DNA from: a virus
Virus record (IMG/VR): IMGVR_UViG_3300029286_003693
Coordinates: 18,731 to 82,730 of that record
DNA: 64,000 bases
Strand: one strand, 5' to 3'
In this document: piece by piece, positions 1 to 64,000 of the stretch
Layout: every line of letters begins with the position of its first letter
Numbering within the stretch: position 1 is the stretch's first letter
Notes under the pieces: model-generated
Databases searched by the model: none
What the model was told of the DNA's origin: nothing
Seen by the model: the letters and a program-made list of their open reading frames with translations, nothing else
Translations under genes and position numbers: made by a program

Positions 1-3000
1 GCGTCGTGAATGAAGGCGATCTGATTTTCAGGAATCCCCAGTTTGACCAGTTCCTTCTTCAGGCCCTCGTATGTATTGAACCCGGTAGACGCGCTTTCGT
101 GCTCAAACATCTCTTCATTGTAAATCGCCAGATCTTCCGGGGCCAACTGAGAGGTTTCATCTTCAGTCTTATACTTGAATTTGTCCGAGTATTTGCCGGG
201 GATCCCCAGGTCTGCGAAGACAAGCTGGACGCCCTTGTGCTTTGCCTCTTCTTGCCACCGCCGATACATGATCTTCGACGCCGTGGCGATCTTTGAATCC
301 TGCTGCATCTCCGTGTTGGCATAGTGGTGATCAAGACGCTGATCGATAGCCACCTTGCTCATATTGGAGATGATCCGGAGCATGTTGTCGGGGACGCCCT
401 CGTATTCGGCATTTTTCGGATCCGCCTCGATTGCGGCACATCGCTCCAGAACGATCTGCTTATAATCCTCGACATACTGGTTGGGCTGCACCTTTACCCG
501 TTGCGGTTCACCCCCACGGATGATCGGCCTTTTGACAGGCGTATCCTTCGCCCGGACGCTATCGACATTCTGATATGCCGTCGCCAGGAGCCGCCCGGCA
601 TTGACGATCCGGCGGTTCGTTGTGATGACCTTGTACTGCCCGCGGGCGCCGTCCCATTCCAACTGTGACCCCATGTCGCCAAAGTTGGCAATCCAGCGGT
701 CGAAAGACCACACCCCTTGCCTCTTTACCTCCTGGGGCTGAAGCATCCGCTGAATGTTGTACATCTCCGCGATGGAGTTCGACAAAGCCGTTCCGGACGC
801 CAGGACGATCCCATCCTTTTTGGGGAACTGGGCATTCAGGTACTGCGTCTTGCGGAAGAAGTCCTTCGCGGTCGGGCTTCCCGTCGGGTTCAAGCCGGTA
901 ATGCGGGTCAGCCGGGTGGCATACGGGATGTTCTTGTATTTGTGGGCTTCGTCCACGATCATGAGGTCGATCCCCAGGTCGTCGAAGAAAAGGTTCTTTC
1001 TCTTCGCTTCGTCATGGACACCCGGCGCACTGAGCTTCGCCTCCAAGGCGTGAATTTGGACCTGGATGTCCTGCTCCAGAATTCGCGCCCCCTCCTTCTT
1101 GGCCTCTTCGAGAATTTCCCGCAGCTCCAGGAGCTCCTCTTCGATGAACACCCGCTCCGACTCCGGCGACAGGCCGATCCGGTCAAGGTCCTGCTGCCTC
1201 ATGATCGCTATGTCGAAATCATTCAGGGCGATCTTCTGAAGCGACCGCTGCTTGCGCTGTTCATTGGTAGAAACGCGCACAGGCAAGATGTTTGCCATCG
1301 GGTAGAGGTTCTTGATTTCCTGAACCGCCTGCCCCATAGTGGAATCATTTAGGGTGACGTAAAGAACCTTTTTCTTGCCCCGAAGCCTTTTCGCCTCCAT
1401 GGCGATCAGGGCCATTGTCACAGTCTTGCCCGTCCCGACTTCATGCCCCAGATACAGGTTCCCGTTTTTCAAGTATTTCCATGCCGCATTCATCTGATGC
1501 GGGTAAAACGTCAGCGCGTCAGTGACCCCAAGGGCTTCCTTTTCTTTTGGCGTCAACATCCACATTCCCTTGCCCGGGAAGGTAAGGTGGGAGCCGTCTG
1601 CATTCATGGGAACGGAGGTATTGATCAGATCATTGAAACGCTTGACGGCCTCATCCGACCGTCCTGCTTCAGCAAACAGCCATCGCCCAAATTCCGACTG
1701 GATGTCCTGGAGCTTTACTTCGGCGGCCTGGGTCGCAACCTCGTCAAGGTACTGTTTTCTATCGACGGTAAAGGTGACTTGCGGACGCTTCCCCATCAAG
1801 GCGCACTTCATGAGCTCAAAGAAATCCATGCGCTGGGTGCCCCACACCGTCGTCGCCTCAACGCTCCGCTTTGCCGCGGCTATCTGCCGCTGCACTTCGG
1901 CCTTATTTTCTCCAACCCCCTTGCCGCGTCCCCGGTAATGCTCTTCCCCGCCGAACGACATGGACCACTCGTTGCTTACCGGGCTGAAATTAAAGATTGC
2001 ATGGAGACCGTGCCTCAGTGCCATCTTGTCTCGTACAAACTCCGCCAGGTGCGCGGGGTCAATCCACGACGCGCCGATGCGCGCGGTGATTCTGTGCTGG
2101 GAAATCTCCGCCGGCTGCGCCGCCTCAAGCAGTGCCACGTTGCGGGCATATTCAGGGCTGGACGCCACCATCTCCCGGGCGACGGTCAGCTTCCGCTTCA
2201 CGTTGCCGGACAGGTATTCGTCTATCGTTTCAAGGAAGCCGGTTTCGGGGTTTTCGACGATCTTGTCGGCAACCCCGGCCCTGACAGAATCGACATCCGA
2301 GCTCCGCAGCCTCGCCATGTATTCGAGGTTGGGATACCCGAATTCGTCGAGGGCCATCGCCAGGGCGTCATGATCGGTGTCCGCCCTGTCAGGCCGGGCG
2401 GCAAAAGCTGTTATGTTTTTGGTGAATATGTCCGCAAGCTTGGTGACTTTATTTGTGTCTGGGTCGTGCTCTTCCAGTGCCAAAACCCACGCGGAATCCG
2501 TATAGTCAACATACACGCCACGGTTCTTGGGATCGTTGACCGGGCCGAACTTCTTAACAAACAGGTCGTACCACTTTTTGAGTTTGACCTGCTCTTCCTT
2601 GATGACCTTGGCGTCCGTCTCGGTCTTTTGCGCCCTCAGCAATGTCCGGATTTGATCCAGAACACGAACATAGAGGCGTACAACCTCGGCCTTTTTCTGT
2701 TCGCTGGCCGTTGCGACAGGCAGTTTTAATTCCTCGGAATCTTCCTTGACACAAACCTCGCCCTTATCATTGATGTATGCTCCCCCCTCTTTGATGGTTC
2801 CGGGCGCGGAGATAATGTCATCGATCGACTTGGCTTCCTTGACGGCCTCCCGCTCGACGATCTTGTCCGGGAATGCGGCGGCAAGCCTTTCCAGGTTGGA
2901 CTGCAAATCGCCCTCGGGAGCTACCCGAAGCCCCTCGTTCCCATACCTGCCGGTGATTTTTTCCAGTTTTCCCGCAACCATCTCCGGGTGCTTGAGGAAA

Positions 3001-6000
3001 TAATTATTGATGGTCAACCCGGTTGATTCGTCTGTCCCCGCGGTCGTCCATTCCTCGGCGGGGACTCCCACGAACTTCCCCCCCTCGATATTCTTGCGGA
3101 ACACCAGGATATCGGTCGCTACTTGCGTGGCGCTGTAAATCCCGGAAGGAAGCCGGATCGCCCCCACGAGTTGAGCCTTCCCCGCGAATTCTGTCAGGTG
3201 GGCGCCGACGGCATCCAGGGTATTTGAAGTGGTGATCATCATGCTCAACGCGCCCGGTGCGGTCAGGTTGAGCATCTTGTTGATGAAATAGTTATGGAGC
3301 CGATACCCGCCCTTGTTGTGTTTCAGATCCGAAGGGGAGAAATTCTCGAACGGGACATTGGTGATGGTCAGATCGAACCGATTGTTTGGTTTCTTCACGT
3401 CCTGGAATGACTTGGTTTCGATGGAGGCCAGCCCGTAGAGTTGCGTTGCAATGCGGGCGCTCACCCCGTCCATTTCGATCCCCTGCAACGCCGTCCCCTG
3501 GGCGAGGTCGCTCGGCATGGTCCCCAGAAAGAGACCGTTCGCTCCAGTGGCAGGATCAAGCACGACACCATTCGTGAAACCAAGGCGCTGCGCCAGCTTC
3601 CACATAAATGTGCCAACGGGTACGGGGGTATAGTAGGCTGATGTTGAAGACGACGCTGCGTCACGGACCTCGTCATCGTTGAGTTCCGCCTTGAGCAGTT
3701 CGGCCTTGCCCGCCCATGCCGCGGTGGGTTCGTAGGCAAACAGCTCCGACATGCCGCCCCAGCCGCTATACTGAGCCAGGATATCTTTTTCAGCATCCGT
3801 CGGAGTGCGGTTTTCAGATTCTACGAGGTTGAGTACTTTGACAGCAGATAAATTCAGGCCGAACCGAACGGGTACTGATTTCGGATCGTTTAAGGTGAGA
3901 TCGGTTATTCGGTAGTTTCCGGCGGGAGAAGGATGTACTCCTTCAGTACTATCTCCTTCGACGCTTCCATCTGCGCCCCTCTGCTTACCAGATTCCCGAG
4001 TTCCAGGCAAGCCGCTTCCGCCGCTGCCTCGGTCTCCTGATCGAACGTCCCCTCCTTCATTAGGGCTGCTGTCAGGGCGGGCAGGTACTTCTTCCAGTGC
4101 CTCTGTGCCATCCTCTTGAATACCAACATCGATGCCACCCCTTTCTTTGGCAATATAAACCGGGTTTTCACCCTCATACTGGATGTTTGACAGCTTATAG
4201 TCTAATATATCATCGGGATGGAGCTGTGTCAAGTAGGCGACCGCCCCCGTTCCGTTCTGCCCTTCCGATGTATATCCCTTATCATGACCAGCATACCCGT
4301 CCGGCTGCATCATCGGTCCGAAAGATGTATCGTCATAGCGATACCAGTAATAGCCGTCCTTGGATGGTTCGGACGCCCAGATCGCCGTATATCGCGCCTC
4401 TACTTGGTCCAGAAGGTATCTCAACTGGAGCTGAAGCATCAATTCATTGGCTTTTTCGATGGAGATGTAATCATCCTTGAGGGACGGCTTTCCGGATTCA
4501 TCCCACACCAGACCATTAAGGAGATGCTTGATGGTCGCATTGAACGTCTCGCGCTCCTTCCCCGCGGGATAAACCAGTCTTGTCCCGACGCCGGCCTTGC
4601 CACCTACCCTGCCGGCGGCGACGAAATCGTTGACCAGGTAATTGTTCTTGCCTTGCAATGTATCGTAGATGTATGCCTCGAATGCCCTTGCCCACATCTC
4701 TTGCGCCCGTGCGGTATAGTCAGGGTCCATCTGCTGCGCGGTGCTGTAATAATCAGTGTCTTTCCTGACCGTATCCTCAAATCTGCTGGTAACTTCGTTC
4801 TTTACTGCCTCGATCCGCTGCTGCTTTTTCGACGACACCATCCGCTTGAGAAACATGGAATCCTTCGCAAGCAGGTCGTCAATCAGGCGGGTCCCAGCCT
4901 CGAAGTCATAGACATGGTGGAATGTATTGACAACTTTTTCTATTTCGGTTTTTGCATCCTCAGCGGCCAGGTCCTGCAATCCATGCCCCCATTCGTGAGC
5001 CATGGTCCCGTCGCCATTATCACGGGTGAAATTGATCGTTTGGACAGTGGGGAAGTATGCCGCCGCCGCGCCCTTCGCCTTGTGTCCCAGGTTGGCAAAC
5101 TGCACGGCAAGTTCACCGCCCAGGCTCATGCCGTTATCGGGTGCGCCGATAGTCGCGGCCAGATCCTTGAAGGCATCATACGCTGCTGGGATGACGCGGT
5201 TACGCTCCTCCTGGTTGATCCACCCCTCTTCTCCGAAGCCGACGCCCTTGAATCCGAACGGAGCCTGAAAGTCCTCCGTCTTTTTCAGTTCAACGCCCTC
5301 CCGGTAATCGGACAAGCCGGAGCGAACCACTGTCTTGTTGCGCCCGCGCTTGTTGATGTCGATCTCCGACAGCAGGATATCGTTCTCGTCGGCAAGGAGG
5401 CTCTGCCAGGAGTCAGTCAGGAAATTGTAAAGAGAATTGGGCCGCTGGACATAATCACGGGTACTCAGAAGGCCGGAGAGGCGTGTTCTCGCTTCCGAAT
5501 AATCGGGAAATGTTCCATCTTCTTTTCGGGCTCCGAACAGCACGGTCTCCTGTAACCGACCGATGATATTCGTGATGCTGGTCTGCCCGTTAAAAACATC
5601 CACGACCGGCTGCATGGTCTTCCCATACTCAGTTGCCCACTGCTTGAGCATGTCGATAGATCCGCCGCGATAATTGAGCCAGTGCTCGATCTTATCGTCT
5701 ATGCTCTTCCCCGATGAGTAACGCAGCCGATCCCGGCTCTCGGTAAGGTATTCCTTGAACGTCAAGAAATACTTCTGAATTTGCGTCATCAGGCGCACAG
5801 TCCCAGGGGTCGCTTCTTCTGCGAAAGCGGCTGTCCATATCTTCCCAGGGACCATCTCGTCGAGGATGATCTTCGCCGCGGACTTGGGCGTTTTATCCTT
5901 TGTCTTCTGGTTCAGCTTCTCGGGATCATAGACATAGCCGACGTTCTTGAACTCGCCCATCGCGGACTTCCGGGCCTTCTTTTCGGCGGCCGCCTCTTCC

Positions 6001-9000
6001 TTAGCTTTTTTCTCCGCCTTCTCCTGCTCGGTCAACTTCCGGCGCGTCCGGGCTCCCCCCTCACCTTCCCCGGTGTTTTCGTCGAGGTTGATCACTTCAC
6101 CATCTTCCGCTATGTCTTCCGGAAGGATATTTCCTTCGTGCCTTACAGACCCCACACCCTCCCATGAGTATTTCCAGCCTCCTTCCGGGATAGACACCGT
6201 CCCGCTTTCTTCCCATTCCGGGTGCTCGCTTGCAGCCTTGTTCCATGCGGCGTTCCGAGATTGCTGATCTGCTTTAACGGGTTCGTCCATAGACGCCCGG
6301 TCATATCTGAGAGAAGATTCCGGCACACTCACTCTGAGGACAACAGGCTCCCCCCCGTGCTCGTCAACAGCCTCTTTTGCATAGTATTGGGCAAGCTCTC
6401 TCGTTTTTGCGAGGTAAGGGTTATTCAACCCGTTCTTCCTTATGTCATCTAATAGTTTAGAACTCGTCCCGTGATAGGCTTCGCGGATGGGGTGATCTAT
6501 CTCTTTTTTATCCCTCTTTTCCTGAATGAACTGCTTGATGTAAGGCCGGATCGCATCGCCGAATTGTTTCACAATGGTGGCGGCAAATTCCCGGAGCCCC
6601 TTGCCGACCTGGATGAAGTGCTCCAGCGCCGCCTCGAAATGGGGCTTCGCTTTTGCGTAGGTGTCCTCATCAAACCCGCCGGGGAAAGACTTCAGGGACG
6701 ACCCGCCGAAAAGTTCATAAAGACCCTTCAGGGCTTCTCCTGCACCCTCGATACCTTCCTTGGCAACGTCGGCCAGGATATCATCGAGGGCCTTGGCTGG
6801 TTTTGCCGAGGGGATCTTTCCCGCAGCGCGATCCCTGGCGGCAGCAAATATGTTCTTGACAGCTTCGTTTGTCGTCTTTGGGGCGGTTTCTTTCTTTTCC
6901 GGCATGTCAAGCATGGCGTCGAGGTCTTCATCGGAAATCTCGGAGATCTCCTTCATGATGTCGGCCTTGGCGGCTTCTGGTTTCGTCAATTCTGTCAGTT
7001 CGGGATATTTGTCGAGTATGGCCTGTCGTGCTTTTGGATCATCGCCGGGGGCAGCATCGAGGTCGGATAGAAATCTCTTGGCATCCTCCAATGAAAAATT
7101 TTCAGCCTGCGAAACCTTGTCCGCACCCTCCAATAGGGCTGTGCGCTTTTTCTGGTATTCAAATTCTGCTTCTCGCGCATTCTGCGCCCTGAGCCGGTCG
7201 CTTATTTCGGCCTGTTCGTTGCCAGAAGCGGTGCTCTCTTTTTCCTCCTTCGGCCCCCTCTTCCCGCCCGTGCCAGCGGCTTTGATCTTTTCCGGGGCCT
7301 TGGCCTCTTCCGTGGCCTTCCCCTCGAACATCTCTTTCGCGAGGCCGGGGTAAAATTCTCTGATGCGTGCCTGCAGGTTCGGAATCCTCTCCCGTAAGGA
7401 TTTTATTTCTTTCTCGATTTCTTTGATCCGGCCCGTCAGGTCAGCGTAAGTCGGGGTCTTCCCGAACCATGAATCTCTCCATGCTTCAGTACCCGCCGAT
7501 TCTTTACTTGCGGCTGCCTTTGCATCCTCCCCGAGCTGCTTCAGGGTGATCTCTTTGGCATCAACCTTGCGCTGGATCTCGTAGTAGCGTTCGAGACGGG
7601 CCTGGGCAGCTTCGATCTCTGCCGGGACCCCTTCATACCGGGTCTTGAACTCATTCCTTTTCGTCCAGTAATCAGCGACCTCCGCCTCTGCCTCCTTGGT
7701 GATCAGATCCGTGGACTTGCCCACAGGTTTGCCGGAGTGCTGCGGGAGTTTATTCAGCGCCGCCGTTACCTTCATTCCCGCCACTTTCTTTTTGAACTTC
7801 TCCAGGTTCTCTTTCGTGTTCAATATCCTGAACTTTCCGTCCATGGGAACATCGATGATGACGTGGATGGGTCCGGCGTCCTCGGTCTTGTTGTTCTCGT
7901 AAGCGGTCCGGGCAGCTATGGCCTCGTCAAGGTGTTCGAGCAGATACTTCTTGATGATCCGGGACTTACCCTCTTCCTCCTTGGACTTTACCTCTGCCGC
8001 GGTAGGAACTGGCTTTGCTGCCTTCCCAGCTTCGGGGGCCTTGACGATTTCCGGTTTCGGGCCTCTCGCGCCGCCGGTACCAGCCGCTTTGATCTCCGCG
8101 GGTTGCTGAGAAAGACCGGGATGTCTCTCCTCCTGCTCTCCCTTCAGTAGGTTTTTCCAATGTGGTTCCGCTGCGTCTATGTCCGCAATCAGAGACATTA
8201 ACCTCTGTCCCAGCGCCTTGTCTTTTTCAGTTACCCGCTTCAGAATGTCGCTCTTCTCTGCCGGCCTGAGCGTGCTATACCCGCGTGAGCCTAAGCCGCC
8301 GCCACCTTTCCCGATCGAATGCTTGAGGCCAGCTTTCCGTTCGATAGATGCAAATTCTTCTTGATATTGAGAAATCAGCGATCTGCCCTCGTCGGCAGAC
8401 TTTGCGTTCTTCATCCTTTCCGCATAAGACGGTACCGTCTCCGTGATTACGGGTGCCGGTCCTCTTGCGCCGCCCGTGCCCGCGGCTTTGATCTCGGTGG
8501 ATTGCTCTTTCTCGAACTTTGCCAATTCTGCCAAGGCGGCTTTCCCTTTGGGGTCGTCTGCTTTTGTACGGCTCCTTATTATGTCAATGCCGGCTTTGAT
8601 CGCCTCGGCTCGCGTATCGTATTGCGTGCCGTCGATACCTGGGGCATTTCCGCTCCCCTCGTAGTCGCCATATTTTTTCGAGATATTGACGCCAATGCGG
8701 AATTTCCCGTCAGGGCCTTCCGCTATGCGGATGCTGCCCTCCCTTCCGGATGACTTACTGAATGGGATTGAGATCTTTTCCGGTTCATTATAGACGCCGT
8801 TATCGTTGATATTATGTCCTGCATCCCGGTATTGTTTGACCTCTTCATCCGATTTTTCTCGTGCCGACTTTGGTGCGGGTGCTTCCTCTCCTTTTACCGA
8901 ATCAATCACTTGTTGCAGTAAAGGCCGCTGCCAACCCTGTTCATTCATACGTCCGTCCGCCAAGGTAGCGATGGCGTCATAGACCGAATCCTGGTCGGCC

Positions 9001-11480
9001 TCAATTCCTTCTGCTTTCAACTTTGCTACGACTTTCCGGGCCAGATCCTCCTGTGCATACTGCCAGGCAATTTCCGCATGGCGGGTGACAATCTGCGATT
9101 CCACCCGAAGATTCCCGATCTCTTCATCGATCTGCTTCTTCCGGGCAACCGCTTCTTTACTGCGGTCCGATTTCAGTACGTCCCGTTCCTTGGCAAGGGC
9201 GTCGATGGTTGGTTTATTCTTGGCCGTAATATCCTCGCTTACCGTATAAAGTTCATCCCAAAGCCCACCCAGGTCCATAGGAGAATAATGTTCGGGAAAC
9301 GTAAAGTCTTCCACCAAATTGCCGGTTGCGATCTGGTTCGCTAAGCCTGTTTCTTGCGCTGCACCTTGGGCCGCGGGCTCTTCGGCGGCCTTCTTATCCA
9401 CGACGGTTTTCTCCAACATCCCGAGCCGATACCGGGCGTAAGCGCTGACAGTATCTTCGCCCCGGTATTCATCAAGGACCGCCGCAGTGCCGCCTTCCGC
9501 GAATAGGCTCGCCACCTTCGTCCGAACGAAAGGCGGGGTCCCGGTTTCCTGGGTGTCCCAGAGATCGAACGTCTTTTTATCCTGGGTCTTGACCTCTTTC
9601 GTGATGTCCAGGATCTTTCCCGGAGTTTCCCCGGTCACATTCAGCGGTCCTCTCGCGCCGCCCGTGCCCGCGATCTTCAATTTTTTGTCGATTTCAGCCA
9701 GCGTCTCGGGGGTGATATCCTCTTCGGTCTGGATGTTGACATCTCCCTCCATCAAGATATCCGTCGCCGTCAGGTTCTTCCGCTTGGCTTTCGGCTCACC
9801 TTCCAGGAGAATGTCCCTCGCAGCGCCCTTGGCTGGCCCCATGGGCTTACTGACCACACCACCCTTCCCGACACCGGCAGTATCGAGAACTTCTTCTGGA
9901 AACCCGAACGTAGTGGCCTTGGCGGCTATTGCATCTGTCAGCCGGTTGAACTCTTTCCGCTGGGGTTCTCTCGCCTTGCCGGTCGAGATGAGTTTCGTCA
10001 GTCCGTAGGCTTTATTGATGTCCGACTGGTAGGCCAAATACTGCTGGTAGAGATCCGGGCTGATGTTTTTTTCCTTGAATTCGTCCCGCAGAGAGGCCCA
10101 TCTTGCGACGTCCTCGCCGGTGGCCTCCTCCGATTTCACCACGGCGTCAAGCTTAAAGTATTCCTTGAACTTACTTGTCATATCGAAGTCTATGCCGCGC
10201 TTTTCCATCTCGGTCGCGAAGGCGTCTCTTGCCGTGGCCAGGGACTTATCCGTTGGTCTTTTATCCGACAATTCCTGGGCGTGCTCGTACATGGCCGGGA
10301 GGAATTCATTGGGGATCGAGTCGAATCTGTTCTCGGCGACAACGTCCTTAACAAGCTGGGCCGATGCCTTCGTGTCCATCTTTTCCTTGACGTGCTCGCC
10401 CGTGAGCGCCGCGCCGCCCATGACCGTAGTGAGCAGGAGGATGTCGGCGAAAACTTCCTTATTGGACTGTCTCAGGTCGTCGAAGCTGGTCCATGAGCGC
10501 TTTGTCGCGCCGGGATTCAGGCCCATCTCCACGTCGATGTTGTGCTGCCACTGCTGGGTCCAGGTCTCCGTGGTCTGCTCGGTCGCCTGTTCTGCCAACA
10601 TCTTTCCGGCAGCCCCCGCACCGTATTTGTCGAGGGCCTTCCCGATAGTCGTCTTCGCGAGCTGCTTGCCGAAGGCATTCTTGGCCGCTCCGAAAAACAG
10701 CTCGAATCCGATCAGGTTCCCGATGGCTTCCGGGATTGCTTCAGAGATGCCCTGCTCGATCAGGGATCCCTCATTTTTGTCATAGGCTGTCTTCCATTCT
10801 TCCGGGGTCAGAACCCGACCAGCCGTTTTCATGCTGGTTTCATTGAGTTTATCGTAAAGGTCTTTCGTTGAGTTATCCTTCTGCATCCGGTACGCAGCTC
10901 CACCCGATGCCGCCATGCCTGCCGCCCGACCCGCGACAAACGAGCCCACGGGGCTGGTAGGCGCCGCTGCAGTTGCTGCTGCTACGCCCGCACCGAGGCC
11001 GGCGCCTGCGCTTACCACCGAAAATGCCGCCTGCTGGGGAAATCTCGTGATCGTCCCCGTGGTGATGTCGTCAGGAAGGCCGAGTTTCGTGAGCGGTGCG
11101 ATGACCACCTTGTTATCGGCGTATTTCTTCTGGAAATCCTCGGCGTCCTTGTTGGCCCTGTCGATGATCCTCGTCAGGAAAGAGTCTTTGTCGGCCACAG
11201 CCTCTCGTGATCCGCCCCGGATCGCGCTCGCGGTTGCCCCGGCAATCTGCAAGGGGGTTCTGATCACCGCCTCGCCGACCGCGCCGACAGTCTCGGCGAT
11301 CTCCCCCGGTGACGCCAGCTCGTAGCGGGCCGGGGCCGCTGGTGCCTGCTTTACCTCTGCCGGTTTTGAGACAGCGTCATAGAAATCCTTCGAGACAGGA
11401 GAAGGAATATCCTTCGTGATGTCATCGTAGAAGGACTGGGACAGCGACAGTGGACTTCTTGCGGACGGATTCAGCTCCAT
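1..11480 (-). CDS. Giant DarB-like polyvalent protein (>3,800 aa, 3'-truncated by window edge): ART-like, LPD1/zincin, N6-adenine methyltransferase and SNF2-type helicase domains
   Basis: ATG at 11480. Segments translated by hand (1-60, 3841-4260, 4980-5340, 6000-6540) are open in one frame, and the ORF track lists no stop-terminated ORF in it. Motifs: YHGT (6465-6476), HEWGH (4983-4997), YSGWGG, VLDPATG and NVPF (about 3340-3780), GHEVGTGKT (about 1420-1450), DEAH (about 940-955), GIPENQIAFIHD at the edge. Confidence 0.9.
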   Translation of the reverse strand, partial: MELNPSARSPLSLSQSFYDDITKDIPSPVSKDFYDAVSKPAEVKQAPAAPARYELASPGEIAETVGAVGEAVIRTPLQIAGATASAIRGGSREAVADKDSFLTRIIDRANKDAEDFQKKYADNKVVIAPLTKLGLPDDITTGTITRFPQQAAFSVVSAGAGLGAGVAAATAAAPTSPVGSFVAGRAAGMAASGGAAYRMQKDNSTKDLYDKLNETSMKTAGRVLTPEEWKTAYDKNEGSLIEQGISEAIPEAIGNLIGFELFFGAAKNAFGKQLAKTTIGKALDKYGAGAAGKMLAEQATEQTTETWTQQWQHNIDVEMGLNPGATKRSWTSFDDLRQSNKEVFADILLLTTVMGGAALTGEHVKEKMDTKASAQLVKDVVAENRFDSIPNEFLPAMYEHAQELSDKRPTDKSLATARDAFATEMEKRGIDFDMTSKFKEYFKLDAVVKSEEATGEDVARWASLRDEFKEKNISPDLYQQYLAYQSDINKAYGLTKLISTGKAREPQRKEFNRLTDAIAAKATTFGFPEEVLDTAGVGKGGVVSKPMGPAKGAARDILLEGEPKAKRKNLTATDILMEGDVNIQTEEDITPETLAEIDKKLKIAGTGGARGPLNVTGETPGKILDITKEVKTQDKKTFDLWDTQETGTPPFVRTKVASLFAEGGTAAVLDEYRGEDTVSAYARYRLGMLEKTVVDKKAAEEPAAQGAAQETGLANQIATGNLVEDFTFPEHYSPMDLGGLWDELYTVSEDITAKNKPTIDALAKERDVLKSDRSKEAVARKKQIDEEIGNLRVESQIVTRHAEIAWQYAQEDLARKVVAKLKAEGIEADQDSVYDAIATLADGRMNEQGWQRPLLQQVIDSVKGEEAPAPKSAREKSDEEVKQYRDAGHNINDNGVYNEPEKISIPFSKSSGREGSIRIAEGPDGKFRIGVNISKKYGDYEGSGNAPGIDGTQYDTRAEAIKAGIDIIRSRTKADDPKGKAALAELAKFEKEQSTEIKAAGTGGARGPAPVITETVPSYAERMKNAKSADEGRSLISQYQEEFASIERKAGLKHSIGKGGGGLGSRGYSTLRPAEKSDILKRVTEKDKALGQRLMSLIADIDAAEPHWKNLLKGEQEERHPGLSQQPAEIKAAGTGGARGPKPEIVKAPEAGKAAKPVPTAAEVKSKEEEGKSRIIKKYLLEHLDEAIAARTAYENNKTEDAGPIHVIIDVPMDGKFRILNTKENLEKFKKKVAGMKVTAALNKLPQHSGKPVGKSTDLITKEAEAEVADYWTKRNEFKTRYEGVPAEIEAAQARLERYYEIQRKVDAKEITLKQLGEDAKAAASKESAGTEAWRDSWFGKTPTYADLTGRIKEIEKEIKSLRERIPNLQARIREFYPGLAKEMFEGKATEEAKAPEKIKAAGTGGKRGPKEEKESTASGNEQAEISDRLRAQNAREAEFEYQKKRTALLEGADKVSQAENFSLEDAKRFLSDLDAAPGDDPKARQAILDKYPELTELTKPEAAKADIMKEISEISDEDLDAMLDMPEKKETAPKTTNEAVKNIFAAARDRAAGKIPSAKPAKALDDILADVAKEGIEGAGEALKGLYELFGGSSLKSFPGGFDEDTYAKAKPHFEAALEHFIQVGKGLREFAATIVKQFGDAIRPYIKQFIQEKRDKKEIDHPIREAYHGTSSKLLDDIRKNGLNNPYLAKTRELAQYYAKEAVDEHGGEPVVLRVSVPESSLRYDRASMDEPVKADQQSRNAAWNKAASEHPEWEESGTVSIPEGGWKYSWEGVGSVRHEGNILPEDIAEDGEVINLDENTGEGEGGARTRRKLTEQEKAEKKAKEEAAAEKKARKSAMGEFKNVGYVYDPEKLNQKTKDKTPKSAAKIILDEMVPGKIWTAAFAEEATPGTVRLMTQIQKYFLTFKEYLTESRDRLRYSSGKSIDDKIEHWLNYRGGSIDMLKQWATEYGKTMQPVVDVFNGQTSITNIIGRLQETVLFGARKEDGTFPDYSEARTRLSGLLSTRDYVQRPNSLYNFLTDSWQSLLADENDILLSEIDINKRGRNKTVVRSGLSDYREGVELKKTEDFQAPFGFKGVGFGEEGWINQEERNRVIPAAYDAFKDLAATIGAPDNGMSLGGELAVQFANLGHKAKGAAAAYFPTVQTINFTRDNGDGTMAHEWGHGLQDLAAEDAKTEIEKVVNTFHHVYDFEAGTRLIDDLLAKDSMFLKRMVSSKKQQRIEAVKNEVTSRFEDTVRKDTDYYSTAQQMDPDYTARAQEMWARAFEAYIYDTLQGKNNYLVNDFVAAGRVGGKAGVGTRLVYPAGKERETFNATIKHLLNGLVWDESGKPSLKDDYISIEKANELMLQLQLRYLLDQVEARYTAIWASEPSKDGYYWYRYDDTSFGPMMQPDGYAGHDKGYTSEGQNGTGAVAYLTQLHPDDILDYKLSNIQYEGENPVYIAKERGGIDVGIQEDGTEALEEVPARPDSSPNEGGDVRSGDRGSGGSGLPGTRESGKQRGADGSVEGDSTEGVHPSPAGNYRITDLTLNDPKSVPVRFGLNLSAVKVLNLVESENRTPTDAEKDILAQYSGWGGMSELFAYEPTAAWAGKAELLKAELNDDEVRDAASSSTSAYYTPVPVGTFMWKLAQRLGFTNGVVLDPATGANGLFLGTMPSDLAQGTALQGIEMDGVSARIATQLYGLASIETKSFQDVKKPNNRFDLTITNVPFENFSPSDLKHNKGGYRLHNYFINKMLNLTAPGALSMMITTSNTLDAVGAHLTEFAGKAQLVGAIRLPSGIYSATQVATDILVFRKNIEGGKFVGVPAEEWTTAGTDESTGLTINNYFLKHPEMVAGKLEKITGRYGNEGLRVAPEGDLQSNLERLAAAFPDKIVEREAVKEAKSIDDIISAPGTIKEGGAYINDKGEVCVKEDSEELKLPVATASEQKKAEVVRLYVRVLDQIRTLLRAQKTETDAKVIKEEQVKLKKWYDLFVKKFGPVNDPKNRGVYVDYTDSAWVLALEEHDPDTNKVTKLADIFTKNITAFAARPDRADTDHDALAMALDEFGYPNLEYMARLRSSDVDSVRAGVADKIVENPETGFLETIDEYLSGNVKRKLTVAREMVASSPEYARNVALLEAAQPAEISQHRITARIGASWIDPAHLAEFVRDKMALRHGLHAIFNFSPVSNEWSMSFGGEEHYRGRGKGVGENKAEVQRQIAAAKRSVEATTVWGTQRMDFFELMKCALMGKRPQVTFTVDRKQYLDEVATQAAEVKLQDIQSEFGRWLFAEAGRSDEAVKRFNDLINTSVPMNADGSHLTFPGKGMWMLTPKEKEALGVTDALTFYPHQMNAAWKYLKNGNLYLGHEVGTGKTVTMALIAMEAKRLRGKKKVLYVTLNDSTMGQAVQEIKNLYPMANILPVRVSTNEQRKQRSLQKIALNDFDIAIMRQQDLDRIGLSPESERVFIEEELLELREILEEAKKEGARILEQDIQVQIHALEAKLSAPGVHDEAKRKNLFFDDLGIDLMIVDEAHKYKNIPYATRLTRITGLNPTGSPTAKDFFRKTQYLNAQFPKKDGIVLASGTALSNSIAEMYNIQRMLQPQEVKRQGVWSFDRWIANFGDMGSQLEWDGARGQYKVITTNRRIVNAGRLLATAYQNVDSVRAKDTPVKRPIIRGGEPQRVKVQPNQYVEDYKQIVLERCAAIEADPKNAEYEGVPDNMLRIISNMSKVAIDQRLDHHYANTEMQQDSKIATASKIMYRRWQEEAKHKGVQLVFADLGIPGKYSDKFKYKTEDETSQLAPEDLAIYNEEMFEHESASTGFNTYEGLKKELVKLGIPENQIAFIHD
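3905..4129 (-). CDS. Small TnpV-like protein nested in an alternative frame within the giant gene
   Basis: 74 aa MLVFKRMAQRHWKKYLP...SKEIVLKEYILLPPETTE preceded by purine-rich AAAGAAAGGGGGTGG; pattern recalls TnpV-type proteins; lies immediately before the methyltransferase domain. Confidence 0.6.
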   Translation of the reverse strand: MLVFKRMAQRHWKKYLPALTAALMKEGTFDQETEAAAEAACLELGNLVSRGAQMEASKEIVLKEYILLPPETTE

Positions 11481-11511
11481 TTACACTACCTCTTGCCGAT
11501 GTTAATTGGCG

Positions 11512-12624
11512 TTAAAACCCTATGGAAGTAAGCCCCCTTGCTTGCCGGACTGCGACGCGACGTTTCCGTGCCTCCTCGTCGGCATCGGCTTGCTTCTGGA
11601 TCGCGACGGCCCTTGCCGGATCATTCGCCTGCGCTACCTGCGCTGGGGTATTGAAAACCCCCAATGCTCTTTGCCCCATCGCACTCGGGGACATCAGGTT
11701 TGATGTCAGGGGTCCTCGCTCGGCGACCGTAGCCCCCACGATCGGAGAACCAGGGAATGGATTCGGTCCACCCAGGGGGTTGTCACGGTTATGCCGGTCC
11801 ACGACTTCCATTTCTGGCCTTACTGGTGGAGCCTGGGCGGCGGGCTGAACCTGCGAGACGAGCGGTCTTACGCCGGGGGCCGGAGTGACGGGCGCTACTC
11901 CCGCCGCCGGAGTAGCTGCGGCCCCTGGGTTCAGGAGCGCCAGTGCCGCCTGTCTGGTGTCAGCGGGAAGGGCATTCAAATAGTTCCGTGCTGCGTCAGG
12001 GGTCCCAGCCTTTTCGTGTTCTCTGAGAACCCCGACAGCGAATTCCGCTTCGCCGGCCACATTCCTGCTCTGGGGCGTTGCGGCTGGCCTCGCGAGCCCG
12101 GTTTGCTCCATGAGCGACCTTGCCGCGTTCCCGACCTCTGTTGTCGGCTTGCTCGTTTTCGTAACCCCGTCAACGCCCGTTTGGCTGACCTCCTGTGCGT
12201 GCCCGAGGATCGTGCCCAGGGTCGTCAAGTATGCCTTGGTCGTCTCGGTCTCGGCATTGAGTTTCGTCTTGTTCGTCTCGGTGTCGGCGCTGAGCTTCGC
12301 CCTGCTGTTTGCGCCTTCCTCCATGATCTTCTGTTTGTCTTTCGCGTCGAGCCCTTCAAGGCGCTTCTGATCAAGCATCCCGCTATTTTTGAGCGTCTGA
12401 AGATCATAATCGCCCTTGATCGCGGTCGTCAGCTTTTCCTTCTCCCATTTCAGTTTGTCCTTGTCTCCCGTGATCTGAGCTTCGAGTTTCCGGTACTCAA
12501 GATCCGTCTTATTCGCCTCATTCTTTTCTTCGAGCGACATGGCCCGTTTGCTCATCTCCATGTTGAAGGCCATCTTCTGCTCGAACAGCGGCATCAGTTT
12601 TCCTAAAATGTCATCGAAGTTCAT
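11512..12624 (-). CDS. Putative internal virion/ejection protein
   Basis: 370 aa, coiled-coil N-half and Pro/Ala-rich C-half, GGAGG RBS, directly upstream of the giant gene. Confidence 0.6.
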   Translation of the reverse strand: MNFDDILGKLMPLFEQKMAFNMEMSKRAMSLEEKNEANKTDLEYRKLEAQITGDKDKLKWEKEKLTTAIKGDYDLQTLKNSGMLDQKRLEGLDAKDKQKIMEEGANSRAKLSADTETNKTKLNAETETTKAYLTTLGTILGHAQEVSQTGVDGVTKTSKPTTEVGNAARSLMEQTGLARPAATPQSRNVAGEAEFAVGVLREHEKAGTPDAARNYLNALPADTRQAALALLNPGAAATPAAGVAPVTPAPGVRPLVSQVQPAAQAPPVRPEMEVVDRHNRDNPLGGPNPFPGSPIVGATVAERGPLTSNLMSPSAMGQRALGVFNTPAQVAQANDPARAVAIQKQADADEEARKRRVAVRQARGLTSIGF

Positions 12625-12642
12625 GGTCGCGCCTCCTATCGG

Positions 12643-14025
12643 TTACGGTTTATAAAACGACATTGGTAAAATCAGCATTTTCGGATTGACCACGTATGCC
12701 TGATTGGATGGGGTCTCCTTCTCCATCTTCTCGCGGGCGATCAGGTCCTCCATCTCTTTCCACTTGAAGTTCCCCTTCGTCTGATCCAGGAATCGGTCAA
12801 GATCGTTGATCCGCAAGATCGACACGCGGTCCCCCACGCGGTACTCGTAAAAATCAGAGGCTGAGACGCAGACCTCCACCCCTCTTACAACGCACCTATA
12901 AGCCAGCCCGAACGAACCTTCGGGGGGTTGTAGGATCTCCGTGACGACCCCGGATGTATAGTGGTTGGTCTCGAACCAGTTGCCCGAGTAGAGGAGGGGG
13001 GATGTTTTCTGGAACCACCACACATGGGCTGGCCACGGCTTTGCCAGCAGTCCAATGAACTCGCCCGGCAGCGGCCACTTTGCGTCCCGGCGCAGGTAGT
13101 ATCGAAACGAATGGAACGGGAGTATCTTGTCGTACCCCGCAAACGGCTCCGCGGGGTATTCGGCATCACGGCTCTCTATGAGATAGCCCTTGTTGACGAG
13201 ATGCACCCCCGGACAATCTCCCTTTACGTCCGTCATGGGGGACATGAGCCCATCGAGAGGCTGGTCCGTTACGCATTTCCACCCTTCCGGGTTTTCAATC
13301 CTTACTGTTCCGTCCGGGGTGAAAGGGACCTCGTTCGTCAGCATGTCGTCCATGCTTTCGGAGAAGACGGACAGGACCTCCATGACACCCAGCGGCCCCA
13401 CGGGAAACGACAAGAGCCCGCTATAAAGCTGTCCCAGGCTTGCTTCCGATTTACTTTTGACGCCTTCCTCGACCGATGCTTTCGGACCCTTAGACGGGAA
13501 CTCGGTATTGCGGTTGAGCATCCACGTCTCAAACCGCATCTCCCGGATGACCGGGGGAGCATGATCCGCATCAAAGCCGGTTCGCATCTCATGCGCGTTG
13601 AAATAGGCATGGATGTCTTCGTAGCTCTGGAGGCTCTTTAATGGTTTGATGTTGTCGAGCCGGGTCAGATACTTTGCAAGGAAGCCGAGGATCTTCTCCG
13701 CGTTTCCCTGATAGTTCTCCCCTCGGAACGGGAGGATCGATGCACCGATGGCCAGATACCAGATGTCGGACGCGACCGGGAGGGAGAGCTTCACGTCGTA
13801 CCCGGTATCCGGGCCGGTTCGGGTTCGGTCCCCAACATCCATGACCAACAACCGGCTGAAATCATACTCGGGCAAGACCGCAGCAAACATATCATGGAGG
13901 CGTCTCTGCATCCCCTGGCCGGGAGACCCCACCGCGGAGCCGACCTGGTTCCCTGCAAGTGTGCGCTCACGGGTGCTCCGCTTCGCGAGTTCCTGTATTC
14001 GCTCTTGAACTTCCGTTAAATCCAT
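12643..14025 (-). CDS. Hypothetical phage virion-module protein
   Basis: Probable start MDLTEV at 14025 overlapping the upstream stop (TAATG); 460 aa. Confidence 0.7.
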   Translation of the reverse strand: MDLTEVQERIQELAKRSTRERTLAGNQVGSAVGSPGQGMQRRLHDMFAAVLPEYDFSRLLVMDVGDRTRTGPDTGYDVKLSLPVASDIWYLAIGASILPFRGENYQGNAEKILGFLAKYLTRLDNIKPLKSLQSYEDIHAYFNAHEMRTGFDADHAPPVIREMRFETWMLNRNTEFPSKGPKASVEEGVKSKSEASLGQLYSGLLSFPVGPLGVMEVLSVFSESMDDMLTNEVPFTPDGTVRIENPEGWKCVTDQPLDGLMSPMTDVKGDCPGVHLVNKGYLIESRDAEYPAEPFAGYDKILPFHSFRYYLRRDAKWPLPGEFIGLLAKPWPAHVWWFQKTSPLLYSGNWFETNHYTSGVVTEILQPPEGSFGLAYRCVVRGVEVCVSASDFYEYRVGDRVSILRINDLDRFLDQTKGNFKWKEMEDLIAREKMEKETPSNQAYVVNPKMLILPMSFYKP

Positions 14026-15629
14026 TACTTGGCTGCCCCTATCTGGTGCGTCAGGGTATTCACGATATTCGCCTTTCTCATGATCTCTGCCGCCTTTTCC
14101 GCTCCGGCGATCTTCTCCGCATTTGCCCATACACGAGCCTCGTCGTAAGCCGCTCTGTTGTCTGCATTCTTCTCGATCATGTTCGCTTCAATGATATGGT
14201 TGGCCGTTTCCAGGGCCGTGATGGCGTCCGACGTTTTCGCCTTTTCGTCGTAACTCAGGTGACGGTTTTCGTACTCGGCAACAGCGTGCTGATTCCTCAT
14301 CTCCTGGCTTGCGAGATCGGCGTTCTTCTCACCCTCGATGGCCTGTGCGAGTTTCGGGATCGTATCGGTAATCTCGACTTCGGCGGCTTCAATCCGCTGA
14401 TCGATAAGGGGGCCTTTCTCTTTCAGGAGTTCTGTTTCCTGGGCATAGGCGGTGGTCTCGGCCTGGGCGACCGCAAGCTCCGACTCGACAAGGGACTCGG
14501 CTTCTTTTTGGGCCTTCAGCCGGGCGGTGTCCGCCTCTGTCTGTGCCACCCTGATAGGGACCTCCGCAGTGTCCAGGGCAATCCTACCGATGTCTGCCTC
14601 CAAGCCAGTCTTGCGGACATCGACCTCCTGGCAGTCGAAATCGAGGCGGCCAATATCGGATTCCAGCATGGTCTTCTTGACTTCAACCTCGCTGATATCG
14701 AAGTCGGTACGAACGATGTCAGATTCAAGCAGGATCTTTTTGACATCGACTTCCGCGGTGTCCAAGCCCAGCCGGCTGATATCCGAATTCAAACCCGCCT
14801 TTTTGATATCAACTTCCGCCGTTTCCAGCTCAAGGCGGTCAATGTCTGAATCCAACCCCGCCAACTGAACGTCCACTTCTGCGGTATCGAATTCAATGCG
14901 TCCAATGTCTGACTGGAGTGTAGCCTTCCGGGCCTCTACCTCCGCGATGTCCAGGGTAATCCGGCCAATATCGGCTTCCAGTTCTGTTTTCCGGACGCCA
15001 ACAGCGGCCAGTCTGTAGGCGGCATCTGCAATCTGCGCCTGGATCTCCAGCGCCCGGATGCCGGTCTCGATGACATCGAGTTCGGCCTTCTGCGTGATCA
15101 ACTGCTGTCGGGTGATCTCGGCTTCGACATGGGCACTGTCCAGCGTCTGCTCCTCTATCTTTGCCTCCAACTCCTTGATAAGGGTGTTGGCCTTGCTCTG
15201 GGCCACTTCAAGTTCCGTGATCTTGGTTGCGAGCGCCTGCCGGTCAGACTCCAGGGCCTCAATCTTCGCATCGACTTCAGATACTTTCTGCGCAACCTTT
15301 CGTTCCTGATTGGCCAACGCCGCATCCTTCGCGGCAAGGCTCTGATCTTCGATGTATCGTTTCGCTGTGATATCGATAACCGAGCGCCGCTCGTCGGCAG
15401 TCAATTCCGCCATGGCCTGGTCGTAAGCAAGAACCATTTGTGCGAGGGTCTCGTAGGTGATCTCTTTTAGGTAGTTGTACCCGTGAAGGTACGCCCCGGA
15501 ATAGACCCCAAAGACAACAGCCCGGTCTGAAATATGCATGGCCAGTAACCCAGGGACTTGATATTGAAAGGCAGGCCATATCGACCGACCCCGAACCAAA
15601 CCTCTATCCAGCACAGCCTGTACCGTCAT
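14025..15629 (-). CDS. Coiled-coil virion protein with seven 21-aa repeats
   Basis: 534 aa; repeat DIxRxxxDxAEVDVxKxxLES; AAGGAG RBS. Confidence 0.75.
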   Translation of the reverse strand: MTVQAVLDRGLVRGRSIWPAFQYQVPGLLAMHISDRAVVFGVYSGAYLHGYNYLKEITYETLAQMVLAYDQAMAELTADERRSVIDITAKRYIEDQSLAAKDAALANQERKVAQKVSEVDAKIEALESDRQALATKITELEVAQSKANTLIKELEAKIEEQTLDSAHVEAEITRQQLITQKAELDVIETGIRALEIQAQIADAAYRLAAVGVRKTELEADIGRITLDIAEVEARKATLQSDIGRIEFDTAEVDVQLAGLDSDIDRLELETAEVDIKKAGLNSDISRLGLDTAEVDVKKILLESDIVRTDFDISEVEVKKTMLESDIGRLDFDCQEVDVRKTGLEADIGRIALDTAEVPIRVAQTEADTARLKAQKEAESLVESELAVAQAETTAYAQETELLKEKGPLIDQRIEAAEVEITDTIPKLAQAIEGEKNADLASQEMRNQHAVAEYENRHLSYDEKAKTSDAITALETANHIIEANMIEKNADNRAAYDEARVWANAEKIAGAEKAAEIMRKANIVNTLTHQIGAAK

Positions 15630-15641
15630 CTCGATTCTCCT

Positions 15642-17291
15642 TTACGCAAGCAAGTGGATCAGCTTCTCGGTTATTTCCGCGCTTGCCGTCGCATTCGCCA
15701 TCGCAATGCTATGTTCCCTGTCGGCAGCAGCCATCCTTCTTACTGCGGATGTCTGGCTGGCCAATTCGCTCGCCTGAGCGGCATACCGGGCTGCCTCAAC
15801 AACCTCAAGCTGTGACTTTTTGAGAGCCACCTCATTTGACCCCTGCGTGGTGATATAGACAATTTCCGCTGCCGACTCGGCAGTCATCGCCGTCTGGATC
15901 TCTCCGAGCTGGGGACGGAGAGCATCGACAACAGCCAGTCTCGCCTCTGCTCTTCTAAGCTCCAGAACTGCTCGATCTCTCTCGATGATGATTTTCTGCC
16001 CTTCCAGGGTTAATTCCTTGCCCATGAGCGCGAGTTCTTCGTTAAGCCTGATCACCTTCTCCTCAGCCAGTTTCACCTTCTCGACAGCAAGGAGTCGGTG
16101 ATTTTCGAGTTGTGCCGTCATCTCCGCGGCAAGTTCGATGTTGGCCTGCGCCTTGAGAAGCAGGGGGTTGAAGAGGGTGCTTAGTTCCCCAGTCAGGGTT
16201 TCGATCGCGGCGGACTTGCGGGTCATGGGGTCCAGGAGTTCGGTCTGCTTGTTTGTCAGCAGCATGGTCTTGTCTGCTCTGCGGGTCATGGGCTCCAGCA
16301 ATTCAGTCTGTTTCGCCGTAAGTTCGGAAGTTTTGTTGGCCTTTCTGGTCATTGGGTCGAGCAGTTCATACTCCTTCGCAGTCAGGGTTTCCGTCGCGGC
16401 GACCTTCTGGCTCATTGGATCGAGGAGTTCGCGCTGTTTGGTTGTCAACGCGGTCATCGCTGCGGCCTTGTCAGCCATCGGTGGCAGCAACTCGGCCCGC
16501 TTCCCGGTCAGAGCCAGGGTCTTTTCCGCTTTCTCGATCGTGGGGTCCAGCAGTTCGGTCTGTTCCACGGTGAGGGCCGCCGTGGCCGTGGCCTTGGCCT
16601 CCATCAGGGGAAGGATCTCGGCAGTCGTCAGATCCGAGACCTGCTTGTCATAATTCGCCTTCTCTTCCCGAGCGGGCATGATGATCGATTCTTCTGTGTC
16701 GAGTGCGGCACTTTGCGCTGCCAGGGCTGCCAGGATGTAGGGGATCACATCAAGTTTCCGACGAGCCGCCGCCAGTTTTGCCGTCGCCAACTGCTCTTCC
16801 AGCGGGAGAGGAAGAAGCTCGACCTCTTCCTTCTGCCGTTTTATGTCTTCAATCTGAAGCTCGATAGCGACCTTGGACACGAGCACGGCTATTTCCCGGA
16901 ACTCCTGATCGATCATCAGTCCGTCGATTTCTTCTCCCCGGAGCGACCGGATCAACTCCTTGTCGGCAAATTCCGTTTGCAGATCCGCAAAGAGCTGCAT
17001 CTTTTCGAGTTCCCACGCAATCGTAGCCTGTTTCAGGGCGATGTCATTCTCCAGACCAAGGGCCTTCAGCTCGCGGTCGATCGCATCGCTCATGATCTTC
17101 TGGTTGTACTCCGTCAGCTTAATCTTGCTGTCGATCTCGACATCCGTGAAAGCCTCGATTGCAAAACCCGGCAGTGATGAGAAATTCCGGGAGGCGACGG
17201 CGGACAGGATCGCCGCAGTGTTCTTTTTGAATTCCCGGAAGACCTCGCCCTTTCCCTTGTACCAAAGGCTGTTTTCCGTCGCGGTTCCCAT
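15642..17291 (-). CDS. Coiled-coil virion protein with 7-8 21-aa repeats
   Basis: 549 aa; repeat ELLDPMxxKAxxTxxLTxKQT. Confidence 0.75.
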   Translation of the reverse strand: MGTATENSLWYKGKGEVFREFKKNTAAILSAVASRNFSSLPGFAIEAFTDVEIDSKIKLTEYNQKIMSDAIDRELKALGLENDIALKQATIAWELEKMQLFADLQTEFADKELIRSLRGEEIDGLMIDQEFREIAVLVSKVAIELQIEDIKRQKEEVELLPLPLEEQLATAKLAAARRKLDVIPYILAALAAQSAALDTEESIIMPAREEKANYDKQVSDLTTAEILPLMEAKATATAALTVEQTELLDPTIEKAEKTLALTGKRAELLPPMADKAAAMTALTTKQRELLDPMSQKVAATETLTAKEYELLDPMTRKANKTSELTAKQTELLEPMTRRADKTMLLTNKQTELLDPMTRKSAAIETLTGELSTLFNPLLLKAQANIELAAEMTAQLENHRLLAVEKVKLAEEKVIRLNEELALMGKELTLEGQKIIIERDRAVLELRRAEARLAVVDALRPQLGEIQTAMTAESAAEIVYITTQGSNEVALKKSQLEVVEAARYAAQASELASQTSAVRRMAAADREHSIAMANATASAEITEKLIHLLA

Positions 17292-17295
17292 ATTC

Positions 17296-17838
17296 TTACC
17301 TCGTCAATACGACTGGGAAGAGTTCCACCTGCCCCAGCTCGTCAAAATCGGCCACCAGGAAAGTCCATTTATTCCCTACCAATGTCCGTGGAAATATCAC
17401 CTTGGAATGCAGAATAGGGATGCTGGCCCCTACTCCGCCGACCTCGCCCCGGACCACCGGCGCTGCCCCCTCGACATCGAAGAATCCCGCCCGGAAGCGT
17501 TTCCGGTTATTCGTCCCGAACATGGACGGGGAAAGAATGACGCCGCTGTGAATCGCCGCCCCGGCGTCCGTTGTCCCATCCAGGACGTAGATCCCCTCTT
17601 CCCGTGCCGCATAAGTCACCCCGTCCTCAACGGCATAGGAATTGAACGCAAAACCGCTGTAAACGGACGGCTCGAAGGTCTGCCCGTTGAACGCCCACGC
17701 CTCCCACACATCGCCGCTGACCGCGCTCAGATCCTCCAGGGACAGAACATCGGGGATCATGGAATGAAGAATGCTCTTCAGAATCGCCTCGTCTGCGGGA
17801 GTCAAGAAAGAGATCAGGGTTTCGTTGATTACTAACAT
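17296..17838 (-). CDS. Hypothetical phage tail-module protein
   Basis: 180 aa ORF tightly packed in the late operon, AGGTG RBS. Confidence 0.7.
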   Translation of the reverse strand: MLVINETLISFLTPADEAILKSILHSMIPDVLSLEDLSAVSGDVWEAWAFNGQTFEPSVYSGFAFNSYAVEDGVTYAAREEGIYVLDGTTDAGAAIHSGVILSPSMFGTNNRKRFRAGFFDVEGAAPVVRGEVGGVGASIPILHSKVIFPRTLVGNKWTFLVADFDELGQVELFPVVLTR

Positions 17839-17845
17839 GCGTCAC

Positions 17846-19084
17846 CTATCCTATGATGTCTGCGATATCGCAGCCGCTTTCGACCAGTACGTTGAACGCC
17901 CATCGCGTCAGCTCCACATCACCAAGGTCGAGCCCTTCCTGGATGATGATCCCCTGGATGTACGAGTCGATATCCCTGAAGGTCAGGGACTCGCTGGCGA
18001 GCCCTATGAAAGTCCCCACCGGGACCGCCGTAGCGCTGGCGTTGAATGTCTCAAGAGCCGTATTGTTGAGTGACAGGAATGTTACCGCACCGTCCACCAG
18101 CTCCACCGTGTCGTCTGCGAGACAAAGGTAATAGCGCTCGGATTCTGAAATATCGCCTGCATTGAAAGAGTCCTCGGAGGAGCAATACCGGGAGACCCCG
18201 CTCGCCTGTGCCTCTTGGAGTATCAAGAACTCATGGATAAGGTGCCCCAGGAACTCCGAAACGGCATCGTTGAAATCGAAAGTGTCTGTAGCCGTAAGCA
18301 GGAAAAATCGCTCATGCCCCGCTGAATCAAAGACGAACATCTTTTCGGCAATGACATGCAGGACTATGATCCAAGGCGCCGGCGTGTCTTCAAGGAAGAG
18401 ATAGTCATCGGCAATCTTCCCGATGATTTCTTCGATGGTATCGGTATTGACCAGGGAGTCGGCAATCAGGTGGTCCCATCCTTGTAGAATACCGTCCCAC
18501 ACAAAGATCTCCTCGCGGCAGGTAGAAGTGAAAAGGTATTCCTGGGCAACATCATGTCGCATGTTCACAAGGTCGGAAACTGAAAGATAAAGTCGCAGAT
18601 AAACCGGCAGGTATGGCTGCGGTTCCGCCATCTCGATGTTGAAGGACTCAAAGAGCTGCTCCCAGTAATACGGGACTGCGTTCGCGTAAGTGGAGTGAAT
18701 CTGAAGCTCGCTGGAGACCTCTTCCTGGAACGAGTCGCTGCCGCTCATGACAACATCCAAATGCATGTGAGCGACACTGATCGGCGCGACAGGCTTCGTG
18801 TAAACGATATTCAGAACCGATTGTTTTACCCGAGTTTGAGATCCGCCGAGAAGGTCAAAGAAGGCAATGTTATCAGCAGCAAACGCTTGGTGATAAGGCG
18901 TGAAGGCTTCGGCCATACCGAGAGTCTCCTCGATCTGGTCGTTCCAGACGACATACGCCTCGTGGCCCAGGTCGAAAGACTCCTCAACCAGGTCATCGAA
19001 AATCAAACCAGCGACATTCACGTTGCCCTGCTGATATTCGGTGAACCAGAGGTATTCTTCAATTTCCAAGTATGCGTTTGCCAT
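17846..19084 (-). CDS. Acidic, repeat-like tail-module protein
   Basis: 412 aa, very Asp/Glu-rich; start overlaps the upstream stop. Confidence 0.7.
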   Translation of the reverse strand: MANAYLEIEEYLWFTEYQQGNVNVAGLIFDDLVEESFDLGHEAYVVWNDQIEETLGMAEAFTPYHQAFAADNIAFFDLLGGSQTRVKQSVLNIVYTKPVAPISVAHMHLDVVMSGSDSFQEEVSSELQIHSTYANAVPYYWEQLFESFNIEMAEPQPYLPVYLRLYLSVSDLVNMRHDVAQEYLFTSTCREEIFVWDGILQGWDHLIADSLVNTDTIEEIIGKIADDYLFLEDTPAPWIIVLHVIAEKMFVFDSAGHERFFLLTATDTFDFNDAVSEFLGHLIHEFLILQEAQASGVSRYCSSEDSFNAGDISESERYYLCLADDTVELVDGAVTFLSLNNTALETFNASATAVPVGTFIGLASESLTFRDIDSYIQGIIIQEGLDLGDVELTRWAFNVLVESGCDIADIIG

Positions 19085-20271
19085 TATGTGTCCACGACCT
19101 CATCCGCGAAACCGGCCTCTTCCAAAATCACGCCGGTCCAGACAGGCTCTCTCAGCATGAAGCCGAACTGAGACCCTTCCAGCAGCAACTTGGTCCAGTC
19201 CACGGTAAGAACGGGGACCAAGTTGTAATAGACATCAAGAAATTGGTATGTCCACCCGGTGAGCCTCTTTGCCAGAGAGTTTGTGACAACGATCTCATTC
19301 CCCGATGACTTATATAGCGGTATCAAGGTATTAGGCGGGGGATTCCCCGGAGAAGCGACGCTTCGCACTGCGGTCCGGTGATTGATTGCGACTATCGTGG
19401 CTTCCGCAGACAATTCCGCTACCCCGGGAAACCACATTGTTTCTTGAGCCAGGTCTTGAGCGCACAGGATAAATTCCGCCTCAATCGCCGGGTCGAACAC
19501 CGGGTCGTCAATCAGTCCCGTCCGTACTGTATTATCGGGAGCAGGAAGACCATTGATGTAGGGTTCCCAGTCTACCCGGTCGCCATCGCCCAGGGGGTAT
19601 ATCGTTTTAACAAGGAAGTCCCCCAGAAAATCATTGTGGTAGCCACCCTCGTCGTCGCAGATATAAAGGGAGTCCAGCCTCATCGTATGGTTAAATTGGA
19701 CCCTGTTTATTTTTGCCCGTGGGTCGAAAGGGTTGCTTCCGAAACCGGTATATGCTGCGGTCGCGATCCCTGTTACATCATGGACCACCTTCCCGTTGAC
19801 ACCGCACTTTACTCGTCCATTCATGAAATCCGCGACATCGACCAGGATCTCTACAAAGGTGAATGCGTTTGTCTGCACGAAAGGGACCGACACATAAGCT
19901 GAACTCGGGATCGCCGGGTATCCGGTCCCACTGCCCGTCCAGAAATTGAAAGTCAATCCGCTGGCTGATAACGCTACCTGAACGCGGAAATTCTCATAAT
20001 CCCCATAACAAAATTGAATATAAAAGTTGGGATTCCCGAAGTAGTCTGCCTTCCGTGTAAAGGCGAAACCAACAACAATCCGACTGCACAATCTTGGAAG
20101 AGTAAAATATGATGGACCGACATTATAAGTGAGGGTAACATTGAGATCCAGAAGGCTACTCCCTCCCCGTCCTACCCCGCCAAGAATCTGCCTATTGGTG
20201 TCACCCCCCCAGCCAAGGGCCACCAAAGATGCTGCCGTTATGTGGTCAAACGACTCACAGTATTTCAACAT
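19084..20271 (-). CDS. Putative tail protein (beta-sandwich type), paralog of 20274-22400
   Basis: 395 aa; motif LDSLYICDDEGGYHNDFLGD. Confidence 0.7.
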   Translation of the reverse strand: MLKYCESFDHITAASLVALGWGGDTNRQILGGVGRGGSSLLDLNVTLTYNVGPSYFTLPRLCSRIVVGFAFTRKADYFGNPNFYIQFCYGDYENFRVQVALSASGLTFNFWTGSGTGYPAIPSSAYVSVPFVQTNAFTFVEILVDVADFMNGRVKCGVNGKVVHDVTGIATAAYTGFGSNPFDPRAKINRVQFNHTMRLDSLYICDDEGGYHNDFLGDFLVKTIYPLGDGDRVDWEPYINGLPAPDNTVRTGLIDDPVFDPAIEAEFILCAQDLAQETMWFPGVAELSAEATIVAINHRTAVRSVASPGNPPPNTLIPLYKSSGNEIVVTNSLAKRLTGWTYQFLDVYYNLVPVLTVDWTKLLLEGSQFGFMLREPVWTGVILEEAGFADEVVDT

Positions 20272-20273
20272 AA

Positions 20274-22400
20274 CTAAGCTCCCCAGGGGTTATCGCCGGT
20301 GTGGTTCCCGTCAGTTCCAGCCTGCTCAATCGGTGCTTCCTGCCAGCTATTCACAACCATCCCGAACATGGTTTCGTACCGCCAATGCTGGGTAAGAATG
20401 CTGTCTGCGATCGTGGGGCCGTCCATAAACAATTCCACCCAGAACCCATAGCCAGTCTCTTCCAGGCCAAATCCATCTGCGATGTCAAGGCCAATGCCGT
20501 TCATGGCTTCATCGGCAGAGCCAAGATATTCTTCCAGTAGCTCGTGATTATCCCACGGCTCGTCTGCGTCGATGGAGAGTTCCTCCTCAATCAGTTCATG
20601 GCCGTCCCAGAGATAAGGTTCTTCAAGGCCGAACATCTCTTCCAGGGTTTCAATAATAGAAATGGCCGTCTCGTCTGTTACCTCAATGGCATCCGTAAAG
20701 ACTTCTTCCCAGAACCCGTCCGCCCAGTCATAGACGTCAATGGCCTCGTCAATCGTGTCGAGGAACTGTACAGACACGGTCTCATCGAACCCGATGAACT
20801 CCCCGGCGAAGAGATATGTCCAGGGGATCACGTCCTCAAATTCAATGGTCTCATTCAGGAAACGATTTCCACCACGGTTCCCCTCAGTAAATGACTCAAG
20901 CACGAGGGAGTCGTAGATTGCCCATACAAACTCGTAGCCGGTGTCATCACCGGCAGCAAAAGTCTCATCAACAAACTCCTCAAAATACCTGTGCATCAAT
21001 TCCGAAAGATCAATTTCTTCGGCAACCGTATCGTAAATGATCAAATTCACACGAGCGATGGCTGGGTCGTATGTCTCGGGCGCTATTGCTACCGGTGTCA
21101 ATTCAAGACCCCACTCGGAGGCATCAACCGCAGTCGGAGCCCACCGAAGGTACGGTGATCCGGGATCTACCGTCTCTTCGTTTTCCCAAATGAAGTGACG
21201 GCTTTCAAATTCCGTCTTCATAATCAGAGGCGCGTCCATCGGCTTACTTTCGACCAGTTCTTCAGTCCCGAATCTCCTTACAGCCTTGAGGGTGTTCGGG
21301 GTGTCCCGATATCGAGGTTTCAATAGCGTATGAAGGATGGCCCCGTAGACCTTGGAGGTAGATCCTTGGGCGCCAAGAGAAGTGAAGCGCATCAACTGCC
21401 GATCTCCGCTCTCTTCCAATTCGAGGTAGTCATTGGCAAATGTTTCCCACGGTATGAAGAGCGGGGTCGTTTCATGGCTGGGAATCGGAACAGGGAGACT
21501 GTTGACGGTATCAATGTAGTCCTCGTCTACCGTTCGGAATCTATAAGTATCTCCGTAAGGAACGCTGTTGTTTTCTGTTCCGTCGCCAGAAACCGATGCA
21601 CGCCGGACACTGACGTTCCCCAAGAAGGTGTTGTTAAACTCACCCTCGTCATTGCAGATATAGACATCATCCAGACCAATCACGGCTCCGGTGTATATGG
21701 AATAATAGCTCGGCACTCCTGGTACGATCTTCACAGCATTCATAAGAAATGACGAATTCGACCCCGATTCATCCGCCGTCATAATGTTGCTGAACACAAG
21801 GTTGTCGCCCCGGCTTCCCAGTCGGACCTCCGCCCATGCCTGCGGCTGCGCGACAACATTCCCCGTGAGCGTCATCCCGGCCTGGATATAACGCCAATCG
21901 CCGTTCAGAAGGTTTGCGCTTGTATTGATGCGGCCCGTCTTTATCGTCGTGTTGGTCCCCACGAAAGACCATGTAACATCAATATACGATGCAGAAATGG
22001 CGAGGGTGCAGGTGGCGACAATCGTACCCGGAGTGGTAAAATCTCCGATTTCGTTCTGGTTGGCAAAAGCGGGCACCTTGTCGTAAGGGCACCCCTTCAC
22101 AAAGGTTAGCGTGATTGTGACAGGTCCCGAAAGTGAGGCCCTGCGGAACGCGAAACCCGTAAAGACCGTCCTGGACGGCTTTATAGGGGTCAAAAGTGAA
22201 TACTTCGTCCCCTGTATCGCCCTGCCACCCGCTCTCCTTGCGTATGGCTTGGCCGGAGAAAATGTCGTGTCGTCCCCGTGTACGATTGCCGCCCGGATTA
22301 TACCTGACGATGTCCCAGGCCCGTACCAGGAGCAATATCCCCATTTTCGCCAGAGGTCGTAAGGGCTGAATGTTTCAAACCCATCTGCAAATAACAGCAT
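20274..22400 (-). CDS. Putative tail protein with long acidic C-terminal region
   Basis: 708 aa; motif LDDVYICNDEGEFNNTFLGN. Confidence 0.7.
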   Translation of the reverse strand: MLLFADGFETFSPYDLWRKWGYCSWYGPGTSSGIIRAAIVHGDDTTFSPAKPYARRAGGRAIQGTKYSLLTPIKPSRTVFTGFAFRRASLSGPVTITLTFVKGCPYDKVPAFANQNEIGDFTTPGTIVATCTLAISASYIDVTWSFVGTNTTIKTGRINTSANLLNGDWRYIQAGMTLTGNVVAQPQAWAEVRLGSRGDNLVFSNIMTADESGSNSSFLMNAVKIVPGVPSYYSIYTGAVIGLDDVYICNDEGEFNNTFLGNVSVRRASVSGDGTENNSVPYGDTYRFRTVDEDYIDTVNSLPVPIPSHETTPLFIPWETFANDYLELEESGDRQLMRFTSLGAQGSTSKVYGAILHTLLKPRYRDTPNTLKAVRRFGTEELVESKPMDAPLIMKTEFESRHFIWENEETVDPGSPYLRWAPTAVDASEWGLELTPVAIAPETYDPAIARVNLIIYDTVAEEIDLSELMHRYFEEFVDETFAAGDDTGYEFVWAIYDSLVLESFTEGNRGGNRFLNETIEFEDVIPWTYLFAGEFIGFDETVSVQFLDTIDEAIDVYDWADGFWEEVFTDAIEVTDETAISIIETLEEMFGLEEPYLWDGHELIEEELSIDADEPWDNHELLEEYLGSADEAMNGIGLDIADGFGLEETGYGFWVELFMDGPTIADSILTQHWRYETMFGMVVNSWQEAPIEQAGTDGNHTGDNPWGA

Positions 22401-24856
22401 TACACGATCCTCGCTTCAAGGTTGAACACTGAGAAGTCCTTCAGGCCGAGACCAAGACCGGTATAATGACGAGCGATGAGCTTCTGGATCTCGTATTCAA
22501 GGAGACCATTCCGGGTCTGTTTGCTCGGGTTACACTGCCCAAAGTTCGTCTTCAGGGTCGAATACAAGTCACAGGCCGCCATGATCTCCACTTCGTTTCG
22601 GTTCGACCGGAGGGCGGAAGGCGGATTGTATCCGACCTCTCCTGGATACTGAGACCGGAGATAGACACGATCCGAGACCGCGGCCTTTTTCTGTTCCGGC
22701 GCCATGGCGTCATAATCGACTCCGCCCACGTATTTGATCGATGCCGGGTCAAGGTGGTCATAGATCCCCTTGTTTGCTTCCTGCCTCACAGAGGTCAATG
22801 CAGGGTTCTCAAACATAGTCACGGCCTGCCTCTGCACGATGTAAATCTGGCTGATGACGCGCCGGGTGTGCTTTGTCTGCCTGGTAAAGTGAGTGTTTAC
22901 GGGGAGGTCTCTTCTTGCCGTTATATTGCCTGGGCTGAAACTGAGCCCGCTCATGTACCAAATCGCTGCTTCCCATCCCGGAGCCGCATGCCACATGCTG
23001 CCGATCGGCGTGTCAATGAAGGTGGCTCTAATCCTCCACTGCTCGGCGTTGCTCTTGAACCACCAGGTCCTGTCCACGCCCCATGTTGCGCACGAGTATT
23101 GGAAGCTGTTCATCCAGTTGTCGTACCTGTGCCAAACGTCGATGTGCTCTAAGCGGGAGTTCATCGCCGTAATGAATGTCGGCTCCGTGGGAGAGAGGGG
23201 AATTGGATTTTGCAATAACCGAAACGATCCAATGCCCGCCGTCTTCAGCGCCGGGTGGGTTGTCCGGTGAAAGCCGCCGTCGTTGATCCGTTTCAAGGTG
23301 CCGTAACTGAAGATGTTGTTGTCGCCCGCTTGTGTGATGTCAGAGGCAACCATAAGGGATATGTCGCTCATGGATAGCGCCCCCACCAGGGCTTGCCCCC
23401 CTACTCCAAACCAGGAGGTCCCGGCCAGGCGTTCTGCCGCTGTATTCCCAATGGGAATAACCGGAGGAAGATTGGTAAGCCGCACGAATTTCCACATCGC
23501 ATCGCAGGCGTCTACAACGAGCCCGCCATAGACGTTCTTCGCGCACACCCATATTTCATCTTCTCCGTAGGCGTTCTGCATGTGATAGGAACTTCCCTTC
23601 AGTGGGTTCCCGTCCTTGTCGTTAGCGATCTCCCAAGGGGTAAAGGCACTCGTCCCGAGGATGGTGTCCACCTCCGTCTGCGCGGCATCACGTATGCTCT
23701 TATAGGCCCGGTATTTGACGATTACCTGGCCTGCTGAAAGCGCGACGAATTCGGCCTGAAGGGCGGGGTATGTCAGGGGGATCATCACAGACAGCTCTTC
23801 CCACCTGGAAATCTTAGTAGAGTCAAGAGTCCCGATCAGATCATTCATCTGGCCGATCTTCGTTTGGAGTTCTTGCAGCCGGGCCTGGGTCTTGGGAGGC
23901 ATTTCTTGTGTCTCGCCGGATCCCTTCACGTCAAAGCTGCGGGTGTCGTCGTTGAAGGCCAGGGGGCTTGCGGCCTTCCACTTCAGGATGTTTTCCTTCC
24001 CGGCGTTGAACTTCTCCATCGTCTTCGCAAAGGTTCCATCGCTCGCACCGGCGCTGTCGGTGAAAAGGGCCAGCGATGTATTCGCCAGCAAGTTGAAGAT
24101 GGGGTTCGCATAGATGTCATAAGAGGTCCACCACGCGCTCGGCTGCGCTCCGTCCCGGATCTTGTTGCCCTGGAAATCAGAGAGCCAGTCCGGCGTAAAC
24201 CCCGCCTCCTGGCTCTGGTCATCGCCCTGCGAGCCAAGCGTGAAGAGTTCTTCGTCCGCGAATTTGTAGTAATCGAGGGCCGGTTTGAAGTCTTCTATGG
24301 ACACAGGGAAGACGTAGGGCACACCTGATATAGGATTATAGACGGTGGCCGCGGTTCCCTTCGCCGTGTCCCAGACGGTGCAGTATTCACACGGATGATC
24401 ATTCACTTCATTGATTTGGTACAGCCCCCCCTCAAGCCATCTGCCGAATGGTGGAGCCAGAGGCACCAGGGCGGCAACCCCAATCCGGATGAAGAGGTAG
24501 TTGTAGGCGCACGGGAGAGCGCCGTCGCGGTGAGCGATGACGTACACCTTCTCGTACTCCTCGCCTTTGCCCGGAGTCGTCCCGATCTTCGCCATTAGGA
24601 TCACCTTGTCGCCCACGCCGAACCCCTTGGCCCCATCGACGATTGCCCCATTGGCACGATCAATGCCGGTCTTCTGGCAGTGATAACGGACAGGCGCGTT
24701 GTAGAAGATCTTCTTGTTCTCGTACTCCACGTCCGCCGTATCCCACTTCGCCGCGACAACCCCGGCGGTTTCAAGATAGACGGCTTTGATCACCCCTTCG
24801 AGGTAAACGTAGCTTTGGAGATCGCCGAGGTTTATGTGGTTGAATAGACCCATCAT
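22400..24856 (-). CDS. Large hypothetical tail-module protein
   Basis: 818 aa ORF translationally coupled to the downstream gene. Confidence 0.7.
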   Translation of the reverse strand: MMGLFNHINLGDLQSYVYLEGVIKAVYLETAGVVAAKWDTADVEYENKKIFYNAPVRYHCQKTGIDRANGAIVDGAKGFGVGDKVILMAKIGTTPGKGEEYEKVYVIAHRDGALPCAYNYLFIRIGVAALVPLAPPFGRWLEGGLYQINEVNDHPCEYCTVWDTAKGTAATVYNPISGVPYVFPVSIEDFKPALDYYKFADEELFTLGSQGDDQSQEAGFTPDWLSDFQGNKIRDGAQPSAWWTSYDIYANPIFNLLANTSLALFTDSAGASDGTFAKTMEKFNAGKENILKWKAASPLAFNDDTRSFDVKGSGETQEMPPKTQARLQELQTKIGQMNDLIGTLDSTKISRWEELSVMIPLTYPALQAEFVALSAGQVIVKYRAYKSIRDAAQTEVDTILGTSAFTPWEIANDKDGNPLKGSSYHMQNAYGEDEIWVCAKNVYGGLVVDACDAMWKFVRLTNLPPVIPIGNTAAERLAGTSWFGVGGQALVGALSMSDISLMVASDITQAGDNNIFSYGTLKRINDGGFHRTTHPALKTAGIGSFRLLQNPIPLSPTEPTFITAMNSRLEHIDVWHRYDNWMNSFQYSCATWGVDRTWWFKSNAEQWRIRATFIDTPIGSMWHAAPGWEAAIWYMSGLSFSPGNITARRDLPVNTHFTRQTKHTRRVISQIYIVQRQAVTMFENPALTSVRQEANKGIYDHLDPASIKYVGGVDYDAMAPEQKKAAVSDRVYLRSQYPGEVGYNPPSALRSNRNEVEIMAACDLYSTLKTNFGQCNPSKQTRNGLLEYEIQKLIARHYTGLGLGLKDFSVFNLEARIV

Positions 24857-24869
24857 ATTTCCTTAAATA

Positions 24870-25076
24870 TTAAGCCACCCACGCCGCCGCGCCACCGGGA
24901 GCACCGCCCACTTCCCCGCCCTTGTCAAACAGATCCAGTGGTTCGGCAGGATAATAGTTGATAAGATCCCATGCCCAGTCACGAATGACGAGCGTTGAAT
25001 AATCACTAAAAAGCCCAAATAGTCCTTCCCAGCTTGTTTCCGGGAGTGTTGTATGCTGAACAACGGCGAAAGCCAT
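24870..25076 (-). CDS. Small hypothetical protein
   Basis: 68 aa, GAGGA RBS, fills the operon gap. Confidence 0.55.
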   Translation of the reverse strand: MAFAVVQHTTLPETSWEGLFGLFSDYSTLVIRDWAWDLINYYPAEPLDLFDKGGEVGGAPGGAAAWVA

Positions 25077-25086
25077 ATCTTCCTCG

Positions 25087-26700
25087 CTATGTCGGGACGT
25101 TCGTGTGGGTTATCAACATTCCGTTAGCGGCGAATGGGAATGTCGTGAGATATCGGTAAACCCTGTCATACACACGGAACGTCGTGGTCGTGTCCGGGTT
25201 AGTGTACCAAGCATAGTCAATGGTGATCGTTGTTCCGTCGTTCCCGGAGATTCTTCTGACCTGGCCTATTCCGGTCCCTCCGACCAGGACCACGTATTTG
25301 TCCTTGAACTGATCCGTGATCCAACTTTTCGTATTGTCTGTTATGCTAAGATTCGTCGCGGCTGTTGCCAAGACATTGGCTATTACGATTGACCCGTCGT
25401 CATTCGCAACTGAGACATCATGGTGCGTAGGGCAGGAGTTGTAGAAAATGCCCTTGTCAATCCACCCGATAGCTGGCTGTCCATTCGAGAGGAAGTAGAA
25501 AGGTGTCATGACCTGCTTCCCGTAAAACGCATTGGTGCTTCTCATGTCGATGACGGCGAAGGCATTGCGTCCAGTACCGACAGTCAGTCCGGCATCTGCG
25601 AAATGTGAAGTGGGGAAAGGAGTTTGATAGCCATTATTCGTATAGCCATGACACGAGAAGAACGTAGACGCTGGGAGACCAATCGTAGCCCCGGAAGCAT
25701 AATTTCGAGGGAGGGTTTCAACGATAATATGCGTAGCGTCTGGAAGCGAAGCAACCTTCAACTTGTCGCATCCTTCTCCGGCAACACCCAGGATTTGGAA
25801 GAACCCACCAGTTGAAGGGACTTTCGAGGAGTCCGTCACAGGGATGCTTACGTTGTTACCCGCAACGATGGCATCAGTCGTCTGGATAAGATCCGGGAAA
25901 AATCTCTTTGGAAAGTGCCCCCAGGCCGCACAAAACATCTCGACAGTAGAGGCATTTACAGTCCGACAGTTTATGTAGATCATGTCTTTATCGCCAGCGA
26001 TATGGCATTCATACGTGGCGTTGAACTGGTTGAGATACCAAAAAGAAGAGGGGTCATATTGTTTTCTCGTCCCGGTGTGCGCCGTTGCATCCCAATACTG
26101 ATATGCGTCATAACGCAGGACGGTTGGCTCCACTCTTAGATGAACATACCCGTATGGTTCAAGTCCGGATTCCCCCCTCGATTTCCAGACAGTATTGGCC
26201 TCTGTCCCCCATACTTGGATTCCACTCCATGCAGACCAAGAGTTTGTGTCGTTATTGTTCGCGACATTTCCCGCACAACTCCCTGTTCCGGCTCTCCATT
26301 CGACTACAACAGTGGTGCTGGTGTAGGATGTGCATTCAAAAGTTGGGTGAGCAGCCGCACATTTGTACTTGACCCCATTGTTAGTGACGGGATCTGTACG
26401 ATTAATGGCCAATGCAAAATTTGCTAAAGAGGCGGCAAGATTGGCGCCAATCAGTACCTCCATGTCGGCTCCCGTAAGGGTCGCTTTCATTGTGTACACA
26501 ATGCCGTCTAATGTTATTGTCTCGTTTGTCGAGAATATATTTCCGCCTGTGAACGTGTATTTGCACCTTTGCGCCCCATACGAATCATGGAGCTCCCAGC
26601 CTTGGGCCGCAAGAAACGTCTTGAGATATTCGTAGAACTGGTGTGCGACACTTCCGTTTAATGACGGCGTCTTGAAGTGGTATGATTTCCAGACGGACAT
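25087..26700 (-). CDS. Putative tail fibre / receptor-binding protein
   Basis: 537 aa, Thr/Gly/aromatic-rich, lower GC than neighbours; C-terminal GGTGIGQVRRISGNDGTTITI motif typical of fibre-associated domains. Confidence 0.6.
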   Translation of the reverse strand: MSVWKSYHFKTPSLNGSVAHQFYEYLKTFLAAQGWELHDSYGAQRCKYTFTGGNIFSTNETITLDGIVYTMKATLTGADMEVLIGANLAASLANFALAINRTDPVTNNGVKYKCAAAHPTFECTSYTSTTVVVEWRAGTGSCAGNVANNNDTNSWSAWSGIQVWGTEANTVWKSRGESGLEPYGYVHLRVEPTVLRYDAYQYWDATAHTGTRKQYDPSSFWYLNQFNATYECHIAGDKDMIYINCRTVNASTVEMFCAAWGHFPKRFFPDLIQTTDAIVAGNNVSIPVTDSSKVPSTGGFFQILGVAGEGCDKLKVASLPDATHIIVETLPRNYASGATIGLPASTFFSCHGYTNNGYQTPFPTSHFADAGLTVGTGRNAFAVIDMRSTNAFYGKQVMTPFYFLSNGQPAIGWIDKGIFYNSCPTHHDVSVANDDGSIVIANVLATAATNLSITDNTKSWITDQFKDKYVVLVGGTGIGQVRRISGNDGTTITIDYAWYTNPDTTTTFRVYDRVYRYLTTFPFAANGMLITHTNVPT

Positions 26701-26713
26701 AATGATAACCTTC

Positions 26714-27913
26714 CTATTTTGTCGCCGCTATCGTCAGGGTGAGTTTCTGGCAACCCGCGCACGAATCGACATTGAAAGCGATAACGTCACCAGCCACGAC
26801 ACTCGTTGTCCACGTAGACAGAGTGGTGTCGCTATTCATCTCCGCCACAGAAAGAGACGGCTTTTCCGTTCCAGTAATGGAGTCGGCTACCGTGGGAACA
26901 GCGCCGGCCTTTTTCCAAACGTCCAGGACGACGGTTCCTTGCGGACTGCCGACAAGATGCCATCCGGTAATCGTGCAGGCGAAAGGCATGATCAGGTATT
27001 GCTTAACCCCGACGGTAATCACCTGTCCCGCTCCGTCTATCGAAACCCCGAAACTGCCGGCGACGCTGCCCGTATCGCCTTTGTCGCCCTTGTCCCCTTG
27101 TGGTCCGGGAACGGTTGAGTCCGCCCCAGCCGGACCGACTTCACCCTGCGGTCCGGGAACGGTCGAATCCGCACCCGGGGGGCCGGTATCGCCCTTGTCG
27201 CCCTTTGGCCCAGGGACGGTCGAGTCCGCGCCCGCGGGACCGACCAGACTCGTCGGAGATCCCCAGGCCCCTCCCGTCTTCGGGCCGTAGATATCGGAAT
27301 TGCTGGTGTCGATATAGAAGTCGCCATTGACGCCAAGTCCTGCGCCGGGAGCTCCGCTTCCGCTCAGGACGGTTTTCCCGTCAGTCCCCGTTAGGCCAAT
27401 CAGCGATACTCCTGCCCCCCAATCCGCGCCATTCTTGGGGCCGTAAATCCTGGTAACGGCTGTGTCCAAGTAGAAATCGCCAGTCAACCCGAGATCGCTG
27501 GCAGGGGCGCCGACCCCATTGAGAACGGTCTTTCCGTCTGCGCCGTCTTCGCCGGGGAGGCCCGGAGCACCGTCGAGGTAGTCAATCCCCTTGACCGGCG
27601 TGTATCCGTCGGTTCCGGGCGCCCCGCCGTTCCCGGTGAAACCGATATCGCCTTGGTCCCCCTTGTCGCCCTTGTCGCCTTTCGGCCCTGGGACGGTCGA
27701 GACAGCGCCCATCGCGCCTGTGTCGCCTTTATCGCCCTTATCACCCTTCAGGCCACGCTGGGCATACGGTAGAGCATTCCAGGCAGTTATGCCGTTGCCT
27801 ATCTTGAACAGATCGCTGTCAAGCTCAGCCCCGATTTCACCTTCCGCAAGGATAGGGTTCTCGGCTGTCCAGTCTGCGGCATTGTCCCGCCTAAATTGAA
27901 TAACGACTGCCAT
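26714..27913 (-). CDS. Collagen-like tail fibre protein with Mtd_N-like N-terminus
   Basis: N-terminal QFRRDNAADWTAENPILAEGEIGAELD...KIGNGITAWNALPY; extensive Gly-X-Y triplets (GDKGDKGD, GADSTVPGP x3). Confidence 0.85.
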   Translation of the reverse strand: MAVVIQFRRDNAADWTAENPILAEGEIGAELDSDLFKIGNGITAWNALPYAQRGLKGDKGDKGDTGAMGAVSTVPGPKGDKGDKGDQGDIGFTGNGGAPGTDGYTPVKGIDYLDGAPGLPGEDGADGKTVLNGVGAPASDLGLTGDFYLDTAVTRIYGPKNGADWGAGVSLIGLTGTDGKTVLSGSGAPGAGLGVNGDFYIDTSNSDIYGPKTGGAWGSPTSLVGPAGADSTVPGPKGDKGDTGPPGADSTVPGPQGEVGPAGADSTVPGPQGDKGDKGDTGSVAGSFGVSIDGAGQVITVGVKQYLIMPFACTITGWHLVGSPQGTVVLDVWKKAGAVPTVADSITGTEKPSLSVAEMNSDTTLSTWTTSVVAGDVIAFNVDSCAGCQKLTLTIAATK

Positions 27914-28109
27914 CGGCTGCTCCTCCGCCATCAAGGTGTATCAGGTCGCCGTAGTGCGTGTTCGCGTGGCCCCCATCATAGTTGATGATGCCTCGGTACT
28001 GACGACCCGCTCCTGCCCCGCCTGGGCTGGTGATGATCGTGACATCGTCCGCCTCGCAGACGGTAACGACGCTGTCATCTTCTTCGTGGATTATGAACGG
28101 GTTGTCCAT
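27891..28109 (-). CDS. Small hypothetical tail-module protein
   Basis: 72 aa with C-terminal DGG motifs. Confidence 0.55.
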   Translation of the reverse strand: MDNPFIIHEEDDSVVTVCEADDVTIITSPGGAGAGRQYRGIINYDGGHANTHYGDLIHLDGGGAADGSRYSI

Positions 28110-28110
28110 T

Positions 28111-28329
28111 TCACTCGATGTCCTCTGACCGCACTGTTATGTCTTCATCGCGGTCTGCCCGAGCTTTGTAACCCGGCAGATGAACAGCCTGCAGGTACTC
28201 GGCACGGTACGCATCAATTTTCTCCGTCACTGCCATCTCGCCCACCACCGCAATCGCGTTTGCAACCCACTCGTCCACGTTCACAACAACATGGGCAAGC
28301 ACAGCTCGGTCTTCTTCAGATAGTTCCAT
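28111..28329 (-). CDS. Small hypothetical protein (possible fibre chaperone)
   Basis: 72 aa, AGGAG RBS, follows a fibre-like gene. Confidence 0.6.
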   Translation of the reverse strand: MELSEEDRAVLAHVVVNVDEWVANAIAVVGEMAVTEKIDAYRAEYLQAVHLPGYKARADRDEDITVRSEDIE

Positions 28330-28338
28330 CCGTCACTC

Positions 28339-29124
28339 CTAATCCACCTTGCAGACAAGATGTCCCATGATCCTTGTGTAGATATTCACCGCCTCTCCAT
28401 ACACATCAACAACTTGAGTGCTGGGGGAAACCTTGCAAAGCCAGTACGCCGTATCTCCAGCGTCCATCGGCACGCTCAGCACGTTTTCATGCAGCGCATA
28501 CGTGCGCCAATGCTGTTGACTTGCAAGAACGGTATCTTGGATGTAATTTTTTTGGGTTGTCATGAGGTACAAATAAAACCCGACGTGCGTGGCCAAAATG
28601 CCGAGGAGCTGCACGGTGATTGCAAAGTCATAAAGCCCCTTCACAGGCGCCGTAAACAGCCCCGTAACCAGCGAGTAACAGCCCCCATTGTTGACCAGAA
28701 CCGAATTGGGCTCGACCTTCCAGGTTACAGACGCGCCCAGTTTATCGGTATATTGCCAGGTGCTATGGACATGGTACGCAGGCCACGGGGCGGGGACTTT
28801 GTTATCAAGGACGTGTTTTAGGCCAGCCGGAGTGAGTGCCCTGACCGCATCGATTCCAAGCAAAGCCTCACTGAGCGTCGCGATCTCGATTTTTCCTTTG
28901 ACTGTTTCGGAAGCATCGGGGACGGTGCCCCCACTCCATGCGGAAGAGTGCGCTGCGATCTTGCTTGAAGCCGCCGCGGCCTTTAGCGCTGCAGCAGACG
29001 CGGCATCACTCGCTCCGGAAGCATACCCGATGGCCCTTGACGCAGCATCAGACGCACTTGAAGCAAGGTCGCTTGCCGCCGCGGCCTCGTTCGGGTCAAA
29101 GCTCGTGCTGAGATAGCCGGGCAT
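28339..29124 (-). CDS. Tail fibre-like protein: Ala/Ser-rich stalk, fibre repeat, C1q-like head
   Basis: ASETVKGKIEIAT...ALTPAGL fibre motif; NNGGCYSLVTGLFTAPVKGLYDF C1q-like motif. Confidence 0.75.
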   Translation of the reverse strand: MPGYLSTSFDPNEAAAASDLASSASDAASRAIGYASGASDAASAAALKAAAASSKIAAHSSAWSGGTVPDASETVKGKIEIATLSEALLGIDAVRALTPAGLKHVLDNKVPAPWPAYHVHSTWQYTDKLGASVTWKVEPNSVLVNNGGCYSLVTGLFTAPVKGLYDFAITVQLLGILATHVGFYLYLMTTQKNYIQDTVLASQQHWRTYALHENVLSVPMDAGDTAYWLCKVSPSTQVVDVYGEAVNIYTRIMGHLVCKVD

Positions 29125-29125
29125 C

Positions 29126-29287
29126 TTACTCTTCCTTGCTTTCCACCTTCAGGACCTTAAAGTCCGGGTCTTTTTTTATCGCCTCTTTGATCGTGGATCT
29201 GACTGCCCTCACCTTCCTGCGCCAGTCTCCACCGTCTCCGAAGGACACGGCAGTGGTGACTACAAACGTGATCGGTTTCGTATCCAT
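29126..29287 (-). CDS. Small hypothetical protein
   Basis: 53 aa from MDTKP with AGGAG RBS. Confidence 0.55.
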   Translation of the reverse strand: MDTKPITFVVTTAVSFGDGGDWRRKVRAVRSTIKEAIKKDPDFKVLKVESKEE

Positions 29288-29297
29288 GTTCGCGCTC

Positions 29298-30332
29298 CTA
29301 CTTCTTGGCAAGTAGCTCATTATAAAGCTCAATATACGTTTCAACATGCTTCCCCCTATCGAAGTTCTCCCTGGCATACTGCATGGTTTCTTCCCTCAGC
29401 GTACTCCCAGGGGCCTTCAGGTCATTCCAGCATCTCTCGATCTGTTCTGCGATGGAATGAAGGTCAAACGGCTTTGCATGGTACTTCGTGTATTCCCCGT
29501 TGTAGCTGACGACAGGGACGCCGAAGGCCATCATCTCCATCGTCACCCGGCTGGCAATGCCGGAATAGTTGTTGTTGAACCCGATGTCGGCCCCCGCCTG
29601 GAACGGCTTCAGGTTGTTGTTTGCCAGTTGGATGTTCTCGCAGGCTGTTTCCAGGGCTCTTTTGTGGCTCCGGACGAAGACGTTTCTCCACATCCCGATC
29701 GGCTCAAGCAGCAGGGAAAATACGTTCAGTCTTGCCTCCGGGATCTTCTCCATCACGTATGGCATTGCCCAGATGATATGAAGGGGTAGCTTTTCCACCC
29801 TCGGAGTATCGCAGGAGAGAATCGCCGGATGGTCCTCATACTGCCACGGCGCCGTCCCTTCCAGGTCTTCCAGATCAATGCTGTTCGGGATATACCGGCA
29901 GCGCCCCACTTTCTCGTCGTACAGCTTCATGACGTCGTACTCGTGGGTGTTGATGCAGACCGTGGCGTCCATCTTCCAGAGAAGGTTCACATGCAGGTTG
30001 AACGAGTCGCTCACCTTCTCCCATTCTTTGAACACCATATGCTCAGTCGGCCCGTGCAGAACTGCCACCGTGACCTTCTTCACCTGCTCCTTCTTCATTT
30101 CCGCATCATCGGGAAAGGCGGAATGCAGGACCCAAACGTCGGCTTTTTTCGCCTCTTCCCAGGTGATCGGGCGGAAACCCTTGTCGTTCCTCTCTGCCGT
30201 TGGGATGGCTTCGTAGGAAATGGCAAGCTCCGATCGAATGCCGGCGCGGGTCTCATATTTGCACTGATTCTTACAGGATTCGTACATCCCGCTGATCCGT
30301 GGACCCCAGTTGCTCCAGTGAACTACGAACAT
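29298..30332 (-). CDS. Glycosyltransferase (GT-B fold, family 4-like)
   Basis: Probable start MFVVHW; motifs YIPNSID, PRVEK, TMEMMAFGVPVVS. Confidence 0.85.
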   Translation of the reverse strand: MFVVHWSNWGPRISGMYESCKNQCKYETRAGIRSELAISYEAIPTAERNDKGFRPITWEEAKKADVWVLHSAFPDDAEMKKEQVKKVTVAVLHGPTEHMVFKEWEKVSDSFNLHVNLLWKMDATVCINTHEYDVMKLYDEKVGRCRYIPNSIDLEDLEGTAPWQYEDHPAILSCDTPRVEKLPLHIIWAMPYVMEKIPEARLNVFSLLLEPIGMWRNVFVRSHKRALETACENIQLANNNLKPFQAGADIGFNNNYSGIASRVTMEMMAFGVPVVSYNGEYTKYHAKPFDLHSIAEQIERCWNDLKAPGSTLREETMQYARENFDRGKHVETYIELYNELLAKK

Positions 30333-30394
30333 TTTGCCATCCCTTTTTGGGTGGAGAAGGGAGCCTTCGCCCCCCTCTCCGGGTGATGATACTG

Positions 30395-30850
30395 CTACGC
30401 CTGAGCGACCGAGCTGTACCGCAGTTTGATGAGCCCTGCCGACGTGTAAACGATGTTCTTGACAGCCCTCGAATTGACACCGGGATCTGTGAAGACCGCG
30501 CTCGACAGACGGCCCTTTGCCGCCAGTCCTGCCGACGCTCCGGCAGCCAACGCCGCTGCCGCACTCTGAGCATCGCTTGCCGCAGACTGCGCAATAACGA
30601 CCTGAGAAGCCGCCGCATTGGCCACGGAATGCGCGTGAACCGCAGCAGCCGAAGCCACTGCCGCTTTGGACGCGCCAACACCCCACGACGAGGAATGTGC
30701 CGCTATCGCGCTCACGGCACTCGCCGCTGCAGCCATCGCTGCCGACGCGTTGCTATGGGCATCACTTGCCGCTGCAAGAGCTGCCGTCGCAGCGCTGTGG
30801 GCATCGCTGATCTGCGCGGGATCGAAACTCACACTTAGAAATCCAGCCAT
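30395..30850 (-). CDS. Ala/Ser-rich virion protein sharing its N-terminus with 28339-29124
   Basis: 151 aa; MAGFLSVSFDP...IAAHSSSW; GAGGAGG RBS. Confidence 0.75.
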   Translation of the reverse strand: MAGFLSVSFDPAQISDAHSAATAALAAASDAHSNASAAMAAAASAVSAIAAHSSSWGVGASKAAVASAAAVHAHSVANAAASQVVIAQSAASDAQSAAAALAAGASAGLAAKGRLSSAVFTDPGVNSRAVKNIVYTSAGLIKLRYSSVAQA

Positions 30851-30888
30851 TTTCTTGTCCTCCTCTCTTAGAGTCGGGCACCTACGGT

Positions 30889-31440
30889 CTATTCGTCATT
30901 CCGGCAGACGGCCACCATAGGGTTTTCGTAGCCTGAAACCAGCGGTTCCAGTGTATATGTTCGCAGGCTGACACTTACGAAAGCCGTCTTGAGTATCCCC
31001 TCGAATTCTTTCGGGGCGTACTCTCGGACGTGGGTATCCGCCTTCCGATACCTGCTCAGCCGGTTAGGTGTAGAAAGGATCAGAGAACCGTTCTTGGCCA
31101 TCATCCTCTTGACGTTCAAAAGGGCCTGCTTGTCGTGTTTGATATGCTCAATGATGTCGATCATGACGATGAAATCGTATGGGCCTTCGTCGATCCCCTT
31201 TGAGATATCCCCGTATTTGAAGCGAAGTTTCGGAATGGGGAAAACCTTCTGTGCGAACCTTATGCCGCACTCGTCTAATTCATATCCAGTCACGGCCTGC
31301 GCGTTCGTGGTCAACAGGTGCGCCCCGAACCCTGTCCCAAAGCCCACGTCGGCGACATTGCCCCGAACAACCTTGGCTACCTGCTCATAAAGGTCAAATT
31401 GAGGGCTCAACACATATCGAAGTCGGTTCCAGAGTTCCAT
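30889..31440 (-). CDS. Class I SAM-dependent methyltransferase
   Basis: VADVGFGTGFG motif I; YDFIVMIDIIEH; ILSTPN. Confidence 0.9.
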   Translation of the reverse strand: MELWNRLRYVLSPQFDLYEQVAKVVRGNVADVGFGTGFGAHLLTTNAQAVTGYELDECGIRFAQKVFPIPKLRFKYGDISKGIDEGPYDFIVMIDIIEHIKHDKQALLNVKRMMAKNGSLILSTPNRLSRYRKADTHVREYAPKEFEGILKTAFVSVSLRTYTLEPLVSGYENPMVAVCRNDE

Positions 31441-31449
31441 GTCGTCTCC

Positions 31450-31743
31450 TTATGGCACTGGGGTTGAATCATATGTTATTACTACTTTTTTATCGGACCC
31501 CATCCGGATGTTCGTTATCTTGTACCCACCGGGCGGGGATACGCTCCTTATCGCGCCAGGGGTGCCAGGGTCCCGAATAACGACCGGCACGGGCGCCCCT
31601 TTGACAACGGTAGGAACTGGAGTGGTTGTCGCAACCGCTGCTCCCGTTACCGAAGCCGAGGCGTTTGTAACAACGGTCGGCACCGGCGCTCCCCTTACAA
31701 CGGTTGGAACCTGGATGGTCGTGACGATCGTTGTTCTCATCAA
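31450..31743 (-). CDS. Thr/Val/Pro-rich small protein
   Basis: 97 aa with VPTVV x3 and GAPVP x2; start overlaps the upstream stop. Confidence 0.65.
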   Translation of the reverse strand: MMRTTIVTTIQVPTVVRGAPVPTVVTNASASVTGAAVATTTPVPTVVKGAPVPVVIRDPGTPGAIRSVSPPGGYKITNIRMGSDKKVVITYDSTPVP

Positions 31744-32126
31744 TCGGCCCTCGTGACTGCGGGGTTGAACGTAAATTTTCCTCTTTGCTGCATGCCCGTA
31801 TCGTTGTCGATCCCGTGGTCAAAGAATAGATCGTAGACGAGGGATCGCTTTTCGTGGTCCGGGCATATTCCCAAAGTCTGCGCGGGGGTGAGAAATATGG
31901 CGTACTTTCCATCGGTCGGTGGAGACAGAATGATGATCCCGCCGTTTTCGGTCGTGAGATCGAAGACAGGATCATCGTCCGCAACATCCGCCCTCACCTG
32001 CATCCTGGCAGTTACGTCAGTCAGATCCACGGGTTCAGCCGGGTCTCCCGTTTCCCAGGTGAATTCCTGATAGAAGGTCGCGCCTTCCCACCCCTCCAGG
32101 TTGATTACGGCATGTGAGCTGAACAT
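31740..32126 (-). CDS. Phage tail-associated adaptor-like protein
   Basis: GATF...PVDLTDVTARMQVR...LVYDL...GKFTFNPAVT pattern common in phage tail modules. Confidence 0.7.
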   Translation of the reverse strand: MFSSHAVINLEGWEGATFYQEFTWETGDPAEPVDLTDVTARMQVRADVADDDPVFDLTTENGGIIILSPPTDGKYAIFLTPAQTLGICPDHEKRSLVYDLFFDHGIDNDTGMQQRGKFTFNPAVTRAD

Positions 32127-32135
32127 ATTCGGTCC

Positions 32136-32303
32136 CTAATCTTTAGGCTTCATCGGGGTCCGGTCAGGTGTCCACCCGTGATCAATCGCATTCAGGAGTC
32201 GCCTCTGGGCCTCAGCCTTTTCTTTCGTGGTGCCTTTGGCATGAACGGCATTCGGAGTCTTGACCTGATACTTTTTGCCCCTTTTTATAACTGTTACTGG
32301 CAT
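32136..32303 (-). CDS. Small basic phage protein (55 aa, below ORF-track cutoff)
   Basis: MPVTVIKRGKKYQVKTPNAVHAKGTTKEKAEAQRRLLNAIDHGW...; AAGGAG RBS. Confidence 0.65.
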   Translation of the reverse strand: MPVTVIKRGKKYQVKTPNAVHAKGTTKEKAEAQRRLLNAIDHGWTPDRTPMKPKD

Positions 32304-32370
32304 GACAAACTCCTTGGTGCTCCCCTACCCCGAGATCATTCCCTCGGGGCAGGGGTCAGGTGGCGAGCGC

Positions 32371-32967
32371 TTAGCTCGTGGTACAGGTGATCTGGTACGT
32401 TACATAGATTTCATCATCGGCGATGACGGCACGGGGGGTCCCGAACCGTTTGGCGCACATCAGGGTGCCCGCCGCGCTGGTCTTCGCCGCCGTGTCAACG
32501 AGGAAGGCCCCGTAGACGGTAATCGACGCATTCATGACGAAGTGCGCCTTGGCGTTGACGTTCGTGATGACCGCGGTGGTCGTATCTTCCGTGGTGTACG
32601 CGGGCCGGTTGGTCAGCGGGTTGTCATAGTCCGCATCCTGGCACTCGCCGTAGGCATTGCCGGAGCCCAGCTTCGCTCCCGTGTCGGCCAGGGCCGGGGT
32701 AATGTTGTTTTTGAAGATACCGACGTACCAGATGTGCGACGCGGCCTTGGAGATGTCATGGAACATGATGTTCAGGAGCTTGGCCATACCCTCCGTCGTG
32801 AAGGTATTTGTCCCGGTTTCCGTAAAGAGCAGGACGCCATTGCGCCAGTGCTCAAACGTCACCTTGCCTTCGAAGATGATGTCATCCCATGCCCCTTTTT
32901 TCAGTCTCAAAAAGAGTGCCGTGACCATCAACCAGACCATCGCGATAAAACCCTTAATTCTGTCCAT
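32371..32967 (-). CDS. Putative virion structural protein
   Basis: 198 aa; NTFTTEG...ITVYGAFL...YVTYQIT pattern seen in phage tail proteins; AAGGAGG RBS. Confidence 0.7.
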   Translation of the reverse strand: MDRIKGFIAMVWLMVTALFLRLKKGAWDDIIFEGKVTFEHWRNGVLLFTETGTNTFTTEGMAKLLNIMFHDISKAASHIWYVGIFKNNITPALADTGAKLGSGNAYGECQDADYDNPLTNRPAYTTEDTTTAVITNVNAKAHFVMNASITVYGAFLVDTAAKTSAAGTLMCAKRFGTPRAVIADDEIYVTYQITCTTS

Positions 32968-32995
32968 TGTGTGTTCCTCCTTGTTGTGTGGTTGT

Positions 32996-33101
32996 TCGGG
33001 GCAAAGAAAAAGGGCGACAACGCTGATGTGCTGGCACCAGCATGCCGCCCTTGTTTCTCTCTTGCGTTCCCGTCCGGGTGGCCACCCTTCAGGGAAACCC
33101 C
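32996..33101 (-). ncRNA. Structured cis-RNA element, copy 1 (hairpin, CGCAAG, long terminator-like stem)
   Basis: Intergenic; structure shared with 38335-38436 with compensatory changes. Confidence 0.65.
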
Positions 33102-33113
33102 AACTACTAATGA

Positions 33114-34355
33114 TTAAAGAACTTTCCCGTTTCTTACGACCTCACAAGTCGCAGAGTCACCAAAGCCGACCCCACTCCCGCGAGGGCGTTCCTGCTTGAA
33201 GCTGGTCAAAAACTGCTCCCGCCCGTTCACAGTCCGGGACACCGCTGCCCCTTCCTGGCCGGCTGGGAACTGGACCCGGTCCTTTGTGAACTTGGCGAGC
33301 ACACCGCTATGCCCGCCCGCCATCAGGCCGTCTTTTGATACCCAAACCGGGACGTTGTTGCCCATATCCGGCACGTTGTTGCAGTAGGCGAGGATATTTT
33401 GCGCCACCCCTGCCCCGACATGGACCTCCCGCATCGCGCTCGGTTCTGTTCCGGGAAGGAAAATAGTCCGGTCATCGAACCCGACGAAGATTCCACCGTC
33501 CACAAACGCAACTAGAAGGATGTCATTGGGGAACGAGAACATGTTCGTCGATTTATAGAGGTCGTAACGATAGGGTTCACTGTAACGTAGGGTGCTGTCC
33601 ACCGCTCCCCAGAGGCGACCGAACGCCCGTCGGATGAACTTCATGGGGTTTGGCGGGCCGCAAAGAAAGGTCGGAAGGGGCTCCATGGTCTCGATCCCCG
33701 TGATCAAAGCCTGCTCTTCCGCAGCTCTGTAAAAGGTGCTTCCGTCCGGGTCTGTCGCCCATGCGATGACGCCGGATGGTTTGTTGAGAAGTGAAATCGT
33801 AGAGTTGTCGGCCATGATGTCAATCTCGGCAATCATCCCGTTGCCGCCAACCTGCCCCCCGACGACGTTTGTGTAGCAGACCTGGTAGCGTCCGGCGGTC
33901 AGCGCCCCGGTGCCATTCACCGCTGCGAGAACCGGCTGCTCCGAAATCGGTATCCCCCAGGTGCTCACCATGTTTTGTGCTGGATCGAGGATTCCCATCC
34001 AGTGGCGGCTTGAGATATAGATATTGTCGTCCACCGCGGCATAGAAGAGTTTCTCCTCGAAGGGGCCGGACAGGGCGCAAAGGTTGACCTTTGACCCATC
34101 AGGATAGAATCGGTAGAGTCTGCCTTCCGCCGCAGCCAGCAAGACATGCCTGGTGCCCCAGGCGCTATGTGCGTTTGGCAAACTGGCCAGAAGTCGATAT
34201 CCGCCCCGCTTCTTCAGCCGCTCCTCTGCCGTGACATCGGCGTTCAGAATGACCTTCGGGATCGCTGTCATCGTCCCATCGTCATGGCCCGAAAATCCGC
34301 CCTCTTCGAGTACGTTATTCATGCCTTTGAATCCCCTGATCGTTAAAGGTTTCAT
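33114..34355 (-). CDS. Putative tail tubular/nozzle (DNA stabilization) protein
   Basis: 413 aa, beta-rich; FKGMNN start motif; position after the adaptor gene in a podovirus layout. Confidence 0.65.
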   Translation of the reverse strand: MKPLTIRGFKGMNNVLEEGGFSGHDDGTMTAIPKVILNADVTAEERLKKRGGYRLLASLPNAHSAWGTRHVLLAAAEGRLYRFYPDGSKVNLCALSGPFEEKLFYAAVDDNIYISSRHWMGILDPAQNMVSTWGIPISEQPVLAAVNGTGALTAGRYQVCYTNVVGGQVGGNGMIAEIDIMADNSTISLLNKPSGVIAWATDPDGSTFYRAAEEQALITGIETMEPLPTFLCGPPNPMKFIRRAFGRLWGAVDSTLRYSEPYRYDLYKSTNMFSFPNDILLVAFVDGGIFVGFDDRTIFLPGTEPSAMREVHVGAGVAQNILAYCNNVPDMGNNVPVWVSKDGLMAGGHSGVLAKFTKDRVQFPAGQEGAAVSRTVNGREQFLTSFKQERPRGSGVGFGDSATCEVVRNGKVL

Positions 34356-34993
34356 CAGAAATCCAGCCTTGTCCGTTGGACATCCGCTCTTGCCTTGGGC
34401 GCGTTCGGGTAGAAAGCGACCAGAGAGGCAATCCCGTTTGCGGCCAGACCGCTGTATTTCTGCGTGTTCGGCATCACTCCGTCGAGCCCGTCCTCGATCT
34501 GGATGTATGCCTCTTTGAGAGTGTAATTCTGGAAGATCTCCTTGTGAAGAATCTCCGGGATGTAGTCGGGAAACACGTCCCCGACTGCCAACTCCTTCGG
34601 TTTTCCGTAGAAATGAAGCGTCATATTCTCGGCATCTTCCGGGATGGGCCTGAAGTTCAGGATCTTCCCATCAAGGCAGATGATCTGCACGGGGCCGGTC
34701 TGTGTATCATTGGAATTCGCCTTCAATTCCTTAATGTTCGGGGCAATCAGAATGCCCTGTGGGTACGTCGGTGTCGTCACGAGGTAGAGGTCATGCAGGT
34801 AGGTCTTCGGAAGGGCCGCTGTTAGTGCCGCTGCTGCCGCCTCTACCACTGCGGTCGTCTGAAGGCCAGGGATTCGGCACATCGTAGCCAATAGGAGCAG
34901 GGCCTCGTTGAACTTTCCGATGATCCAGGTCTCGTCGTAAGTCGCGTCCTGGACTATTTTCTCAACCTCTGTCACGATTGCATCTACTTCCAT
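34355..34993 (-). CDS. Putative head-tail adaptor protein
   Basis: 212 aa; position and FRPIP...IPEILH pattern. Confidence 0.65.
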   Translation of the reverse strand: MEVDAIVTEVEKIVQDATYDETWIIGKFNEALLLLATMCRIPGLQTTAVVEAAAAALTAALPKTYLHDLYLVTTPTYPQGILIAPNIKELKANSNDTQTGPVQIICLDGKILNFRPIPEDAENMTLHFYGKPKELAVGDVFPDYIPEILHKEIFQNYTLKEAYIQIEDGLDGVMPNTQKYSGLAANGIASLVAFYPNAPKARADVQRTRLDF

Positions 34994-35415
34994 CAGTTTT
35001 TCCTCTTCTGCGGTCTCTTTGATCCTTTTTTGGGATAGGCCGGGCGATCCGGTTCATCACTCTTGTCTATCTGCCCAACATGGGGCGCGTAAGCATCCTT
35101 ACCGACCTGCTCATGCACGGGCATCTCGTTCCCGAAATGCGCCGACATGCGGCTCTCGGCAGTCTCCGGGACAGCTTCGGCTGAGTCCGCAACAGGCGCC
35201 ACTTCATCCACCACTTCTTCGGTAATCTTCTTCAGGACGTTGTATTCCTTGAACGCGGTGTTGTGGAACGGGTCCGAGATCCTTTTGATGTGCTCCTGGT
35301 CCGTGATATCACTGACAAGGTGCCCATGATCGTTTCGCTTGAACTTATAGGCCGTCCCCGCCAGGTTGACGATGCACTCGTTCTGGTCTCTCTCGACCAA
35401 CAATTGAACCTGCAT
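34993..35415 (-). CDS. Hypothetical head-module protein
   Basis: Start MQVQLL with GGAGGAG RBS; 140 aa. Confidence 0.65.
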   Translation of the reverse strand: MQVQLLVERDQNECIVNLAGTAYKFKRNDHGHLVSDITDQEHIKRISDPFHNTAFKEYNVLKKITEEVVDEVAPVADSAEAVPETAESRMSAHFGNEMPVHEQVGKDAYAPHVGQIDKSDEPDRPAYPKKGSKRPQKRKN

Positions 35416-35503
35416 AACTCCTCCAATGTTTGTAGGCCGTGACGGTGGAGCGAGAAGAGGGGGCACCCCCACCGCCACGCCTACGGGGTTGTGTGGACCC
35501 TTT

Positions 35504-35950
35504 TTAGCCGCCGTACTCCGCGGCGCGGTACGTCAGAATCCCACGAATAGTCCCTGCTGCGGCTGTTCCCGCTGCCGTGGTGATGTGCATCCCAAACAGG
35601 GTCTCCGTCTCGACGGGGGCCACCATCGAAAACAGAGTCGAACGGGCAACCCCACCCGCCTGGGCCACGGTAGACGCGGGAACCATGATCTGATCAACCG
35701 CGTCCTCCGCTGCATTGATTCCGCCGCCATCCACGACGATTGCAGGGCTGCCGGCGGAATCCAGATCGTCAACGATGAGGGTGAAATCCAGGGGGATGCA
35801 CCCAGCCGGGAGCGAGCACAGCGCGATGGTCTGCTCGTCCACGTTCAGAGCGGCGGTGATTTCATACGAGCCGTCGCTCACCAGAACCTTGCCAGCCTCG
35901 TCCGGGTAAACCGCAGGACGGGCGCCTGCTACATTTGCCGATTTCAACAT
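35504..35950 (-). CDS. Putative capsid decoration/cement protein
   Basis: 148 aa directly after the major capsid gene; LPAG...DDLD pattern. Confidence 0.65.
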   Translation of the reverse strand: MLKSANVAGARPAVYPDEAGKVLVSDGSYEITAALNVDEQTIALCSLPAGCIPLDFTLIVDDLDSAGSPAIVVDGGGINAAEDAVDQIMVPASTVAQAGGVARSTLFSMVAPVETETLFGMHITTAAGTAAAGTIRGILTYRAAEYGG

Positions 35951-36020
35951 AGTCGTGTCTCCTTTTCCTTTACTGAAGGGGGAGATCCGTCTCCCCCGCT
36001 GTCATTCCTGCGATCCCCTG

Positions 36021-37124
36021 TTACCCGACCGGCTGCTTGGCTGCCGTGTCGATTGCCATGATCCCGAAGTCCTTGGCGTTGAACTGCACCTTGGAGATTC
36101 CGAAGATCGAGTGCGTGCTGATCACGACCTGGTTTCCGCTGTCTCTCTCCTCTTCGTACCAGCCGAAGCGGAGACCGTTGCCCTTGGAACCGAAGGCGAT
36201 CACTGCCGCCTGGACGCCCATGAACAGAGCCCGCGCCGCCTCAACGGTCGCGGGGTTGCCGTAGTCGGCCATACGGATTACGGCCTGGTGCTCATGCAGG
36301 ACCACGTTGTTATACATGCCGAGCCCGCCCTGGAAGATCGGGTTCTTACGGCCCTCTGCCGCTGCCGCCGCCTTCTGTATGTCCAGCCAGCCAGAGCCGC
36401 CCGTGGTCTGCCGAAGGTCGTACACCTGCCACGGGTTCATCAAGAGGACGAAGTGCTTCTCGCCGTTGATGAGGATCGGCTGAATCTTGGGGGTTCCCCC
36501 CGTTCCGCCTCCCATCATCGAGGCCATAGCCACAGCCTTGTCGATGAGTCCCAGGGTGATCGTGTCGCCCGCGGCAATGGTCGTCTTGATCTTCGTGCCC
36601 GGCATGAGCAAGTGCTCGGTGTCGGGGGCGTTGAAGGCGTTCCCTGCAAATCCCGCGTAACTGGTCGGGAAGATGTAGTCCGCATTGGACCCGCGGAGCC
36701 CGGACAGATACATGAAGAAGAGCTCGTCGAATACCCGGCTCCACCATTCCGACTGCCGTACCCGTGCGATCTCCCGAAGCTGGTGGATCGTCCGCTTCTG
36801 GGTCATCCTGCCGCCCGTGTTCACCCCGCCGCGCATCTGATTGATCAGGATGTCGTCGGAGTAGAACTTCAGGTCCTCTTCTTTCCCGGTCAAAGGGGTG
36901 TCCCCTTCCACAGGTTGCATTTTCAACTGCATGACGAGGTCGAAGGAAACCTTGTCTCCCGCCGTGCTTTCGAGGTCTTTTACGACCTGGATGGGCATAC
37001 TGGAGCCTTCAGCGCCCATGAACTTGCGGGAGAAATAGGAATCCCGCGCCACGTCTACCGCAAGGAATGCCGAATACTTCTTGACGGCCTTGGGGTCGTT
37101 TACACCGATGATTGTCTGTCCCAT
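36021..37124 (-). CDS. Major capsid protein (N4-gp56 family-like)
   Basis: MGQTIIGVNDPKAVKKYS...AGDKVSFDL...GGRMTQKRT...NPIFQGGLGMYNNVVLHEH. Confidence 0.9.
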   Translation of the reverse strand: MGQTIIGVNDPKAVKKYSAFLAVDVARDSYFSRKFMGAEGSSMPIQVVKDLESTAGDKVSFDLVMQLKMQPVEGDTPLTGKEEDLKFYSDDILINQMRGGVNTGGRMTQKRTIHQLREIARVRQSEWWSRVFDELFFMYLSGLRGSNADYIFPTSYAGFAGNAFNAPDTEHLLMPGTKIKTTIAAGDTITLGLIDKAVAMASMMGGGTGGTPKIQPILINGEKHFVLLMNPWQVYDLRQTTGGSGWLDIQKAAAAAEGRKNPIFQGGLGMYNNVVLHEHQAVIRMADYGNPATVEAARALFMGVQAAVIAFGSKGNGLRFGWYEEERDSGNQVVISTHSIFGISKVQFNAKDFGIMAIDTAAKQPVG

Positions 37125-37244
37125 TGCGTATCCTCCTAAAAGTGATAGAAAATGTTTTTGTGTTTCACCATCTCTCCATTTCCCCCATCACTTCCCGGTC
37201 ATCGGGCTGGCTATGTTTGAACCAGAACGTGGGATGTACTGTCT

Positions 37245-38303
37245 TTATGAGCGGGCTGCGTAGATCGCCCGTTCCGTATCGCTCATCTTGGCGACTGCGT
37301 TCTCGTAGGCTTCCCCTGTGAGCTTATCAATCGCGTCATACTTGTCGTCTCCCTGATTCCCTTCCGATACCGGGACCTTGGCAAGCGTCTTGACACCCGC
37401 GGCCCTCTCGGCCTCCGCCTTCTTTGCGGCTTCGATAGCCTTGCGCTTCTCCTCGGCGGCCTCAATAGCCGTGCGCTTCTCTTCGATGGACACGACATTG
37501 CCATCGTCCGCCTTGGGCGGTCCTTCCGGGTGGAAAACCGCGTCGCATTCTTTCTTTGCGGCTGCGAAAATCTGGGCGTCGGTCATCTTCTTCGACTCGT
37601 CGGTGGCCAGGAGCCGGTTGACGGCGTCCACAAAAGCCACATTCTTGATCCGCTCTGCGGAATACTCTGGGTTGCTGCTAAAAAAATCGGCTTGGGCGTC
37701 CTTCCATCCCTTTTCAGCTGCAGCCTTCTGGACCTGGGCGTTGATCTTGTCGAACATCTTCATCTCGGTGAGCGATTCGACGTACTCGGCGCGTTCCTTG
37801 TTGTAAGCGGCCAGGGTGATGTCCCCATCCTCGAACTTCGTGTCGAGCGCCGTCATCTTGGCTTCGATTTCCTCCCTGGTTCCGTGCTTTTTCTCGGCCT
37901 CCAGGATGAAAACAGGTTCGTTTTTGGGTACAATGACGGTCGCTGCCGCAGCTGACTTTTCCGCCTTCTGCGCTGCCTCCAGGTCTGCCGCCTCTTTGGC
38001 TGCCTGGACTGCCGCTGCCGCCTCTGCGTCTGCCGCCGCCTTGGCTTTGGCCTCTTCTTCGAGCTTCTCTGCTTCCGCTTCCGCTTCCTCCGCCGCCTTC
38101 TCCTCTTCAGTCTTCTCCTCCACCGCCTTCTTCTCGACCGTCCGCTTGGCTTCCCCTGCCCCCTCTTCCTTCGCCTTGGCGGCTGCGGCGGCCTCTTCCT
38201 CGGCTTTGATCTCCTCCGTGCTCTTGTTTTCCGTTTCCCCATCAAGGGCCTCTCGCTCTTCGGGGCTCAGCATCGCCAGCTCGTCTTCCGTGATCTTTCC
38301 CAT
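37245..38303 (-). CDS. Putative capsid scaffolding protein
   Basis: 352 aa Glu/Ala/Lys-rich helical protein between portal and capsid. Confidence 0.75.
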   Translation of the reverse strand: MGKITEDELAMLSPEEREALDGETENKSTEEIKAEEEAAAAAKAKEEGAGEAKRTVEKKAVEEKTEEEKAAEEAEAEAEKLEEEAKAKAAADAEAAAAVQAAKEAADLEAAQKAEKSAAAATVIVPKNEPVFILEAEKKHGTREEIEAKMTALDTKFEDGDITLAAYNKERAEYVESLTEMKMFDKINAQVQKAAAEKGWKDAQADFFSSNPEYSAERIKNVAFVDAVNRLLATDESKKMTDAQIFAAAKKECDAVFHPEGPPKADDGNVVSIEEKRTAIEAAEEKRKAIEAAKKAEAERAAGVKTLAKVPVSEGNQGDDKYDAIDKLTGEAYENAVAKMSDTERAIYAARS

Positions 38304-38334
38304 AATGTCGTCCTCCCTCTCTGTCCCGGGTTGA

Positions 38335-38436
38335 TTCGGGCAACAAAAAAGGACGGCTGTAGAAGTGTAGGCTCCTACAAGCCGTCCTCGTTTGTTCTTG
38401 CGTCCCCTTTCGGTATGCCTACCGTCTGGGGAACCC
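38335..38436 (-). ncRNA. Structured cis-RNA element, copy 2
   Basis: Intergenic between portal and scaffold; same architecture as 32996-33101. Confidence 0.65.
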
Positions 38437-38456
38437 TTATTTTCTAATAACTACCC

Positions 38457-40892
38457 TTACTCCTTATGGTTGTTGCTCTTCAGTCCCCTTTCGACTGACC
38501 CGTTCGGCTTGTCCTTCGCCTTGACCAATTTCTCGTCGAGGGCCAGGCGCTTTACATCCATGATCCGGGTATGCTCGCCCGCCTTTTCTGTGTTCTCAGC
38601 GTTCCGCTCGGTCATCATCAGACCATGCGCCGCCGACTCCTCTTTGACGTTCTGATCCCGCGTCTGCATGGTCCTCTGGTGCTCGCCCTGCTCGATGGTA
38701 TTCAGCGTGCTGGCCTTCTCCATCCGGAGCTTTTCCTTGTCATAATCGACACCCGCGGCGCTCACCTGCTGGTTAACCGACTCAGTCTTGATCTTCGCGG
38801 CGATAAGCTGGGCTTCTTGTTCAAGCTTCTTGACCTTCGCCTGTTCGGCTGCGAGCTGCGTCTGAAGGATCTGGTTTTGTGTCTCTGCCGCCTGCGTCGC
38901 TGCATCTGCCTTGGCCTGATCTGCAGCCTGATCTTCGGGAGTGGCCGCACCCTCAGTTCCCCGTTGGCCGGTGATTGCCCTGAACCGATCGACAAACTTT
39001 TCTTTACCGGGTAAATCGGACAACTCGAACCATAGATCAATAACTTGTATTGCTGCTTCGGGCTGCAAGGTCTTGAGGATCTCAGTCATTGACTCGAACA
39101 TGGCCTCGCGGATCGTCGCGGAGTAATCCTGCTCGGAAATGACGAAATCGGCCTGACTTGCCGTGATGTCGCCGATGATCTCATCCGTCTCCGGGTCATA
39201 TTTGTTGATCTCAAGGAACTCGGGCGTCTTGCCGTTCTCGCCCCCGGTGATCCGGATCTTTTTTTCCTCGGTGTAGAGCTGCTCGATCATCGACAAAATG
39301 ATTTCACCAGACAGCTTGAAGGCCAGCCGGTTGTTATCGAAGAATGCCGTCGTTACAACACCGCCCTGCTCCTGCCGCGCCCTGATCGCCTTCCCCGACA
39401 CAGCATTCGTGTCCCGCCCCATCAGTTCGTCCGTCACGCCTGACGCGCTCTGGATGTACTTCTCGTCCTGGGTCATCAGCATGACGTGCTCTTCAGCCAT
39501 CTTGTTCTCGTTCTGGATCTCGACCCCGCGTTGACTCTTTGGGTTGACCTTGATCAATCCGTCCGGGCGATTCGCCTCCTGGACGATGTCGCTCCAACTC
39601 TGGTCGGTGTTGTCGATCGCGTCGTCATCCGCCATTACCCGGTTGGCTGACAACAGGTAGAGAGCCTTTGACCGGCGCTTGTTCAGGTCTTTCTGCGGGT
39701 CTCTGAGATTCCGGACAATGCCGTAGGGCGTCCCGTCCTTCTTCCGTTTGAAGCCCCAGATCGGCACCAGACTGAAGCGCTTGTGTCGGTACGGGCTCTC
39801 CCCGTCCTGCAATACCGAGTCGCCGGTGAAGATTATCTGACGCATCTCCATCACGGTTGACTCGACCGGCTGACCGATTCCCAGCTCCACCAGTTTCTGG
39901 TGCTTCCCCTCATCGAACGTGATCCCCTGAAGCGTTCCCAGTTCCTTGCCGCGCAACAGCTTCTTTCTTGCCGGGGTCCGATACTGACACTCGACCAGGA
40001 ACACACGATCCCGCGGCTCAACAGAGGTCTGGGTGCCGATGTACCCGAAAAACCCGGTGTACTGCGGCATAAAGCCTGTACTGCTGTGCGGCATCCCGCC
40101 CGCCATCTTTGGATCGAAGGCAGGATCAAGCATTTCCGCAAAGGTCTCGTACCCGAATCCCTGATCCCCGCTGATAACAGAAGCATGGATAACGTCCGCC
40201 CTGTCCGGGAACATGGCACAGGCAACGTCTTCATCCACCCACTTGCCCCTGAAAACGTAACGGGCGTCGGAGAGGTCGTCCTCGACGGCCAGCGTGTCCC
40301 ACCAGATGTATCGCCAATCCTCGTAAGAGACGACAAGGGGCTCGTTGTCCGGGTCCGCGTTGATCCCGTGATCGATCCACCCTACCCCGGCCAGCACGGC
40401 ATCGGCGAATGACTTCGACCGCTTGAATCCCGCGTTGTTCGCGTCGGAGACGTATTTGAAGAGCTTCGTCTTCATCTCCGCGCTCTTCGCGTCCTCTTCA
40501 CCCCTGGGTAGAACGCGATAGTCAACCCGGATCTTCTTTTCAGTCCCGAGCACCCAATCGACCGTTGGCTTGACCTGGTTGAAGGTGATCGGCACCTGGG
40601 TCCGTTTGGCCAGGATCGCCTTCTCTTCCTGCGTCCACTGCCCCGGTCCGTCGTAAAACTCATGGTCTACCATCGACTCACAACGGAAATCGGCCTGTCG
40701 CACCCTCTCTTGGGCGAACCATGACGACACCTTCGTGAACCGCTTGCGGACATCCTCCCTGTCGAGCGGATGAACTCCTTCGGGCGGCTTTTCAAGCCCC
40801 AGATCATCCAGGTGTTCATCAACGTCGAACTCGCGAGGGGTGTATTCCTCGATGCTCCTTACGTTTTCGGCTCTTTGAGTTCGCTCGCTCAT
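38457..40892 (-). CDS. Portal protein (P22-like)
   Basis: 811 aa; FYDGPGQW, ITFNQVKP, YGIVRNLRDPQKDLNKRRSK, SGKAIRARQEQG; C-terminal coiled coil. Confidence 0.92.
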   Translation of the reverse strand: MSERTQRAENVRSIEEYTPREFDVDEHLDDLGLEKPPEGVHPLDREDVRKRFTKVSSWFAQERVRQADFRCESMVDHEFYDGPGQWTQEEKAILAKRTQVPITFNQVKPTVDWVLGTEKKIRVDYRVLPRGEEDAKSAEMKTKLFKYVSDANNAGFKRSKSFADAVLAGVGWIDHGINADPDNEPLVVSYEDWRYIWWDTLAVEDDLSDARYVFRGKWVDEDVACAMFPDRADVIHASVISGDQGFGYETFAEMLDPAFDPKMAGGMPHSSTGFMPQYTGFFGYIGTQTSVEPRDRVFLVECQYRTPARKKLLRGKELGTLQGITFDEGKHQKLVELGIGQPVESTVMEMRQIIFTGDSVLQDGESPYRHKRFSLVPIWGFKRKKDGTPYGIVRNLRDPQKDLNKRRSKALYLLSANRVMADDDAIDNTDQSWSDIVQEANRPDGLIKVNPKSQRGVEIQNENKMAEEHVMLMTQDEKYIQSASGVTDELMGRDTNAVSGKAIRARQEQGGVVTTAFFDNNRLAFKLSGEIILSMIEQLYTEEKKIRITGGENGKTPEFLEINKYDPETDEIIGDITASQADFVISEQDYSATIREAMFESMTEILKTLQPEAAIQVIDLWFELSDLPGKEKFVDRFRAITGQRGTEGAATPEDQAADQAKADAATQAAETQNQILQTQLAAEQAKVKKLEQEAQLIAAKIKTESVNQQVSAAGVDYDKEKLRMEKASTLNTIEQGEHQRTMQTRDQNVKEESAAHGLMMTERNAENTEKAGEHTRIMDVKRLALDEKLVKAKDKPNGSVERGLKSNNHKE

Positions 40893-40899
40893 GACTACA

Positions 40900-42189
40900 T
40901 CAACCCTCTGCCACCGTTATCAAAAGAGGTTGCACGCTGTTGATCCGTTTGTCGGCTATCTCAACATATTCAGGATTCAGTTCGATCCCGATGAACCCAA
41001 ATCCCTCCGCTGCCGCTGCTTTCCCTGTTGAACCGCTACCCATGAAGGGATCAAGAATCACGCCGCCGGGAGGCGTAACAAGGCGGCAGAGGTAGCGCAT
41101 CAGGGCGGTTGGTTTGACTGTGGGGTGGAAATTACCCTTCGTGTCTGTGTTCTCAACCTTTCGGAGTGTGGTACCGTGGTGGAACTGGGGGCCAGGATTA
41201 TTCAGCCCTTCATTACGATCTTCCCGGCTCGCCTTTGCGCAGTAGAAGAACCGGGCGGTTGAACCGGAGTCGCCGGGGGTGTCGCGCTTTGTAATGTCTG
41301 GGTCCATGTATCCGTAGGTATTCCGGTTAGGTCCTTCAGAATTAAGCCTTCTTTGTCCTGCAGACATCTTCCCGCTCGTCGTCACCGGAAACAGCCCCAC
41401 CACTTGATCGCTGCCGTCATATATAAGGTTGGCAGGCCAGCGTCCGTTTGCACTCACGACCTCTGGCGTGTCGCTCCCTGTCTGATTCATCCCCCATCCA
41501 TTTTTCTCGCTTTTCTTCGAGCGGTTCATTGTCCTCAATTGTGATGCGTCGGCCTTCGGGTCAATTCCCACCCTGCACCCATCGATATTCAATCCCCCCG
41601 TCCCATACTTCAGGACGTTGGCGGCCACGGTACCGATTAAGGGCTTCCGGCAAACCAAGACCGGCTCCCATGCTGGCTTGAGGGCAGTGCCCCAGCCTTC
41701 CCATTGACGGGCGGTATCAGTTGCGGGGGCGGTGATGTCAAAAACCTTTCCACTTCCATCCATGTACCCAATTCCAGTATCCCCTTTACCGTGATTGTCG
41801 AGCTTTATCCTGTGCGGCCCACTGCCGTTTTCGTTGACGCCCACCACTTGCCGTTCTGCCCCCGCCGCCTTGTCGATCGCCTTACTCACATCTAGCGACT
41901 TAGGGAACCCTGAACCATACACCCACATCACGGTATCCCGAATCTCCCACCCCGCATCCTCTATCGCAACAGCCAGCCGGTGAAAGGTTCGTGTCCCACC
42001 AAAGGCCAGCATATACGCACCCGGCTTCGCTACCCTCAATGCCGCTTCCCAAAACGGAACACCCGGCACACCGTGATCCCAATCCTTACCCATGAAGGAA
42101 AGGCCATAAGGAGGATCACAGACGATGGAGTCAACCGATTCGGTTTCAAGCGTTGGCATAATGTTCAGGCAATCGCCCTCATAAATCAT
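40900..42189 (-). CDS. DNA amino-methyltransferase (beta class, DPPY)
   Basis: IVCDPPY motif IV; HPTVKP; ILDPFMGSGSTG motif I. Confidence 0.92.
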   Translation of the reverse strand: MIYEGDCLNIMPTLETESVDSIVCDPPYGLSFMGKDWDHGVPGVPFWEAALRVAKPGAYMLAFGGTRTFHRLAVAIEDAGWEIRDTVMWVYGSGFPKSLDVSKAIDKAAGAERQVVGVNENGSGPHRIKLDNHGKGDTGIGYMDGSGKVFDITAPATDTARQWEGWGTALKPAWEPVLVCRKPLIGTVAANVLKYGTGGLNIDGCRVGIDPKADASQLRTMNRSKKSEKNGWGMNQTGSDTPEVVSANGRWPANLIYDGSDQVVGLFPVTTSGKMSAGQRRLNSEGPNRNTYGYMDPDITKRDTPGDSGSTARFFYCAKASREDRNEGLNNPGPQFHHGTTLRKVENTDTKGNFHPTVKPTALMRYLCRLVTPPGGVILDPFMGSGSTGKAAAAEGFGFIGIELNPEYVEIADKRINSVQPLLITVAEG

Positions 42190-42569
42190 GACTGCATCAT
42201 CCCCACTTTAATATCGGGCCTGTTACTCGCCGGCTGCATGTCGATCACCGTGTTCGGGTCGTCGTACCCTGCCCTGAACGGCGGCATCTTCACGAGGTCG
42301 TCTATCCCATCCATGATCGTGTCTGTTATTGAAGACATCACCTGCACGAACTGACGCTTGCGCGTCGGCACCTCAATGTCAAACAACTTGCAGATTTGCA
42401 GCACCTTACCTGTTATGAACCCCCCGAACTCATCATTGTGCGTGTCGCTGTATTTCCAGAGGTCATCCAGTGTGATGATGAAGCGCTTCTTATTGTCCCG
42501 TTGCGCCCCGTTCAGGATCATGACTGGTTTACCCTTGAAGTATCCGTAGTCCCTCTCGATTACTCTCAT
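42186..42569 (-). CDS. Hypothetical protein
   Basis: 127 aa, coupled to both neighbours by ATGA overlaps. Confidence 0.7.
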   Translation of the reverse strand: MRVIERDYGYFKGKPVMILNGAQRDNKKRFIITLDDLWKYSDTHNDEFGGFITGKVLQICKLFDIEVPTRKRQFVQVMSSITDTIMDGIDDLVKMPPFRAGYDDPNTVIDMQPASNRPDIKVGMMQS

Positions 42570-43759
42570 GCTGTCACCGCGAATAAGAGAGGCTGCACGT
42601 TGTTAATCCGCTTCTCTGCCATTTTTGCATACTCAGGATTTAACTCGATACCGACGAAATTACGGCCTAACTTCTCGGCCACCAGCCCCGTTGTTCCGGC
42701 GCCGGAGAAGGGATCAAGGACGACGCAGGGAGTAGGTTCGTGGTTGTGGGTGCAGGTCGGTCGCCAATCGTTTGTTGCTATCCGTTGTGGCGTATATGTT
42801 GCGCCACTGAGCGACCTAATCCCTGAAGGATTTCCACCCTTATCTGGGAAATAATCTCCAACATCTTTTCGCGCCCTATCGTTCGTAGCACCCGTTTTCT
42901 CCACCATCCTCACCCACGGACTCCCGCACTCGGGGCAGCACCCCTTCTCACTCGTTCCGGCCTTAATACATGGCGTCACAAGGGCTTCGGGGAATGTGGC
43001 AAAATGGGCTCCAGGGAATGGCTGGGTGGGAATAGTCCAGACAGAACGGCAGTTGCGGCCAGTAGGATGGCCAACGCTGCGTTTCCGGCCGATTTTAGTT
43101 GCAGAGCTGGCTTTACTAAATGGGTCTATTAAATCCTTATGTTTTCCACCGATACGGTCTCGGCTTTCCTCCATTTTCTTAATATCAGATGGTCCGCTTT
43201 GACAAGCTTCCTTGATTGCCTCCGCGTCATAGTAATACCGCTGACTCTTAACCAGTAGGAACAAATACTCATGACTCTTTGTCGGTCTGTCCGTTACACT
43301 CTCTGGCATGGGGTTCGGCTTGTGCCAGATAATGTCGGAACGTAACCACCATCCGTCAGCTTGAAGGGCGAAGGCCACGTGCCAGGGGATCCCAATCAGG
43401 TCTTTGGGCTTCAATGTCTTAATATTGGTAGGCATACCAAAACGTGATTTTTCTGTTGATGGCTTACCAAACTCAGTATGTTTTGCTTGATATTCTGGGT
43501 TGCTTCCTGCTTTCCCGCTGCCATTATACGAATCTCCCAAATTCAACCACACCGTCCCGTCATCCCGCAGCACCCTCCGCACTTCCCGGAACACGGCTAC
43601 GAGCTTGGCTACATAGGCGTCTGGCGAATCCTCCAGCCCGATCTGGCCATCCACCCCATAATCCCGAAGGCCGTAATATGGCGGCGATGTCACAACACAC
43701 TGAACAGAATCGGGTTCAAGCGCAGGCATAATGTCCAGGCAATCACCTTGATAAATCAT
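42566..43759 (-). CDS. DNA amino-methyltransferase (beta class, SPPY; probable m4C)
   Basis: VTSPPY; HFATFP; VLDPFSGAGTT; Cys-rich insertion CCPECG. Confidence 0.92.
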   Translation of the reverse strand: MIYQGDCLDIMPALEPDSVQCVVTSPPYYGLRDYGVDGQIGLEDSPDAYVAKLVAVFREVRRVLRDDGTVWLNLGDSYNGSGKAGSNPEYQAKHTEFGKPSTEKSRFGMPTNIKTLKPKDLIGIPWHVAFALQADGWWLRSDIIWHKPNPMPESVTDRPTKSHEYLFLLVKSQRYYYDAEAIKEACQSGPSDIKKMEESRDRIGGKHKDLIDPFSKASSATKIGRKRSVGHPTGRNCRSVWTIPTQPFPGAHFATFPEALVTPCIKAGTSEKGCCPECGSPWVRMVEKTGATNDRARKDVGDYFPDKGGNPSGIRSLSGATYTPQRIATNDWRPTCTHNHEPTPCVVLDPFSGAGTTGLVAEKLGRNFVGIELNPEYAKMAEKRINNVQPLLFAVTA

Positions 43760-45093
43760 GCGGCCCACCCCGATAGCACCTGCCTGGTTCCTTGTTTCTG
43801 AATCCTCTTTGCCTTATACCCAACGGCAAATGTCCTGAAAGAATCCGCCCCGTGAGAGCAGTGGTCATGCAGCGGTGTCCGCTTGAGAATCTTTTTTTCT
43901 TCGTCGTATTCGGCCCTGTAGCCTTCCAAAGCCGATATGCCGGGTGAACACTTGCGTTCGTCAAACCAACACGAGCCAAGGGCGTTTCTGACGGCCTCGA
44001 TGCCGTTCATGACGGCGTCCGTGTTCCGGGGGCGCTCAACGACGATGATGGGCTTGATCCCCAGCTCCTCGGCTACCTCAACCCTGGACTTCGCGTGCTC
44101 CCCGGCGGACATTTCTCGTACCGCTGCGTCGTGGGGCATATAGTGATCACCGTAAACATAGGGCTTCTCTTTCAGGATCTTGGCGTAGTGAGCCAGGCCC
44201 ATGCCACTGTTCTCGTAATAATCGATGCACCTGGTCTCCTTGCCGATGAACTGCGCGAACCAGATCGTCATGCTGTCGTCCACACCCAGATCCCAGAACG
44301 TGTAGACCTCGGCGCCAGTCTCGTAGGGCACGCGGGTGATGCGGCCCTCCTTGTGAGCCAGCGCCATCTGCTTGCCGTAGTACGCGCCCATCACTGCGCC
44401 CTGGAACGAGCAGAAATACTCCTGCTGAAACATAGCCTCGCCCATCTCTTCGCCGAACGTTCCAACCAGCTCGGCACGGATCTCCTCCAATTTCACCTTG
44501 GTGAAGACAGGGGTGTCATCTGCGGTCAGGACTTGAGCGAACCAACCGGGTGTGATGCGGGCGAAATCCAACATTGTTTTCAGATGATTGTCGCCGCGGG
44601 ATGTGCTGATGAACGCGGCCCAGCCGCCATTTTCTTCGAGTATCGGGGAAAGGTAAGCCCATGACTGCGGGTTTGATAGCGCGTATTCGGAGAAGACGAT
44701 GCCGATCGGTGGGCTGCCGACCAAGGCATTGTAATTGTCGGAGCCCACAAGCTGCCAGGAAGAGCCGCCAACGAGGCCAATGTACATATCGGTGCTTCTC
44801 GTACTGGTCCTCATCTCCATCGGAAACGCCTCGTCGATCCTCTTCATGCCTGTGCGGGGGTTGACGGCTTCCCAAATCGCCTTACGGCACTGATTGAACT
44901 GTGGGAGCATGTGCCAGTAGTTTCCGACACGCTCCTGCGATGCCGTGGCGGTGAAGTGAAGGGCAATATCATCCTTCCCCCAGCGACGATGGGCGACCTC
45001 GACGGCACGCTTCCCACCATTCTCCAGGTAATCCCAGAGGGCGATCTGATCGTCGCGGGGTTCCCACCCGTTATGAGGTAGCTCGACTCCCAT
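43756..45093 (-). CDS. terL: Terminase large subunit
   Basis: HRRWGKD Walker A variant, IVFSEY, ISTSRG, WDLGVDD, SHGADSFR nuclease motif. Confidence 0.92.
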   Translation of the reverse strand: MGVELPHNGWEPRDDQIALWDYLENGGKRAVEVAHRRWGKDDIALHFTATASQERVGNYWHMLPQFNQCRKAIWEAVNPRTGMKRIDEAFPMEMRTSTRSTDMYIGLVGGSSWQLVGSDNYNALVGSPPIGIVFSEYALSNPQSWAYLSPILEENGGWAAFISTSRGDNHLKTMLDFARITPGWFAQVLTADDTPVFTKVKLEEIRAELVGTFGEEMGEAMFQQEYFCSFQGAVMGAYYGKQMALAHKEGRITRVPYETGAEVYTFWDLGVDDSMTIWFAQFIGKETRCIDYYENSGMGLAHYAKILKEKPYVYGDHYMPHDAAVREMSAGEHAKSRVEVAEELGIKPIIVVERPRNTDAVMNGIEAVRNALGSCWFDERKCSPGISALEGYRAEYDEEKKILKRTPLHDHCSHGADSFRTFAVGYKAKRIQKQGTRQVLSGWAA

Positions 45094-45802
45094 CGGTATC
45101 CTTCGCCGTCTTCCGGCTGCAGAACTTCTTGATCGTGATCTGGACCGGCTGTTTGAGGTCAACCTCGGTTTTGTCGTGCAGGAGCCCCAGGTGCCGGGCC
45201 AACAGCTCCAGGGATTTCACCTTGTCGCAGAGCTCGAACTCGAACGTCGCGTCGAGGATCTGATCACCATCCGGGTTGTCCTCAGTCCCCTTGGTGCTCC
45301 GAATGACGCGCTTTTCTTTGACCTTCTTGATGATCCGGCTCTTCCCCTCAGCCATGGTTTCCAGTGGTATCGCCTGGACCAGGCCGCTTTCATCGATCTC
45401 GACGAAATCCTTCATGTCTGCGAAGCCGACACGGGCGAGCTCTTCCAGAACCTGATCGGCAGTAAAGGTGATCCGTGCCTTCTGCTTTTCAATTTCGGTG
45501 TCGATTGCGGCTTTTATGACTGGTTTTGACAGGTTTTCGGTTGCTATCTTGCGAGCCGTGCGAACGCTGTAACCGGCCCGAATCGCGGCTTGTGTAGCGT
45601 TTTTATCCACCAAAAATTCGAGGATAAAAAGTTGCTGCTTTGCAGATAGTGTCAGGTTTGATACAGGTTTCGACAGATTTGAGGCAGATTTTGACAGGTT
45701 TGGTGTAGGTTTGGAACTGGTCTTGGTAGTATTAGCGCATATTTTGGCCCTCCCCTTCGGGGTGGTCTTTTGGCGGGTGGGTTTTGATTTCAATGGTTTC
45801 AT
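45071..45802 (-). CDS. terS: Terminase small subunit (start uncertain)
   Basis: KQQLFILEFLVDKNATQAAIRAGYS...DKVKSLELLARHLG. Confidence 0.9.
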   Translation of the reverse strand: MKPLKSKPTRQKTTPKGRAKICANTTKTSSKPTPNLSKSASNLSKPVSNLTLSAKQQLFILEFLVDKNATQAAIRAGYSVRTARKIATENLSKPVIKAAIDTEIEKQKARITFTADQVLEELARVGFADMKDFVEIDESGLVQAIPLETMAEGKSRIIKKVKEKRVIRSTKGTEDNPDGDQILDATFEFELCDKVKSLELLARHLGLLHDKTEVDLKQPVQITIKKFCSRKTAKDTDGSRATS

Positions 45803-45927
45803 GGCCCCATTGGAACAGAAAACCAACCCGAACGATAGAACCCCAATAGGGGATACCGTAGGGGTACAATCCCGGACAGATTTATTGGTTCCTCCGATTT
45901 AAGCATCCTTGTGAAAAATATGTAGCA

Positions 45928-46063
45928 AGCTGAAGTCAGTAAAACGTCAACCTTGAGAAAAATGCCTTGAGAAAAATGCTTGCTTTCGACCGGATATAGT
46001 GGATATTCTATTGTCCAAAAGGCGGGTGCAGCGAAGTATGGACAGCTGAAAGCAGTAAAACGT
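45928..46063. repeat. Direct repeats upstream of terS
   Basis: CCTTGAGAAAAATG x2 in tandem (45951-45978); AGCTGAA(GT/AG)CAGTAAAACGT at 45928 and 46044. Confidence 0.6.
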
Positions 46064-46589
46064 TTAGCCCGAGGGAACTGCAAGCTTTCAAGTGGAAAGC
46101 ATTACCTGATGACCCTGAATAAAATTGACTTAATGCTTGGGAGTAGAGTAGTAACGGACTCATAAACAAACGAACGATTCTGATTCTCATAATTATTCAT
46201 CTTTGGATATCTTGGGGTGGGTTAATGTTTCAGGTAATCAATAATATCTCTAATATGAATAGATCCCTCCAAAAAGCGGCAGTCAATACCCCCCCCCCCC
46301 CGACGCTCTAACATACTGTATTATAAAGACATTATCGTTACGCCACATTTGTGGGATGCCACCCACCGGTTTGATGCAGCCGGCGCGGCAGTTGTGTCAG
46401 TTTCAGCCCCGCTCCTTACGAACATCCGCACATCCTGCACCGTTATCGTATGACCGGCTGCGTTGCTTTGCGACGGATTCTGCCGAGTACAACCCATTGC
46501 CGAATCGACCGGCGTATGGCCATCCATCAGATCGAAATGCGGATGTTCTTTTGCAACATACTGAATCCGAATCAGGAGGGCTTTGATTA

Positions 46590-46937
46590 ATGCATGACTC
46601 GATTGATTTACCCGATGATTTGCGCGGGTTCATTGATTCTTCGCAATGGACGTTTTTCAGAACGATGCCGGAATGGCCCCACGAGTATATTGTCCGAGAG
46701 GGGGTAAACGAGAAGCTCTTTTTGCGGTTGGTTAGCCACATTCGAGCCAACGGATACGAGGGGAAGTTCCATTTGACAAACATTACCTGCTATGATGATA
46801 AAGGAATGGTTTACTGGACAACGGAGGGACCGGTTGATGACAGGATTATCATCAACCGTTGCAAGAAAGAGGACTCATATGAGTACCGGCGGCTAAAAGG
46901 TACGCTACCGGAATCGAAGATTATCGTAGGCGAATAG
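46590..46937 (+). CDS. Hypothetical protein (moron, opposite orientation to flanking genes)
   Basis: 115 aa; WTFFRTMPEWPHEYIVR...YWT...IINR; AGGAGG RBS. Confidence 0.75.
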   Translation: MHDSIDLPDDLRGFIDSSQWTFFRTMPEWPHEYIVREGVNEKLFLRLVSHIRANGYEGKFHLTNITCYDDKGMVYWTTEGPVDDRIIINRCKKEDSYEYRRLKGTLPESKIIVGE

Positions 46938-47161
46938 GCAGGTGCCGATTAATGCTTCACAGGCGGCTGACCAGTGCCTTTATTCCTTTGAGATTCATAA
47001 TGCTCGATTTATATGAATAGCATCTGTTAGCTCACATAGCATCGAGACGAGCCATCGTTCGTGGGGGACCGCCATGGTCAGGAAGAAAAAAGACATACAA
47101 ATGCAGCAGATTCAGGTTCCGCCCATTAATCCCGGTGAGTTGCCACAACTCTCAGGAGAAT

Positions 47162-47545
47162 TTATTTATCCGCTACTGCCTCGTCATGTTGCTTCAGCCA
47201 TTCGTCGATCTCGACTTTATAGAAGACTGGCCTCCCGTCCACCCAATACCGGAGAGGAGCCCTGTAACGCTTGATCCACCGTTTCGCTGACTTCCAGGAC
47301 CCGGCGTTGAGATACTTTCGGCACGCTTCCGGCCCGATGATCCAACCCATGGCGCAGTCGGCCATGCACTTCCTGACCAGCTTCTCCATCTGCGTATGGA
47401 ATTCCTTGTTCCAGGCATCCGACCACTCCTCGGCAGGCATTTCCCCTCTCGTTTTCCCACATTTTTTATTGGCTTTGTCTTCCGCCGCGGGGATCACCCC
47501 TTCGCGCATCTCGATATAATCCTTGTTGATCTTGGCTTTCGGCAT
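47162..47545 (-). CDS. HTH DNA-binding protein (excisionase/AlpA-like C-terminus); possible late-gene regulator
   Basis: IIGPEACRKYL...SWKSAKRWI...GRPVFYKVEIDEWL; last gene before the late region. Confidence 0.6.
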   Translation of the reverse strand: MPKAKINKDYIEMREGVIPAAEDKANKKCGKTRGEMPAEEWSDAWNKEFHTQMEKLVRKCMADCAMGWIIGPEACRKYLNAGSWKSAKRWIKRYRAPLRYWVDGRPVFYKVEIDEWLKQHDEAVADK

Positions 47546-47618
47546 CTGCTTCTCCTTCTGGGCTTACCGCTATTAAATTCACTCCGTTATTTTAAGATTC
47601 CGAAGAGTGCACTAATTA

Positions 47619-47771
47619 TCCTTGCCTTGCCGAGCCACACCCGGCCTCGCCACACTGAGCCATGTCTAACAGTGCCTGTCCTTGCCAGAACTACCCCAAC
47701 CCAATCTCGCCTTGCCCAACCACATCCTGCCTTATCCTGCCGCACCTGGCCCCGCCATGCCAAAACTTGCC
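47619..47771 (-). repeat. (GGY-NN)n pentamer array C, 31 units; candidate guide RNA
   Basis: Unbroken 5-nt phase; 20 of 31 trimers are exactly GGY and the rest differ by one base; starts 2 nt after a stop codon. Confidence 0.9.
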
Positions 47772-48204
47772 GACTACCGGAACGCCTCCAATGTCTTCAC
47801 ATACGGAAGCTGATCTTGAGTCTCTTGCACTCTTGCTTCGATCTTTTTGATGCTGCTACCCTTCGTCATCACAGCCATGACTCCCAGCACAGACGCATAA
47901 GTGTTTAGCCTGACCTTCTCCTCATTCGGCATGATCGACATATCGGATATACAGGCCATCCGATTGAGAGACCTCCTGGTCGTTCGTTTGATATGGGCAA
48001 TGCTGAATGCGCCCGTGTTGATAATCTCGGTATCATCCTGTAACCCCGCACATTATTTTGATTGAAGCGGGTATCTTTTTATCACGATGTTTTGTATGAG
48101 AGGCAGAGTCGTGCACATTGATTTGATCATAAAGAAAGAGGGCAACCGAAGGTTGATTGGTTTGGCCGCCATCCCCGTTGGTTACCCTCTCAGAAAGCGG
48201 TATC

Positions 48205-48660
48205 TTGATACTACACCTTGCGGTCGATGTAAAGGTTTTATTCGAGAGGGGGAAGAGGTTCCCATGGTTGAAGCATTTGCGGTGCCCTCGATGTGGGAGC
48301 GCGAGACTATGGGGGCACGGATTTGCGGAGCGATATTTTGAGGGATTCGGCAAGTGTTTATGGGTGAAGCGGTTCCGCTGTCCGGATTGTCTTGCCATCC
48401 ATACCTGCCGGCCATTGGGATTTTTGAAAGGTTTTCGATATTCTGCCGGCGTGATCCGTTCAAGTCTGTTGAAAAAGATTACGGAGAACGCCTGGGTCAG
48501 AGGCGTTGTGCGGCAGAACCAGCAGTACTGGTTTCGTTGTCTTCGGTTTCGGATCTCCGGTCGCTGTAATGTGAACAAGCCCGCCATCGATTCCATCGCG
48601 TTATTTTTTTCCGAGAGAATCTTTCCCGTGACAGAACATTTTGCGCCGCTGCGCATATGA
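48205..48660 (+). CDS. Cys-rich accessory protein of the element (DUF6431-like); start uncertain
   Basis: CPRC...HGFAER...KRFRCPDC...HT. Confidence 0.7.
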   Translation: MILHLAVDVKVLFERGKRFPWLKHLRCPRCGSARLWGHGFAERYFEGFGKCLWVKRFRCPDCLAIHTCRPLGFLKGFRYSAGVIRSSLLKKITENAWVRGVVRQNQQYWFRCLRFRISGRCNVNKPAIDSIALFFSERIFPVTEHFAPLRI

Positions 48661-48743
48661 TGGTTTCCCCACCTTCTTCTTGCGTCGATAAGTCCATGAC
48701 GCCTCTGGTATGGGTAGCGAAAATCTTTCAGGAGGTGTTTGCT

Positions 48744-50057
48744 ATGGACGAAGAAGGAAAAAGACGGATTGCGCAGTTTCGGTTCGGGGTGATTCACGAT
48801 CTGATCGGTGACAGGAAGCTGAGTCGAGGAGAGCAAAAGAGGCTTCTTCGGGAGAAGTCTTCCTGCACATGGGAGATCCCCGGTTCCGGACGGAGTTACA
48901 TCAGCGCCTCGACGATCCTGAGTTGGACCAGACGGTATGAAAAGGGAGGCCGCAGGATCGAGAGCCTCTACCCGGAAGCCCGGTGCGATCGAGGACGGCC
49001 CCGTATCCTCGACGATGAAACGATCCTTTCCCTGGTGGAGCTCAAAAAACAGATGAAGGAGGTCTCCCTGCCGGTCATCCTGCGAGAGGCAAAACTCCGG
49101 AAGATCTTTCATCCGGGGATCAAGGTTCATCCCGCCACCATTTACCGCCTGTTCAAAGAACGGGGTTTGATGAAGCGGGAAGAAGTTCGGATAGATCGCA
49201 GACGCTTCGAGGCGGAACTGCCCAACGACATCTGGCAGTCCGACGGCATGCACGGCCCCCGGATCACTCACGAAGGGAAAGAAAGAAAAACCTATCTGTT
49301 CGCTTTCATCGACGACATGAGCCGGCTGATCTGCCACGCAGAGTTTTTCTGCCATGAGCGGGTGGAACATTACACCGCCGCCTTGAGAGTCGCCCTTGCG
49401 AAACGGGGCTTGCCGAGGAAGCTCTATGTGGACAACGGCCCCGCCTTTCGATCTCATCTGCTGGCTCACGCCACTGCTTCTCTGGGCATTGCCCTGATTC
49501 ACTCCACCCCCTACCAGCCCCAGGGCCGGGGAAAAATCGAACGGTTCTTCCGCACCCTGCGCATGCAGTTTCTCAGTACATGCCCCGAGGGGCTTTCCCT
49601 GGAAAAACTCAATGACGGCCTCAACCGATGGCTCGACGAGCAGTATAACGTCACCATACATTCCAGCACGAAGCAGACACCCTTGAACCGCTATCTCAAA
49701 CATGCCCATCTGCTCCGGGAAGCCCCGAAAGATTTAAATGATTACTTCCGCATCCGTACCACCCGAAAGGTGGATCGGGACCGAACCGTTTCGCTTAACG
49801 GCATGCTCTATGAAGCCCCGATCCCTCTGATCGACAAGACGATCACTCTGCTGTATCATGATGGCGACCCCGCACGAATCGAGGCCTTCCATGAGAGCGT
49901 CTCCCACGGCATGCTCGTTCCCCTGGACATGAAGATCAACTGCCGAATCCGAAGAGAACACCACATCGTCAAACTTCTATCATCGGAGCAAGCCCCGGAA
50001 GAACAACCCAAATACACCGGCGGAAAACTCTTCGGGGAGGTGGACCATGGGCTATAA
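48744..50057 (+). CDS. DDE transposase/integrase (rve core, Mu-like C-terminus)
   Basis: WQSD, FIDDMSR, YVDNG, GKIERFF; AGGAGG RBS. Confidence 0.95.
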   Translation: MDEEGKRRIAQFRFGVIHDLIGDRKLSRGEQKRLLREKSSCTWEIPGSGRSYISASTILSWTRRYEKGGRRIESLYPEARCDRGRPRILDDETILSLVELKKQMKEVSLPVILREAKLRKIFHPGIKVHPATIYRLFKERGLMKREEVRIDRRRFEAELPNDIWQSDGMHGPRITHEGKERKTYLFAFIDDMSRLICHAEFFCHERVEHYTAALRVALAKRGLPRKLYVDNGPAFRSHLLAHATASLGIALIHSTPYQPQGRGKIERFFRTLRMQFLSTCPEGLSLEKLNDGLNRWLDEQYNVTIHSSTKQTPLNRYLKHAHLLREAPKDLNDYFRIRTTRKVDRDRTVSLNGMLYEAPIPLIDKTITLLYHDGDPARIEAFHESVSHGMLVPLDMKINCRIRREHHIVKLLSSEQAPEEQPKYTGGKLFGEVDHGL

Positions 50058-50847
50058 AACCTTCTTCAGCTTCCAGAAAGAACCCTTCTCTCAAGATATC
50101 CGCGTGGAAGATCTCTACCCCCTGCCGGGTCTCCAGGCCGCCTCGGAACGCCTCCTTTATGCCCTTTCCCTCGGCGCCGCCTCCATCATCACCGGCGACG
50201 TGGGAAGCGGCAAATCCACAGCCCTCAGATACGCCACCGCCAAACTCCACCCTTCTCAGTACAAGGTCGTCTCGGTCATCGCCTCCACCGGCTCCATGGC
50301 CGACACCCTTAGGCAAATCTGCAATGGCTTCGATCTGGATGGGCAAACCAACTCACTTGCCAGGCTCACCAAAACCCTGCGCACAGCCATCCTGGAAATC
50401 TCCCAGAGAAAGCAGATCCCCGTATTGATCATCGATGAGGCCTCTCTGATGAGGCTGGAAATCTTCGCCCAGCTCCACACCTTAAGCCAGTTCGACATGG
50501 ATTCCAAACCCCTGCTCCCGATCGTCCTGGCAGGCCAAAACAACCTCGTCGACAAGCTCATGTTCCATGCCTCAAGACCTCTGGCTTCCCGAATCATCGG
50601 CAGAAGCCATCTTGAAGGCCTTAAATACAAAGATATGGCGGGATACATCCAGCACCACCTGAAGATCGCCGGCAGTAAAGACCAATTGTTCTGTGATGAA
50701 GCCATACTCGCCATCCACCAAGGCTCAGGCGGCCTCCTCAGAAGGGCCAACCTCCTGGCAAAAGGAGCCCTCATGGCCGCGGCGAATGAAAAATGCCAGC
50801 TCGTTTCACCAGAACATGTCAGAATGGCGTCCACCGAAATCATGTGA
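50047..50847 (+). CDS. ExeA-like AAA+ ATPase (transposition helper)
   Basis: GDVGSGKS Walker A, LIIDEA Walker B, LAGQ. Confidence 0.93.
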   Translation: MGYKTFFSFQKEPFSQDIRVEDLYPLPGLQAASERLLYALSLGAASIITGDVGSGKSTALRYATAKLHPSQYKVVSVIASTGSMADTLRQICNGFDLDGQTNSLARLTKTLRTAILEISQRKQIPVLIIDEASLMRLEIFAQLHTLSQFDMDSKPLLPIVLAGQNNLVDKLMFHASRPLASRIIGRSHLEGLKYKDMAGYIQHHLKIAGSKDQLFCDEAILAIHQGSGGLLRRANLLAKGALMAAANEKCQLVSPEHVRMASTEIM

Positions 50848-51211
50848 AAAGAACACCAAACACCGGAAGGGATAACCCATCCCTTCCGGTCAATCTCTAT
50901 TGCAAAACATCAAACGATTGTAAGATTATCGAGTCAATTTATTGTGCGACGTTACACATCCAGGCGTTTCAGCCCCTGGTTGATTACCACGCCGAATATC
51001 TTCCCATCTTCACGTTCTGCCATGCTGCGGGCCGTGTTGAGAAAACCACGCCCTTCCTTCTGGACATCCCGCCCGATAATCCCATTAAGCTCTTCGTATG
51101 TGACAAAATCTCCGATGTCCATCTCCGCCAACCGCTGATACATCAACCTTGCGTCCGCGCTTGCCTCCCTGATCCATTTCTTTTCCATTCCCCTCCCCTT
51201 CCTGTTAGAAA

Positions 51212-51309
51212 ACCTTGCCTAGCCTCACTGTTCCACGCCCTGCCAAGCCACGCCTTGACGCGCCCAGTCTAATCTTTCCTTGCCGAGCCGCTCCCAGCCC
51301 AGCCCTGTC
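51212..51309 (-). repeat. (GGY-NN)n pentamer array B, 20 units; candidate guide RNA
   Basis: Unbroken 5-nt phase; 12 of 20 exact GGY; starts 2 nt after the Cas7-like stop codon. Confidence 0.9.
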
Positions 51310-51311
51310 TT

Positions 51312-51869
51312 TTATCCCCAGACGATTTCCTTCACCTGAAATCGCCCGTAGAACCCGTTGTTCTGAGGTCTGAAACGCCCAATACCGATAAACTTGCCCG
51401 CCTCTTCAAGGTGTAGCCTGAAAACATCCTCGGTGATCGTCTCATCAAGAATGAAAAATGATACCGGGCCGGACCATACCGGGATAACCGGGAAGCATCT
51501 CTTGACCCGCTTTCCGCCTCCACGCCTCCCATCCGACGGGACGAAATACCACTCACCCGCCACGTCTTCCTTTTTGACTGGCAAGACAAGAGCCTCAGTT
51601 ACCAGCACCCCTGCTTCTATGTGCTTCGTGAAGGTCGATTTCCCCTTTCCGGGAATCTGGATTGACAGATACTTCGCCACCGACGACAGGCAATTCTTGA
51701 AGCTCATAGGAGGAATGAAAACATTACCCTGCTCATTTGCGTGCATTCTATCCCGCCACGTTCTCGTTTCGTAATCATCGGGCCTTTCCTTTTGGAGCTT
51801 TGCCGTCTCGTAGAACTTTGATTGACTGTAAGGACTGATGCTTTCCAACTGACAAATTGCTGTTTTCAT
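51312..51869 (-). CDS. Stand-alone RAMP/Cas7-like protein
   Basis: 185 aa; N-terminal strand ending in SP, FIPPMSFKNCL, and C-terminal Gly-rich loop AGKFIGIGRFRPQNNGFYGRFQV characteristic of RAMP proteins. Confidence 0.75.
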   Translation of the reverse strand: MKTAICQLESISPYSQSKFYETAKLQKERPDDYETRTWRDRMHANEQGNVFIPPMSFKNCLSSVAKYLSIQIPGKGKSTFTKHIEAGVLVTEALVLPVKKEDVAGEWYFVPSDGRRGGGKRVKRCFPVIPVWSGPVSFFILDETITEDVFRLHLEEAGKFIGIGRFRPQNNGFYGRFQVKEIVWG

Positions 51870-51900
51870 AGATTTCCCCTCTCTCGTTTGTGATTAAATA

Positions 51901-51958
51901 ACCTTGCCTTGCCAAATCATACTATGCCCAGCCTTGCCTGGCCGCACCGAGCCTAACC
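51901..51958 (-). repeat. (GGY-NN)n pentamer array A, 12 units; candidate guide RNA
   Basis: GGT-TA GGC-TC GGT-GC GGC-CA GGC-AA GGC-TG GGC-AT AGT-AT GAT-TT GGC-AA GGC-AA GGT. Confidence 0.9.
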
Positions 51959-52198
51959 CTGACGAGTATTTTCGTCCCCTTTCTCCTCCTCGATCCTGAG
52001 CCCCCTCCGGCCAGCCCGAACAACTTGTGAGACGAACCGTCCGACCGACTCCGCCGCCAGGAGATCGGCGTACATTTCCGGCTGCACTCCAGCGTATTGA
52101 TAAATGCCGCCCGACTTGAATTCCACTTCCAGGACCTTCGTCTCCGCGTCGTACCCGACTGACTTCACATTTGTTGACTTAACCGGCTTTCTTTCCAT
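51953..52198 (-). CDS. KTSC domain protein
   Basis: MERKPVKSTNVKSVGYDAETKVLEVEFKSGGIYQYAGV...LLAAESVGRF. Confidence 0.9.
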   Translation of the reverse strand: MERKPVKSTNVKSVGYDAETKVLEVEFKSGGIYQYAGVQPEMYADLLAAESVGRFVSQVVRAGRRGLRIEEEKGDENTRQG

Positions 52199-52352
52199 TG
52201 CGTTCCCCCTTATTGTCGCACCCCGAACATATATCAGTTCCAGCCTCACAAGATTCTCCACATACATCACAGATATTCCCTGTGCCGTTGCACGTTAAGC
52301 AATCCGTATCTTTCGCCCCGTACCCCGATCCATCGCAATCTTGGCATTCCAT
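52179..52352 (-). CDS. Small Cys-rich zinc-finger protein (57 aa, below ORF-track cutoff)
   Basis: MECQDCDGSG...CLTCNGTG..CDVC...CSGC; GGAGGT RBS. Confidence 0.7.
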   Translation of the reverse strand: MECQDCDGSGYGAKDTDCLTCNGTGNICDVCGESCEAGTDICSGCDNKGERNGKKAG

Positions 52353-52368
52353 AACCACCTCCGTTGAC

Positions 52369-52737
52369 TTAGAAGTTCACGGCTTTCTTTCTAAAACTCT
52401 CCAGAATTCCCCTCAGTTCCACTCGCTTGGCGACATAGTCCATGTCTTTCACAGCCTCGGATGACCTCCGGCGAAGCTGATAGTATCGGTCTCCCATTCG
52501 TTCGACCATGAATTCCTTGAATAGCCTCGGGTGATTGTGTGCAAATCCGGTATGGCACTGCGTACAGAGGCCGATAACCGCCTCCGGGTCGAAGGCGGTA
52601 GCGAGCCGGTCGCGCTTGAATAAGTGATGACCAGCTTCGCCCAGTCTACTACACTCTGGGTTCTGGCAGCCCTTGTCTCTTGCGAGGGCGATCATCTGGA
52701 TCAGCTTATAGCAATCGTCTTTGGCTTTTGAACTCAT
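52369..52737 (-). CDS. NinG/Rap-like HNH-type nuclease
   Basis: RDKGCQNPEC...AGHH...LCTQCH; located after the replication genes. Confidence 0.7.
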   Translation of the reverse strand: MSSKAKDDCYKLIQMIALARDKGCQNPECSRLGEAGHHLFKRDRLATAFDPEAVIGLCTQCHTGFAHNHPRLFKEFMVERMGDRYYQLRRRSSEAVKDMDYVAKRVELRGILESFRKKAVNF

Positions 52738-53483
52738 AGTCGGTTTTTCCTGTAATCCGGCATATTGATTTTTATATTTTCCATACCAGCGAGTCGTGAG
52801 GCAATTCTGGCCCCGAACGTCGCATCAATTTCCTCTTTCGTTAGATTTGTCGTGATGATTGTTTTCCGGCACTCCCGAATACGACGGTCGAGGATGATGT
52901 AGAGCGTCGTGATCGCAAATTCAGATACTTTTTCCGCTCCCAGGTCGTCGAGAACAAGAACGGGGATTTCTGAATATCTACTGATGATTTCATCTTCTGA
53001 TTCAGACCCCCCACTGAACGAGGATCTTATTTTTAATAGCAGGTCTGGAACTGTGATAAACCGCGCAGTGAATGCACTCTGCCCCTGAATCATTGCCACG
53101 GCCAGGTGTGTTTTCCCGCATCCCGTATTCCCACGGATGACGACATGGTCATCGCTTCCGGCGATCGCTATCAGGTCGGTAACGAGTTTTTCGTTCCCCT
53201 GGTAGCTCTCGAAGGTGCATCCCCCGAACAGTTTAGGCACTCCTGAGTAATGCAACTGCCATGTTTTTTCTGGTTCCGGTTTTAGATCCACACCATAAAT
53301 TCTCTCCTCATGAAACGGAATCACATTGTCGCTCCTCTCGCGTGAGATCGCCATGCACCGCTCGGCGATAGACTGGAAATCAGTATTCTCGGTCTGCGGG
53401 GTATGGCTGCCCGTCTGACTGAGCACCGCCCGTTTTTGCGTGAGCCGTTCTTGAGCCCGCTGTAATTCCTGATACATTGCCAT
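52734..53483 (-). CDS. DnaC/IstB-like ATPase (helicase loader); start uncertain
   Basis: GNTGCGKTHL, LVLDDLG, TIITTN, RIASRL, DYR. Confidence 0.9.
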   Translation of the reverse strand: MAMYQELQRAQERLTQKRAVLSQTGSHTPQTENTDFQSIAERCMAISRERSDNVIPFHEERIYGVDLKPEPEKTWQLHYSGVPKLFGGCTFESYQGNEKLVTDLIAIAGSDDHVVIRGNTGCGKTHLAVAMIQGQSAFTARFITVPDLLLKIRSSFSGGSESEDEIISRYSEIPVLVLDDLGAEKVSEFAITTLYIILDRRIRECRKTIITTNLTKEEIDATFGARIASRLAGMENIKINMPDYRKNRL

Positions 53484-54201
53484 TACCTCCCCGATTTTGA
53501 GCTTTATGTAACCATGTGTTTATATGGGCCATAATACCCCTTGATGTTTTTCTCTTTTTTTCGTTTGAAACGTTCCATCCACGGATATTCCTCAATTCCT
53601 GGCCAATATCCACATTTGGATAAAGAGATTCCCATTCAACTACCATAGCTTTGGTGACTGGAAATTCATTTTTATTTGACAATGGAATACAAATAATAAT
53701 CTCCGCCGCCTCGCATGTAGTGTTATTGTCTTTATCTAAGTCTTTATCTAAGTCTAAGTCTGTCGGCGTCACGTGACGTAGCGTGACGGGTGCGTGACGC
53801 GTCACAGGTTCGTCACATATACGTAACCGCTCCCGATATTTAACAGTCCGCGCTCTTGTAAGATCGCGAGTTCTTTCAATTCCTTCAAGTTTCTGATGTT
53901 TTGGAAAGTTTATAACGTCGATTGACCCGCCTTCCAATACATCGACCATTCGGTATTTCACGAACAAAGCGAGTCCCATTTCCACTGTTTTTTTCTCGAT
54001 ATTGAATTGATTGGCGAGGTCATCAAGGGTGTATGGAAGGCCATCTGCGATTTCGATTGTCCCAGGGCGGGATGATTTCATGGCCAGACAAAGAAGGCCG
54101 ATCCATAGAAGGACCACTGAATCTCCGTTAGGATGGGACCGGATGATCTTTATTTTAGCGTCATCCAAGATGTTGATGTCGAGTTTGATCCAGCTTATCA
54201 T
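53380..54201 (-). CDS. Phage replisome organizer / replication initiator
   Basis: WIKLDINILDDAKIKII...LWIGLLCLA N-terminal domain; upstream of the DnaC-like gene. Confidence 0.85.
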   Translation of the reverse strand: MISWIKLDINILDDAKIKIIRSHPNGDSVVLLWIGLLCLAMKSSRPGTIEIADGLPYTLDDLANQFNIEKKTVEMGLALFVKYRMVDVLEGGSIDVINFPKHQKLEGIERTRDLTRARTVKYRERLRICDEPVTRHAPVTLRHVTPTDLDLDKDLDKDNNTTCEAAEIIICIPLSNKNEFPVTKAMVVEWESLYPNVDIGQELRNIRGWNVSNEKKRKTSRGIMAHINTWLHKAQNRGGNGNVSGITAGSRTAHAKTGGAQSDGQPYPADREY

Positions 54202-54223
54202 CTTTCTTTTCCTCTTTGGAAAG

Positions 54224-54322
54224 CTACAGCCTGCATCGTTTTCCATCCCGGATTAAGTAGCAGCCGCTCTCGTCCTCGACGCAGCCATCGATTCCGTGAA
54301 ACTTCATCCGCTCGATCACCAT
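54224..54322 (-). CDS. Possible 32-aa peptide
   Basis: MVIERMKFHGIDGCVEDESGCYLIRDGKRCRL with GGAGG RBS. Confidence 0.4.
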   Translation of the reverse strand: MVIERMKFHGIDGCVEDESGCYLIRDGKRCRL

Positions 54323-54375
54323 CGCCTCCCCCACGTTGTCCAGTCAGCCGGGTAACTTCGGCTTTCAGTCCGGCG

Positions 54376-54627
54376 TCACGATAGCAACCTCCGGGCGAAG
54401 ATCCGAAGCAGGGCCTCGTTGTCGGCGTACTCCTGTTCGGTTATTACGCGCACTCCAGCCATCGAGAAGATTTTTTCCAAAGCTTCCAGTTTGACCGAGC
54501 CCTCACCGGAGATAACTTTCGACAGACCGCCGCCATCCATGCCGGCCTCGCTGGCCACAACAGACTGAGTTCCCTTGATTCTTACCGCTTCCATTATGAC
54601 GGACCTGATGACGCCCTTCTCACTCAT
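54376..54627 (-). CDS. HTH transcriptional regulator (CII-like position)
   Basis: GTQSVVASEAGMDGGGLSKVISG HTH. Confidence 0.7.
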   Translation of the reverse strand: MSEKGVIRSVIMEAVRIKGTQSVVASEAGMDGGGLSKVISGEGSVKLEALEKIFSMAGVRVITEQEYADNEALLRIFARRLLS

Positions 54628-54799
54628 ACGCAACACCTTCCAAAATAATTTGATTGGATTTGCATTGGATGCCTGAGAGAATGTAATTGCGGGAGGGTTT
54701 CATGTTTCGTATACCACAGTACCGTTTACGACGGTCGCGGAGGGGGAATTTGAGGCTAACTGCCGGGTCTTTGTGCGGGAAATTCGCTACCTCTGGCAT
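54620..54799 (-). CDS. Possible 59-aa protein
   Basis: AAGGAGG RBS; stop overlaps the next start. Confidence 0.4.
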   Translation of the reverse strand: MPEVANFPHKDPAVSLKFPLRDRRKRYCGIRNMKPSRNYILSGIQCKSNQIILEGVAYE

Positions 54800-54884
54800 C
54801 GTTCCTCCTTGGGAATATAAATTGTTTGAAATCCGACCAAAAAAGAGTAAAGTGGGGTTGGTTATGTGGCTGAGGATTGCTCCG

Positions 54885-55091
54885 TCAGCGGCCCCCTATT
54901 TTACCGGGATACCAGGCCCGGAATGGGACAGCGCCCGCGGTCGCCTCATCGATCAGGAGGGCATTTGCTGCGCAAGGTCTGAATTTCCCGTTCACGTACC
55001 GCCATACGGTCGGAACGGGCAGCGAAGAAACTTTTGAAAAGTCAGTAATCGTCATCGCTTTTTGATCTAAATATTTTTTAAGGATGTTCAT
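54885..55091 (-). CDS. cro: Cro-like repressor
   Basis: MNILKKYL...TITDFSKVSSLPVPTVWRYVNGKFRP...IDEATAGAVP; divergent from CI. Confidence 0.85.
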   Translation of the reverse strand: MNILKKYLDQKAMTITDFSKVSSLPVPTVWRYVNGKFRPCAANALLIDEATAGAVPFRAWYPGKIGGR

Positions 55092-55099
55092 GGAAAACG

Positions 55100-55150
55100 A
55101 TCTTACAGATGTGCAAGACAAAAAGCAAGAAGAATTTGCATACGTGAAAG
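55100..55150 (-). promoter_or_regulatory. PR-like promoter with two operators
   Basis: TTGCTT-17-TAAGAT on the minus strand; imperfect palindromes CTTACAGATGTGCAAG (55102-55117) and TTTGCATACGTGAAAG (55135-55150). Confidence 0.7.
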
Positions 55151-55734
55151 TTATTCAAGATGCCATGGCAACATTGGGGTGGAATGCCTCACGCTTGTCC
55201 AAAGAATCCGGCGTTTCCGAAGCCACTATCAGCCGCTCTCTAAAAGGGGGCCGTGGTATGAGTGGGGCCAATCATAACAGGGTATTAATAGCCCTCGGCC
55301 TTTTGCAGACCGTTCCCCTCCCTACCCTCCAGCCCCGCCCTATCCCCGTCGTTTCCTGGATTCATGCCGGCGAATTTGCGGAAGCTGCTAATCACTGGCC
55401 GGTCGGAGTATTGGGTGATGGCGAACCGGTTTACTCCTATGTAAAAACAGGACCAAACGCTTTTGGTCTACGAGTCGAGGGTGACAGTATGCTCCCGCGC
55501 ATCATGCCTGGTGACATCGCCATCGTAGACCCGGAATTGCGCTGTGATAATGGATCTCCATGCGTTGTATATGTAAACGGAGAGACATCGATAAAATTTT
55601 TCTGGGACCGGGAAACCGAGATCGTTTTGAAATCCATGAATGATAAATATCCAGACATCACCATTCGTAAAGACAGCAAGGTTGATTTCAGAGTTATCGG
55701 GAGGGTGGTGGATGTAAGAATTAAATTTTTTTGA
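55144..55734 (+). CDS. cI: CI-like repressor (HTH plus S24 peptidase); start uncertain
   Basis: HTH NASRLSKESGVSEATISRSL; HAG cleavage site; VEGDSM catalytic Ser; SIK Lys. Confidence 0.92.
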   Translation: MKVIQDAMATLGWNASRLSKESGVSEATISRSLKGGRGMSGANHNRVLIALGLLQTVPLPTLQPRPIPVVSWIHAGEFAEAANHWPVGVLGDGEPVYSYVKTGPNAFGLRVEGDSMLPRIMPGDIAIVDPELRCDNGSPCVVYVNGETSIKFFWDRETEIVLKSMNDKYPDITIRKDSKVDFRVIGRVVDVRIKFF

Positions 55735-55801
55735 TGCCTGCTTAAGATAACCCCCATACACCTCCCCAACAGCAGCCCTTCTATCCGGCTTTCATTCCTT
55801 C

Positions 55802-55822
55802 ACCCGCTTCGGCGGGTTTTTT
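55802..55822 (+). terminator. Intrinsic terminator after cI
   Basis: ACCCGC-TTCG-GCGGGT followed by a T tract. Confidence 0.85.
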
Positions 55823-55854
55823 GTTGCCCCGTAATTTCCGCCTGAAAAATAATT

Positions 55855-55906
55855 CTTACATATATGCAAATATTTCTTGCTTTCTCATATTACGTTAGTG
55901 TAAGCT
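55855..55906 (+). promoter_or_regulatory. PL-like promoter with two operators
   Basis: TTGCTT-18-TAAGCT; palindromes CTTACATATATGCAAA (55855-55870) and ATTACGTTAGTGTAAG (55889-55904). Confidence 0.7.
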
Positions 55907-55979
55907 ACGATTGACAGTGAGGACCGCATGAAGATGTAACCATGCCGGTCCGAGTCCGATCCATGCCAGAACTACGAAT

Positions 55980-56065
55980 GGAGTGGTGGCCGAGAGGCTG
56001 ATGGCGGCGGTCCTGAAAATCGTTGATCAAGAGATCCGAAGGTTCAAATCCTTCCCGCTCCGCCA
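55980..56065 (+). tRNA. Phage-encoded tRNA-Ser(TGA) with atypical C33
   Basis: Acceptor GGAGTGG/CCGCTCC, G73 and encoded CCA, long variable arm, TTCAAAT T-loop, anticodon loop CCTGAAA. Confidence 0.8.
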
Positions 56066-56091
56066 TCATACCCGCCAGAAAGGAGGGAGAA

Positions 56092-56220
56092 ATGGCAAAG
56101 AAGAGTGCTCCGGTAAAGAAAGACAAGATCGAAAAGAAGTTCCCGGATACCAAGATTCCACCGAAGAAAAGAAGTAATCCCGGTTCAGGCTCTCCGGCAT
56201 CTAAGAGCTACGGCCTGTAG
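56092..56220 (+). CDS. Small Lys-rich early peptide
   Basis: 42 aa with AGGAGG RBS. Confidence 0.5.
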   Translation: MAKKSAPVKKDKIEKKFPDTKIPPKKRSNPGSGSPASKSYGL

Positions 56221-56281
56221 TAGCAGCATGTTGTATGGGTTTGGCGGGGACGAGATGCCCCGCCATACTTAGGAGGTTGTC

Positions 56282-56437
56282 ATGGATTTCTCAGAAAACA
56301 TCTTCGTTTGCATGGTCCTCATTGTGCTGTTCGTCGGCGGCGTCCTGACCTGTCATGGCATCGGCCTGGGGTTGATGTGGCTCCGCGACCGGCGGTCGGG
56401 AAAGAAGCGGATGTATGCGGTCAGGAAGATCCTGTGA
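56282..56437 (+). CDS. Small membrane protein (51 aa)
   Basis: AGGAGGT RBS; hydrophobic stretch followed by a basic tail. Confidence 0.6.
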   Translation: MDFSENIFVCMVLIVLFVGGVLTCHGIGLGLMWLRDRRSGKKRMYAVRKIL

Positions 56438-56465
56438 TCAACTTTTTTAAAGGAGGAACCAGATT

Positions 56466-57698
56466 ATGGCACAAACACCAGTCGTAAAGAACGGAAATCA
56501 GCCGGCACCCCCGCCGGTGGTAGCGCTGATGAGCATCGAGGCGGCGCTCAAGTTGGTTGAACAGAAGGCCCCCGAGGCTTTCCCCGTCCTCTCCGGAGTG
56601 GTCCGAAAGGACATCGTATCCCTCGGGACTGACGACGCCTTTGCGCTGCGCGACCAGGAAGGCGAGATCCGGGCGTTCAAGCAGCCCCTCACCCTTAGTG
56701 AAAAAGCCGGAACACTGATTCAGCCTGTACCCGGTGGACCTTTCGCCGTCTCGGCTCAAGGGTACGAGGTATGGCAGGAAGCGGCCGGAGCGTGCGTCAT
56801 CTTCCCTTCAGAGGTCCTGGTCGACGGGAAGTGGCAGGCCAACCCCGCCGTGATCAGGGATACGAAGAACGGGCGTATCCTGATGATCTACGCTCGGGCG
56901 GTAGCGTTCCGGTTCTCGTCCAAAGGTATCCCGATGGTCTCCGACTGGACAACCATTTACGATACCCCTTCTTACCGCATGATTGACCTTCTGGGGAAGG
57001 CAAAGCAGTTTCCCCAGGCATTCACCCTTCTCCCCTCGGACATGGCACCTGAAAAAGAAAAAGGCACATGGGCGAAGTATCCCTTTGATGAAGCCACAAA
57101 CCTTTGGATGAACACGACACACGACGAGGCCTTGCGATGGCTGGCGTCGATCATCAACCGCGAAAAGAAAAGCATCGACTTCGCCCAGACCTTCGCCAAG
57201 CGGAATTCCCTCAAGCACCTCAGCGGCATCCAGAAGGCCCCCGGCTCGCAGTGGACCATACCCGTAATCTCATGGCGGCCCATCTCCGGAAACATCATCA
57301 AATGGGATGCGACGCAGTATGCCAACCTTCAGGCTCGTGTCGGGAAGATGATCTCCGGGGACCGGAGCGAGTTCGCGGCAAAAGAAATAGAAATGCGGAC
57401 CGGGGCGGAGAGGGTTTCTGATGACCTGAATGCAGTCCAGGAGGAAGCCCACATCGATCCCGAGGACCAGGATAGAGTTATCGATGTCGCCCCAGAGAAG
57501 GTCACGGAGAAGAAGCAGCCCGATGGACATGTCTCCAAGGTCATGCAGAATCTTGCTGTCGCCAAGAAGGAATTCCATGACGAGTACCTTGCTGCATGTC
57601 AGTCCATGGGGATCGAAGCGGACGCGGATATGACGGACGAGCATGCCATCAAGATCATGAATACAATCAACGAGACGCTGGATAAGGCAGCAGCGTGA
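56466..57698 (+). CDS. Hypothetical protein, possibly recombination/single-strand annealing
   Basis: 410 aa, strong RBS, first gene of the recombination cluster; function inferred from position only. Confidence 0.6.
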   Translation: MAQTPVVKNGNQPAPPPVVALMSIEAALKLVEQKAPEAFPVLSGVVRKDIVSLGTDDAFALRDQEGEIRAFKQPLTLSEKAGTLIQPVPGGPFAVSAQGYEVWQEAAGACVIFPSEVLVDGKWQANPAVIRDTKNGRILMIYARAVAFRFSSKGIPMVSDWTTIYDTPSYRMIDLLGKAKQFPQAFTLLPSDMAPEKEKGTWAKYPFDEATNLWMNTTHDEALRWLASIINREKKSIDFAQTFAKRNSLKHLSGIQKAPGSQWTIPVISWRPISGNIIKWDATQYANLQARVGKMISGDRSEFAAKEIEMRTGAERVSDDLNAVQEEAHIDPEDQDRVIDVAPEKVTEKKQPDGHVSKVMQNLAVAKKEFHDEYLAACQSMGIEADADMTDEHAIKIMNTINETLDKAAA

Positions 57699-57707
57699 GG
57701 AGGGGTT

Positions 57708-58760
57708 ATGATTAGCAAAGTCACAGCAACAGGGTTCAAGGGGTGCGACTTCGAGCAGGACCTTTCCGAGCGCACCCTATTCGTCGGCCCGAACGGCGCC
57801 GGCAAATCGGCCCGATCCCAGGCCCTCCAGCTTGCCGTCAACGGGGGCGTCATCGGGGCAGGAAAGACGAATGACGATATCCTCTCCACGTTCGGGGAGG
57901 GAGACAAGCTGGTCGTCGGCGTGGAGATCGACGGAAAATACCTCTTTCAACGGGGGTTTGTCCGGGGACCATCCGGGTCTGTCTCCCAGGGTTACAAGGC
58001 GGGCGGGGTCAAGGTCTCGAAAGATTACTTCATGAAAGCCCTCGGGGAGTCGGGCGCTCCTGTCGTCCTGAACGTGGCCGACTTCATGGCGCTATCGGAC
58101 CAGAAGAAAATCGAAGCATTGTTTCAGCTATACCCTCCCGCGGGGGACATCAGCGCCGTGCAGGGGAAGATCGATACGTCCAAAGAGAAAATCAACTCCC
58201 TGGCCACAAAAGTGAAGACATCGGAACAAGCAGCGGCCCGTATTGCATCTTCAAAATCGCAGATCCAGGTCCCTGCGGGAACGCTCGCAGAGGTTGATGC
58301 TCAGATTTCCGCCATGGAGACAGAACTGAAGGAGGCTCAAGACAGCCTGACGCAGATCCGCCTGGAGGAGCAGAGGGCGGCGGATGAACTGAAGGCCAAG
58401 GATGAGGCTGAGCGGAAGGAAAAGGAACAGATCGCGGCGGCGGAAAAGGCCCAGGCCGAAAAAGCGGCTGCTGAAACCACCGCCATCACCGACGAAGCCG
58501 TGCAGAAGTCCCTGGCCGAAAGGCCGGGGGAGATGTCGAAGAAGTGTGAAGCGCTGTTTGGGGAGAAAAAAGCAAACCCGCTGATGGATCAATACCCCTC
58601 AGTCGCGCAAGCCGTTCAGGGAGTAATCGCAAATAACGGATCTGCGGCTTCCATCCAGGCCATCATCACAGCCATGGACGAAGCCGGGTGTGAATCCTGC
58701 GCGGCGAAGATGATCGCTCGCCGGGAACTAAGGAAATACAAGGAGGCGCAAAATGGATAA
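57708..58760 (+). CDS. Rad50/SbcC-like ATPase, N-terminal half
   Basis: ISKVTATGFKG, GPNGAGKS Walker A, coiled coil, terminal CESC. Confidence 0.85.
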   Translation: MISKVTATGFKGCDFEQDLSERTLFVGPNGAGKSARSQALQLAVNGGVIGAGKTNDDILSTFGEGDKLVVGVEIDGKYLFQRGFVRGPSGSVSQGYKAGGVKVSKDYFMKALGESGAPVVLNVADFMALSDQKKIEALFQLYPPAGDISAVQGKIDTSKEKINSLATKVKTSEQAAARIASSKSQIQVPAGTLAEVDAQISAMETELKEAQDSLTQIRLEEQRAADELKAKDEAERKEKEQIAAAEKAQAEKAAAETTAITDEAVQKSLAERPGEMSKKCEALFGEKKANPLMDQYPSVAQAVQGVIANNGSAASIQAIITAMDEAGCESCAAKMIARRELRKYKEAQNG

Positions 58761-59304
58761 ACAGATCATTGAAGACCAAATCATCGGCATCAATTCCCGG
58801 ATCATAGCGCTCCGGAAGGACAGGGACGTCCATGTCCGCCTCCAAGGGCTGAACGTCGAAGCCGAGAAACTTCGCGGAGAGGCGTCTGCAGATGCCGTGC
58901 AGATAGAAAAGGAAAAGGTTGTAGTGACCGTCCTGTTGGCCCAACGGCAGCAGATCGTTCAAAGCACCATCGTAGGGCTGTCAAAACGCATGGTGGAGAT
59001 CCTTCCGGTCGGCAGGCCGGATATCCAGATCACCGAGGACGGCGGCGTCTATATCGGATGGGTCCGCCAGGACGGAAAGAAAGTGGCTTATGCAGGGCTC
59101 TCTGGTGGGGAGAAGGCGCTTTTTGACCCAGCCCTTGCCTATGCCCTCAAGGCGAATGTGCTCCTGCAGGAGAGTGCAGAACTGGATGAAGAACGTCTAT
59201 TGGAATCCCTGGGGAAGTTTAACGGGGCGAAGGTCCAGGTCGTCGTCTCAACCTGCCATGCCCCGGCGGTACTTCCTGCAGAATGGAAGGTGATTCAACT
59301 ATGA
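58753..59304 (+). CDS. Rad50/SbcC-like ATPase, C-terminal half
   Basis: LSGGEK signature, LLQESAELD (variant Walker B/D-loop), STCH. Confidence 0.8.
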   Translation: MDKQIIEDQIIGINSRIIALRKDRDVHVRLQGLNVEAEKLRGEASADAVQIEKEKVVVTVLLAQRQQIVQSTIVGLSKRMVEILPVGRPDIQITEDGGVYIGWVRQDGKKVAYAGLSGGEKALFDPALAYALKANVLLQESAELDEERLLESLGKFNGAKVQVVVSTCHAPAVLPAEWKVIQL

Positions 59305-61061
59305 CTCAACTCGACCTTCAGCAGCAAGCAGCCGCCACCACCACATCCCTACGCGCCCTGGTTCTTGCCGGCGCCGGGAGCGGTAAGAGCCGTTGTCTCA
59401 TCGAGCGCATCGCCTGGTTGATCGAAACGCAGAAGGTAAGCCCCACGGAGATCATAGCATTTTCGTTTACCAGAAAAGCCAGCGGCGAGATCCGGGACCG
59501 CCTCAAGGAGAGGATCGGCGGGAAGGCAACCGGCGTGCAGATGGGGACAATGCACGGCCTCTCCCTGGAGTTCATCCACCGCTTCGGAGAAGTCATCGGT
59601 CTCCGGCCAGCCAATGTCACCGTCTATGGTGACTTTGAATCAGGCTACCTACTCGCGGATGTCGCTCAGGAAATGAGCGCGAAGAAGCCCTCCATCAAGG
59701 CCGCGAAAGAGGCCCTTGAACGATACTACCAGACGGGCGAGGAGCCGAAAGAGGACGACCCTGGACGCGATCTATTCATGGTGTTCCTGGCAAGGTGCCG
59801 AGAGAATAACGCCGTTTCGTATGGATCACTTCTCGTCGGGATGCGGCTTCTCGTCCCGACGCTGGCCAAGTATCTCCACGTCCGGCATATCCTGGTTGAC
59901 GAAATTCAGGACATCGATCCTTTACAGTGGAACGTCATCAATGAAATGGTCTCGGCGTTCGGGTGTTCGCTCTTCGTCGCGGGGGACATCGATCAGAGCA
60001 TCTATGAATTTCGCGGAGCCGTTCCCCGCTACCTCGTTGACCACTCGGGAGAGTTCGACATCTACCGGCTGGAGGCGAATTACCGGAGTATGCCGGAGAT
60101 CGTCAAGGCGGCGAACAGGCTGATAGAAAACAATCAGGATCGAATCACAAAGACCATGAGGGCGACACGGGAAGCTCCGGCACTCGCACCGGAAAGCGTT
60201 CAGGTTGAAAACAACATCCAAAGCGAAGGGATCGTGGCCAGGGCCAATTCGTGGCACTGCACAGAGGCCCCCGTCGCCATCCTCGCCCGGAAACACTCCC
60301 TCCTCGGAAAGATCGACCGCCTCATGGAGGAGGCCGCTATCCCTCACACCTACATCGGCAAGACCACGGCTCTGACCAATTCGGAGCCCTTTCGTCGTTT
60401 CCATGCGTTTCTCAAATTGGCCGTCAACCCGTTCGACAACATGAGCTTTCTCCTGATCCGCGATATCATCGGGCTCTCGCGGGAGGAGTACGGGCGGATC
60501 AGGCTCTCTGCGGCGCAGACCGGGAGGAGTCATTTCCGGGTTCTCATTGAAAGATACGCCTTGGTAAGTACAGAAGACTTGAACATAACACACCTTGAAA
60601 ACAACCCCCTTATTACAGGCGGATCTTTATCGCAGTGCGCCGAATGGCTGAACGAACACCACCCCGACCTCTCTCCGGAGTCCATGGCCTTCATCCAGAA
60701 GTATGTCGCCGGCCATCCTGACGACATCGCCTCCTACCTCGACTGGCTCGCCACGTTCGACGTTCAAGACGAGATCAACGGGGAAGGGGCTGAAGGCATC
60801 ACCCTGGCAACCATTCATGCCGCCAAAGGGCTGGAATGGCCCGTCGTCATCGTCGCTGGATGCAACGAGGGAATCATCCCGGCGCGACCGAACGACACGG
60901 ATGAGATAGAGGGGGAGCGGCGCTCGATGTACGTCGCCATGACCCGCGCCATGGATCAGCTTATACTGACCGTCCGGCCCATGGAGTCAACAGACGCGGC
61001 GGGGAGGGTGCATAACTCGCCGGAGAGCCGGTTTATCACGGAACTGCAAGGAGATAGGTAA
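59301..61061 (+). CDS. UvrD/PcrA-family helicase
   Basis: AGAGSGKS, FTRKA, VDEIQD, GDIDQSIYEFRGA, NYRS, TIHAAKGLEW, YVAMTRA. Confidence 0.95.
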   Translation: MTQLDLQQQAAATTTSLRALVLAGAGSGKSRCLIERIAWLIETQKVSPTEIIAFSFTRKASGEIRDRLKERIGGKATGVQMGTMHGLSLEFIHRFGEVIGLRPANVTVYGDFESGYLLADVAQEMSAKKPSIKAAKEALERYYQTGEEPKEDDPGRDLFMVFLARCRENNAVSYGSLLVGMRLLVPTLAKYLHVRHILVDEIQDIDPLQWNVINEMVSAFGCSLFVAGDIDQSIYEFRGAVPRYLVDHSGEFDIYRLEANYRSMPEIVKAANRLIENNQDRITKTMRATREAPALAPESVQVENNIQSEGIVARANSWHCTEAPVAILARKHSLLGKIDRLMEEAAIPHTYIGKTTALTNSEPFRRFHAFLKLAVNPFDNMSFLLIRDIIGLSREEYGRIRLSAAQTGRSHFRVLIERYALVSTEDLNITHLENNPLITGGSLSQCAEWLNEHHPDLSPESMAFIQKYVAGHPDDIASYLDWLATFDVQDEINGEGAEGITLATIHAAKGLEWPVVIVAGCNEGIIPARPNDTDEIEGERRSMYVAMTRAMDQLILTVRPMESTDAAGRVHNSPESRFITELQGDR

Positions 61062-61173
61062 TGGAAAAAGAAACAAACAAAAAAGAATGCCCCGAGCGCC
61101 CCGGATGCTTCATGTTCGTGACGTTCTGCGCGAAGTGCAAGAAGCGGGAGGGATGCAGGGCGTGGAGGAAAAG

Positions 61174-61350
61174 ATGAAGTGTAAATCCTGCGGAAAAGAG
61201 ATCGTTTTTCTCCGGACGGACAATGGAAAGGCGATCCCGGTTGATAAGGATACGGTGGACACGGCAGACGAGTATTTCGACCGGGATCGCCACGTCACCC
61301 ACTTTCGCACCTGTCCAGAGGCGGGGAAATTCAGGAAGGTAAAGAAATGA
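61174..61350 (+). CDS. Small zinc-binding phage protein
   Basis: MKCKSCGKEIVF...GKAIPVD...HFRTCP; GGAGG RBS. Confidence 0.7.
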   Translation: MKCKSCGKEIVFLRTDNGKAIPVDKDTVDTADEYFDRDRHVTHFRTCPEAGKFRKVKK

Positions 61351-61635
61351 GGAATGGGCAGACTTCCCGGAGCTATCCATTATGAGGGGAAAGCGGGGCC
61401 AATGCAGGGGGAGTAAGTTGTAGGCTAACCTGCCCCAACCGCTTAAAAGAGGAGAGCAAGGAATGACAAAGAGAATCATCCGATGGCTTTTCAGCCTTCT
61501 ATCCTGAAAACATATTTATGGAGGAGAGGAGAGCGCTGTTTCTTGATGCGGGGGGTGAGGACACTGATTACATAAGAGAAACGTATCGAAGTAATGATGA
61601 TGATAACGATGAAATTGAAAAGCGAGATTTAAAAA

Positions 61636-62001
61636 ATGTTGACACTTTCAAGAAAATTCAACATAGATACTGCACCTCCGGCCCTGCTGACCCCACAAGA
61701 GGTCGCCGACCATTACAAATGCAGCATCAAGTCCGTCTATGAACGGAAAAAGGACCTTAAAGGATTTTACCCGCCGGGGATAAAACTGCTCCGCTTTTTG
61801 CCAGAGGTCATCTATGGGTATCTACAAGGACAAAACTACCAAGACATGGCAGTACAGATTCGAGCACGAAAAAAGGAACTATGCCGGGAGGGGGTTCACT
61901 ACCCGGCGAGAAGCAGAAGCCGCAAGGGTGAAGCGTCGGGAAGAAATAAGGACTCAAGTGCCGATACCAATCCCGATGAGTCAGACCGCCACGGGATTTA
62001 A
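61636..62001 (+). CDS. Putative excisionase (HTH) overlapping the integrase start
   Basis: LLTPQEVADHYKCSIKSVY...LLRF. Confidence 0.65.
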   Translation: MLTLSRKFNIDTAPPALLTPQEVADHYKCSIKSVYERKKDLKGFYPPGIKLLRFLPEVIYGYLQGQNYQDMAVQIRARKKELCREGVHYPARSRSRKGEASGRNKDSSADTNPDESDRHGI

Positions 62002-63046
62002 GGCTATTGCCAATGAGTACCTTGATACATCTCAACGGAAGCATGTAAAAGACGTTTATCTCCGGAAGGTTAATGTCTGCAAGCGGTTCAGGAAGACTCT
62101 CCCGGATGGCGACATCCCGATCGAGGAAATCACGCCCCGGCACATCCACGACTATCTGAAGACCCTCGAAAGCAATAGCCTCTACAACGAACATCGGCAT
62201 GAATTGTCCGCGCTATTCTCCTGGGCGAAAAAGATATACTCCGCACAGCTCCCCTTCCTGATAAACCCCTGCATCGGCATCGAGCCCATGACCCATGTGA
62301 CGAAAGAGAAGGAGATCCCGACCCAAAAAGAAATACTCCGAATGATCGCGGCGGCCAACCCAGGAGACGACCGGGACATTTTCCTGACCTGCCTCCATAC
62401 TCTCGGACGTATCGATGAGATCCTGCGGCTGCGATGGCATGAGGACATCAACTTTGAGAAACGATATGTCGTCCTCTGGACCCGGAAGCGCAAAGACGGT
62501 GCCTACCAACCTGACGTCCTGCCGATGAACGACGATCTATACGATGTCCTGAAGAAGCGATGGGATACCCGTAAACAGGATAAATGGGTGTTCTGGAATC
62601 AGACGGCTAATGAGGGGCAGGGCGACAGGTATAAAGGGCGGCCCAAAATGATGTGGACGATCTGTAAACGCGCCGGATGCCCCCCGATCGGTACGCGAAG
62701 GGTCAAGAGATCCCCGAAGCAGATACGAGCGTTCGAGAAAAAGAACAACCGTCCTATCCGTGAAGACGAAAGAATTATGACCATCCCTCAGTATTACGGG
62801 TTCCATTCAATCCGGCACTTCATGGCGTCGTACCTGATGGATGAAAAGAAAGCATCCCTGAAAACCGTCTCCGGGATGTTGAGGCACAAAAACGTCAGGA
62901 CGACCGAAATTTACCTCCATTCCGTAGACGCATCCGCCCTTGCTCTGTCGGCCCAAATTAAGGGCGATTTTACGTTAAAAATGATCGAACCGCAGCGACC
63001 AGCCGCAGCGCAAGACCTATCCAAAGAAAAAGGGGCTACGGTATGA
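61814..63046 (+). CDS. int: Tyrosine integrase
   Basis: GRIDE (R), FHSIRH (HxxR), LRH, TTEIY (Y); N-terminal arm-binding-like domain. Confidence 0.95.
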   Translation: MGIYKDKTTKTWQYRFEHEKRNYAGRGFTTRREAEAARVKRREEIRTQVPIPIPMSQTATGFKAIANEYLDTSQRKHVKDVYLRKVNVCKRFRKTLPDGDIPIEEITPRHIHDYLKTLESNSLYNEHRHELSALFSWAKKIYSAQLPFLINPCIGIEPMTHVTKEKEIPTQKEILRMIAAANPGDDRDIFLTCLHTLGRIDEILRLRWHEDINFEKRYVVLWTRKRKDGAYQPDVLPMNDDLYDVLKKRWDTRKQDKWVFWNQTANEGQGDRYKGRPKMMWTICKRAGCPPIGTRRVKRSPKQIRAFEKKNNRPIREDERIMTIPQYYGFHSIRHFMASYLMDEKKASLKTVSGMLRHKNVRTTEIYLHSVDASALALSAQIKGDFTLKMIEPQRPAAAQDLSKEKGATV

Positions 63047-63059
63047 CCCGTAACCCCCT
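63030..63059. terminator. Hairpin between the integrase stop and the tRNA 3' end
   Basis: AGGGGCTACGG/CCGTAACCCC stem; A tract on the left gives a U tract on the tRNA strand. Confidence 0.65.
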
Positions 63060-63067
63060 GATTTTCA

Positions 63068-63142
63068 TGGTAGGCGGTACTGGGATTGAACCAGTGACTT
63101 CTACCGTGTGAAGGTAGCACTCTCCCGCTGAGTTAACCGCCC
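63068..63142 (-). tRNA. Host tRNA-Val(CAC); probable prophage attachment site
   Basis: GGGCGGTTAACTCAGCGGGAGAGTGCTACCTT-CAC-ACGGTAG...TTCAATCC...ACCA; 3' end faces the integrase. Confidence 0.95.
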
Positions 63143-63190
63143 GGGCGTGCTATCCTATATCCTAAAGAAATCCCGTTTTCAAGCGAAAAA

Positions 63191-64000
63191 TCACCGCGTC
63201 CGCTGTTTCATCAGTTCCCCGTAATATTCGATCCTTCTGCTGCCGAAGGCGTCGTTGTACGGGTTGATCGCCTTGTTTCGCGCGAGGGTTGGGTCGATAT
63301 CGCCGCCGCCGATCTCCTCCGTCGCCTCCCCTCCCCGGCAGAGGATCGACCCGTCCGGACCCGTAATCTGACTTTTTCCCGTAAAGTGAAACGACTTTTC
63401 CCCCCGGGTTTCCGTCCCGGTCCGGTTGGCCGTGACGGCAAAAACGCGGTTTTCCAGGCACCGGGTGACCATCGCCTCCTGACAGTAAGGAAGGACGAGG
63501 TTCGCACAGTGGCAGATTACATCCGCGCCCTTGAGGGCCAGAATCCTCGCCGTTTCCGGGAAGATCCAGTCAAAGCATATCATGAGCCCCACGCGGCAGA
63601 TGCCGATGTCGTGGACGGCAGGTTCACGGTCCCCAGGATCGAACCAGAGGGTCTCCTCAAAAAAAAGATGGATCTTCCGGTACGTCGCAATATATCCGGC
63701 CGGACCGACCAGAACCGATGCATTGTAGCACTTGTCTCCGAATTTTTCGATCAAGCCGGCAACAACATACGCCCCTTTGGCCTTCGCCAGCCGGCAGAGA
63801 GACTCCGTGGTCTTTCCGAAAGGGATCTCTTCGGCAAGCGTCTCGATCTCCTGCCGCGAGGCAAAATGATAACCGGTATTGCACAACTCCGGAAGGACGA
63901 CCAGGTCCGCATCGGTTATGTCCACAAGCTTGCAGATTTTCAGGATGTTTTGCTCGATATCGCCGAGAACCGGCGTAAACTGAATGAATCCTGCCCTCAT
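63191..64000 (-). CDS. Carbon-nitrogen hydrolase (nitrilase superfamily), host gene
   Basis: LPEL, YRKIHL, ICFDW catalytic Glu-Lys-Cys triad. Confidence 0.93.
   Translation of the reverse strand: MRAGFIQFTPVLGDIEQNILKICKLVDITDADLVVLPELCNTGYHFASRQEIETLAEEIPFGKTTESLCRLAKAKGAYVVAGLIEKFGDKCYNASVLVGPAGYIATYRKIHLFFEETLWFDPGDREPAVHDIGICRVGLMICFDWIFPETARILALKGADVICHCANLVLPYCQEAMVTRCLENRVFAVTANRTGTETRGEKSFHFTGKSQITGPDGSILCRGGEATEEIGGGDIDPTLARNKAINPYNDAFGSRRIEYYGELMKQRTR

Follow-up and report, generated by a model that had tools for sequence, protein, structure and literature searches.

A giant polyvalent phage protein carries four copies (aa 600-612, 996-1008, 1129-1141 and 1398-1410) of a 13-residue peptide tag with the consensus (K/E)(L/I)K(I/A)AGTGG(A/K)RGP, at the borders of cassettes that have been exchanged among its relatives. 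The residues of the tag are conserved while its synonymous codons vary, and all four copies fall in flexible linkers of a predicted structure. We tentatively prefer, with somewhat more doubt than conviction, to read the tag as a linker motif that marks cassette borders and may serve as a processing site read by the zincin of the same protein.

The giant protein and its tags

The window analyzed here is a 64,000-nucleotide stretch (positions 18,731 to 82,730) of the record IMGVR_UViG_3300029286_003693, an 82.7-kb provirus. Its source habitats are anaerobic sediments and digesters, where the hosts are Syntrophales-like. Minus-strand translation places aa 1-3826 of the giant protein at window positions 3..11480, and past the left edge of the window the gene goes on as far as record position 10690, giving a whole product of 6,506 aa. 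The protein matches the DarB-like antirestriction family phrog_10089 (E 9.3e-270), and its Pfam domains are LPD1, N6_Mtase, ResIII/DEAD/SNF2, Helicase_C and RadC; an ART-like cassette lies at aa 1657-1792, and the RadC-type JAB domain bears H-x-H...D. A second, C-terminal ART-like stretch is our reading of the sequence, with no family match. Several unrelated effector domains are thus joined in one polypeptide, as in the polyvalent proteins of Iyer et al. 2017, and the genes upstream on the same strand (terminase, portal, major head protein, head closure, tail fibre) are the packaging and virion neighbors of a phage-type context. In the available text of Iyer, Burroughs, Anand, de Souza and Aravind 2017 (PMC5512222), phage-type polyvalent proteins are described as giant late-operon products, and their packaging in virions is proposed; the giant protein is probably packaged in the prophage head. 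The same phage encodes an SU10-type adaptor, and an SLT lysin gene comes after the giant gene. Residues 1-2100 (LPD1 lies beyond) hit no family in Pfam, PHROGs or NCBIfam apart from insignificant rows, and tblastn with aa 561-1460 found no match among 50,697 phage records.

All four tags are encoded on the minus strand. Copy 1, KLKIAGTGGARGP (9645..9683; 43.8 bits against the tag profile), closes the conserved domain A; copy 2, EIKAAGTGGARGP (8457..8495; 44.1 bits), lies at the border of cassettes B and C; copy 3, EIKAAGTGGARGP (8058..8096; 39.5 bits), at the border of C and D; and copy 4, KIKAAGTGGKRGP (7251..7289; 37.4 bits), where cassette D meets the constant body. A preliminary description had reported a four-fold AGTGG(A/K)RGP repeat, which we confirm on the minus strand, the low coordinates given there being exact and the high ones 3-6 nt short. 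Read on the plus strand, the same coordinates give unrelated peptides. AGTGG is seen four times in the protein, a count never reached by the top 5-mer in 200 shuffles (two occurrences in 183, three in 17). Across six frames of the 82.7-kb record, the best profile score beyond the four copies (37-44 bits) is 2.1 bits. That ceiling covers the scaffold and major capsid proteins, which argues against a prohead-protease site, and PHROGs, Pfam and NCBIfam assign none of the virion genes to a protease family. The tag is limited to aa 600-1410, the N-terminal quarter; the 5,100-aa enzymatic body has none, the borders between the ART, zincin, methylase, helicase, PRTase-like and JAB domains all being tag-free.

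A weaker GEGGAR near position 6050 had been counted as a further copy, a claim that does not hold, as the tag profile gives no match there. What lies there is a distinct junction motif, itself conserved, TGEGEGGARTRRK (aa 1803-1815; 6036..6074, minus strand), in a low-hydrophobicity linker at the ART/F border. Of the nine giant-family proteins listed, eight have one copy of this type. P0010 carries a pair, one of which reads GEKGARKK, the sole variant in P0011, and no copy was found in P0005. In relatives there are three copies in P0031, two in P0034 and one each in P0020 and P0021.

Conservation of the tag as a peptide

The tag is present in 12 of 12 homologs, at 1-6 copies each. In 51 non-redundant instances, collected by a search that itself demanded GTGG, the 13-residue core is near-invariant (A-1 in 49, R+5 in 48, P+7 in 42). 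At the DNA level the copies of the giant gene share 25-30 of 36 nt pairwise, with longest exact runs of 8-18 nt, in agreement with the synonymous codon differences remarked on earlier. Synonymous-codon entropy at A, A, G, T, G and G is 1.65-1.89 bits, versus a background of 1.81-1.93. Since synonymous codon use at the invariant residues is almost as free as background, selection acts on the peptide, as the preliminary description had supposed. A DNA-level site, whether a shufflon, another site-specific recombination site or a recoding signal, is ruled out by the direct orientation of the repeats and their variable synonymous sites. Nor does the tag fit an AT-hook, whose core is R-G-R-P: the tag has (A/K)-R-G-P, and its short form R-P.

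That short form, EIK(A/Q)AGT(N/G)RP(T), is found among sister lineages inside one clade of the HEWGH zincin, and a loose pattern detects it in P0020, P0021 and P0023. The positions that vary least are A-G-T and R, short-form copies included. When 1,835,955,588 representatives were searched with the tag profile, at least 6 matched, a lower bound because the list contains none of the full-length homologs in which the tag is known, and every match belongs to the same family. The tag is restricted to one protein family. Because the representative matches are all kin and no other gene of the phage has a copy, a specific reader is implied.

Structural setting

In an AlphaFold model of the 840 residues spanning the four copies, all four lie in coil with pLDDT <50 between confident domains (model residues 22-46, 417-434, 540-593 and 808-840); such segments make up 263 of the 840 residues, so the chance of this placement is ~0.01. 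Positions inside folded domains, which the preliminary description had named as evidence against its reading, are occupied by none of the copies, and the model puts the tag in flexible linkers. A Foldseek search of the PDB with the 840-aa model returned nothing at E <=0.001, and VIA-align found only generic coiled-coil hairpins (Z <=8.6) for model residues 671-800, with other parts barely covered. Short, conserved motifs set in flexible stretches between domains are the pattern of viral polyprotein cleavage sites, and the cleavage-site reading is plausible; it also withstands a second refuting condition of the preliminary description, since the copies do bound indels among homologs.

The disordered context, the peptide-level selection and the restriction to one family would fit equally well with an uncut docking motif, i.e. 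a multi-point tether to the inner capsid or portal during packaging, to a domain of the protein itself, or to a host factor after ejection. Multivalent tethers vary in number, as the tag does (1-6 copies), and the tag is N-terminal only; the available text of Iyer et al. 2017 (PMC5512222) has the N-terminal region of N4 vRNAP serving injection. A tether, however, needs no tag on both flanks of every cassette, and no partner gene could be linked to the tag, all other proteins of the phage being without it. Moreover, the core AAGTGG is built of tiny residues with one hydrophobic position. Such cores are unusual in docking motifs and typical of protease sites. We regard docking as possible, though unlikely.

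Cassettes and their exchange

The modules that the tag delimits are all encoded on the minus strand. Domain A (aa 1-599; 9684..11480) is the most conserved N-terminal part, at 69-85% identity in 9 homologs; it has two membrane-helix-like hydrophobic segments (aa 151-173 and 342-361), and Pfam gives no family for it. Cassette B (aa 613-995; 8496..9644) comprises sub-modules B1, B2 and B3, modelled as helical and alpha+beta domains. In relatives, these sub-modules have extra tag copies between them or stand in permuted order. Cassette C (aa 1009-1128; 8097..8456) is helical in the model. Cassette D (aa 1142-1397; 7290..8057), which contains a long coiled-coil hairpin, has the tag at both ends in the giant protein, P0006 and P0007 and is missing in P0004. 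PDB sequence searches with B, C and D produced no credible match. A search of shorter proteins for cassettes encoded on their own found none: its 4 matches, from contigs 7-60 kb long, are apparently fragments of the same gene.

In architecture maps covering 21 sequences the tag lies solely between modules, and one left-flank cluster (cluster 4) is joined across the tag to six different right-flank clusters. Comparing relatives for module gain or loss bounded by the motif, as had been suggested, yielded two clean protein-level cases. L027 has an unrelated 214-aa cassette where the giant protein has C, the borders of the swap being copies 2 and 3. P0004 is without the module between copies 3 and 4, so that the left flank of copy 3 is fused to the right flank of copy 4. 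The L027 case can also be viewed in DNA, where identity with the giant gene persists through copy 2, is lost over the unrelated cassette and is back at copy 3. Of 492 break points of homology, 23% are no more than 25 aa away from a copy, versus 9% expected. On the opposing side, just 17 of 100 recurrent break points are within 20 aa of one, and several module joints (B1-B2, B2-B3) are tag-free. The comparisons show cassette exchange bounded by the tag, the pattern of the demarcation motifs of polymorphic toxins, and support the earlier suggestion that the copies are homology joints for module shuffling.

Perhaps the tag is a recombination joint or hinge and nothing else, spreading with its cassettes because a glycine-rich turn makes a good neutral hinge, with no reader at all. 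The tag-bounded swaps, seen in proteins and for L027 in DNA, would suit this, as would the other repeated linker motifs of related lineages (xAIPxE in P0020, TGKGEKGARKK in P0031), expected if any linker spreads. A neutral hinge is expected to drift, however, and here 12-13 residues are fixed in 51 instances with unrelated flanks although synonymous sites are near-random; exact runs of 8-18 nt between copies are also a poor substrate for homologous recombination. We find this account quite unlikely.

The HEWGH zincin as candidate reader

The candidate reader of the tag is a zincin-like domain (aa 2034-2340; 4461..5381, minus strand) combining HEWGH with LPD1. The HEWGH motif that had been noticed in the protein is indeed there (aa 2162-2166; window 4983-4997, minus strand), along with a downstream Glu: H129, E130, H133 and E235, in domain numbering, are invariant in 11 aligned sequences, and HEW(G/S/A)H is found in most of 44 homologs of the region. 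Pfam places LPD1 at aa 2249-2323 (E 8e-14), and Atlas clusters also carry LPD1; the NCBIfam model CLCA_X hits the domain at E 2.6e-17 with 63 bits, below its cut-off of 260. A PDB sequence search with the domain found no match, and its AlphaFold model (mean pLDDT 41) is too poor for a fold search, with an order of secondary structures compatible with a zincin. A second conserved HExxH (HESVH, aa 4516) was dropped as a candidate, being absent from the tag-bearing P0022; for its region Pfam has nothing and the Atlas offers leads only, with LPD23 on 13-20% of cluster members.

Every tag copy lies N-terminal of the zincin, which is the only peptidase-like domain in all motif-bearing proteins that reach that region, P0014 left aside. 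P0003 and P0014 have tag copies and no visible HExxH, the P0003 sequence ending before the zincin. Long or short tags are found in 9 of 9 giant-family proteins, in 6 of 7 relatives whose zincin is at least 73% identical, in 1 of 8 at or below 68% and in none of 20 more distant LPD1 proteins, an association of tag and zincin clade that is confounded by common descent. Relatives whose zincins are 56-68% identical and that are without the tag speak against the zincin as reader. The available text of Iyer et al. 2017 (PMC5512222) proposes zincin autoprocessing for polyvalent proteins and cites phage P1 DdrB as processed, while N4 vRNAP, ArdC and TraC1, where such zincins are present, transfer unprocessed.

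Other domains of the protein might act on the tag instead. Its invariant Thr or Arg could be a target of covalent modification, for instance ADP-ribosylation by the ART-like domains of the same polypeptide, or phosphorylation. The constancy of A-G-T and R, retained in the short form, and the ART-like cassette within the protein would favor this; it seems very unlikely to us, as that cassette occurs only in the giant protein and L025 among 21 mapped sequences and no kinase was found. Least credible is cutting by the RadC-type JAB domain after the Gly-Gly of the tag: the core does have GG followed by A/K and the giant protein does have the domain, but P0008 and P0022 carry three and two perfect copies, respectively, without any JAB domain, short-form copies lack GG, and RadC JAB has no ubiquitin-tail groove and acts on nucleic acids according to the available text of Iyer et al. 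2017 (PMC5512222). The model for such cutting is the deubiquitinase-like JAB peptidases, which cleave after a C-terminal GG.

We infer, in preference to these alternatives, that the tag is a processing site. Selection on the protein keeps this short linear motif in flexible linkers at the edges of exchangeable cassettes, which sit between the conserved N-terminal domain and the 5,100-residue enzymatic body of a DarB-like protein probably packaged in the virion. Cleavage in or next to the tag, in the head or after ejection, would be the work of a sequence-specific peptidase, for which the HEWGH zincin of the same protein is the likeliest candidate; it would free domain A (~65 kDa) and the cassettes (~43, 14 and 30 kDa) from the 566-kDa body. 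Being confined to the N-terminal quarter (aa 600-1410), the tag cannot release individual enzymatic domains. Since each cassette must have the same tag at both ends, the tag DNA may double as an in-frame joint, such that recombinants stay functional.

Relation to known systems

With methylase, helicase, ART-like, JAB and LPD1/zincin domains in one polypeptide, the giant protein resembles the P1 DarB/DdrB-type polyvalent proteins (PMC5512222, in its available text). The same text of Iyer et al. 2017 defines no cleavage or junction motif and gives no site where it discusses cleavage, whereas here there is a precise 13-residue tag, found only in an array of N-terminal cassettes, which doubles as an exchange border.

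Two other groups of proteins invite comparison. The proteases of adenovirus, ASFV and poxviruses cut at GG/X or AG/X sites in polyproteins and virion precursors. Our tag is likewise a short motif of tiny residues in flexible linkers at module borders with a protease-like domain in cis, but the candidate enzyme is a zincin rather than a cysteine protease, the tag punctuates just one part of the protein, and cleavage is putative. Polymorphic toxins have demarcation motifs, VENN in CdiA and PxxxxDPxGL in Rhs, and as with these a conserved peptide splits a constant part from swappable modules whose replacement it bounds. Unlike the toxins, the cassettes are serial with the tag at both ends, neither immunity genes nor orphan cassettes turned up, and the carrier is a virion protein rather than a secreted toxin.

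Implications

That the tag says both 'cut here' and 'swap here' is a concrete but unproven proposal. Cutting of polyvalent proteins by zincins has been predicted since 2017 with the site undefined, and the tag offers four exact, conserved positions for it. It also shows a route by which the N-terminal modules of a 720-kDa injected protein may be swapped with the frame intact. In its fullest version, which we consider improbable though worth stating, this would be a 'junction code', in which one zincin-read tag is at once the cut site that frees injected cassettes and the in-frame joint at which they are traded. If so, the long, short and GxGAR forms would be specificity variants co-evolving with the zincin, and the phage protein would be a self-processing, recombination-ready magazine of early effectors. 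If the cassettes are indeed released, they would be candidates for new early-acting anti-defence proteins.

A repeated peptide tag in the giant protein

Four copies of a 13-residue tag punctuate the N-terminal part of the giant polyvalent protein. The preliminary description had listed these peptides by position; they are indeed present in the protein, and are encoded on the minus strand, whose translation gives KLKIAGTGGARGP, EIKAAGTGGARGP (twice) and KIKAAGTGGKRGP at aa 600-612, 996-1008, 1129-1141 and 1398-1410, while the plus strand at these places translates to no tag peptides. No fifth copy was found in six frames of the 82,730-bp provirus record, of which the window spans 18731-82730, either by pattern or by tag profile; the four copies score 37-44 bits with the profile, and the next best match in the record 2.1 bits. 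A 5-mer occurring four times was seen in 0 of 200 shuffles of the giant protein.

The giant ORF covers window 3-11480 (minus strand) and extends past the window edge; the whole gene (record 10690-30210) encodes 6,506 residues. Pfam matches are LPD1 (aa 2249-2323), an N6 adenine methylase, a ResIII/DEAD/SNF2 helicase with Helicase_C, and a RadC-type JAB domain; the central part is DarB-like antirestriction in PHROGs (E 9.3e-270). Only three membrane-helix-like hydrophobic segments occur (aa 151-173, 342-361 and 6203-6222), two in domain A (window 10398-11030, minus strand) and the third near the C-terminus, which hints at membrane insertion at ejection. The gene closes a same-strand operon encoding terminase, two DNA methylases, portal, major head protein, head-closure and tail-fibre proteins, and is followed by an SLT lysin gene, a setting that matches the phage-type context of polyvalent proteins in the article text of Iyer et al. 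2017 (PMC5512222). The methyltransferase genes (phrog_67; window 40900-42189 and 42566-43768, minus strand) lie between terminase and portal. The same operon has an SU10-type adaptor gene (window 34355-34993, minus strand; PF24175, E 8e-10), which points to a podovirus whose connector is SU10/Kuravirus-like. In L002, the record 1-18733 side, the prophage lysis end is adjoined by an N6_N4 methylase gene (6778-7755, plus strand) and a BamHI-like restriction endonuclease gene (7742-8512, minus strand). Host-like two-component genes lie further out.

Conservation of the peptide

Each of the 12 homologs retrieved with aa 540-1460 has between one and six tag copies, at differing positions. Searching with a degenerate nucleotide pattern of the tag gave 8 loci, on 5 contigs, in a set of 2.9 million viral contigs; a set of 185,579 species genomes contributed 6 loci and metagenomes another 8. 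Those within long ORFs are relatives, with MAG labels Syntrophus, Syntrophorhabdus and Dehalococcoidia. We set aside L011, a Deltaproteobacteria MAG locus whose tag words have unrelated surroundings. Five loci in short or arginine-rich ORFs look like chance (genomes L015, Oleiphilaceae, and L016, Dongiaceae; metagenomes L017, L019 and L020).

Removing instances more than 80% alike reduced 57 distinct tags to 51 (one being L011, probably unrelated), whose core can be written as P-x-E-I-K-A-A-G-T-G-G-(A/K)-R-G-P. Counts out of 51 are I 40, K 43, A 44, A 49, A/K 47, R 48, G 33 and P 42; GTGG was demanded by the search pattern. Outside the core the sequence varies, with E, K, P, A and T abundant. 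Synonymous-codon entropy at the invariant A, A, G, T, G, G is 1.65-1.89 bits (26 instances), near the gene background of 1.81-1.93, so variation is tolerated in the tag DNA but not in the peptide. The window's four copies have 25-30 of 36 nt in common, with exact runs of 8-18 nt, which bears out the earlier remark that tag codons differ at synonymous sites. The Arg codon is AGA in 15 of 25 instances and AGG in 4 of 25 (gene background 14% and 19%), a preference that creates a purine-rich AGAGG stretch and has no counterpart at the other invariant residues. It could reflect shared ancestry or an mRNA-level effect.

Distribution and other junction motifs

A profile from 26 instances, searched against 1,835,955,588 representative proteins at E ≤0.001, gave at least six matches, all members or fragments of the giant's family; six is a lower bound because full-length homologs are missing from the match list. 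A looser pattern, applied to 44 proteins sharing the zincin region, revealed a short form, EIK(A/Q)AGT(N/G/T/A)RP(T/K), missing the GG(A/K) triplet, in homologs P0020, P0021 and P0023; it also occupies the joint of modules B3 and C in P0004 (aa 983-992) and L018 (aa 835-849), a position filled by the long form in other members. Either form is found in nine of nine giant-family proteins, in 7 of 15 further relatives (6 of 7 with zincin identity ≥73%, 1 of 8 at ≤68%) and in none of 20 more distant LPD1 proteins. The sole tagless relative at ≥73%, P0025, has V as its first residue and seems truncated at the 5' end. Tag-bearing proteins fall within one clade on the zincin-domain tree, and every copy lies N-terminal of the zincin.

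A GEGGAR previously taken for a weak tag copy belongs instead to a second junction motif (window 6036-6074, minus strand; aa 1803-1815), which lies in a low-hydrophobicity linker and has the consensus (E/Q)(N/S)TG(K/E/Q)GE(G/K/R)GAR with basic residues after it. This motif is single-copy in eight of the nine giant-family proteins listed and was not found in P0005. A pair of copies is seen in P0010, one of them GEKGARKK; P0011 has the motif only in that form. Three copies occur in P0031 and two in P0034. Immediately upstream of the GxGAR motif, the giant and L025, alone among 21 mapped sequences, carry an inserted ART-like cassette (window 6105-6512, minus strand; aa 1657-1792), read from sequence with no family match. 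A third motif, xAIPxE, is repeated in P0020, a sister lineage (zincin 81% identical), occurring as (K/E)AIP(E/A)E about eight times at aa 418-1252 beside two short-form tags.

Cassette borders and linkers

Mapping the giant's modules onto 21 sequences revealed a shared layout in which domain A is followed by one to five cassettes and then by a constant body (E, F, zincin, onward). Tag copies lie exclusively between modules, and in some relatives B3 and C are permuted or split by additional copies. When 130-aa flanks of the 57 instances (22 sequences) were clustered, one left-flank cluster met six different right clusters across the tag, and two right-flank clusters were each preceded by five different left clusters. 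Protein identity between the giant and L027 extends across copy 2, is gone over cassette C (133 aa; L027 has an unrelated 214 aa there) and returns at copy 3; the DNA break points match the outer edges of these two copies. P0004 fuses the copy-3 left flank to the copy-4 right flank and therefore is without cassette D. This swap and this loss support the proposal that tags are homology joints for module shuffling. Pairwise comparisons taken together place 23% of 492 homology ends no more than 25 aa from a copy, where 9% would be expected. Weighing against the tag as border, just 17 of 100 recurrent break-point clusters come within 20 aa of one, and several module joints are tagless.

In an AlphaFold2 model of aa 581-1420 (13-sequence alignment, mean pLDDT 66), all four copies fall in coil with pLDDT <50 (model residues 22-46, 417-434, 540-593 and 808-840), separating confident helical or alpha+beta domains. 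Such coil covers 263 of 840 residues, so the chance of placing all four there is ~0.01. Predicted domain boundaries, a check put forward earlier, thus place the tags in linkers outside folded parts. Tag-free low-confidence linkers also occur (model residues 94-129, 617-637 and 649-685).

A candidate reader of the tag

Judged from sequences and model, something specific must read the tag, because its codons drift yet its peptide, located in disordered linkers, stays fixed, and because it is confined to one family and absent from the phage's other genes. It has no copy in scaffold or capsid proteins either, as a prohead-protease site shared with them would require. The HEWGH zincin motif already noted in this protein (aa 2162) stands up, with H, E and H, plus a downstream Glu, invariant across 11 aligned sequences. 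The region matches LPD1 and, below the family's cut-off, NCBIfam CLCA_X (E 2.6e-17), which from its name we take to be tied to the CLCA zincin domain. CLCA proteins are zincins for which self-cleavage has been proposed (PMC3650047, PMC10669480). The zincin fold of the HEWGH domain is a prediction from sequence; its AlphaFold model has pLDDT 41, and a PDB sequence search with the domain gave no match. A second conserved HExxH (HESVH/HESIH; giant aa 4516, L002 side) is found in all eight full-length homologs P0004-P0011; its region has no Pfam match, only weak Atlas leads to LPD23/MuF_C, and it was rejected as tag reader, being missing in tag-bearing P0022.

Our tentative preference is that the tag is a putative processing site cut in cis by the HEWGH zincin, since this is the only peptidase-like domain in all tag-bearing proteins whose sequence extends that far, JAB and HESVH being missing in some tag carriers and no prohead protease or other protease family being found among the virion genes (PHROGs, Pfam, NCBIfam). 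P0003 and P0014 have tag copies with no HExxH seen; P0003 stops before the zincin. The tag may instead be a docking motif that stays uncut, a plain hinge or joint, or a modification site. Zincin-bearing proteins travelling unprocessed are on record in the article text of Iyer et al. 2017 (PMC5512222). Cleavage after GG by the JAB domain is disfavoured, since P0008 and P0022 have perfect tags and no JAB.

Full-text literature searches and the examined text of Iyer et al. 2017 (PMC5512222) gave no cleavage or junction motif defined for polyvalent proteins. Cutting by the zincin at the tags would yield fragments of ~65, 43, 14, 30 and 566 kDa, and the recombination-joint role would then be a consequence of processing. 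Unlike the usual idea that polyvalent proteins are cut for 'releasing the enzymes', such processing would free only domain A and the small cassettes.

Follow-up and report, generated by a model that had tools for sequence, protein, structure and literature searches.

How unequal amounts of virion proteins are obtained from one long late transcript is, to our knowledge, poorly understood beyond a few model phages. Two gaps in the late operon of a temperate phage raise this question: what RNA do they encode, and how might it act on the genes that follow?

Two copies of a structured RNA in one late operon

The window analysed is a stretch of 64,000 nucleotides (positions 18,731 to 82,730 of IMG/VR record IMGVR_UViG_3300029286_003693, an 82.7-kb provirus record) from a phage whose integrase and CI-like repressor mark it as temperate. 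A sequence-only reading had placed two copies of a structured RNA on the minus strand, at 32996-33101 and 38335-38436. Both were located there, within the bounds of a covariance model given in Table 1, and there are exactly two copies in the window and also in the whole record. They occupy gaps between co-directional genes of the late operon and are mid-operon, not promoter-adjacent. When aligned, the copies show 83% column identity, and RNAalifold analysis revealed 30 shared pairs, 7 of which are preserved through two-sided changes. The minimum free energy (MFE) is -55.9 kcal/mol for copy 1 (z = -4.76) and -52.0 kcal/mol for copy 2 (z = -7.47), with 0 of 200 shuffles equally stable in each case. 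A consensus scan showed no sigma-70-type promoter within or just before either copy; a promoter in the A-rich flank would be without a -35 partner, and a start there would drop the 5' strand of the covarying helix P1 described below.

Table 1. Positions in the window of the two copies, their parts and the neighbouring genes (bit scores from cmsearch with models R1 and R2).
Feature	Position	Strand	Remarks
Copy 1, whole element	32992-33103	-	130.2 bits (R1), 106 bits (R2)
Copy 1, P1 5' strand	33097-33102	-	
Copy 1, P2 arm with inner hairpin	33067-33096	-	loop GGCC
Copy 1, junction strand	33060-33066	-	CGCAAGA
Copy 1, P3 arm with A-rich linker	33003-33059	-	
Copy 1, terminator-like hairpin	33012-33050	-	within P3 arm
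Copy 1, U tract	33003-33011	-	within P3 arm
Copy 1, P1 3' strand	32997-33002	-	past U tract
Copy 2, whole element	38331-38439	-	123.2 bits (R1), 103.4 bits (R2)
Copy 2, P1 5' strand	38433-38436	-	GGGU; partner 38338-38341
Copy 2, P2 arm	38403-38432	-	outer stem, 3x3 internal loop, P2b hairpin, loop GGCA
Copy 2, junction strand	38396-38402	-	CGCAAGA, near invariant; read from sequence
Copy 2, P3 arm	38342-38395	-	A-rich linker, stem, loop, U tract in order
Copy 2, alternative mini-hairpin	38366-38379	-	5' arm of upper P3 and loop
Copy 2, U tract	38342-38350	-	within P3 arm
Copy 2, P1 3' strand	38338-38341	-	GCCC, directly past U tract
Portal gene	38457-40892	-	upstream of copy 2; phrog_156, E 2.7e-159
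352-aa scaffold-like gene	37245-38303	-	downstream of copy 2; phrog_8246, phrog_334
Major head gene	36021-37124	-	after the 352-aa scaffold-position gene
Head-closure Hc3 gene	33114-34355	-	upstream of copy 1; phrog_8040, E 2e-38
198-aa gene	32371-32967	-	downstream of copy 1; phrog_8123, function unknown

A large RNA family ahead of virion genes

The observation proved larger than the sequence-only reading supposed, as the two copies are confirmed members of a large RNA family. A covariance model, R1, was built from the two copies, as that reading had suggested, and used to search relatives L002-L009, which were fetched via the portal protein alone. The family was recovered: 11 full-length matches lay at both syntenic places, which with the two window copies gives an unbiased but small set of 13 sequences in all. 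A structure-blind sequence pattern detected at least 119 loci in viral contigs; 80 of these were fetched, and 80 of 80 carry a model match at E <= 1e-7. From genome contigs 80 pattern loci were fetched (84 stretches matched), yielding 32 matches with E <= 0.001, whose metagenome-assembled genome (MAG) labels include Syntrophorhabdus, Syntrophales, Deltaproteobacteria, Planctomycetota and others. Five host genomes contain just one or two copies each, in phage contexts only. The family is a large and so far unnamed one of RNA domains of about 105-112 nucleotides in the late (virion) operons of phages, and is widespread in uncultured phages, including prophages in MAGs of several phyla.

Comparison with Rfam 15, also suggested beforehand, revealed no family reaching its gathering threshold. 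In a cmscan of the whole window two tRNAs passed and nothing else; copy 1 at E <= 10 gave chance-level matches only (the top one scored 21 bits, where the threshold is 50, and lay on the opposite strand), and 18 family members at E <= 0.1 gave one unrelated miRNA match. When copy 2 was searched with blastn against 50,697 records of cultured phages, just two chance-level matches came back. The element is absent after the portal gene in Bcep22 and Ralstonia phage Gervaise, where the gaps measure 7-10 nucleotides (7 in Bcep22); since cultured relatives do without it, this type of phage can dispense with the element. In relatives of Bcep22 a CsrA-like gene sits between portal and capsid.

Gene context across the family agrees with the earlier claim that the element lies directly upstream of structural genes. 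A median of 17 nucleotides separates the stop codon of the upstream gene from the start of the element, and a median of 24 nucleotides separates its end from the downstream start codon; of 101 downstream flanks, 85 have an SD-like motif, lying a median of 15 nucleotides past P1. Downstream ORFs have a PHROG match in 49 of 76 cases, among them 10 major head, 9 major tail, 6 scaffold and 4-5 head protease genes. Upstream genes include those for portal, head protease, head morphogenesis, tail terminator and decoration proteins, and the element is found in phages with unrelated structural modules. Both flanks are A-rich and single-stranded, with 60-80% A at positions -8 to -4 on the 5' side and about 50% A downstream.

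A covarying three-way junction with a terminator-like arm

The fold is a three-way junction of helices P1, P2 and P3, with the CGCAAGA strand between P2 and P3. P1 clamps the domain at both ends, an internal loop interrupts the P2 hairpin, and P3 is an arm of 21-23 bp with small internal loops in single-sequence folds, comprising in copy 2 a 7-bp GC-rich stem base, an 8-bp upper stem and a 6-nucleotide loop. Single-sequence folds gave the same architecture in 97 of 110 members. The claim of a covarying structured RNA on the gene-sense strand holds in an alignment of 102 sequences, in which 96.0% of cells pair, compared with 47-49% when partners were slid; double changes occur at 26 of 30 pairs, and the covariation score is 0.676 against 0.07-0.10 in the slid controls. 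Double changes in the family affect 4 of 5 P2 pairs and 4 of 4 P2b pairs. For P1, 71.9% of cells pair, compared with 20-31% in slid controls (one slide with only 3 cells was set aside), and the outer P1 pairs covary, one of them being CG in 32, AU in 27 and GC in 18 sequences; the selected RNA therefore includes bases past the U tract. G-U pairs are common (43 of 102 sequences at one pair, and U-G in 100 of 102 at a P1 pair), so that the selection fits the gene-sense strand only.

Across the family alignments the CGCAAGA junction strand is conserved, GGGUUY and CGCAAGA are near invariant, and the P3 apex is conserved as GGNGC-C. The invariance of GGGTT, GCAAGA, TTGCCC and the T run is partly ascertained, because the search patterns required the first three and, in one scan, the T run. 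GGGUUY, CGCAAGA and the P3 apex go beyond a plain terminator and point to a partner or to a tertiary fold.

The terminator-like arm that had been proposed is present: in 110 of 110 members a U-rich tract comes after a GC-rich hairpin, as in an intrinsic terminator. Every tract is 9-11 nucleotides long, has exactly one non-U base and lies directly behind the GC-rich stem. When the pattern was run without the T-run requirement, 69 of 74 true members still fitted the T-run pattern and the other 5 were U-rich. The arm does not, as an intrinsic terminator would, mark the end of a transcription unit, the next co-directional gene beginning a median of 24 nucleotides on. In MFE folds 87% of tract bases are paired with the A-rich linker; it is possible, therefore, that the tract is merely one strand of an A:U helix. 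The non-U base pairs with the linker as CG in 39, UA in 36, GC in 23 and UG in 7 of the 110 sequences, and is otherwise unpaired (4) or paired elsewhere (1). Pairing of the tract with the A-rich 5' flank was rejected, as by eye the flank ignores the variable base of the tract. Pattern scans of positions 9000-46000 found 42 terminator-like sites, not above shuffles, none of the others being as strong as those of the element. One contig of an RNA library, 356 nucleotides long, leads from the upstream gene through copy 1 and its U tract as far as position 32965; by eye, its loose end passes on into an L002-like relative's downstream gene. These data are assembled contigs, possibly with DNA, which can neither show transcript ends nor rank genes. 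Copy 2 has low cover, itself not informative on ends, in metatranscriptomes X16, X17 and X19.

Two alternative pairings had been suggested in addition to this fold. The mini-hairpin is real, conserved and under selection, with strong covariation of the P3 loop with the 5' arm. The mini-hairpin state is less stable by 8.9 kcal/mol on average and keeps the stem beside the U tract intact; because it costs about 9 kcal/mol and spares the terminator base, it is not an antiterminator. Antitermination was examined further by folding RNAs cut short ahead of the stem base's 3' strand. The 5' strand of the stem base was mostly free (27% paired) and paired with upstream parts over at least 4 nucleotides in just 11 of 109 sequences. 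The truncated folds show no conserved competing pairing, contrary to the terminator/antiterminator switch that had been envisaged. The proposed loop-loop pairing also failed: P2b loops fall into classes GGCC, GAUC, GACG and GGCA, which do not covary with the P3 apex in the 102 sequences.

Candidate functions and comparison with known systems

Taking the family, its fold and covariation, its position and its gene context as established, we infer termination, its leakiness or control, and effects on mRNA stability or translation. The element probably controls the amount of late message that reaches, or survives at, the genes for abundant virion proteins. Our main reading, with a probability of roughly 0.4, is that it is an intrinsic terminator, leaky or gated, which acts in cis to punctuate late mRNA just before the genes whose virion proteins are most abundant. 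A polymerase that stops would leave an upstream message ending 3' in a hairpin, while one that reads through would make the P1 3' strand, allowing the element to shut into a compact junction with A-rich single strands on both sides, abutting the downstream ribosome-binding site. The closed junction may then insulate and stabilise the downstream cistron. The element may help to set virion protein stoichiometry, or may serve in processing or in regulated termination. A terminator before the genes for the most abundant proteins would be a paradox, unless polymerase comes to override it late or its purpose is stability and not attenuation. More speculatively, and rather unlikely, the element could represent a new class of self-contained RNA device serving phages whose hosts belong to several phyla, in which the invariant junction and P2 engage a universal machine (RNA polymerase, the ribosome or a ribonuclease) and the covarying two-register P3 hairpin acts as a built-in folding timer. 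Such engagement might, late in infection, overrule the terminator that the element carries, or else make a nuclease-resistant plug that would shield capsid and tail messages.

A processing or stability element without termination is a somewhat unlikely alternative to the leaky or gated terminator. The closed junction would be a ribonuclease site or barrier that sets the strongly expressed downstream cistron apart and shields it; RNase III might act on the long P3 helix and RNase E on the A-rich flank, or the junction might obstruct scanning or 5'-to-3' decay. The position before genes needing a step-up in expression, the P1 covariation, which demands a read-through form, the A-rich single-stranded flanks and the RNA-library contig spanning the element are all consistent with this, as is the 21-23-bp P3 helix, which in predicted folds provides the approximately two turns of double-stranded RNA of an RNase III site. 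It leaves unexplained, however, the constant U strand of P3a (8-10 U of 9-11 nucleotides) after a GC-rich stem, and the hosts belong to phyla with differing RNase sets. If, instead, the P2 arm and junction strand were a receptor for a phage late protein or RNA polymerase, the element could be a factor-dependent gate (N/nut-like, put-like or LoaP-like) that permits passage only late and holds capsid and tail genes off in the lysogen. A partner is suggested by the invariant single strand and the conserved loop classes, the terminator anatomy is canonical, and the element is confined to phage contexts, in the window a temperate phage. Nonetheless, a gate of this kind appears quite unlikely: a regulator search of the window with PHROGs and Pfam recognised no antiterminator protein or RNA-binding family, the structural modules are unrelated and so have no evident shared phage factor, and the element is not promoter-proximal. 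Involvement of CsrA was rejected, as no CsrA match was found among the scanned window ORFs between portal and major head and, by eye, only a minority of P3 apices read GGA.

An excised stable small RNA acting in trans, or a DNA-level linker for recombination of phage modules, would account for P1 connecting both ends, as in stable RNAs, for the same element adjoining unrelated genes, and for P2 and P3 arms that look shuffled between close relatives (by eye, L004 has its P2 in common with L006 and its P3 with L002). This is improbable given that CGCAAGA is the sole conserved single-stranded seed, that the variable parts are unlike between the two copies of one phage, and that G-U pairs and covariation indicate selection on the RNA itself. 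We likewise disfavour, as highly improbable, a plain constitutive terminator to which the neighbouring hairpin and the rest are incidental; the GC-rich stem and U tract are as expected for one, but the terminator is enclosed by a covarying P1, P2 covaries, the junction strand is invariant and a co-directional gene begins about 24 nucleotides on. The model of the sequence-only reading, a ligand-sensing riboswitch or terminator/antiterminator switch, agrees with a structured domain preceding a terminator and with the covarying mini-hairpin. It is nevertheless extremely improbable, since antiterminator pairing is not conserved, the alternative state is costly and spares the stem by the U tract, the P1 3' strand lies past the terminator, against the known layout of aptamer and platform, and conserved unpaired bases are few.

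This compact, strongly covarying module recurs before capsid, scaffold, protease and tail-tube genes, spans unrelated structural modules and hosts of different phyla, and is found neither in Rfam nor in cultured relatives. It offers concrete material for testing whether termination is regulated, or mRNA punctuated or protected, in the phages of uncultured anaerobes and, if functional in heterologous hosts, could become a portable part with which to tune expression inside operons.

No description of the motif was found in the literature, where one catalogue that may contain it was available in part. This catalogue lists candidate structured RNAs from IMG/VR (Fremin et al. 2023; PMC10690425), including DNAVirus_1925, which is listed no more than 25 bp ahead of 174 major capsid genes of HK97 type and of 10-17 major tail genes. 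DNAVirus_1925 has the same downstream-gene signature as the element family, a likeness by domain list alone, and the available portions of the text and supplement mmc8 state neither its function nor its structure. An antitermination system is described for Tn916 (PMC11658703, available in part).

Like intrinsic (Rho-independent) terminators, the element has a GC-rich hairpin followed by a U-rich tract of 9-11 nucleotides and, as in terminators with an upstream A tract, an A-rich stretch that pairs with the tract. Unlike them, it sits inside a covarying three-way junction closed by a helix that draws on bases past the U tract, has an invariant junction strand, and lies within an operon about 24 nucleotides before the next gene. 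The phage RNA phi29 pRNA is also built on a three-way junction, and complementary loops had been proposed for the element; covarying complementary loops are absent, however, as the P2b class is unlinked to the P3 apex in the 102 sequences, and the element differs further in being intercistronic with a terminator-like arm. The put sites of HK022 are two-hairpin RNAs just past the early promoter that make polymerase termination-resistant. By description, the element resembles them in having two covarying copies per phage, each a multi-hairpin RNA acting (here putatively) in cis on transcription, but put sites are promoter-proximal without a built-in terminator, whereas the element is in the middle of the late operon with a terminator-like arm. 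The lambda sib/tI retroregulator and the T7 RNase III sites are phage intercistronic structures with a long helix and, unlike the element, are not three-way junctions with its junction strand. By description only, the element resembles these in its long helix, a possible RNase III substrate, and in that its terminated and read-through RNAs would fold differently.

Two copies of a structured RNA in a late operon

Two minus-strand stretches of about 110 nt, described from the sequence as copies of a covarying structured RNA, were located in the window as described (copies 1 and 2 in the table). They align with 83% column identity and share a consensus fold of 30 pairs, seven of which persist although both partners have changed, bearing out the covariation proposed in the sequence-only reading. 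Both fold better than all of 200 shuffled sequences (z = -4.76 and -7.47 for copies 1 and 2, respectively). Covariance models built from the two copies and, later, from 102 sequences recovered exactly these two, whether the window or the entire 82.7-kb provirus record was searched.

The window phage is a temperate, Bcep22-like tailed phage with an integrase gene adjoining a tRNA gene, a CI-like repressor and replication genes. The tRNA–integrase arrangement resembles a prophage attachment site. Its late operon, on the minus strand, runs from terminase through two DNA methyltransferases, portal, copy 2, a 352-amino-acid gene in the scaffold position and the major head protein to small head genes, adaptor, head closure Hc3, copy 1, and further virion and tail-fibre genes. 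Cultured relatives lack the element: in Bcep22 the post-portal gene starts 7 nt on, and in Ralstonia phage Gervaise the gap is 10 nt. A CsrA-like regulator gene lies between the portal and capsid genes of cultured Bcep22-like phages (5624-5818 in Bcep22, locus L313); no counterpart was seen at the portal–capsid position in the window. The 5' ends of the two methyltransferase genes are 84% alike over 58 nt. Other repeats were also noted (table): those with a 63-nt period suggest that the encoded proteins are built from 21-residue repeats, and the ~39-nt repeats could be protein-binding sites.

Features of the window, with positions in window coordinates
Feature	Position	Strand	Remark
RNA element, copy 1	32992-33103	-	
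RNA element, copy 2	38331-38439	-	
tRNA gene	63071-63142	-	directly follows integrase gene
Second tRNA gene	55980-56062	+	
Integrase gene	61814-63046	+	
CI-like repressor	55084-55734		
Two paralogous DNA methyltransferase genes	40900-42189, 42566-43768		just upstream of portal gene
Gap before major head gene	37125-37244		121 nt
GC-rich 8-bp hairpin	35980-36005	-	directly 3' of major head gene; no U tract
Tail-fibre gene	26714-27934	-	collagen-like triplet repeats
Direct repeats, 63-nt period	14547-14987, 16190-16573		in two large minus-strand ORFs (534, 549 aa)
~39-nt repeat	47613-51958		core CCTTGCC..GCCAC; six scattered copies; early/replication region

Family, fold and genomic setting

Relatives obtained via the portal protein alone (L002-L009) contain 11 full-length matches, in both syntenic places. 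A pattern of conserved letters with free spacers occurred at 119 or more places in viral contigs, and all 80 viral-contig loci fetched match the model at E<=1e-7. Among contigs representing one genome per species the same pattern gave 84 stretches; 80 were fetched, yielding 32 matches at E<=0.001, which sit in metagenome-assembled genomes labelled Syntrophorhabdus, Syntrophales, Deltaproteobacteria, several Planctomycetota and others, as well as in one isolate assembly, from Anaerohalosphaeraceae, a host breadth that is provisional because phage contigs may be wrongly binned. Whole-genome searches of five of these genomes found one or two copies each. Rfam gave no match when the whole window, copy 1 (with a lax threshold) or 18 family members were compared with it. 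In close relatives, whose portals are 87-94% identical, the element has a mosaic look: by eye, L004:5598-5706 combines a P2 arm as in L006:5495-5603 with a P3 arm as in L002:4985-5094, which hints at recombination within the element.

The fold consists of an end-closing helix (P1), an arm with an internal loop (P2) and a terminator-like arm (P3). In P1, GGGU pairs with GCCC, extended by one or two outer pairs. P2, which begins without a spacer, carries an internal loop of 3-4 nt per side and an inner hairpin, P2b, and is followed by the near-invariant strand CGCAAGA. P3 opens with an A-rich linker, which leads to a GC-rich base of 7 bp, then to 8 bp of upper stem and a loop of 6 nt; on its return strand, a U tract of 9-11 nt directly joins the 3' strand of P1. 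Across 102 sequences, in an alignment that was fitted to the model, 96.0% of cells are paired (47-49% when partners are slid), double changes occur at 26 of the 30 pairs, and the covariation score is 0.676 (0.07-0.10 in slid controls). Single-sequence folding, an independent check, recovered the same three arms in 97 of 110 sequences. The outer P1 pairs, unconstrained by any search pattern, covary (CG 32, AU 27, GC 18, others), with 71.9% of cells paired versus 20-31% when slid. Every one of 110 U tracts holds exactly one non-U, which in single-sequence folds pairs with a matching linker base (CG 39, UA 36, GC 23, UG 7), is unpaired (four cases) or pairs elsewhere (one). As most of these sequences were gathered with search patterns, GGGUUY, CGCAAGA and the U tract may be less invariant than they look. 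G-U pairs are frequent, and the RNA strand is therefore the gene-sense strand.

On the median, the element begins 17 nt past the stop codon upstream of it and stops 24 nt short of a same-strand start codon, with an SD-like motif in 85 of 101 downstream flanks, a median of 15 nt past P1. Flanks are A-rich (60-80% A upstream at -8 to -4; ~50% downstream). In 101 members, the 40 nt before P1 carry a conserved A-rich motif, ~TTAA(A/C)AAT(C/T)N, and stop codons just ahead of the element often occur in more than one frame. PHROG matches were obtained for 49 of 76 downstream ORFs (27 had none): 10 major head, 9 major tail, 6 scaffold, 4-5 head protease, 3 adaptor, 2 tail fibre, 2 portal and 1 terminase, the remainder being of unknown or other function. 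Among the upstream ORFs are portal, head protease, head morphogenesis, tail terminator, decoration and terminase genes, alongside several whose function is unknown. Because these flanking protein families differ widely, the element is common to phages with unrelated structural modules.

Termination, read-through and alternative roles

P3 has the anatomy of a canonical terminator. With a search pattern that contained no T run, U-rich tracts were found in every one of the 74 true members, and in 69 of them the tract includes a run of five or more T. Uridines on one strand only, right after a GC-rich base, are hard to explain without termination; set beside this, a role purely in processing or stability, the foremost rival, appears unlikely. 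In pattern scans of positions 9000-46000, terminator-like sites were no commoner than in shuffled sequence, and apart from the two copies no site was comparably strong. Covariation of P1 argues for a read-through form. One 356-nt contig from an RNA library extends from the end of the upstream gene over copy 1 to 38 nt past the U tract and, by eye, goes on into the gene that lies downstream in an L002-like relative; since contigs may derive from DNA, its support for read-through is weak. We tentatively favour, at a probability of about 0.4, an intrinsic terminator, leaky or gated, that acts as punctuation in the late message. Terminated RNA would finish in a protected hairpin, and read-through RNA would close into a junction abutting and insulating the ribosome-binding site of an abundant-protein gene. 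A gate that depends on a factor is improbable, a trans-acting RNA or recombination linker decidedly more so, and a terminator that does nothing else, against which the P1 covariation speaks, seems slightly less probable still.

The switch model of the sequence-only reading drew on an alternative mini-hairpin and a loop–loop pairing. The mini-hairpin is real. Because the P3 loop complements the 5' arm of the upper stem, two alternative partners, in direct repeat, are open to that arm; pairing is specific to a sequence's own loop (mean -2.73 kcal/mol versus -0.66, sd 0.09, with loops swapped among sequences) and covaries (90.7% paired versus 22-53% slid; score 0.866), with G-U nearly absent. Compared with the long hairpin, this state is less stable by a mean of 8.9 kcal/mol, and it leaves the stem base beside the U tract intact; it is therefore not an antiterminator but would be a folding intermediate or a state held by protein or ligand. 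The loop–loop pairing did not hold up, as P2b loop classes do not follow the P3 apex. Nothing else that is conserved competes with the terminator stem, upstream pairing occurring in 11 of 109 sequences, and a riboswitch-like switch is the least probable of the roles considered. The CGCAAGA junction strand, the conserved P3 apex and the two-register hairpin are accounted for by none of these readings, the leaky or gated terminator included.

Relation to catalogued viral RNAs

Full-text literature searches found the motif described nowhere, and it may already be included in the catalogue by Fremin et al. 2023 (PMC10690425), which lists 8,495 candidate structured RNAs from IMG/VR. One entry, DNAVirus_1925 (supplement mmc8), is given no structure or function in the passages of that paper available to us or in part 1 of the supplement. 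It is found no more than 25 bp ahead of 174 HK97-type capsid genes and of 10-17 major tail genes and, compared by downstream gene list only, may be this RNA family.

Follow-up and report, generated by a model that had tools for sequence, protein, structure and literature searches.

Why would a virus carry a small stand-alone gene for a Cas7-like protein of the RAMP type, bracketed on one strand by phased arrays in which a GGY trimer alternates with a variable dinucleotide (NN)? We addressed this question in a window of 64,000 nt taken from an 82,730-nt viral contig (IMG/VR record IMGVR_UViG_3300029286_003693). A sequence-only reading had presented the locus as a candidate RNA-guided phage system and had given the name VIPR to loci of this kind. 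The name was correct, appearing in bioRxiv 10.64898/2026.04.26.720920 and 10.64898/2026.04.26.720927, two of four preprints posted on bioRxiv between April and October 2026 on VIPR (Viral Interference Programmable Repeat), a CRISPR-like silencer that is guided by RNA and was described recently. The status of candidate was overstated because VIPR was published in April 2026; the kind is already known, and the locus adds a member to it. Our conclusion is that the locus is very probably a phage-borne VIPR system of a temperate tailed phage, with one guide, guide A, directed at P4-like integrase genes. What is new is the extent of guide A, its match to the integrase, and an accessory gene (vap) split by a transposon.

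The features are collected in Table 1. The operon on the minus strand has the order KTSC gene, array A, vipr, array B, vap, array C, and its members probably share a single transcript. At its 3′ end the KTSC gene runs into the first units of vrRNA A, and this gene is probably co-transcribed with the VIPR locus; no sigma-70-like promoter was predicted on the minus strand between 47400 and 52600. VIPR is recognized in part by a viral or proviral location free of CRISPR arrays and cas genes, and this is the setting here: the record is that of a virus, genes for a CI-like repressor, an integrase, a replisome organiser, a terminase, and a portal protein are present, and the earlier statement that the window has neither a CRISPR array nor other cas genes was upheld by TRF, which found no CRISPR-like repeat in the window, and by PADLOC, which found no cas gene there among the 42 of 72 picked ORFs scanned.

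Table 1. Features of the VIPR locus and of the transposon within it, in window coordinates
Feature	Coordinates	Strand	Basis or remarks
KTSC-domain gene, 105 aa	51953..52270	-	Pfam KTSC, E 8e-22
vrRNA A	51901..51968	-	11-unit guide (51968-51914), then GGCAA GGCAA GGT (51913-51901)
vipr, 185-aa stand-alone RAMP/Cas7-like protein	51312..51869	-	match to PDB 36pp_D, AF2 model, Foldseek
Array B, 20 GGY-NN units	51212..51309	-	ends GGCTA GGCAA GGT, then T-rich stretch
vap 5′ part, codons 1-77, winged-helix domain	50957..51188	-	aligns to intact homologs
Mu-like transposon, 2,918 bp	48039..50956	+	terminal inverted repeats, target duplication, protein families
AAA_22 MuB/TniB-like ATPase, 266 aa	50047-50847	+	in transposon
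rve/DDE transposase, 466 aa	48657-50057	+	in transposon
Zinc-finger ORF, 167 aa	48157-48660	+	in transposon
vap 3′ part, 87 codons + stop, helical C-terminal domain	47774..48038	-	collinear with intact homologs
Array C, 31 GGY-NN units	47619..47771	-	ends GGCAA GGCAA GGA

A recount of the phased units confirmed the three minus-strand arrays with the unit numbers first given. Array A as originally reported (51958-51901) has 12 units, ten with an exact GGY and two one substitution off, and the corresponding numbers are 12 and 8 in the 20 units of array B and 20 and 11 in the 31 units of array C, such that degenerate trimers make up 35-40% of arrays B and C. The 5-nt phase is unbroken and no trimer departs from GGY by more than one substitution in any unit of arrays A-C, and the arrays start at or near stop codons and end in GGCAAGG(T/A), all as the sequence-only reading had it. 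Stretches with at least six of ten phased GGY trimers were restricted to arrays A, B, and C in the 64-kb window, where the plus-strand maximum was 4, and to the same three arrays in the whole contig, where the maximum of 8 compares with 4.5 on average and 6 at most among 100 shuffles. Arrays A, B, and C are real and not a product of chance, the viral contig (82.7 kb) has no others, and they have the form by which VIPR arrays are defined, i.e., at least four tandem 5-nt GGY/NN units, non-coding, flanking vipr, and on its strand. A VIPR system is expected to express its arrays as vrRNAs about 100 nt long that co-purify with Vipr; array B possibly holds two vrRNAs and array C two or three. In two RNA runs, no contig lay over any array; contigs did cover transposon relatives and a single 258-nt part of vipr (51461-51718).

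The reported 185-aa ORF and its RAMP-type motifs are both present, and a Foldseek comparison bore out the proposed RAMP fold. The AF2 model of Vipr (pLDDT 87.6) adopts a Cas7-type fold, with 67 matches in the PDB at E ≤ 0.001, the best of those listed being to type VII Cas7, Csm3, Cas7-11, Cmr, and Cascade Cas7 (E down to 1.1e-6). It has the composition of the minimal RAMP protein expected of VIPR, namely an RRM core, a glycine-rich loop (residues 162-177; GIGRFRPQNNGFYGRF, invariant in the family alignment), and a thumb hairpin at about residues 104-129. A sequence relationship to an experimentally characterised Vipr, another mark of these systems, was found with PDB 36pp_D, ‘SUSP1 Vipr protein’, at E 7e-4 from the single sequence and E 5.3e-7 from a profile of 40 homologs, the next best match having E 0.023. 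Vipr also matched phrog_4652 (unknown function) and had no Pfam family match. The SUSP1 residues D177 and R138, which read G1 and G2, align to R165 and F126 in the window Vipr; therefore, trimer recognition may differ here.

To place the arrays in the context of the family, we used 107 loci, i.e., the window and 106 homolog loci. A strict period-5 array was found within 1.5 kb of vipr and on its strand in 88 of the 107, spanning many phyla, and a vap homolog lay on the vipr strand in 59 of the 106. Homologs are thus accompanied by period-5 arrays in which the scaffold is constant and the NN pairs change, as the sequence-only reading had anticipated, and this hypervariability among relatives over a conserved scaffold is a further trait of VIPR. 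In L027-L030 (Vipr 76-87% identical), arrays occupy the same positions and retain their 3′ end while their NN pairs are unrelated. Across loci, no 8-unit stretch of a guide matched at more than 14/16 positions, and the matches inspected, those of array A, fell in non-array sequence. The AA-AA terminal motif occurs throughout the family (227 copies on the vipr strand vs. 10 on the other), and in relatives at 49-78% identity the GGC scaffold is replaced by GAC, CGC, GTC, GTT, CTC, or CAC.

The search for gapped targets that had been suggested for array A was productive at a 1-nt gap, where it found integrase genes of other mobile elements. A 9-unit query (18 positions, 1-nt skip) returned four exact matches in IMG/VR, three of which were one integrase motif in codon phase, and a backward control of the pattern returned none in IMG/VR. 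Two units upstream, outside the 18-position query, also matched the target; accordingly, while the phased units of array A stand as first described, its functional 5′ end was moved 10 nt further upstream, to 51968. The full guide of 11 units (NN = TC AG TA TC GC CA AA TG AT AT TT), the first three of which extend over the final codons and the stop codon of the KTSC gene upstream, matched 22/22 positions in integrase genes of two IMG/VR contigs, whose integrase proteins are 70% identical to each other, and 21/22 positions in four further loci, while skips of 0 or 2 nt gave at most 17/22. The target comprises the codons K-M-M-Q-L-W-A-D-Y-L-D at the 3′ end of P4-like tyrosine integrase genes, and the skipped bases are the wobble positions of these codons. 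The proteins have the architecture Arm-DNA-bind_3 + Phage_int_M + Phage_integrase, with the motif C-terminal and conserved; among integrase relatives that include the C-terminus, 12 of 20 match guide A at ≥ 15/18 positions. A scan of 301 genomes from one bacterial phylum gave 18 sites with ≤ 2 mismatches of 22, spread over 14 genomes, and the backward control had no such site in the same genomes. For calibration, a 16-position pattern gave 15 chance-like matches in IMG/VR, which puts the chance expectation at about 1 match for an 18-position pattern and about 0.004 for a 22-position one. No self-target was found in the contig, and the phage’s own integrase is of a different type without the motif. 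Guide A shows the 1-nt skip rule and the targets in competing mobile elements that are characteristic of VIPR. For arrays B and C, pattern searches of IMG/VR found no targets, nor did a scan of a metagenome collection with one array C pattern.

The locus had been taken as intact, with a 163-aa accessory gene. This was overstated given that the accessory gene has no continuous ORF, being interrupted after codon 77 by the transposon, which makes up about two thirds of the span originally reported and was absent from that account. The transposon is a single copy in the contig, with inverted repeats beginning TGTAAC and a 5-bp target duplication, CATCC, at 48034-48038 and 50957-50961. Contigs of related transposon copies from other samples end exactly at 50956, a DNA contig from another study bridges the left junction without differences, and no transposon-free allele was seen in the sequencing runs examined. 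In 15 loci, intact homologs align over residues 1-77 with the vap 5′ part, whose ORF, as it stands, reads into the transposon to a stop at 50952. The two halves lie collinear and in the same frame on intact homologs, at 3754-3975 and 3973-4230 on L011 and at 3688-3894 and 3892-4152 on L003. The domain boundary was taken from a model of the L027 vap homolog, which consists of a winged helix and a helical domain; a vap homolog had only weak Foldseek matches to GntR/FadR-type regulators (E ≥ 0.036), and vap had no Pfam family match. Accessory vap genes of VIPR lie adjacent to vipr and are predicted to interact with DNA; with vap cut in two, the VIPR system in this copy is probably weakened or disabled.

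The mechanism put forward in the sequence-only reading, with one protomer per GGY and the NN pairs specifying a gapped target, has been published for SUSP1 VIPR, and with the system and its mechanism in print, both that proposal and the name given to such loci hold. The 1-nt skip rule and transcriptional repression were described in 10.64898/2026.04.26.720920, and two other preprints describe how Vipr holds the GGY trimer (10.64898/2026.04.26.720927) and the targeting of a recombinase with wobble skipping (10.64898/2026.10.15.759431). By homology with SUSP1 Vipr, for which the step is established, one protomer is expected to occupy each 5-nt unit, holding the trimer and exposing the NN pair. 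The exposed pairs would be matched to double-stranded DNA, with one target base in three left unread, and the 11 units of guide A would correspond to the first two positions of each target codon, so the target would be bound whatever its synonymous variation. The integrase genes concerned would be those of other elements resident in the same host (prophages, satellites, or integrative elements), and binding would block their expression, much like SUSP1 VIPR, which immobilises its satellite by silencing the satellite recombinase.

Given the split vap, it is possible, though doubtful, that the locus is VIPR by descent and now a decaying relic, with vap knocked out, arrays B and C drifting, and nothing silenced. 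Such a relic could account for the interruption at codon 77, its recurrence without differences in a DNA contig of a different study, the lack of a transposon-free form in the sequencing runs examined, the degenerate trimers of array B (8/20) and array C (11/31), and the searches that found no targets for either; according to 10.64898/2026.10.15.759431, vap1 is needed in natural infection by SUSP1 and its loss abolished protection. However, vipr is full length and keeps every invariant column of the 40-sequence alignment, guide A still matches its target at 22/22 positions with two units bearing degenerate trimers included, and degenerate trimers are common in intact relatives as well. In addition, the reading frame of vap remains open over its winged-helix half, and VIPR without vap1 repressed in heterologous assays, where vap1 only enhanced the effect (10.64898/2026.04.26.720920).

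That the integrase match is a coincidence and the real targets lie elsewhere is improbable. There are at least three guides and a match for just one of them, chance alone predicts about one exact 18-position match in IMG/VR, and an abundant conserved motif multiplies matches once one member has matched, yet the match was extended to 22/22 by units outside the query (expectation about 0.004 per pattern), it falls in codon phase, every skipped base being a wobble base, neither a 0-nt nor a 2-nt skip works, and backward controls gave 0 in IMG/VR and 0 in the 301 genomes against 18 real sites; the recombinase of a rival element is also the class shown experimentally for SUSP1 (10.64898/2026.10.15.759431). 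Marginally less probable again is action on RNA, whereby vrRNA A would serve as an antisense RNA that blocks or marks the integrase mRNA. Guide A has the antisense-strand sequence in every matched integrase gene, and in 10.64898/2026.04.26.720927 the Vipr filament can pair with single-stranded RNA in vitro, but the same preprint reports that most SUSP1 filaments were incomplete with RNA and formed no triplex. A strand bias cannot rest on one guide, and natural SUSP1 targets lie on both strands, either DNA strand being repressible (10.64898/2026.04.26.720920). It is hardly credible that the arrays are no guide RNAs but pentanucleotide microsatellites, or DNA sites bound by a protein, with an unrelated small gene next to them: although the two RNA runs gave no array transcript and no promoter was predicted, an array lies beside vipr in 88/107 loci from many phyla, the terminal motif is strand-biased (227 vs. 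10), slippage would not fix three positions while two vary freely, a guide-to-target match exists for guide A, and the homologous SUSP1 system is proven experimentally (10.64898/2026.04.26.720920).

Among known systems, TIGR-Tas has tandem-array guides in common with the locus, and no similarity was otherwise seen; TIGR-Tas is a non-CRISPR system set apart by an 18-nt period, a Nop-domain Tas effector, and the lack of a RAMP protein. The backbone of class 1 CRISPR-Cas (Cas7/Csm3; type III, type VII, Cas7-11), in which Cas7 protomers polymerise along the guide with a fixed step, shares the RRM core, glycine-rich loop, and thumb with the Vipr model (TM about 0.5, 10-18% identity). Its step is 6 nt with 5 read, whereas that of VIPR is 5 nt with 2 read, and for the window locus, which sits in a phage, the TRF and PADLOC scans (the latter over 42 ORFs) gave no repeat-spacer array, Cas5, Cas6, Cas1, Cas2, or nuclease. 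Membership in CRISPR-Cas was therefore rejected, as only the Cas7-like fold is shared and these scans gave neither a repeat-spacer array nor a multi-gene cas operon.

The closest comparison is with the VIPR of SUSP1 / Pseudomonas fulva (type II in the published classification of seven types), although the two Vipr proteins are remote relatives (E 7e-4, with an alignment over about residues 96-180). SUSP1 has a structured pseudoknot 3′ tail, whereas no long structured tail is apparent in the window arrays, each of which closes with two NN = AA units followed by a partial unit and an A/T-rich stretch; folding z-scores of array plus downstream sequence were -0.74, -1.16, and +0.25, with no Rfam match. 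Lacking the tail that marks type II, the locus was not filed under that type. SUSP1 has one upstream vrRNA and a downstream cluster, and the window has arrays after each gene; the window vap, at most a putative counterpart of SUSP1 vap1, is interrupted; and the window target is a tyrosine integrase, while a figure legend gives the SUSP1 recombinase a catalytic serine. The scaffolds of the window’s relatives resemble the non-canonical arrays (GAC/NN, CAC/NN, and others) reported in 10.64898/2026.10.21.760802, the window’s own arrays being canonical GGY. The window locus and SUSP1 VIPR have much in common: both consist of a stand-alone RAMP protein, a small accessory gene, and flanking GGY-NN arrays carried by a phage, the 11 units of guide A lie inside the published range of 9-16, two bases are read and one skipped at the wobble position, and, with no self-target, the guide is matched to the recombinase gene of a competing mobile element.

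The 185-aa product of the vipr gene, which falls in no Pfam family, matched PDB chain 36pp_D, the 'SUSP1 Vipr protein' of a characterized VIPR phage, by sequence alone (E = 7e-4; residues 96-180 against 108-188), and a profile of 40 homologs recovered the same chain at E = 5.3e-7, with the runner-up at E = 0.023. An AlphaFold2 model of the protein was confident (pLDDT 87.6, pTM 0.81), and Foldseek matched it best, among PDB entries, to chains of type VII Cas7, Csm3, Cas7-11, and other members of the Cas7 family (E down to 1.1e-6, TM about 0.5); the fold and the SUSP1 match together bear out the RAMP/Cas7 identity that the sequence-only reading had assigned to this gene. The family is large, with 3,111 clusters at E <= 0.001 among 3,184 candidates, and among the best 120 clusters listed none carries a Pfam domain and the source names, where given, are 'hypothetical protein'. 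One contig from a sediment metatranscriptome matched 258 nt of vipr (window 51461-51718) with 6 differences, which is a weak hint of transcription in a close relative, given that DNA carry-over is possible.

The three minus-strand arrays of GGY trimers alternating with variable dinucleotides (NN) are present as they had been described, with an unbroken 5-nt phase and every unit at most one substitution from GGY. In a scan of the window and the whole 82,730-nt contig, phased GGY at 6 or more of 10 units was confined to these arrays; the plus strand reached at most 4/10, and the observed maximum was 8, against a mean of maxima of 4.5 and a top value of 6 in 100 shuffles of the contig. Tandem Repeats Finder missed the arrays, since just three positions in each unit of five repeat, and it returned no CRISPR-like repeat, in agreement with the earlier claim that the locus has no CRISPR array. 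No significant fold was found in the arrays and their downstream sequence (z-scores of -0.74, -1.16, and +0.25), Rfam returned nothing for window 46500-53000 at E <= 1, a scan for promoters and terminators returned no promoter on the minus strand and only chance-level terminator-like sites, and in the two RNA runs examined none of the contigs lay over the arrays. The length of arrays B and C and their internal stretches resembling the terminal motif suggest that each comprises two or three vrRNAs, the array-derived guide RNAs.

Features of the VIPR locus and of the surrounding phage genome, in window coordinates
Feature	Position	Strand	Description
DNA methyltransferase genes	40900-43768	minus	two genes (429 and 400 aa; both phrog_67)
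Array C	47771-47619	minus	31 units: 20 exact GGY, 11 one substitution away
Transposon	48039-50956		2,918 bp; imperfect terminal inverted repeats from TGTAAC; 5-bp duplication CATCC
vap 5' ORF	51188-50952	minus	follows array B; stops one codon inside the transposon
Array B	51309-51212	minus	20 units: 12 exact GGY, 8 one substitution away
vipr ORF	51869-51312		185 aa
Array A	51958-51901	minus	12 units: 10 exact GGY, 2 one substitution away
Four-gene cluster	56466-61061	plus	between repressor and integrase
Phage integrase	61814-63046		

The association of the gene with such arrays was examined in homologous loci, comprising 26 from genomes spread over many phyla and, out of 155 loci confirmed in viral contigs, the best 80, using a trimer-agnostic detector that called arrays at 6 or more of 8 phased identical trimers. 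Counting the window, 88 of 107 loci had an array within 1.5 kb of the vipr gene, and of the 19 loci that lacked a call, 17 had their flanks viewed by eye: most, by an uncounted judgement, show period-5 tracts with mixed trimers. The arrays end on their 3' side in two units with NN = AA and then a partial unit, mostly followed by A/T-rich sequence; this AA-AA terminal motif lay near vipr in 72 of the 88 loci, where 289 kb of sequence held 209 copies, against 18 in the 772 kb lying elsewhere. The opposite strand had only 10, so the orientation of the arrays is fixed to the strand of the vipr gene. In the four loci whose Vipr is 76-87% identical to that of the window (L027-L030), the arrays are placed alike and have the same 3' ends and the NN pairs are unrelated, which is the pattern of variable dinucleotides on a fixed scaffold that had been proposed as a check. 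No guide was found in common between the window and the other loci (best score 14/16); the matches inspected were those to array A, and these are not arrays.

Several features of these relatives vary. The accessory gene, vap, lies upstream of vipr in five loci (L007, L013, L016, L019, and L023), so that gene order is variable, and in several relatives consecutive arrays are set apart by some 60 nt of conserved sequence that has paired segments and a GAAA loop (L001 at about 1000-1100, L002 at about 2860-2925, and L032 and L036 downstream of vipr), a spacer that is absent from the window. Hammerhead-interspersed arrays are mentioned in the available text of the preprint describing VIPR (10.64898/2026.04.26.720920); Rfam returned nothing for the related loci at the gathering threshold (ten loci) or at E <= 1 (four loci), bar one meaningless snoRNA match, and the spacers are thus unconfirmed as hammerhead ribozymes.

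The dinucleotides of array A, joined with one free base between pairs, led to a target. Units 1-9 read in this way had four exact matches in IMG/VR, three of which are antisense to codons for K-M-M-Q-L-W-A-D-Y, with every free base at a wobble position. In two of the matching contigs (G001 and G003) the motif lies at the C-terminal end of integrases of 406 and 418 aa (Arm-DNA-bind_3, Phage_int_M, Phage_integrase) that are 70% identical to each other, the G001 gene being near a 972-aa DUF927 protein; in a third, G002 (L111), the match falls at 1170-1342 in a short frame between methylase-like and tail-fibre-like genes with no full integrase gene, and this frame may be an integrase remnant. Two further units upstream of array A, TACTC and GTCAG, which fall within the last part of the KTSC gene and were outside the query, match the target too, and the resulting 11-unit guide scores 22/22 in G001 and G003 and 21/22 in G002 and three further integrase loci. 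At a spacing of 0 or 2 nt, the same guide reaches at most 17/22.

Whether such matches could arise by chance is best judged from the scans in which integrases were not over-represented. The set of loci behind the 22/22 scores is enriched for integrases, and the unbiased controls are therefore the IMG/VR scan with the pattern of units 1-9 read backwards, which had no matches, and a scan of 301 genomes sampled from the phylum to which the Geobacteraceae MAG with L007 belongs, in which the guide had 18 sites, spread over 14 genomes, at 2 or fewer mismatches of 22 and the backward guide had none. The 15 IMG/VR matches to a 16-position pattern from array B (units 10-17) imply that about one match would be expected at 18 positions. 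Among 20 integrase relatives that were fetched by protein similarity and include the C-terminus, the score out of 18 was 18 in two loci, 17 in three, 16 in four, 15 in three, 14 in six, 13 in one, and 12 in one; seven truncated loci scored 9-11. The phage's own integrase is without the motif, and at skips of 0, 1, or 2 nt no self-target scoring above shuffled controls was found in the 82.7-kb contig; where the skip was 3, the matches that were perfect are the arrays themselves. The gapped search that the sequence-only reading had outlined is thus answered for array A at a gap of 1 nt, and the motif K-M-M-Q-L-W-A-D-Y-L-D of a P4-like tyrosine integrase is a well-supported candidate for the natural target of guide A. 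It is a concrete, testable target, found in about 5% of one phylum's sampled genomes.

The same search yielded no target for arrays B and C. Exact IMG/VR scans with units 9-18 of array B and units 20-28 and 9-17 of array C had no matches; the scans of IMG/VR and of metagenome contigs accepted exact matches only, so that targets with a few mismatches would escape them. The 15 matches to units 10-17 of array B were rejected as targets because they do not extend past the seed, with the possible exception of L126, in which the next unit on the 3' side is also matched; none of the 15 is matched on the 5' side. Units 20-28 of array C had seven matches in metagenome contigs, of which five are one sequence and none extends. 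At a 1-nt skip, both arrays scored at most 14/16 in the integrase-bearing contigs G001-G003, a level reached by other spacings too, and a tolerant scan of 1.4 Mb of related loci gave a best score of 17/22, the level of the wrong spacings.

The accessory gene had been read as a gene of 163 aa; it is cut by a transposon. The two pieces of vap align end-to-end and in frame with single intact genes of relatives, such as the 166-aa gene of L027. In a model of the L027 homolog (pLDDT 92.7), residues 13-77 form a winged helix and a helical domain comes next, which places the insertion at the domain boundary, and Foldseek matches of the homolog to GntR/FadR-type regulators were weak (E >= 0.036). The transposon is a compact, Mu-like element, present in one copy in the contig, that encodes an rve transposase, an AAA_22/MuB-like ATPase, and a zinc-finger ORF. 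Contigs from other samples that carry a related transposon have ends exactly at 50956, a DNA contig of another study bridges the left junction with no difference, and no transposon-free allele was seen in the sequencing runs examined. RNA libraries from sediment and groundwater have contigs with copies about 90-95% alike. This is a natural case of a transposon-hit VIPR locus, and it bears on the dispensability of vap.

The contig, a virus record, is from a temperate tailed phage, with genes for a CI-like repressor, an integrase, a replisome organiser, a DnaC-like loader, the small and the large subunit of the terminase, and a P22-like portal; the VIPR locus has the replication genes on one side and the terminase on the other. 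Its DNA was found in lake and freshwater metagenomes, and the nearest named homologs of the portal (86-87% identity) are in MAGs labelled Pseudomonadota and Syntrophales, labels that do not settle the host. The last gene of the four-gene cluster encodes a UvrD-type helicase of 592 aa, which has a match to Gabija GajB models at E = 1e-63 and is preceded by a 350-aa SbcC/AAA-like ATPase; GajA models had no match in the cluster, which may be a prophage-borne defence system. The two methyltransferase genes lie beside the large terminase gene with a 127-aa ORF between them.

Across the 88 loci with arrays the scaffold trimer itself varies: GGC in 49, CGC in 13, GAC in 12, GTC in 4, GTT in 3, CTC in 2, and others, CAC among them, once each. 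At position 3, 87 of the 88 have a pyrimidine, and what the relatives keep is limited to this pyrimidine, the 5-nt period, and the AA-AA terminal units. Non-canonical trimers as such have already been reported, with the available text of one preprint giving 21 clusters of non-canonical arrays (e.g., GAC/NN and CAC/NN) beside Vipr-like folds (10.64898/2026.10.21.760802). Among the columns of the protein alignment, residue 126 tracks the trimer best and residue 165 ranks third, and these align to SUSP1 R138 and D177; in SUSP1, G1 is read by H17 and D177 and G2 by R138 and W178, and the Y3 pocket includes R179 (10.64898/2026.04.26.720927, in the text available). Residue 126 is F in 52/52 loci whose trimer starts with G and Y in 10/11 CGC loci and 1/2 CTC loci, and R165 and E106 are replaced in 6/10 GAC loci. 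A quick tree, which is poorly resolved, shows hardly any clustering of the trimer (42 changes, where shuffling gave 45.4 on average), and a phylogenetically controlled test on this tree leaves one or two independent pairs on well-supported branches. That the trimer is a locus-specific handle co-evolving with the protein in this Vipr clade is possible, but we hold it to be rather doubtful; the terminal units, the variable trimers, and the two co-varying residues hint at where handle specificity might lie. If the idea were true, trimer switches would create mutually orthogonal VIPR systems, offering an escape from 'solo vrRNA' hijacking by satellites and a route to engineered orthogonal handles.

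The name VIPR, given in the sequence-only reading, proved to be in print: as far as their available text goes, preprints of 2026 describe Vipr, vap genes, vrRNAs of GGY/NN units in seven types and with alternative consensuses of the repeat, a 1-nt skip rule, and the targeting of competing elements (10.64898/2026.04.26.720920), one protomer per repeat (10.64898/2026.04.26.720927), and the silencing of a satellite recombinase by SUSP1 vrRNAs, with escape blocked by wobble skipping and vap1 needed in natural infection (10.64898/2026.10.15.759431). The reading of the locus as an RNA-guided system was right, and since VIPR was published in 2026 the locus belongs to a known kind of system, of which it is a further member. 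Beyond what its anatomy, family link, array co-occurrence, guide-target match, and broken vap establish directly, one protomer would, by analogy with SUSP1, bind each unit, and the complex would bind DNA with a triplex and silence transcription. SUSP1-type vrRNAs have 9-16 units, whereas the CGC-NN tracts of three related loci (L094, 9224-9984; L099, 209-969; L100, 7712-8062), at 300-400 nt or 60-80 units, are far longer. The VIPR logic of Escherichia coli and Pseudomonas phages, a gapped and wobble-blind guide directed against a rival element's recombinase, extends, as this locus shows, to an uncultured freshwater temperate phage that carries a Vipr of a distant clade.

Follow-up and report, generated by a model that had tools for sequence, protein, structure and literature searches.

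Beside a gene for a Cas7-like protein, among arrays of five-nucleotide repeats, the window (the whole 64-kb stretch of viral DNA analysed here) holds a gene that has been cut in two by a mobile element, and the locus raises the question of what this gene encoded and what the cut means for the system around it. We think that the split gene is very probably the vap (Vipr-accessory protein) of a VIPR locus in a freshwater provirus. Read directly, the gene lies on the minus strand and is split by a 2,918-bp element with the ends TGTAAC and GTTACA, flanked by a perfect 5-bp duplication, CATCC (Table 1). When the element and one copy of CATCC are taken out and 51188-50962 is joined by coordinates to 48038-47774, the gene measures 492 nt, with 163 codons and a single terminal stop. 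The sequence-only reading of this DNA had described a clean insertion with CATCC whose removal restores a 163-aa open reading frame, and both the direct reading and the joining by coordinates confirm it; the layout that it gave, KTSC - array A - Cas7-like gene - array B - split gene - array C, is also correct. The KTSC gene at one end of this layout (Pfam E 8.3e-22) is not a conserved neighbour.

The rebuilt product is colinear with intact homologues of 160-166 aa, with no indel in either its N part (75 aa) or its C part (87 aa), and its junction reads ..GLKR-L-DDTEI... Identity to one intact 163-aa protein (P0010) is 92% in the N part and 79% in the C part. The insertion point coincides with the boundary between a winged-helix domain and a C-terminal helical domain, and the open reading frame that is now present, 50952-51188, encodes 78 aa, in which a single added valine is followed by a TAA from the transposon end.

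Table 1. Positions in the window of the split gene, its neighbours, the pentamer arrays and the parts of the transposon.
Feature	Position	Strand	Remarks
Array C	47617..47771	-	31 pentamers in one phase, 20 of them GGYNN; begins 2 nt past the vap stop codon
Putative vap, 3' part	47774..48038	-	C-terminal helical domain, 87 residues and stop; own start gone
Target-site duplication CATCC, left copy	48034..48038	.	
Transposon	48039..50956	+	2,918 bp; imperfect terminal inverted repeats TGTAAC...GTTACA
Cys-rich transposon ORF	48157..48660	+	Weak DUF6431 match (E 5.8e-5; 23.3 bits, below the cut-off of 26.6)
DDE transposase (rve core, HTH_32)	48744..50057	+	437 aa from 48744, the form on record
AAA_22/ExeA-like ATPase of the transposon	50047..50847	+	
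Hairpin, 13-bp stem	50862..50890	.	After the ATPase gene; terminator-like on the minus strand also
Target-site duplication CATCC, right copy	50957..50961	.	
Putative vap, 5' part	50957..51188	-	77 native residues, the whole winged-helix domain
Array B	51210..51304	-	19 pentamers, 12 of them GGYNN
vipr	51312..51869	-	185-aa protein of Cas7/RAMP fold
Array A	51899..51958	-	12 pentamers, 10 of them GGYNN; ends GGCAA GGCAA GGTTA

A Cas7-fold protein among pentamer arrays

VIPR systems, composed of Vipr, vrRNA and vap, were first described in 2026; seven types are distinguished, of which type II is reported from Escherichia phage SUSP1 and from a Pseudomonas fulva prophage (bioRxiv 10.64898/2026.04.26.720920, 10.64898/2026.04.26.720927, 10.64898/2026.10.15.759431). 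In the work on SUSP1 and the P. fulva prophage, Vipr forms a polymer on the vrRNA, double-stranded DNA is read by the NN of each repeat, one base being skipped per repeat, and binding silences the genes of competing mobile elements. Vap1 is described there as a defence enhancer that is required in natural infection, and in one of these preprints plaquing on a satellite lysogen falls by about 1e4 when vap1 is deleted from SUSP1, as it does when vipr is deleted (bioRxiv 10.64898/2026.10.15.759431).

This kind of system is already known, and the locus here is an environmental example of it. Its parts are a single-domain Cas7-like vipr, three GGYNN arrays, and the 163-aa gene for a winged helix and a C-terminal helical domain. 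The neighbour had been labelled Cas7-like from its sequence, and it does have a Cas7 fold: for its AlphaFold model (pLDDT 90.2) Foldseek gives 115 matches at E <= 1e-3, with type VII Cas7 (the best, E 3.5e-7), Csm3, Cmr4 and Cas7-11 at the top, and structure alignment by VIA to Csm3 (6ae2_B) gives a Z of 10.3 and an rmsd of 2.7 over 144 aligned residues. Vipr has this fold in common with Csm3, Cmr4, type VII Cas7 and Csf2, including the C-terminal glycine-rich segment GxGxFRP..G.YGRF. Unlike class 1 CRISPR systems, the locus has neither a CRISPR array nor other cas genes, its repeats have a period of 5 nt instead of 6 nt, and for the split gene no Cas-protein counterpart could be shown.

A vrRNA array comprises four or more tandem YNNGG (GGY-NN) pentamers followed by a conserved 3' tail. 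The arrays here are intergenic, with in-phase GGYNN on the strand of vipr. Runs of GG[CT] at a spacing of 5 nt occur in the 64 kb at arrays A, B and C only, and one such run was seen in 1 of 20 shuffles. The ends of arrays A and C resemble each other, with GGCAA GGCAA GG followed by AT-rich sequence, and the end of array B is similar; relatives carry the same pentamer arrays, and a search of Rfam gave 0 matches. Judged by their sequence, arrays A to C are predicted to be DNA for vrRNA guides. A search of the window itself for targets of the three arrays found none, with scores at the level of shuffled sequence. Earlier ideas about the repeats, namely that they are a sigma-54 promoter (for which the spacing is one base off, by eye), G-quadruplexes, TRAP-like RNA sites, partition centromeres, pac sites or Rho sites, were dropped because the Cas7 fold of the neighbour and the literature account for the repeats.

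The order of the SUSP1 locus is the same (array, vipr, vap1, arrays). Shared with SUSP1-type VIPR are the minimal two-gene phage locus, the single-domain RAMP protein, which is homologous to SUSP1 Vipr (hhalign probability 96.2%, E 2.5e-9), the GGY/NN pentamer arrays upstream and downstream of the genes, and a small accessory gene right after vipr whose product is predicted to bind DNA. There are also differences. The Vipr here is only distantly related to that of SUSP1, with 29% identity over 112 aligned columns (tblastn of Vipr against phage records gave one weak match), and the repeats are mostly GGC here and GGT in SUSP1. The arrays here fill the entire intergenic gaps between protein genes, with no SUSP1-like hairpin tail seen, and vap is broken by a transposon, unlike its counterpart in SUSP1. 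It is because the locus fits both the VIPR preprints and the comparison with SUSP1 that we read the split gene as its vap.

The accessory gene and its family

The N half of Vap had been guessed from sequence to be a winged helix, and this fits the AlphaFold model, which has the topology H-S-H-H-S-S at residues 10-76 (pLDDT about 90) and aligns in its N half with the winged-helix domain of PurR (Z 7.2, rmsd 2.3, 66 residues). Foldseek against the PDB gave 0 matches at E <= 1e-3, and we make no fold claim for the C-terminal domain, since the VIA list for Vap consists mostly of generic helical bundles that stem from this domain. Matches in BFVD are 3 uncharacterised phage proteins and those in the Atlas are unnamed viral clusters.

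The family itself is large. A word search found intact homologues in 26 clusters, and the family numbers 3,326 representatives at E <= 1e-3, the best 150 of which are nearly all 160-185 aa long. An end motif in the C-terminal domain, L..KTLE.F, is retained in 84-93% of 110 diverse members, for which Pfam gave scattered single matches only. A tblastn search with Vap found no match in 50,697 phage records, and a scan of the genome collection with a close alignment of Vap found none.

The Vap here is not demonstrably homologous to SUSP1 Vap1. By hhalign, the family and Vap1 match at probabilities of 4.4% and 2.5%, and a targeted hmmsearch with a 172-sequence Vap profile gives a weak match to Vap1 (14.5 bits, E 1.9e-6 over 2 targets) that is colinear, 57-142 against 55-140. 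A search with SUSP1 Vap1 itself returned 3 proteins only, too few for a profile. Since homology between Vap and Vap1 is not established, knowledge of Vap1 may not transfer to the gene here.

The family is linked to vipr. We seeded 80 viral and 14 genomic loci with the Cas7-like gene, and a homologue of the split gene adjoins it on the same strand in 75 of the viral and 10 of the genomic loci. These counts exceed the number of independent events, since the 80 viral loci include many near-duplicates, as well as 4 contigs that also turned up when Vap was the query. On contigs found with the split gene itself, the Cas7-like gene is adjacent, again on the same strand, in 6 of 6. Across the 85 linked loci the median gap is 132 nt, and vap lies downstream of vipr in 75. 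The proposal made from sequence alone, that the gene is a partner or effector of the array system, gains support from the Cas7 fold and from this linkage; it had been proposed to check whether homologues occur mostly without the Cas7-like gene or arrays, and when the check was run this was not the case.

A reading that is compatible with that of a vap is that the 163-aa protein serves above all to regulate transcription of the locus, binding the pentamer arrays as double-stranded DNA, or DNA close to them, and controlling vipr, itself and the arrays, as opposed to acting with Vipr and vrRNA on targets. The winged-helix fold would suit such a role, as would the position of the arrays, one of which lies directly upstream of each module gene and ends 10-70 nt before the Shine-Dalgarno site. 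Vap also evolves fast while Vipr is very conserved, as expected if Vap were tracking a changing DNA site, and in one preprint plasmid-borne Vipr and vrRNA repress GFP and block lambda without vap1 (bioRxiv 10.64898/2026.04.26.720920). In that same preprint, however, vap1 still enhanced defence when supplied in trans from a separate plasmid; deletion of vap1 phenocopies deletion of vipr in the natural infection by SUSP1, which fits either role. On balance we consider it improbable that transcriptional control is the main function. Highly improbable is that the split gene encodes a phage regulator that has nothing to do with the Cas7-like gene and is only its neighbour in this phage lineage. Pfam, PHROG and NCBIfam hold no family for either half of vap or for an intact homologue, and at 2 loci that have room for a homologue of the split gene (L081 and L088) other genes adjoin vipr; but the adjacency spans hosts from Betaproteobacteria to Dehalococcoidales, Planctomycetota, Cyanobacteria and Cytophagia, and it persists in the 10 of 85 linked loci in which the gene order is swapped and vap lies upstream.

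The transposon and the insertion allele

The element that splits vap has all the hallmarks of a DDE transposon, namely terminal inverted repeats, a target-site duplication and an rve catalytic core. When its ends are aligned, 12/14 terminal bases of the imperfect inverted repeats are identical, and a subterminal GATGTTTTG block is common to both ends. For the transposase, an alternative start at an upstream ATG (48657) would give 466 aa. Its scores are below the NCBIfam cut-offs for both IS481 (182.3 bits vs 224) and IS21 (43.5 vs 160), and the ATPase matches AAA_22, not IstB_IS21. Like IS21 IstA/IstB, Tn552, Mu A/B and Tn7 TnsB/TnsC, the element has an rve-type transposase gene followed by an overlapping ATPase gene, and it shares with these two-gene DDE transposons the TG...CA ends, the subterminal repeats and the 5-bp duplication. 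It differs from them in that its ATPase is AAA_22/ExeA-like rather than IstB-like and in its extra DUF6431-like ORF.

The insertion is no assembly artefact. The left junction is spanned, with 0 differences, by contigs of four runs (X1-X4) that belong to 3 studies, and the right junction by those of X1 and X2, which are possibly the source sample. The insertion allele occurs in samples of 2019 and 2021, and no RNA run contained the stretch. A chimera, in which a multi-copy transposon was misjoined into the prophage contig, is scarcely conceivable: although the transposon, a single copy within the provirus record, belongs to a family that is multi-copy in these metagenomes (with variant-copy contigs, loose ends with other flanks, and protein clusters of 22 members, for the transposase at 90% identity, and 136 members, whose contigs are mostly about 3 kb long), the 5-bp duplication sits perfectly and exactly at both junctions, the reading frame runs exactly across, and X3 and X4, whose contigs bridge the left junction, are independent runs of another study. 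The empty site, 48038 joined to 50962, is found in none of the X1-X4 contigs, but contigs drop rare variants, so its absence is not shown. Both halves of the gene and the genes of the transposon are intact and the duplication is perfect, which fits a recent insertion; it cannot be dated.

Probable consequences for the VIPR locus

We propose that the element, a DDE transposon that has an AAA+ helper, went in at codons 77-78, precisely where the two Vap domains meet, and generated the 5-bp duplication. What is left would be a winged-helix stub of 78 aa that can be translated, and an orphaned C-terminal part. Genes on the opposite strand and a hairpin, 2.9 kb in all, would now separate vipr and arrays A and B from array C. 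With the domains separated and this DNA interposed, the function of Vap would be lost or altered, and array C would probably no longer be transcribed with the operon. That the insertion cuts array C off from upstream transcription, or from its promoter, is plausible from the sequence, given that the hairpin (50890-50862) is terminator-like on the minus strand and that no sigma-70-like site was seen on this strand.

Relatives of SUSP1 offer a comparison. In these phages, one 1,114-bp deletion is reported that removes vipr-vap1 and keeps solo vrRNAs (bioRxiv 10.64898/2026.10.15.759431). The locus here has in common with them the natural loss of a VIPR protein gene with the arrays kept; in those relatives, as described there, both genes are deleted, whereas the insertion here breaks vap alone and leaves vipr intact.

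It is tempting to speculate that the Vap family is a separate class of VIPR accessory, whose winged helix binds DNA and whose C-terminal helical domain docks on the Vipr filament, although we hold this to be rather doubtful. If it is true, the allele made by the transposon is a natural separation of function, in which the free winged-helix stub could compete for DNA and the Vipr-vrRNA complex would still silence without its helper. The insertion could then also be a case of one mobile element disarming the weapon of another.

The locus adds an environmental example of VIPR that is far from the studied ones of E. coli and Pseudomonas, together with evidence that the accessory family with the winged helix has very many members and is closely tied to vipr in many bacterial phyla. 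In its allele, which arose naturally, vap is the only gene cut, the break falling precisely between the domains of its product, and vipr and two arrays remain intact.

Insertion at the vap domain boundary

Removing the inserted element and one CATCC from the vap gene leaves a reading frame of 492 nt and 163 residues whose sole stop lies at its end, and both parts (N part 75 and C part 87 residues, by reference) match intact proteins of 160-166 residues with no indel. The closest of these, P0010, an intact 163-aa homologue, is 92% identical to the N part and 79% to the C part, and a viral contig, L002, carries an uninterrupted allele at 76-77% identity. The sequence-only reading, that an insertion had split an intact ORF, is confirmed. 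The transposon knock-out of vap is clean and falls at residues 77-78, the boundary between the winged helix and the helical domain. At present the 5' part encodes 77 native residues and one Val before it runs into a TAA belonging to the transposon end, and it retains its GGAGGGG ribosome site. Contigs of all four public sequencing runs X1-X4 (three studies) bridge the left junction with 0 differences, and contigs of two of the four bridge the right junction; two of the four runs may be the source sample. No contig among X1-X4 shows the empty site, which is uninformative and no proof of absence because rare variants are dropped from contigs.

In an AlphaFold model of the intact L002 homologue (pLDDT 77 overall, >90 for residues 11-80), a winged helix of H-S-H-H-S-S topology at residues 10-76 is followed by a helical domain at 78-162 of lower confidence. 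Foldseek against the PDB gave no significant match for the intact homologue; the weak rows are mostly winged-helix proteins (among them GntR/FadR, PurR, PadR and the SelB domains), and VIA aligned residues 9-76 with the PurR winged helix (Z 7.2, rmsd 2.3). The modelled topology and the PurR alignment agree with the earlier guess of a winged helix in the N half. A C-terminal motif, L..KTLE.F, is among the best-kept positions in 110 diverse members, though modelled with low confidence, and would suit a docking motif.

Features of the locus, within the 82.7-kb IMG/VR provirus record that contains the window
Feature	Position	Strand	Remarks
Replisome organiser and DnaC-like loader		-	first in local minus-strand order; Pfam
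KTSC gene	51953-52270	-	after loader
Array A	51899-51958	-	first repeat overlaps KTSC stop codon (51953-51958)
vipr (Cas7-like, 185 aa)	51312-51869	-	between KTSC and split gene
Array B	51210-51304	-	
vap, 5' part	50957-51188	-	
Transposon, 2,918 bp	48039-50956		ends TGTAAC...GTTACA
Cys-rich transposon ORF		+	weak DUF6431 match
rve-type DDE transposase		+	
AAA_22/ExeA-like ATPase		+	overlaps transposase gene
vap, 3' part	47774-48038	-	
Array C	47617-47771	-	starts 2 nt past vap stop codon
127-aa gene		-	after split gene, before terminase small subunit
Terminase small and large subunits		-	end of local gene order
DNA methyltransferase-like ORFs of 429 and 400 aa	40900-43768		127-aa ORF between; just downstream of large terminase gene; DPPY and SPPY motifs by eye

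The transposon ends have 12 of 14 terminal bases in common and a subterminal GATGTTTTG block at both, with CATCC on each flank. We place the element with the two-gene DDE transposons and leave its family unassigned because the transposase falls below the NCBIfam cut-offs for both IS481 and IS21. Its proteins fall into clusters with 22 and 136 members, most of them on ~3 kb contigs, as is typical of mobile elements present in many copies, and diverged copies occur in other contexts in contigs of X1-X4. Several transposon versions coexist in these communities, since copies in X1, X2 and X4 contigs lack ~385-406 bp in 48097-48511 (joints 48097>48504 and 48126>48511), with most of the DUF6431-like ORF lost, and another variant is ~10% diverged across 48216-48686.

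Linkage of vap to vipr and the arrays

The 185-aa protein is highly conserved (3,111 clusters; 48 invariant columns among 19 sequences), and its AlphaFold model has pLDDT 90.2 and resembles Cas7-family backbones. Foldseek matched it to type VII Cas7 (E 3.5e-7; 115 matches at E <= 1e-3) and VIA to Csm3 (Z 10.3, rmsd 2.7, 144 residues); VIA counted 25 rows at Z >= 8, and every one of the 18 listed is a CRISPR RAMP protein. Pentamer arrays make up the three intergenic stretches, each in one phase on the coding strand, with in-phase GGY pentamers at 10/12 (A), 12/19 (B) and 20/31 (C); within the 64 kb, GGY pentamer runs are confined to these stretches.

Judged by word search the Vap family seemed small (26 clusters), but by profile search it has 3,326 representatives at E <= 1e-3 (2,164 at E <= 1e-10); the family is large and fast-evolving. 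With the Cas7-like gene as seed, 75 of 80 viral loci (the best 80 of 183 confirmed) have a Vap family gene in the same orientation, and 10 of 14 genomic loci have a family member; these counts include near-identical prophages and four loci repeating contigs already counted. Two of the five viral misses end just past the seed gene, one (L030) has a 173-aa ORF resembling, by eye, a diverged Vap member, and L081 and L088 have other genes in the vap position; of the four genomic misses, two are contigs that are short or truncated and two are fragments of vipr. Conversely, the Cas7-like gene adjoins the homologue in 6/6 contigs found with the split gene. The main proposal made from sequence, that the split gene is a partner or effector of the array system, is upheld by this linkage. 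Named hosts in genome records run from Accumulibacter and Propionivibrio to Dehalococcoidales, Planctomycetota, a cyanobacterium and Cytophagia.

Of the 85 linked loci, 75 have vap downstream of vipr and 10 have it upstream (median gap 132 nt); in these ten (L010, L028, L034, L070, L077, L078, L082, L083, L084, L098) arrays still lie between and around the genes. Pentamer arrays stand beside the genes in most loci, and in 73 of 92 a single trinucleotide fills 8 or more of the 20 in-phase positions of some 100-nt window (dominant by locus: GGC 54, CGC 15, GAC 8). In L078 (1714-2501) and L083 (199-986) a 5-nt periodicity continues unbroken for almost 800 bp between vap and vipr, far beyond the 9-16 repeats reported for single vrRNAs; presumably many guides lie in tandem. 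L003 (5466-5890) has four or five tandem arrays after its vap homologue, of GCAAC/GCGAC rather than GGC, each closing with the same short motif, which is followed by T-rich sequence resembling TTTTAAA. L081 (115-702) and L088 (303-890) encode a 195-aa Vipr variant with no recognisable vap beside it, and the 403-aa ORF in vap's place downstream in L081 is possibly another kind of accessory gene. L102 (2474-2779) and L103 (2441-2701), from Thermoguttaceae and Mycobacterium MAG contigs, hold only N-terminal vipr fragments (profile 1-92 and 4-69), with neither vap nor arrays, and are decayed VIPR remnants. None of the five further contigs examined has KTSC next to vipr.

Assignment to VIPR and probable consequences of the insertion

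As described in preprint 10.64898/2026.04.26.720920, VIPR loci are phage-borne, with a minimal RAMP protein, Vipr, and an accessory gene, vap; the vrRNA has 9-16 YNNGG repeats whose NN reads double-stranded DNA, one base being skipped per repeat, and VIPR transcriptionally silences competing phages and satellites. It divides VIPR into seven types and vap into six kinds, with a winged-helix-like, DNA-binding protein predicted for some of the kinds, and reports that vap1 co-expression raised defence; preprint 10.64898/2026.04.26.720927 leaves open what the accessory genes do. The phiSUSP1 locus runs array, 195-aa gene, 146-aa gene and three GGTNN arrays, and thus shares with ours an array, a Cas7-like gene, a small accessory gene and further arrays. 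By hhalign (probability 96.2%), the Cas7-like family of the window and the phiSUSP1 195-aa protein are homologues. For the Vap family against the SUSP1 accessory protein, hhalign gave probabilities of 4.4% and 2.5% and hmmsearch a weak colinear match (14.5 bits); by these comparisons the two are not demonstrably homologous, so we file the split gene as vap but not as vap1. We file the locus as a VIPR system, a kind that has been published before; what is specific to the window is the domain-boundary knock-out of vap by a transposon.

We infer that full-length Vap could not be made from the split gene, and a winged-helix stub may be made from the 5' part. Upstream transcription probably no longer reaches array C, because the transposon presents to the minus strand opposite-strand genes and a hairpin with a 13-bp stem followed by a T-rich run (50890-50862), and a search of 47400-52400 gave no sigma-70-like site on the minus strand. 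According to preprint 10.64898/2026.10.15.759431, deletion of vap1 lowers SUSP1 plaquing on a satellite lysogen by ~1e4, as does vipr deletion, and 97 SUSP1 relatives have lost vipr-vap1 through one deletion with solo vrRNAs retained. By analogy with SUSP1, whose Vap1 may or may not be kin, the natural function of the system would be expected to be weaker or absent once Vap is lost.
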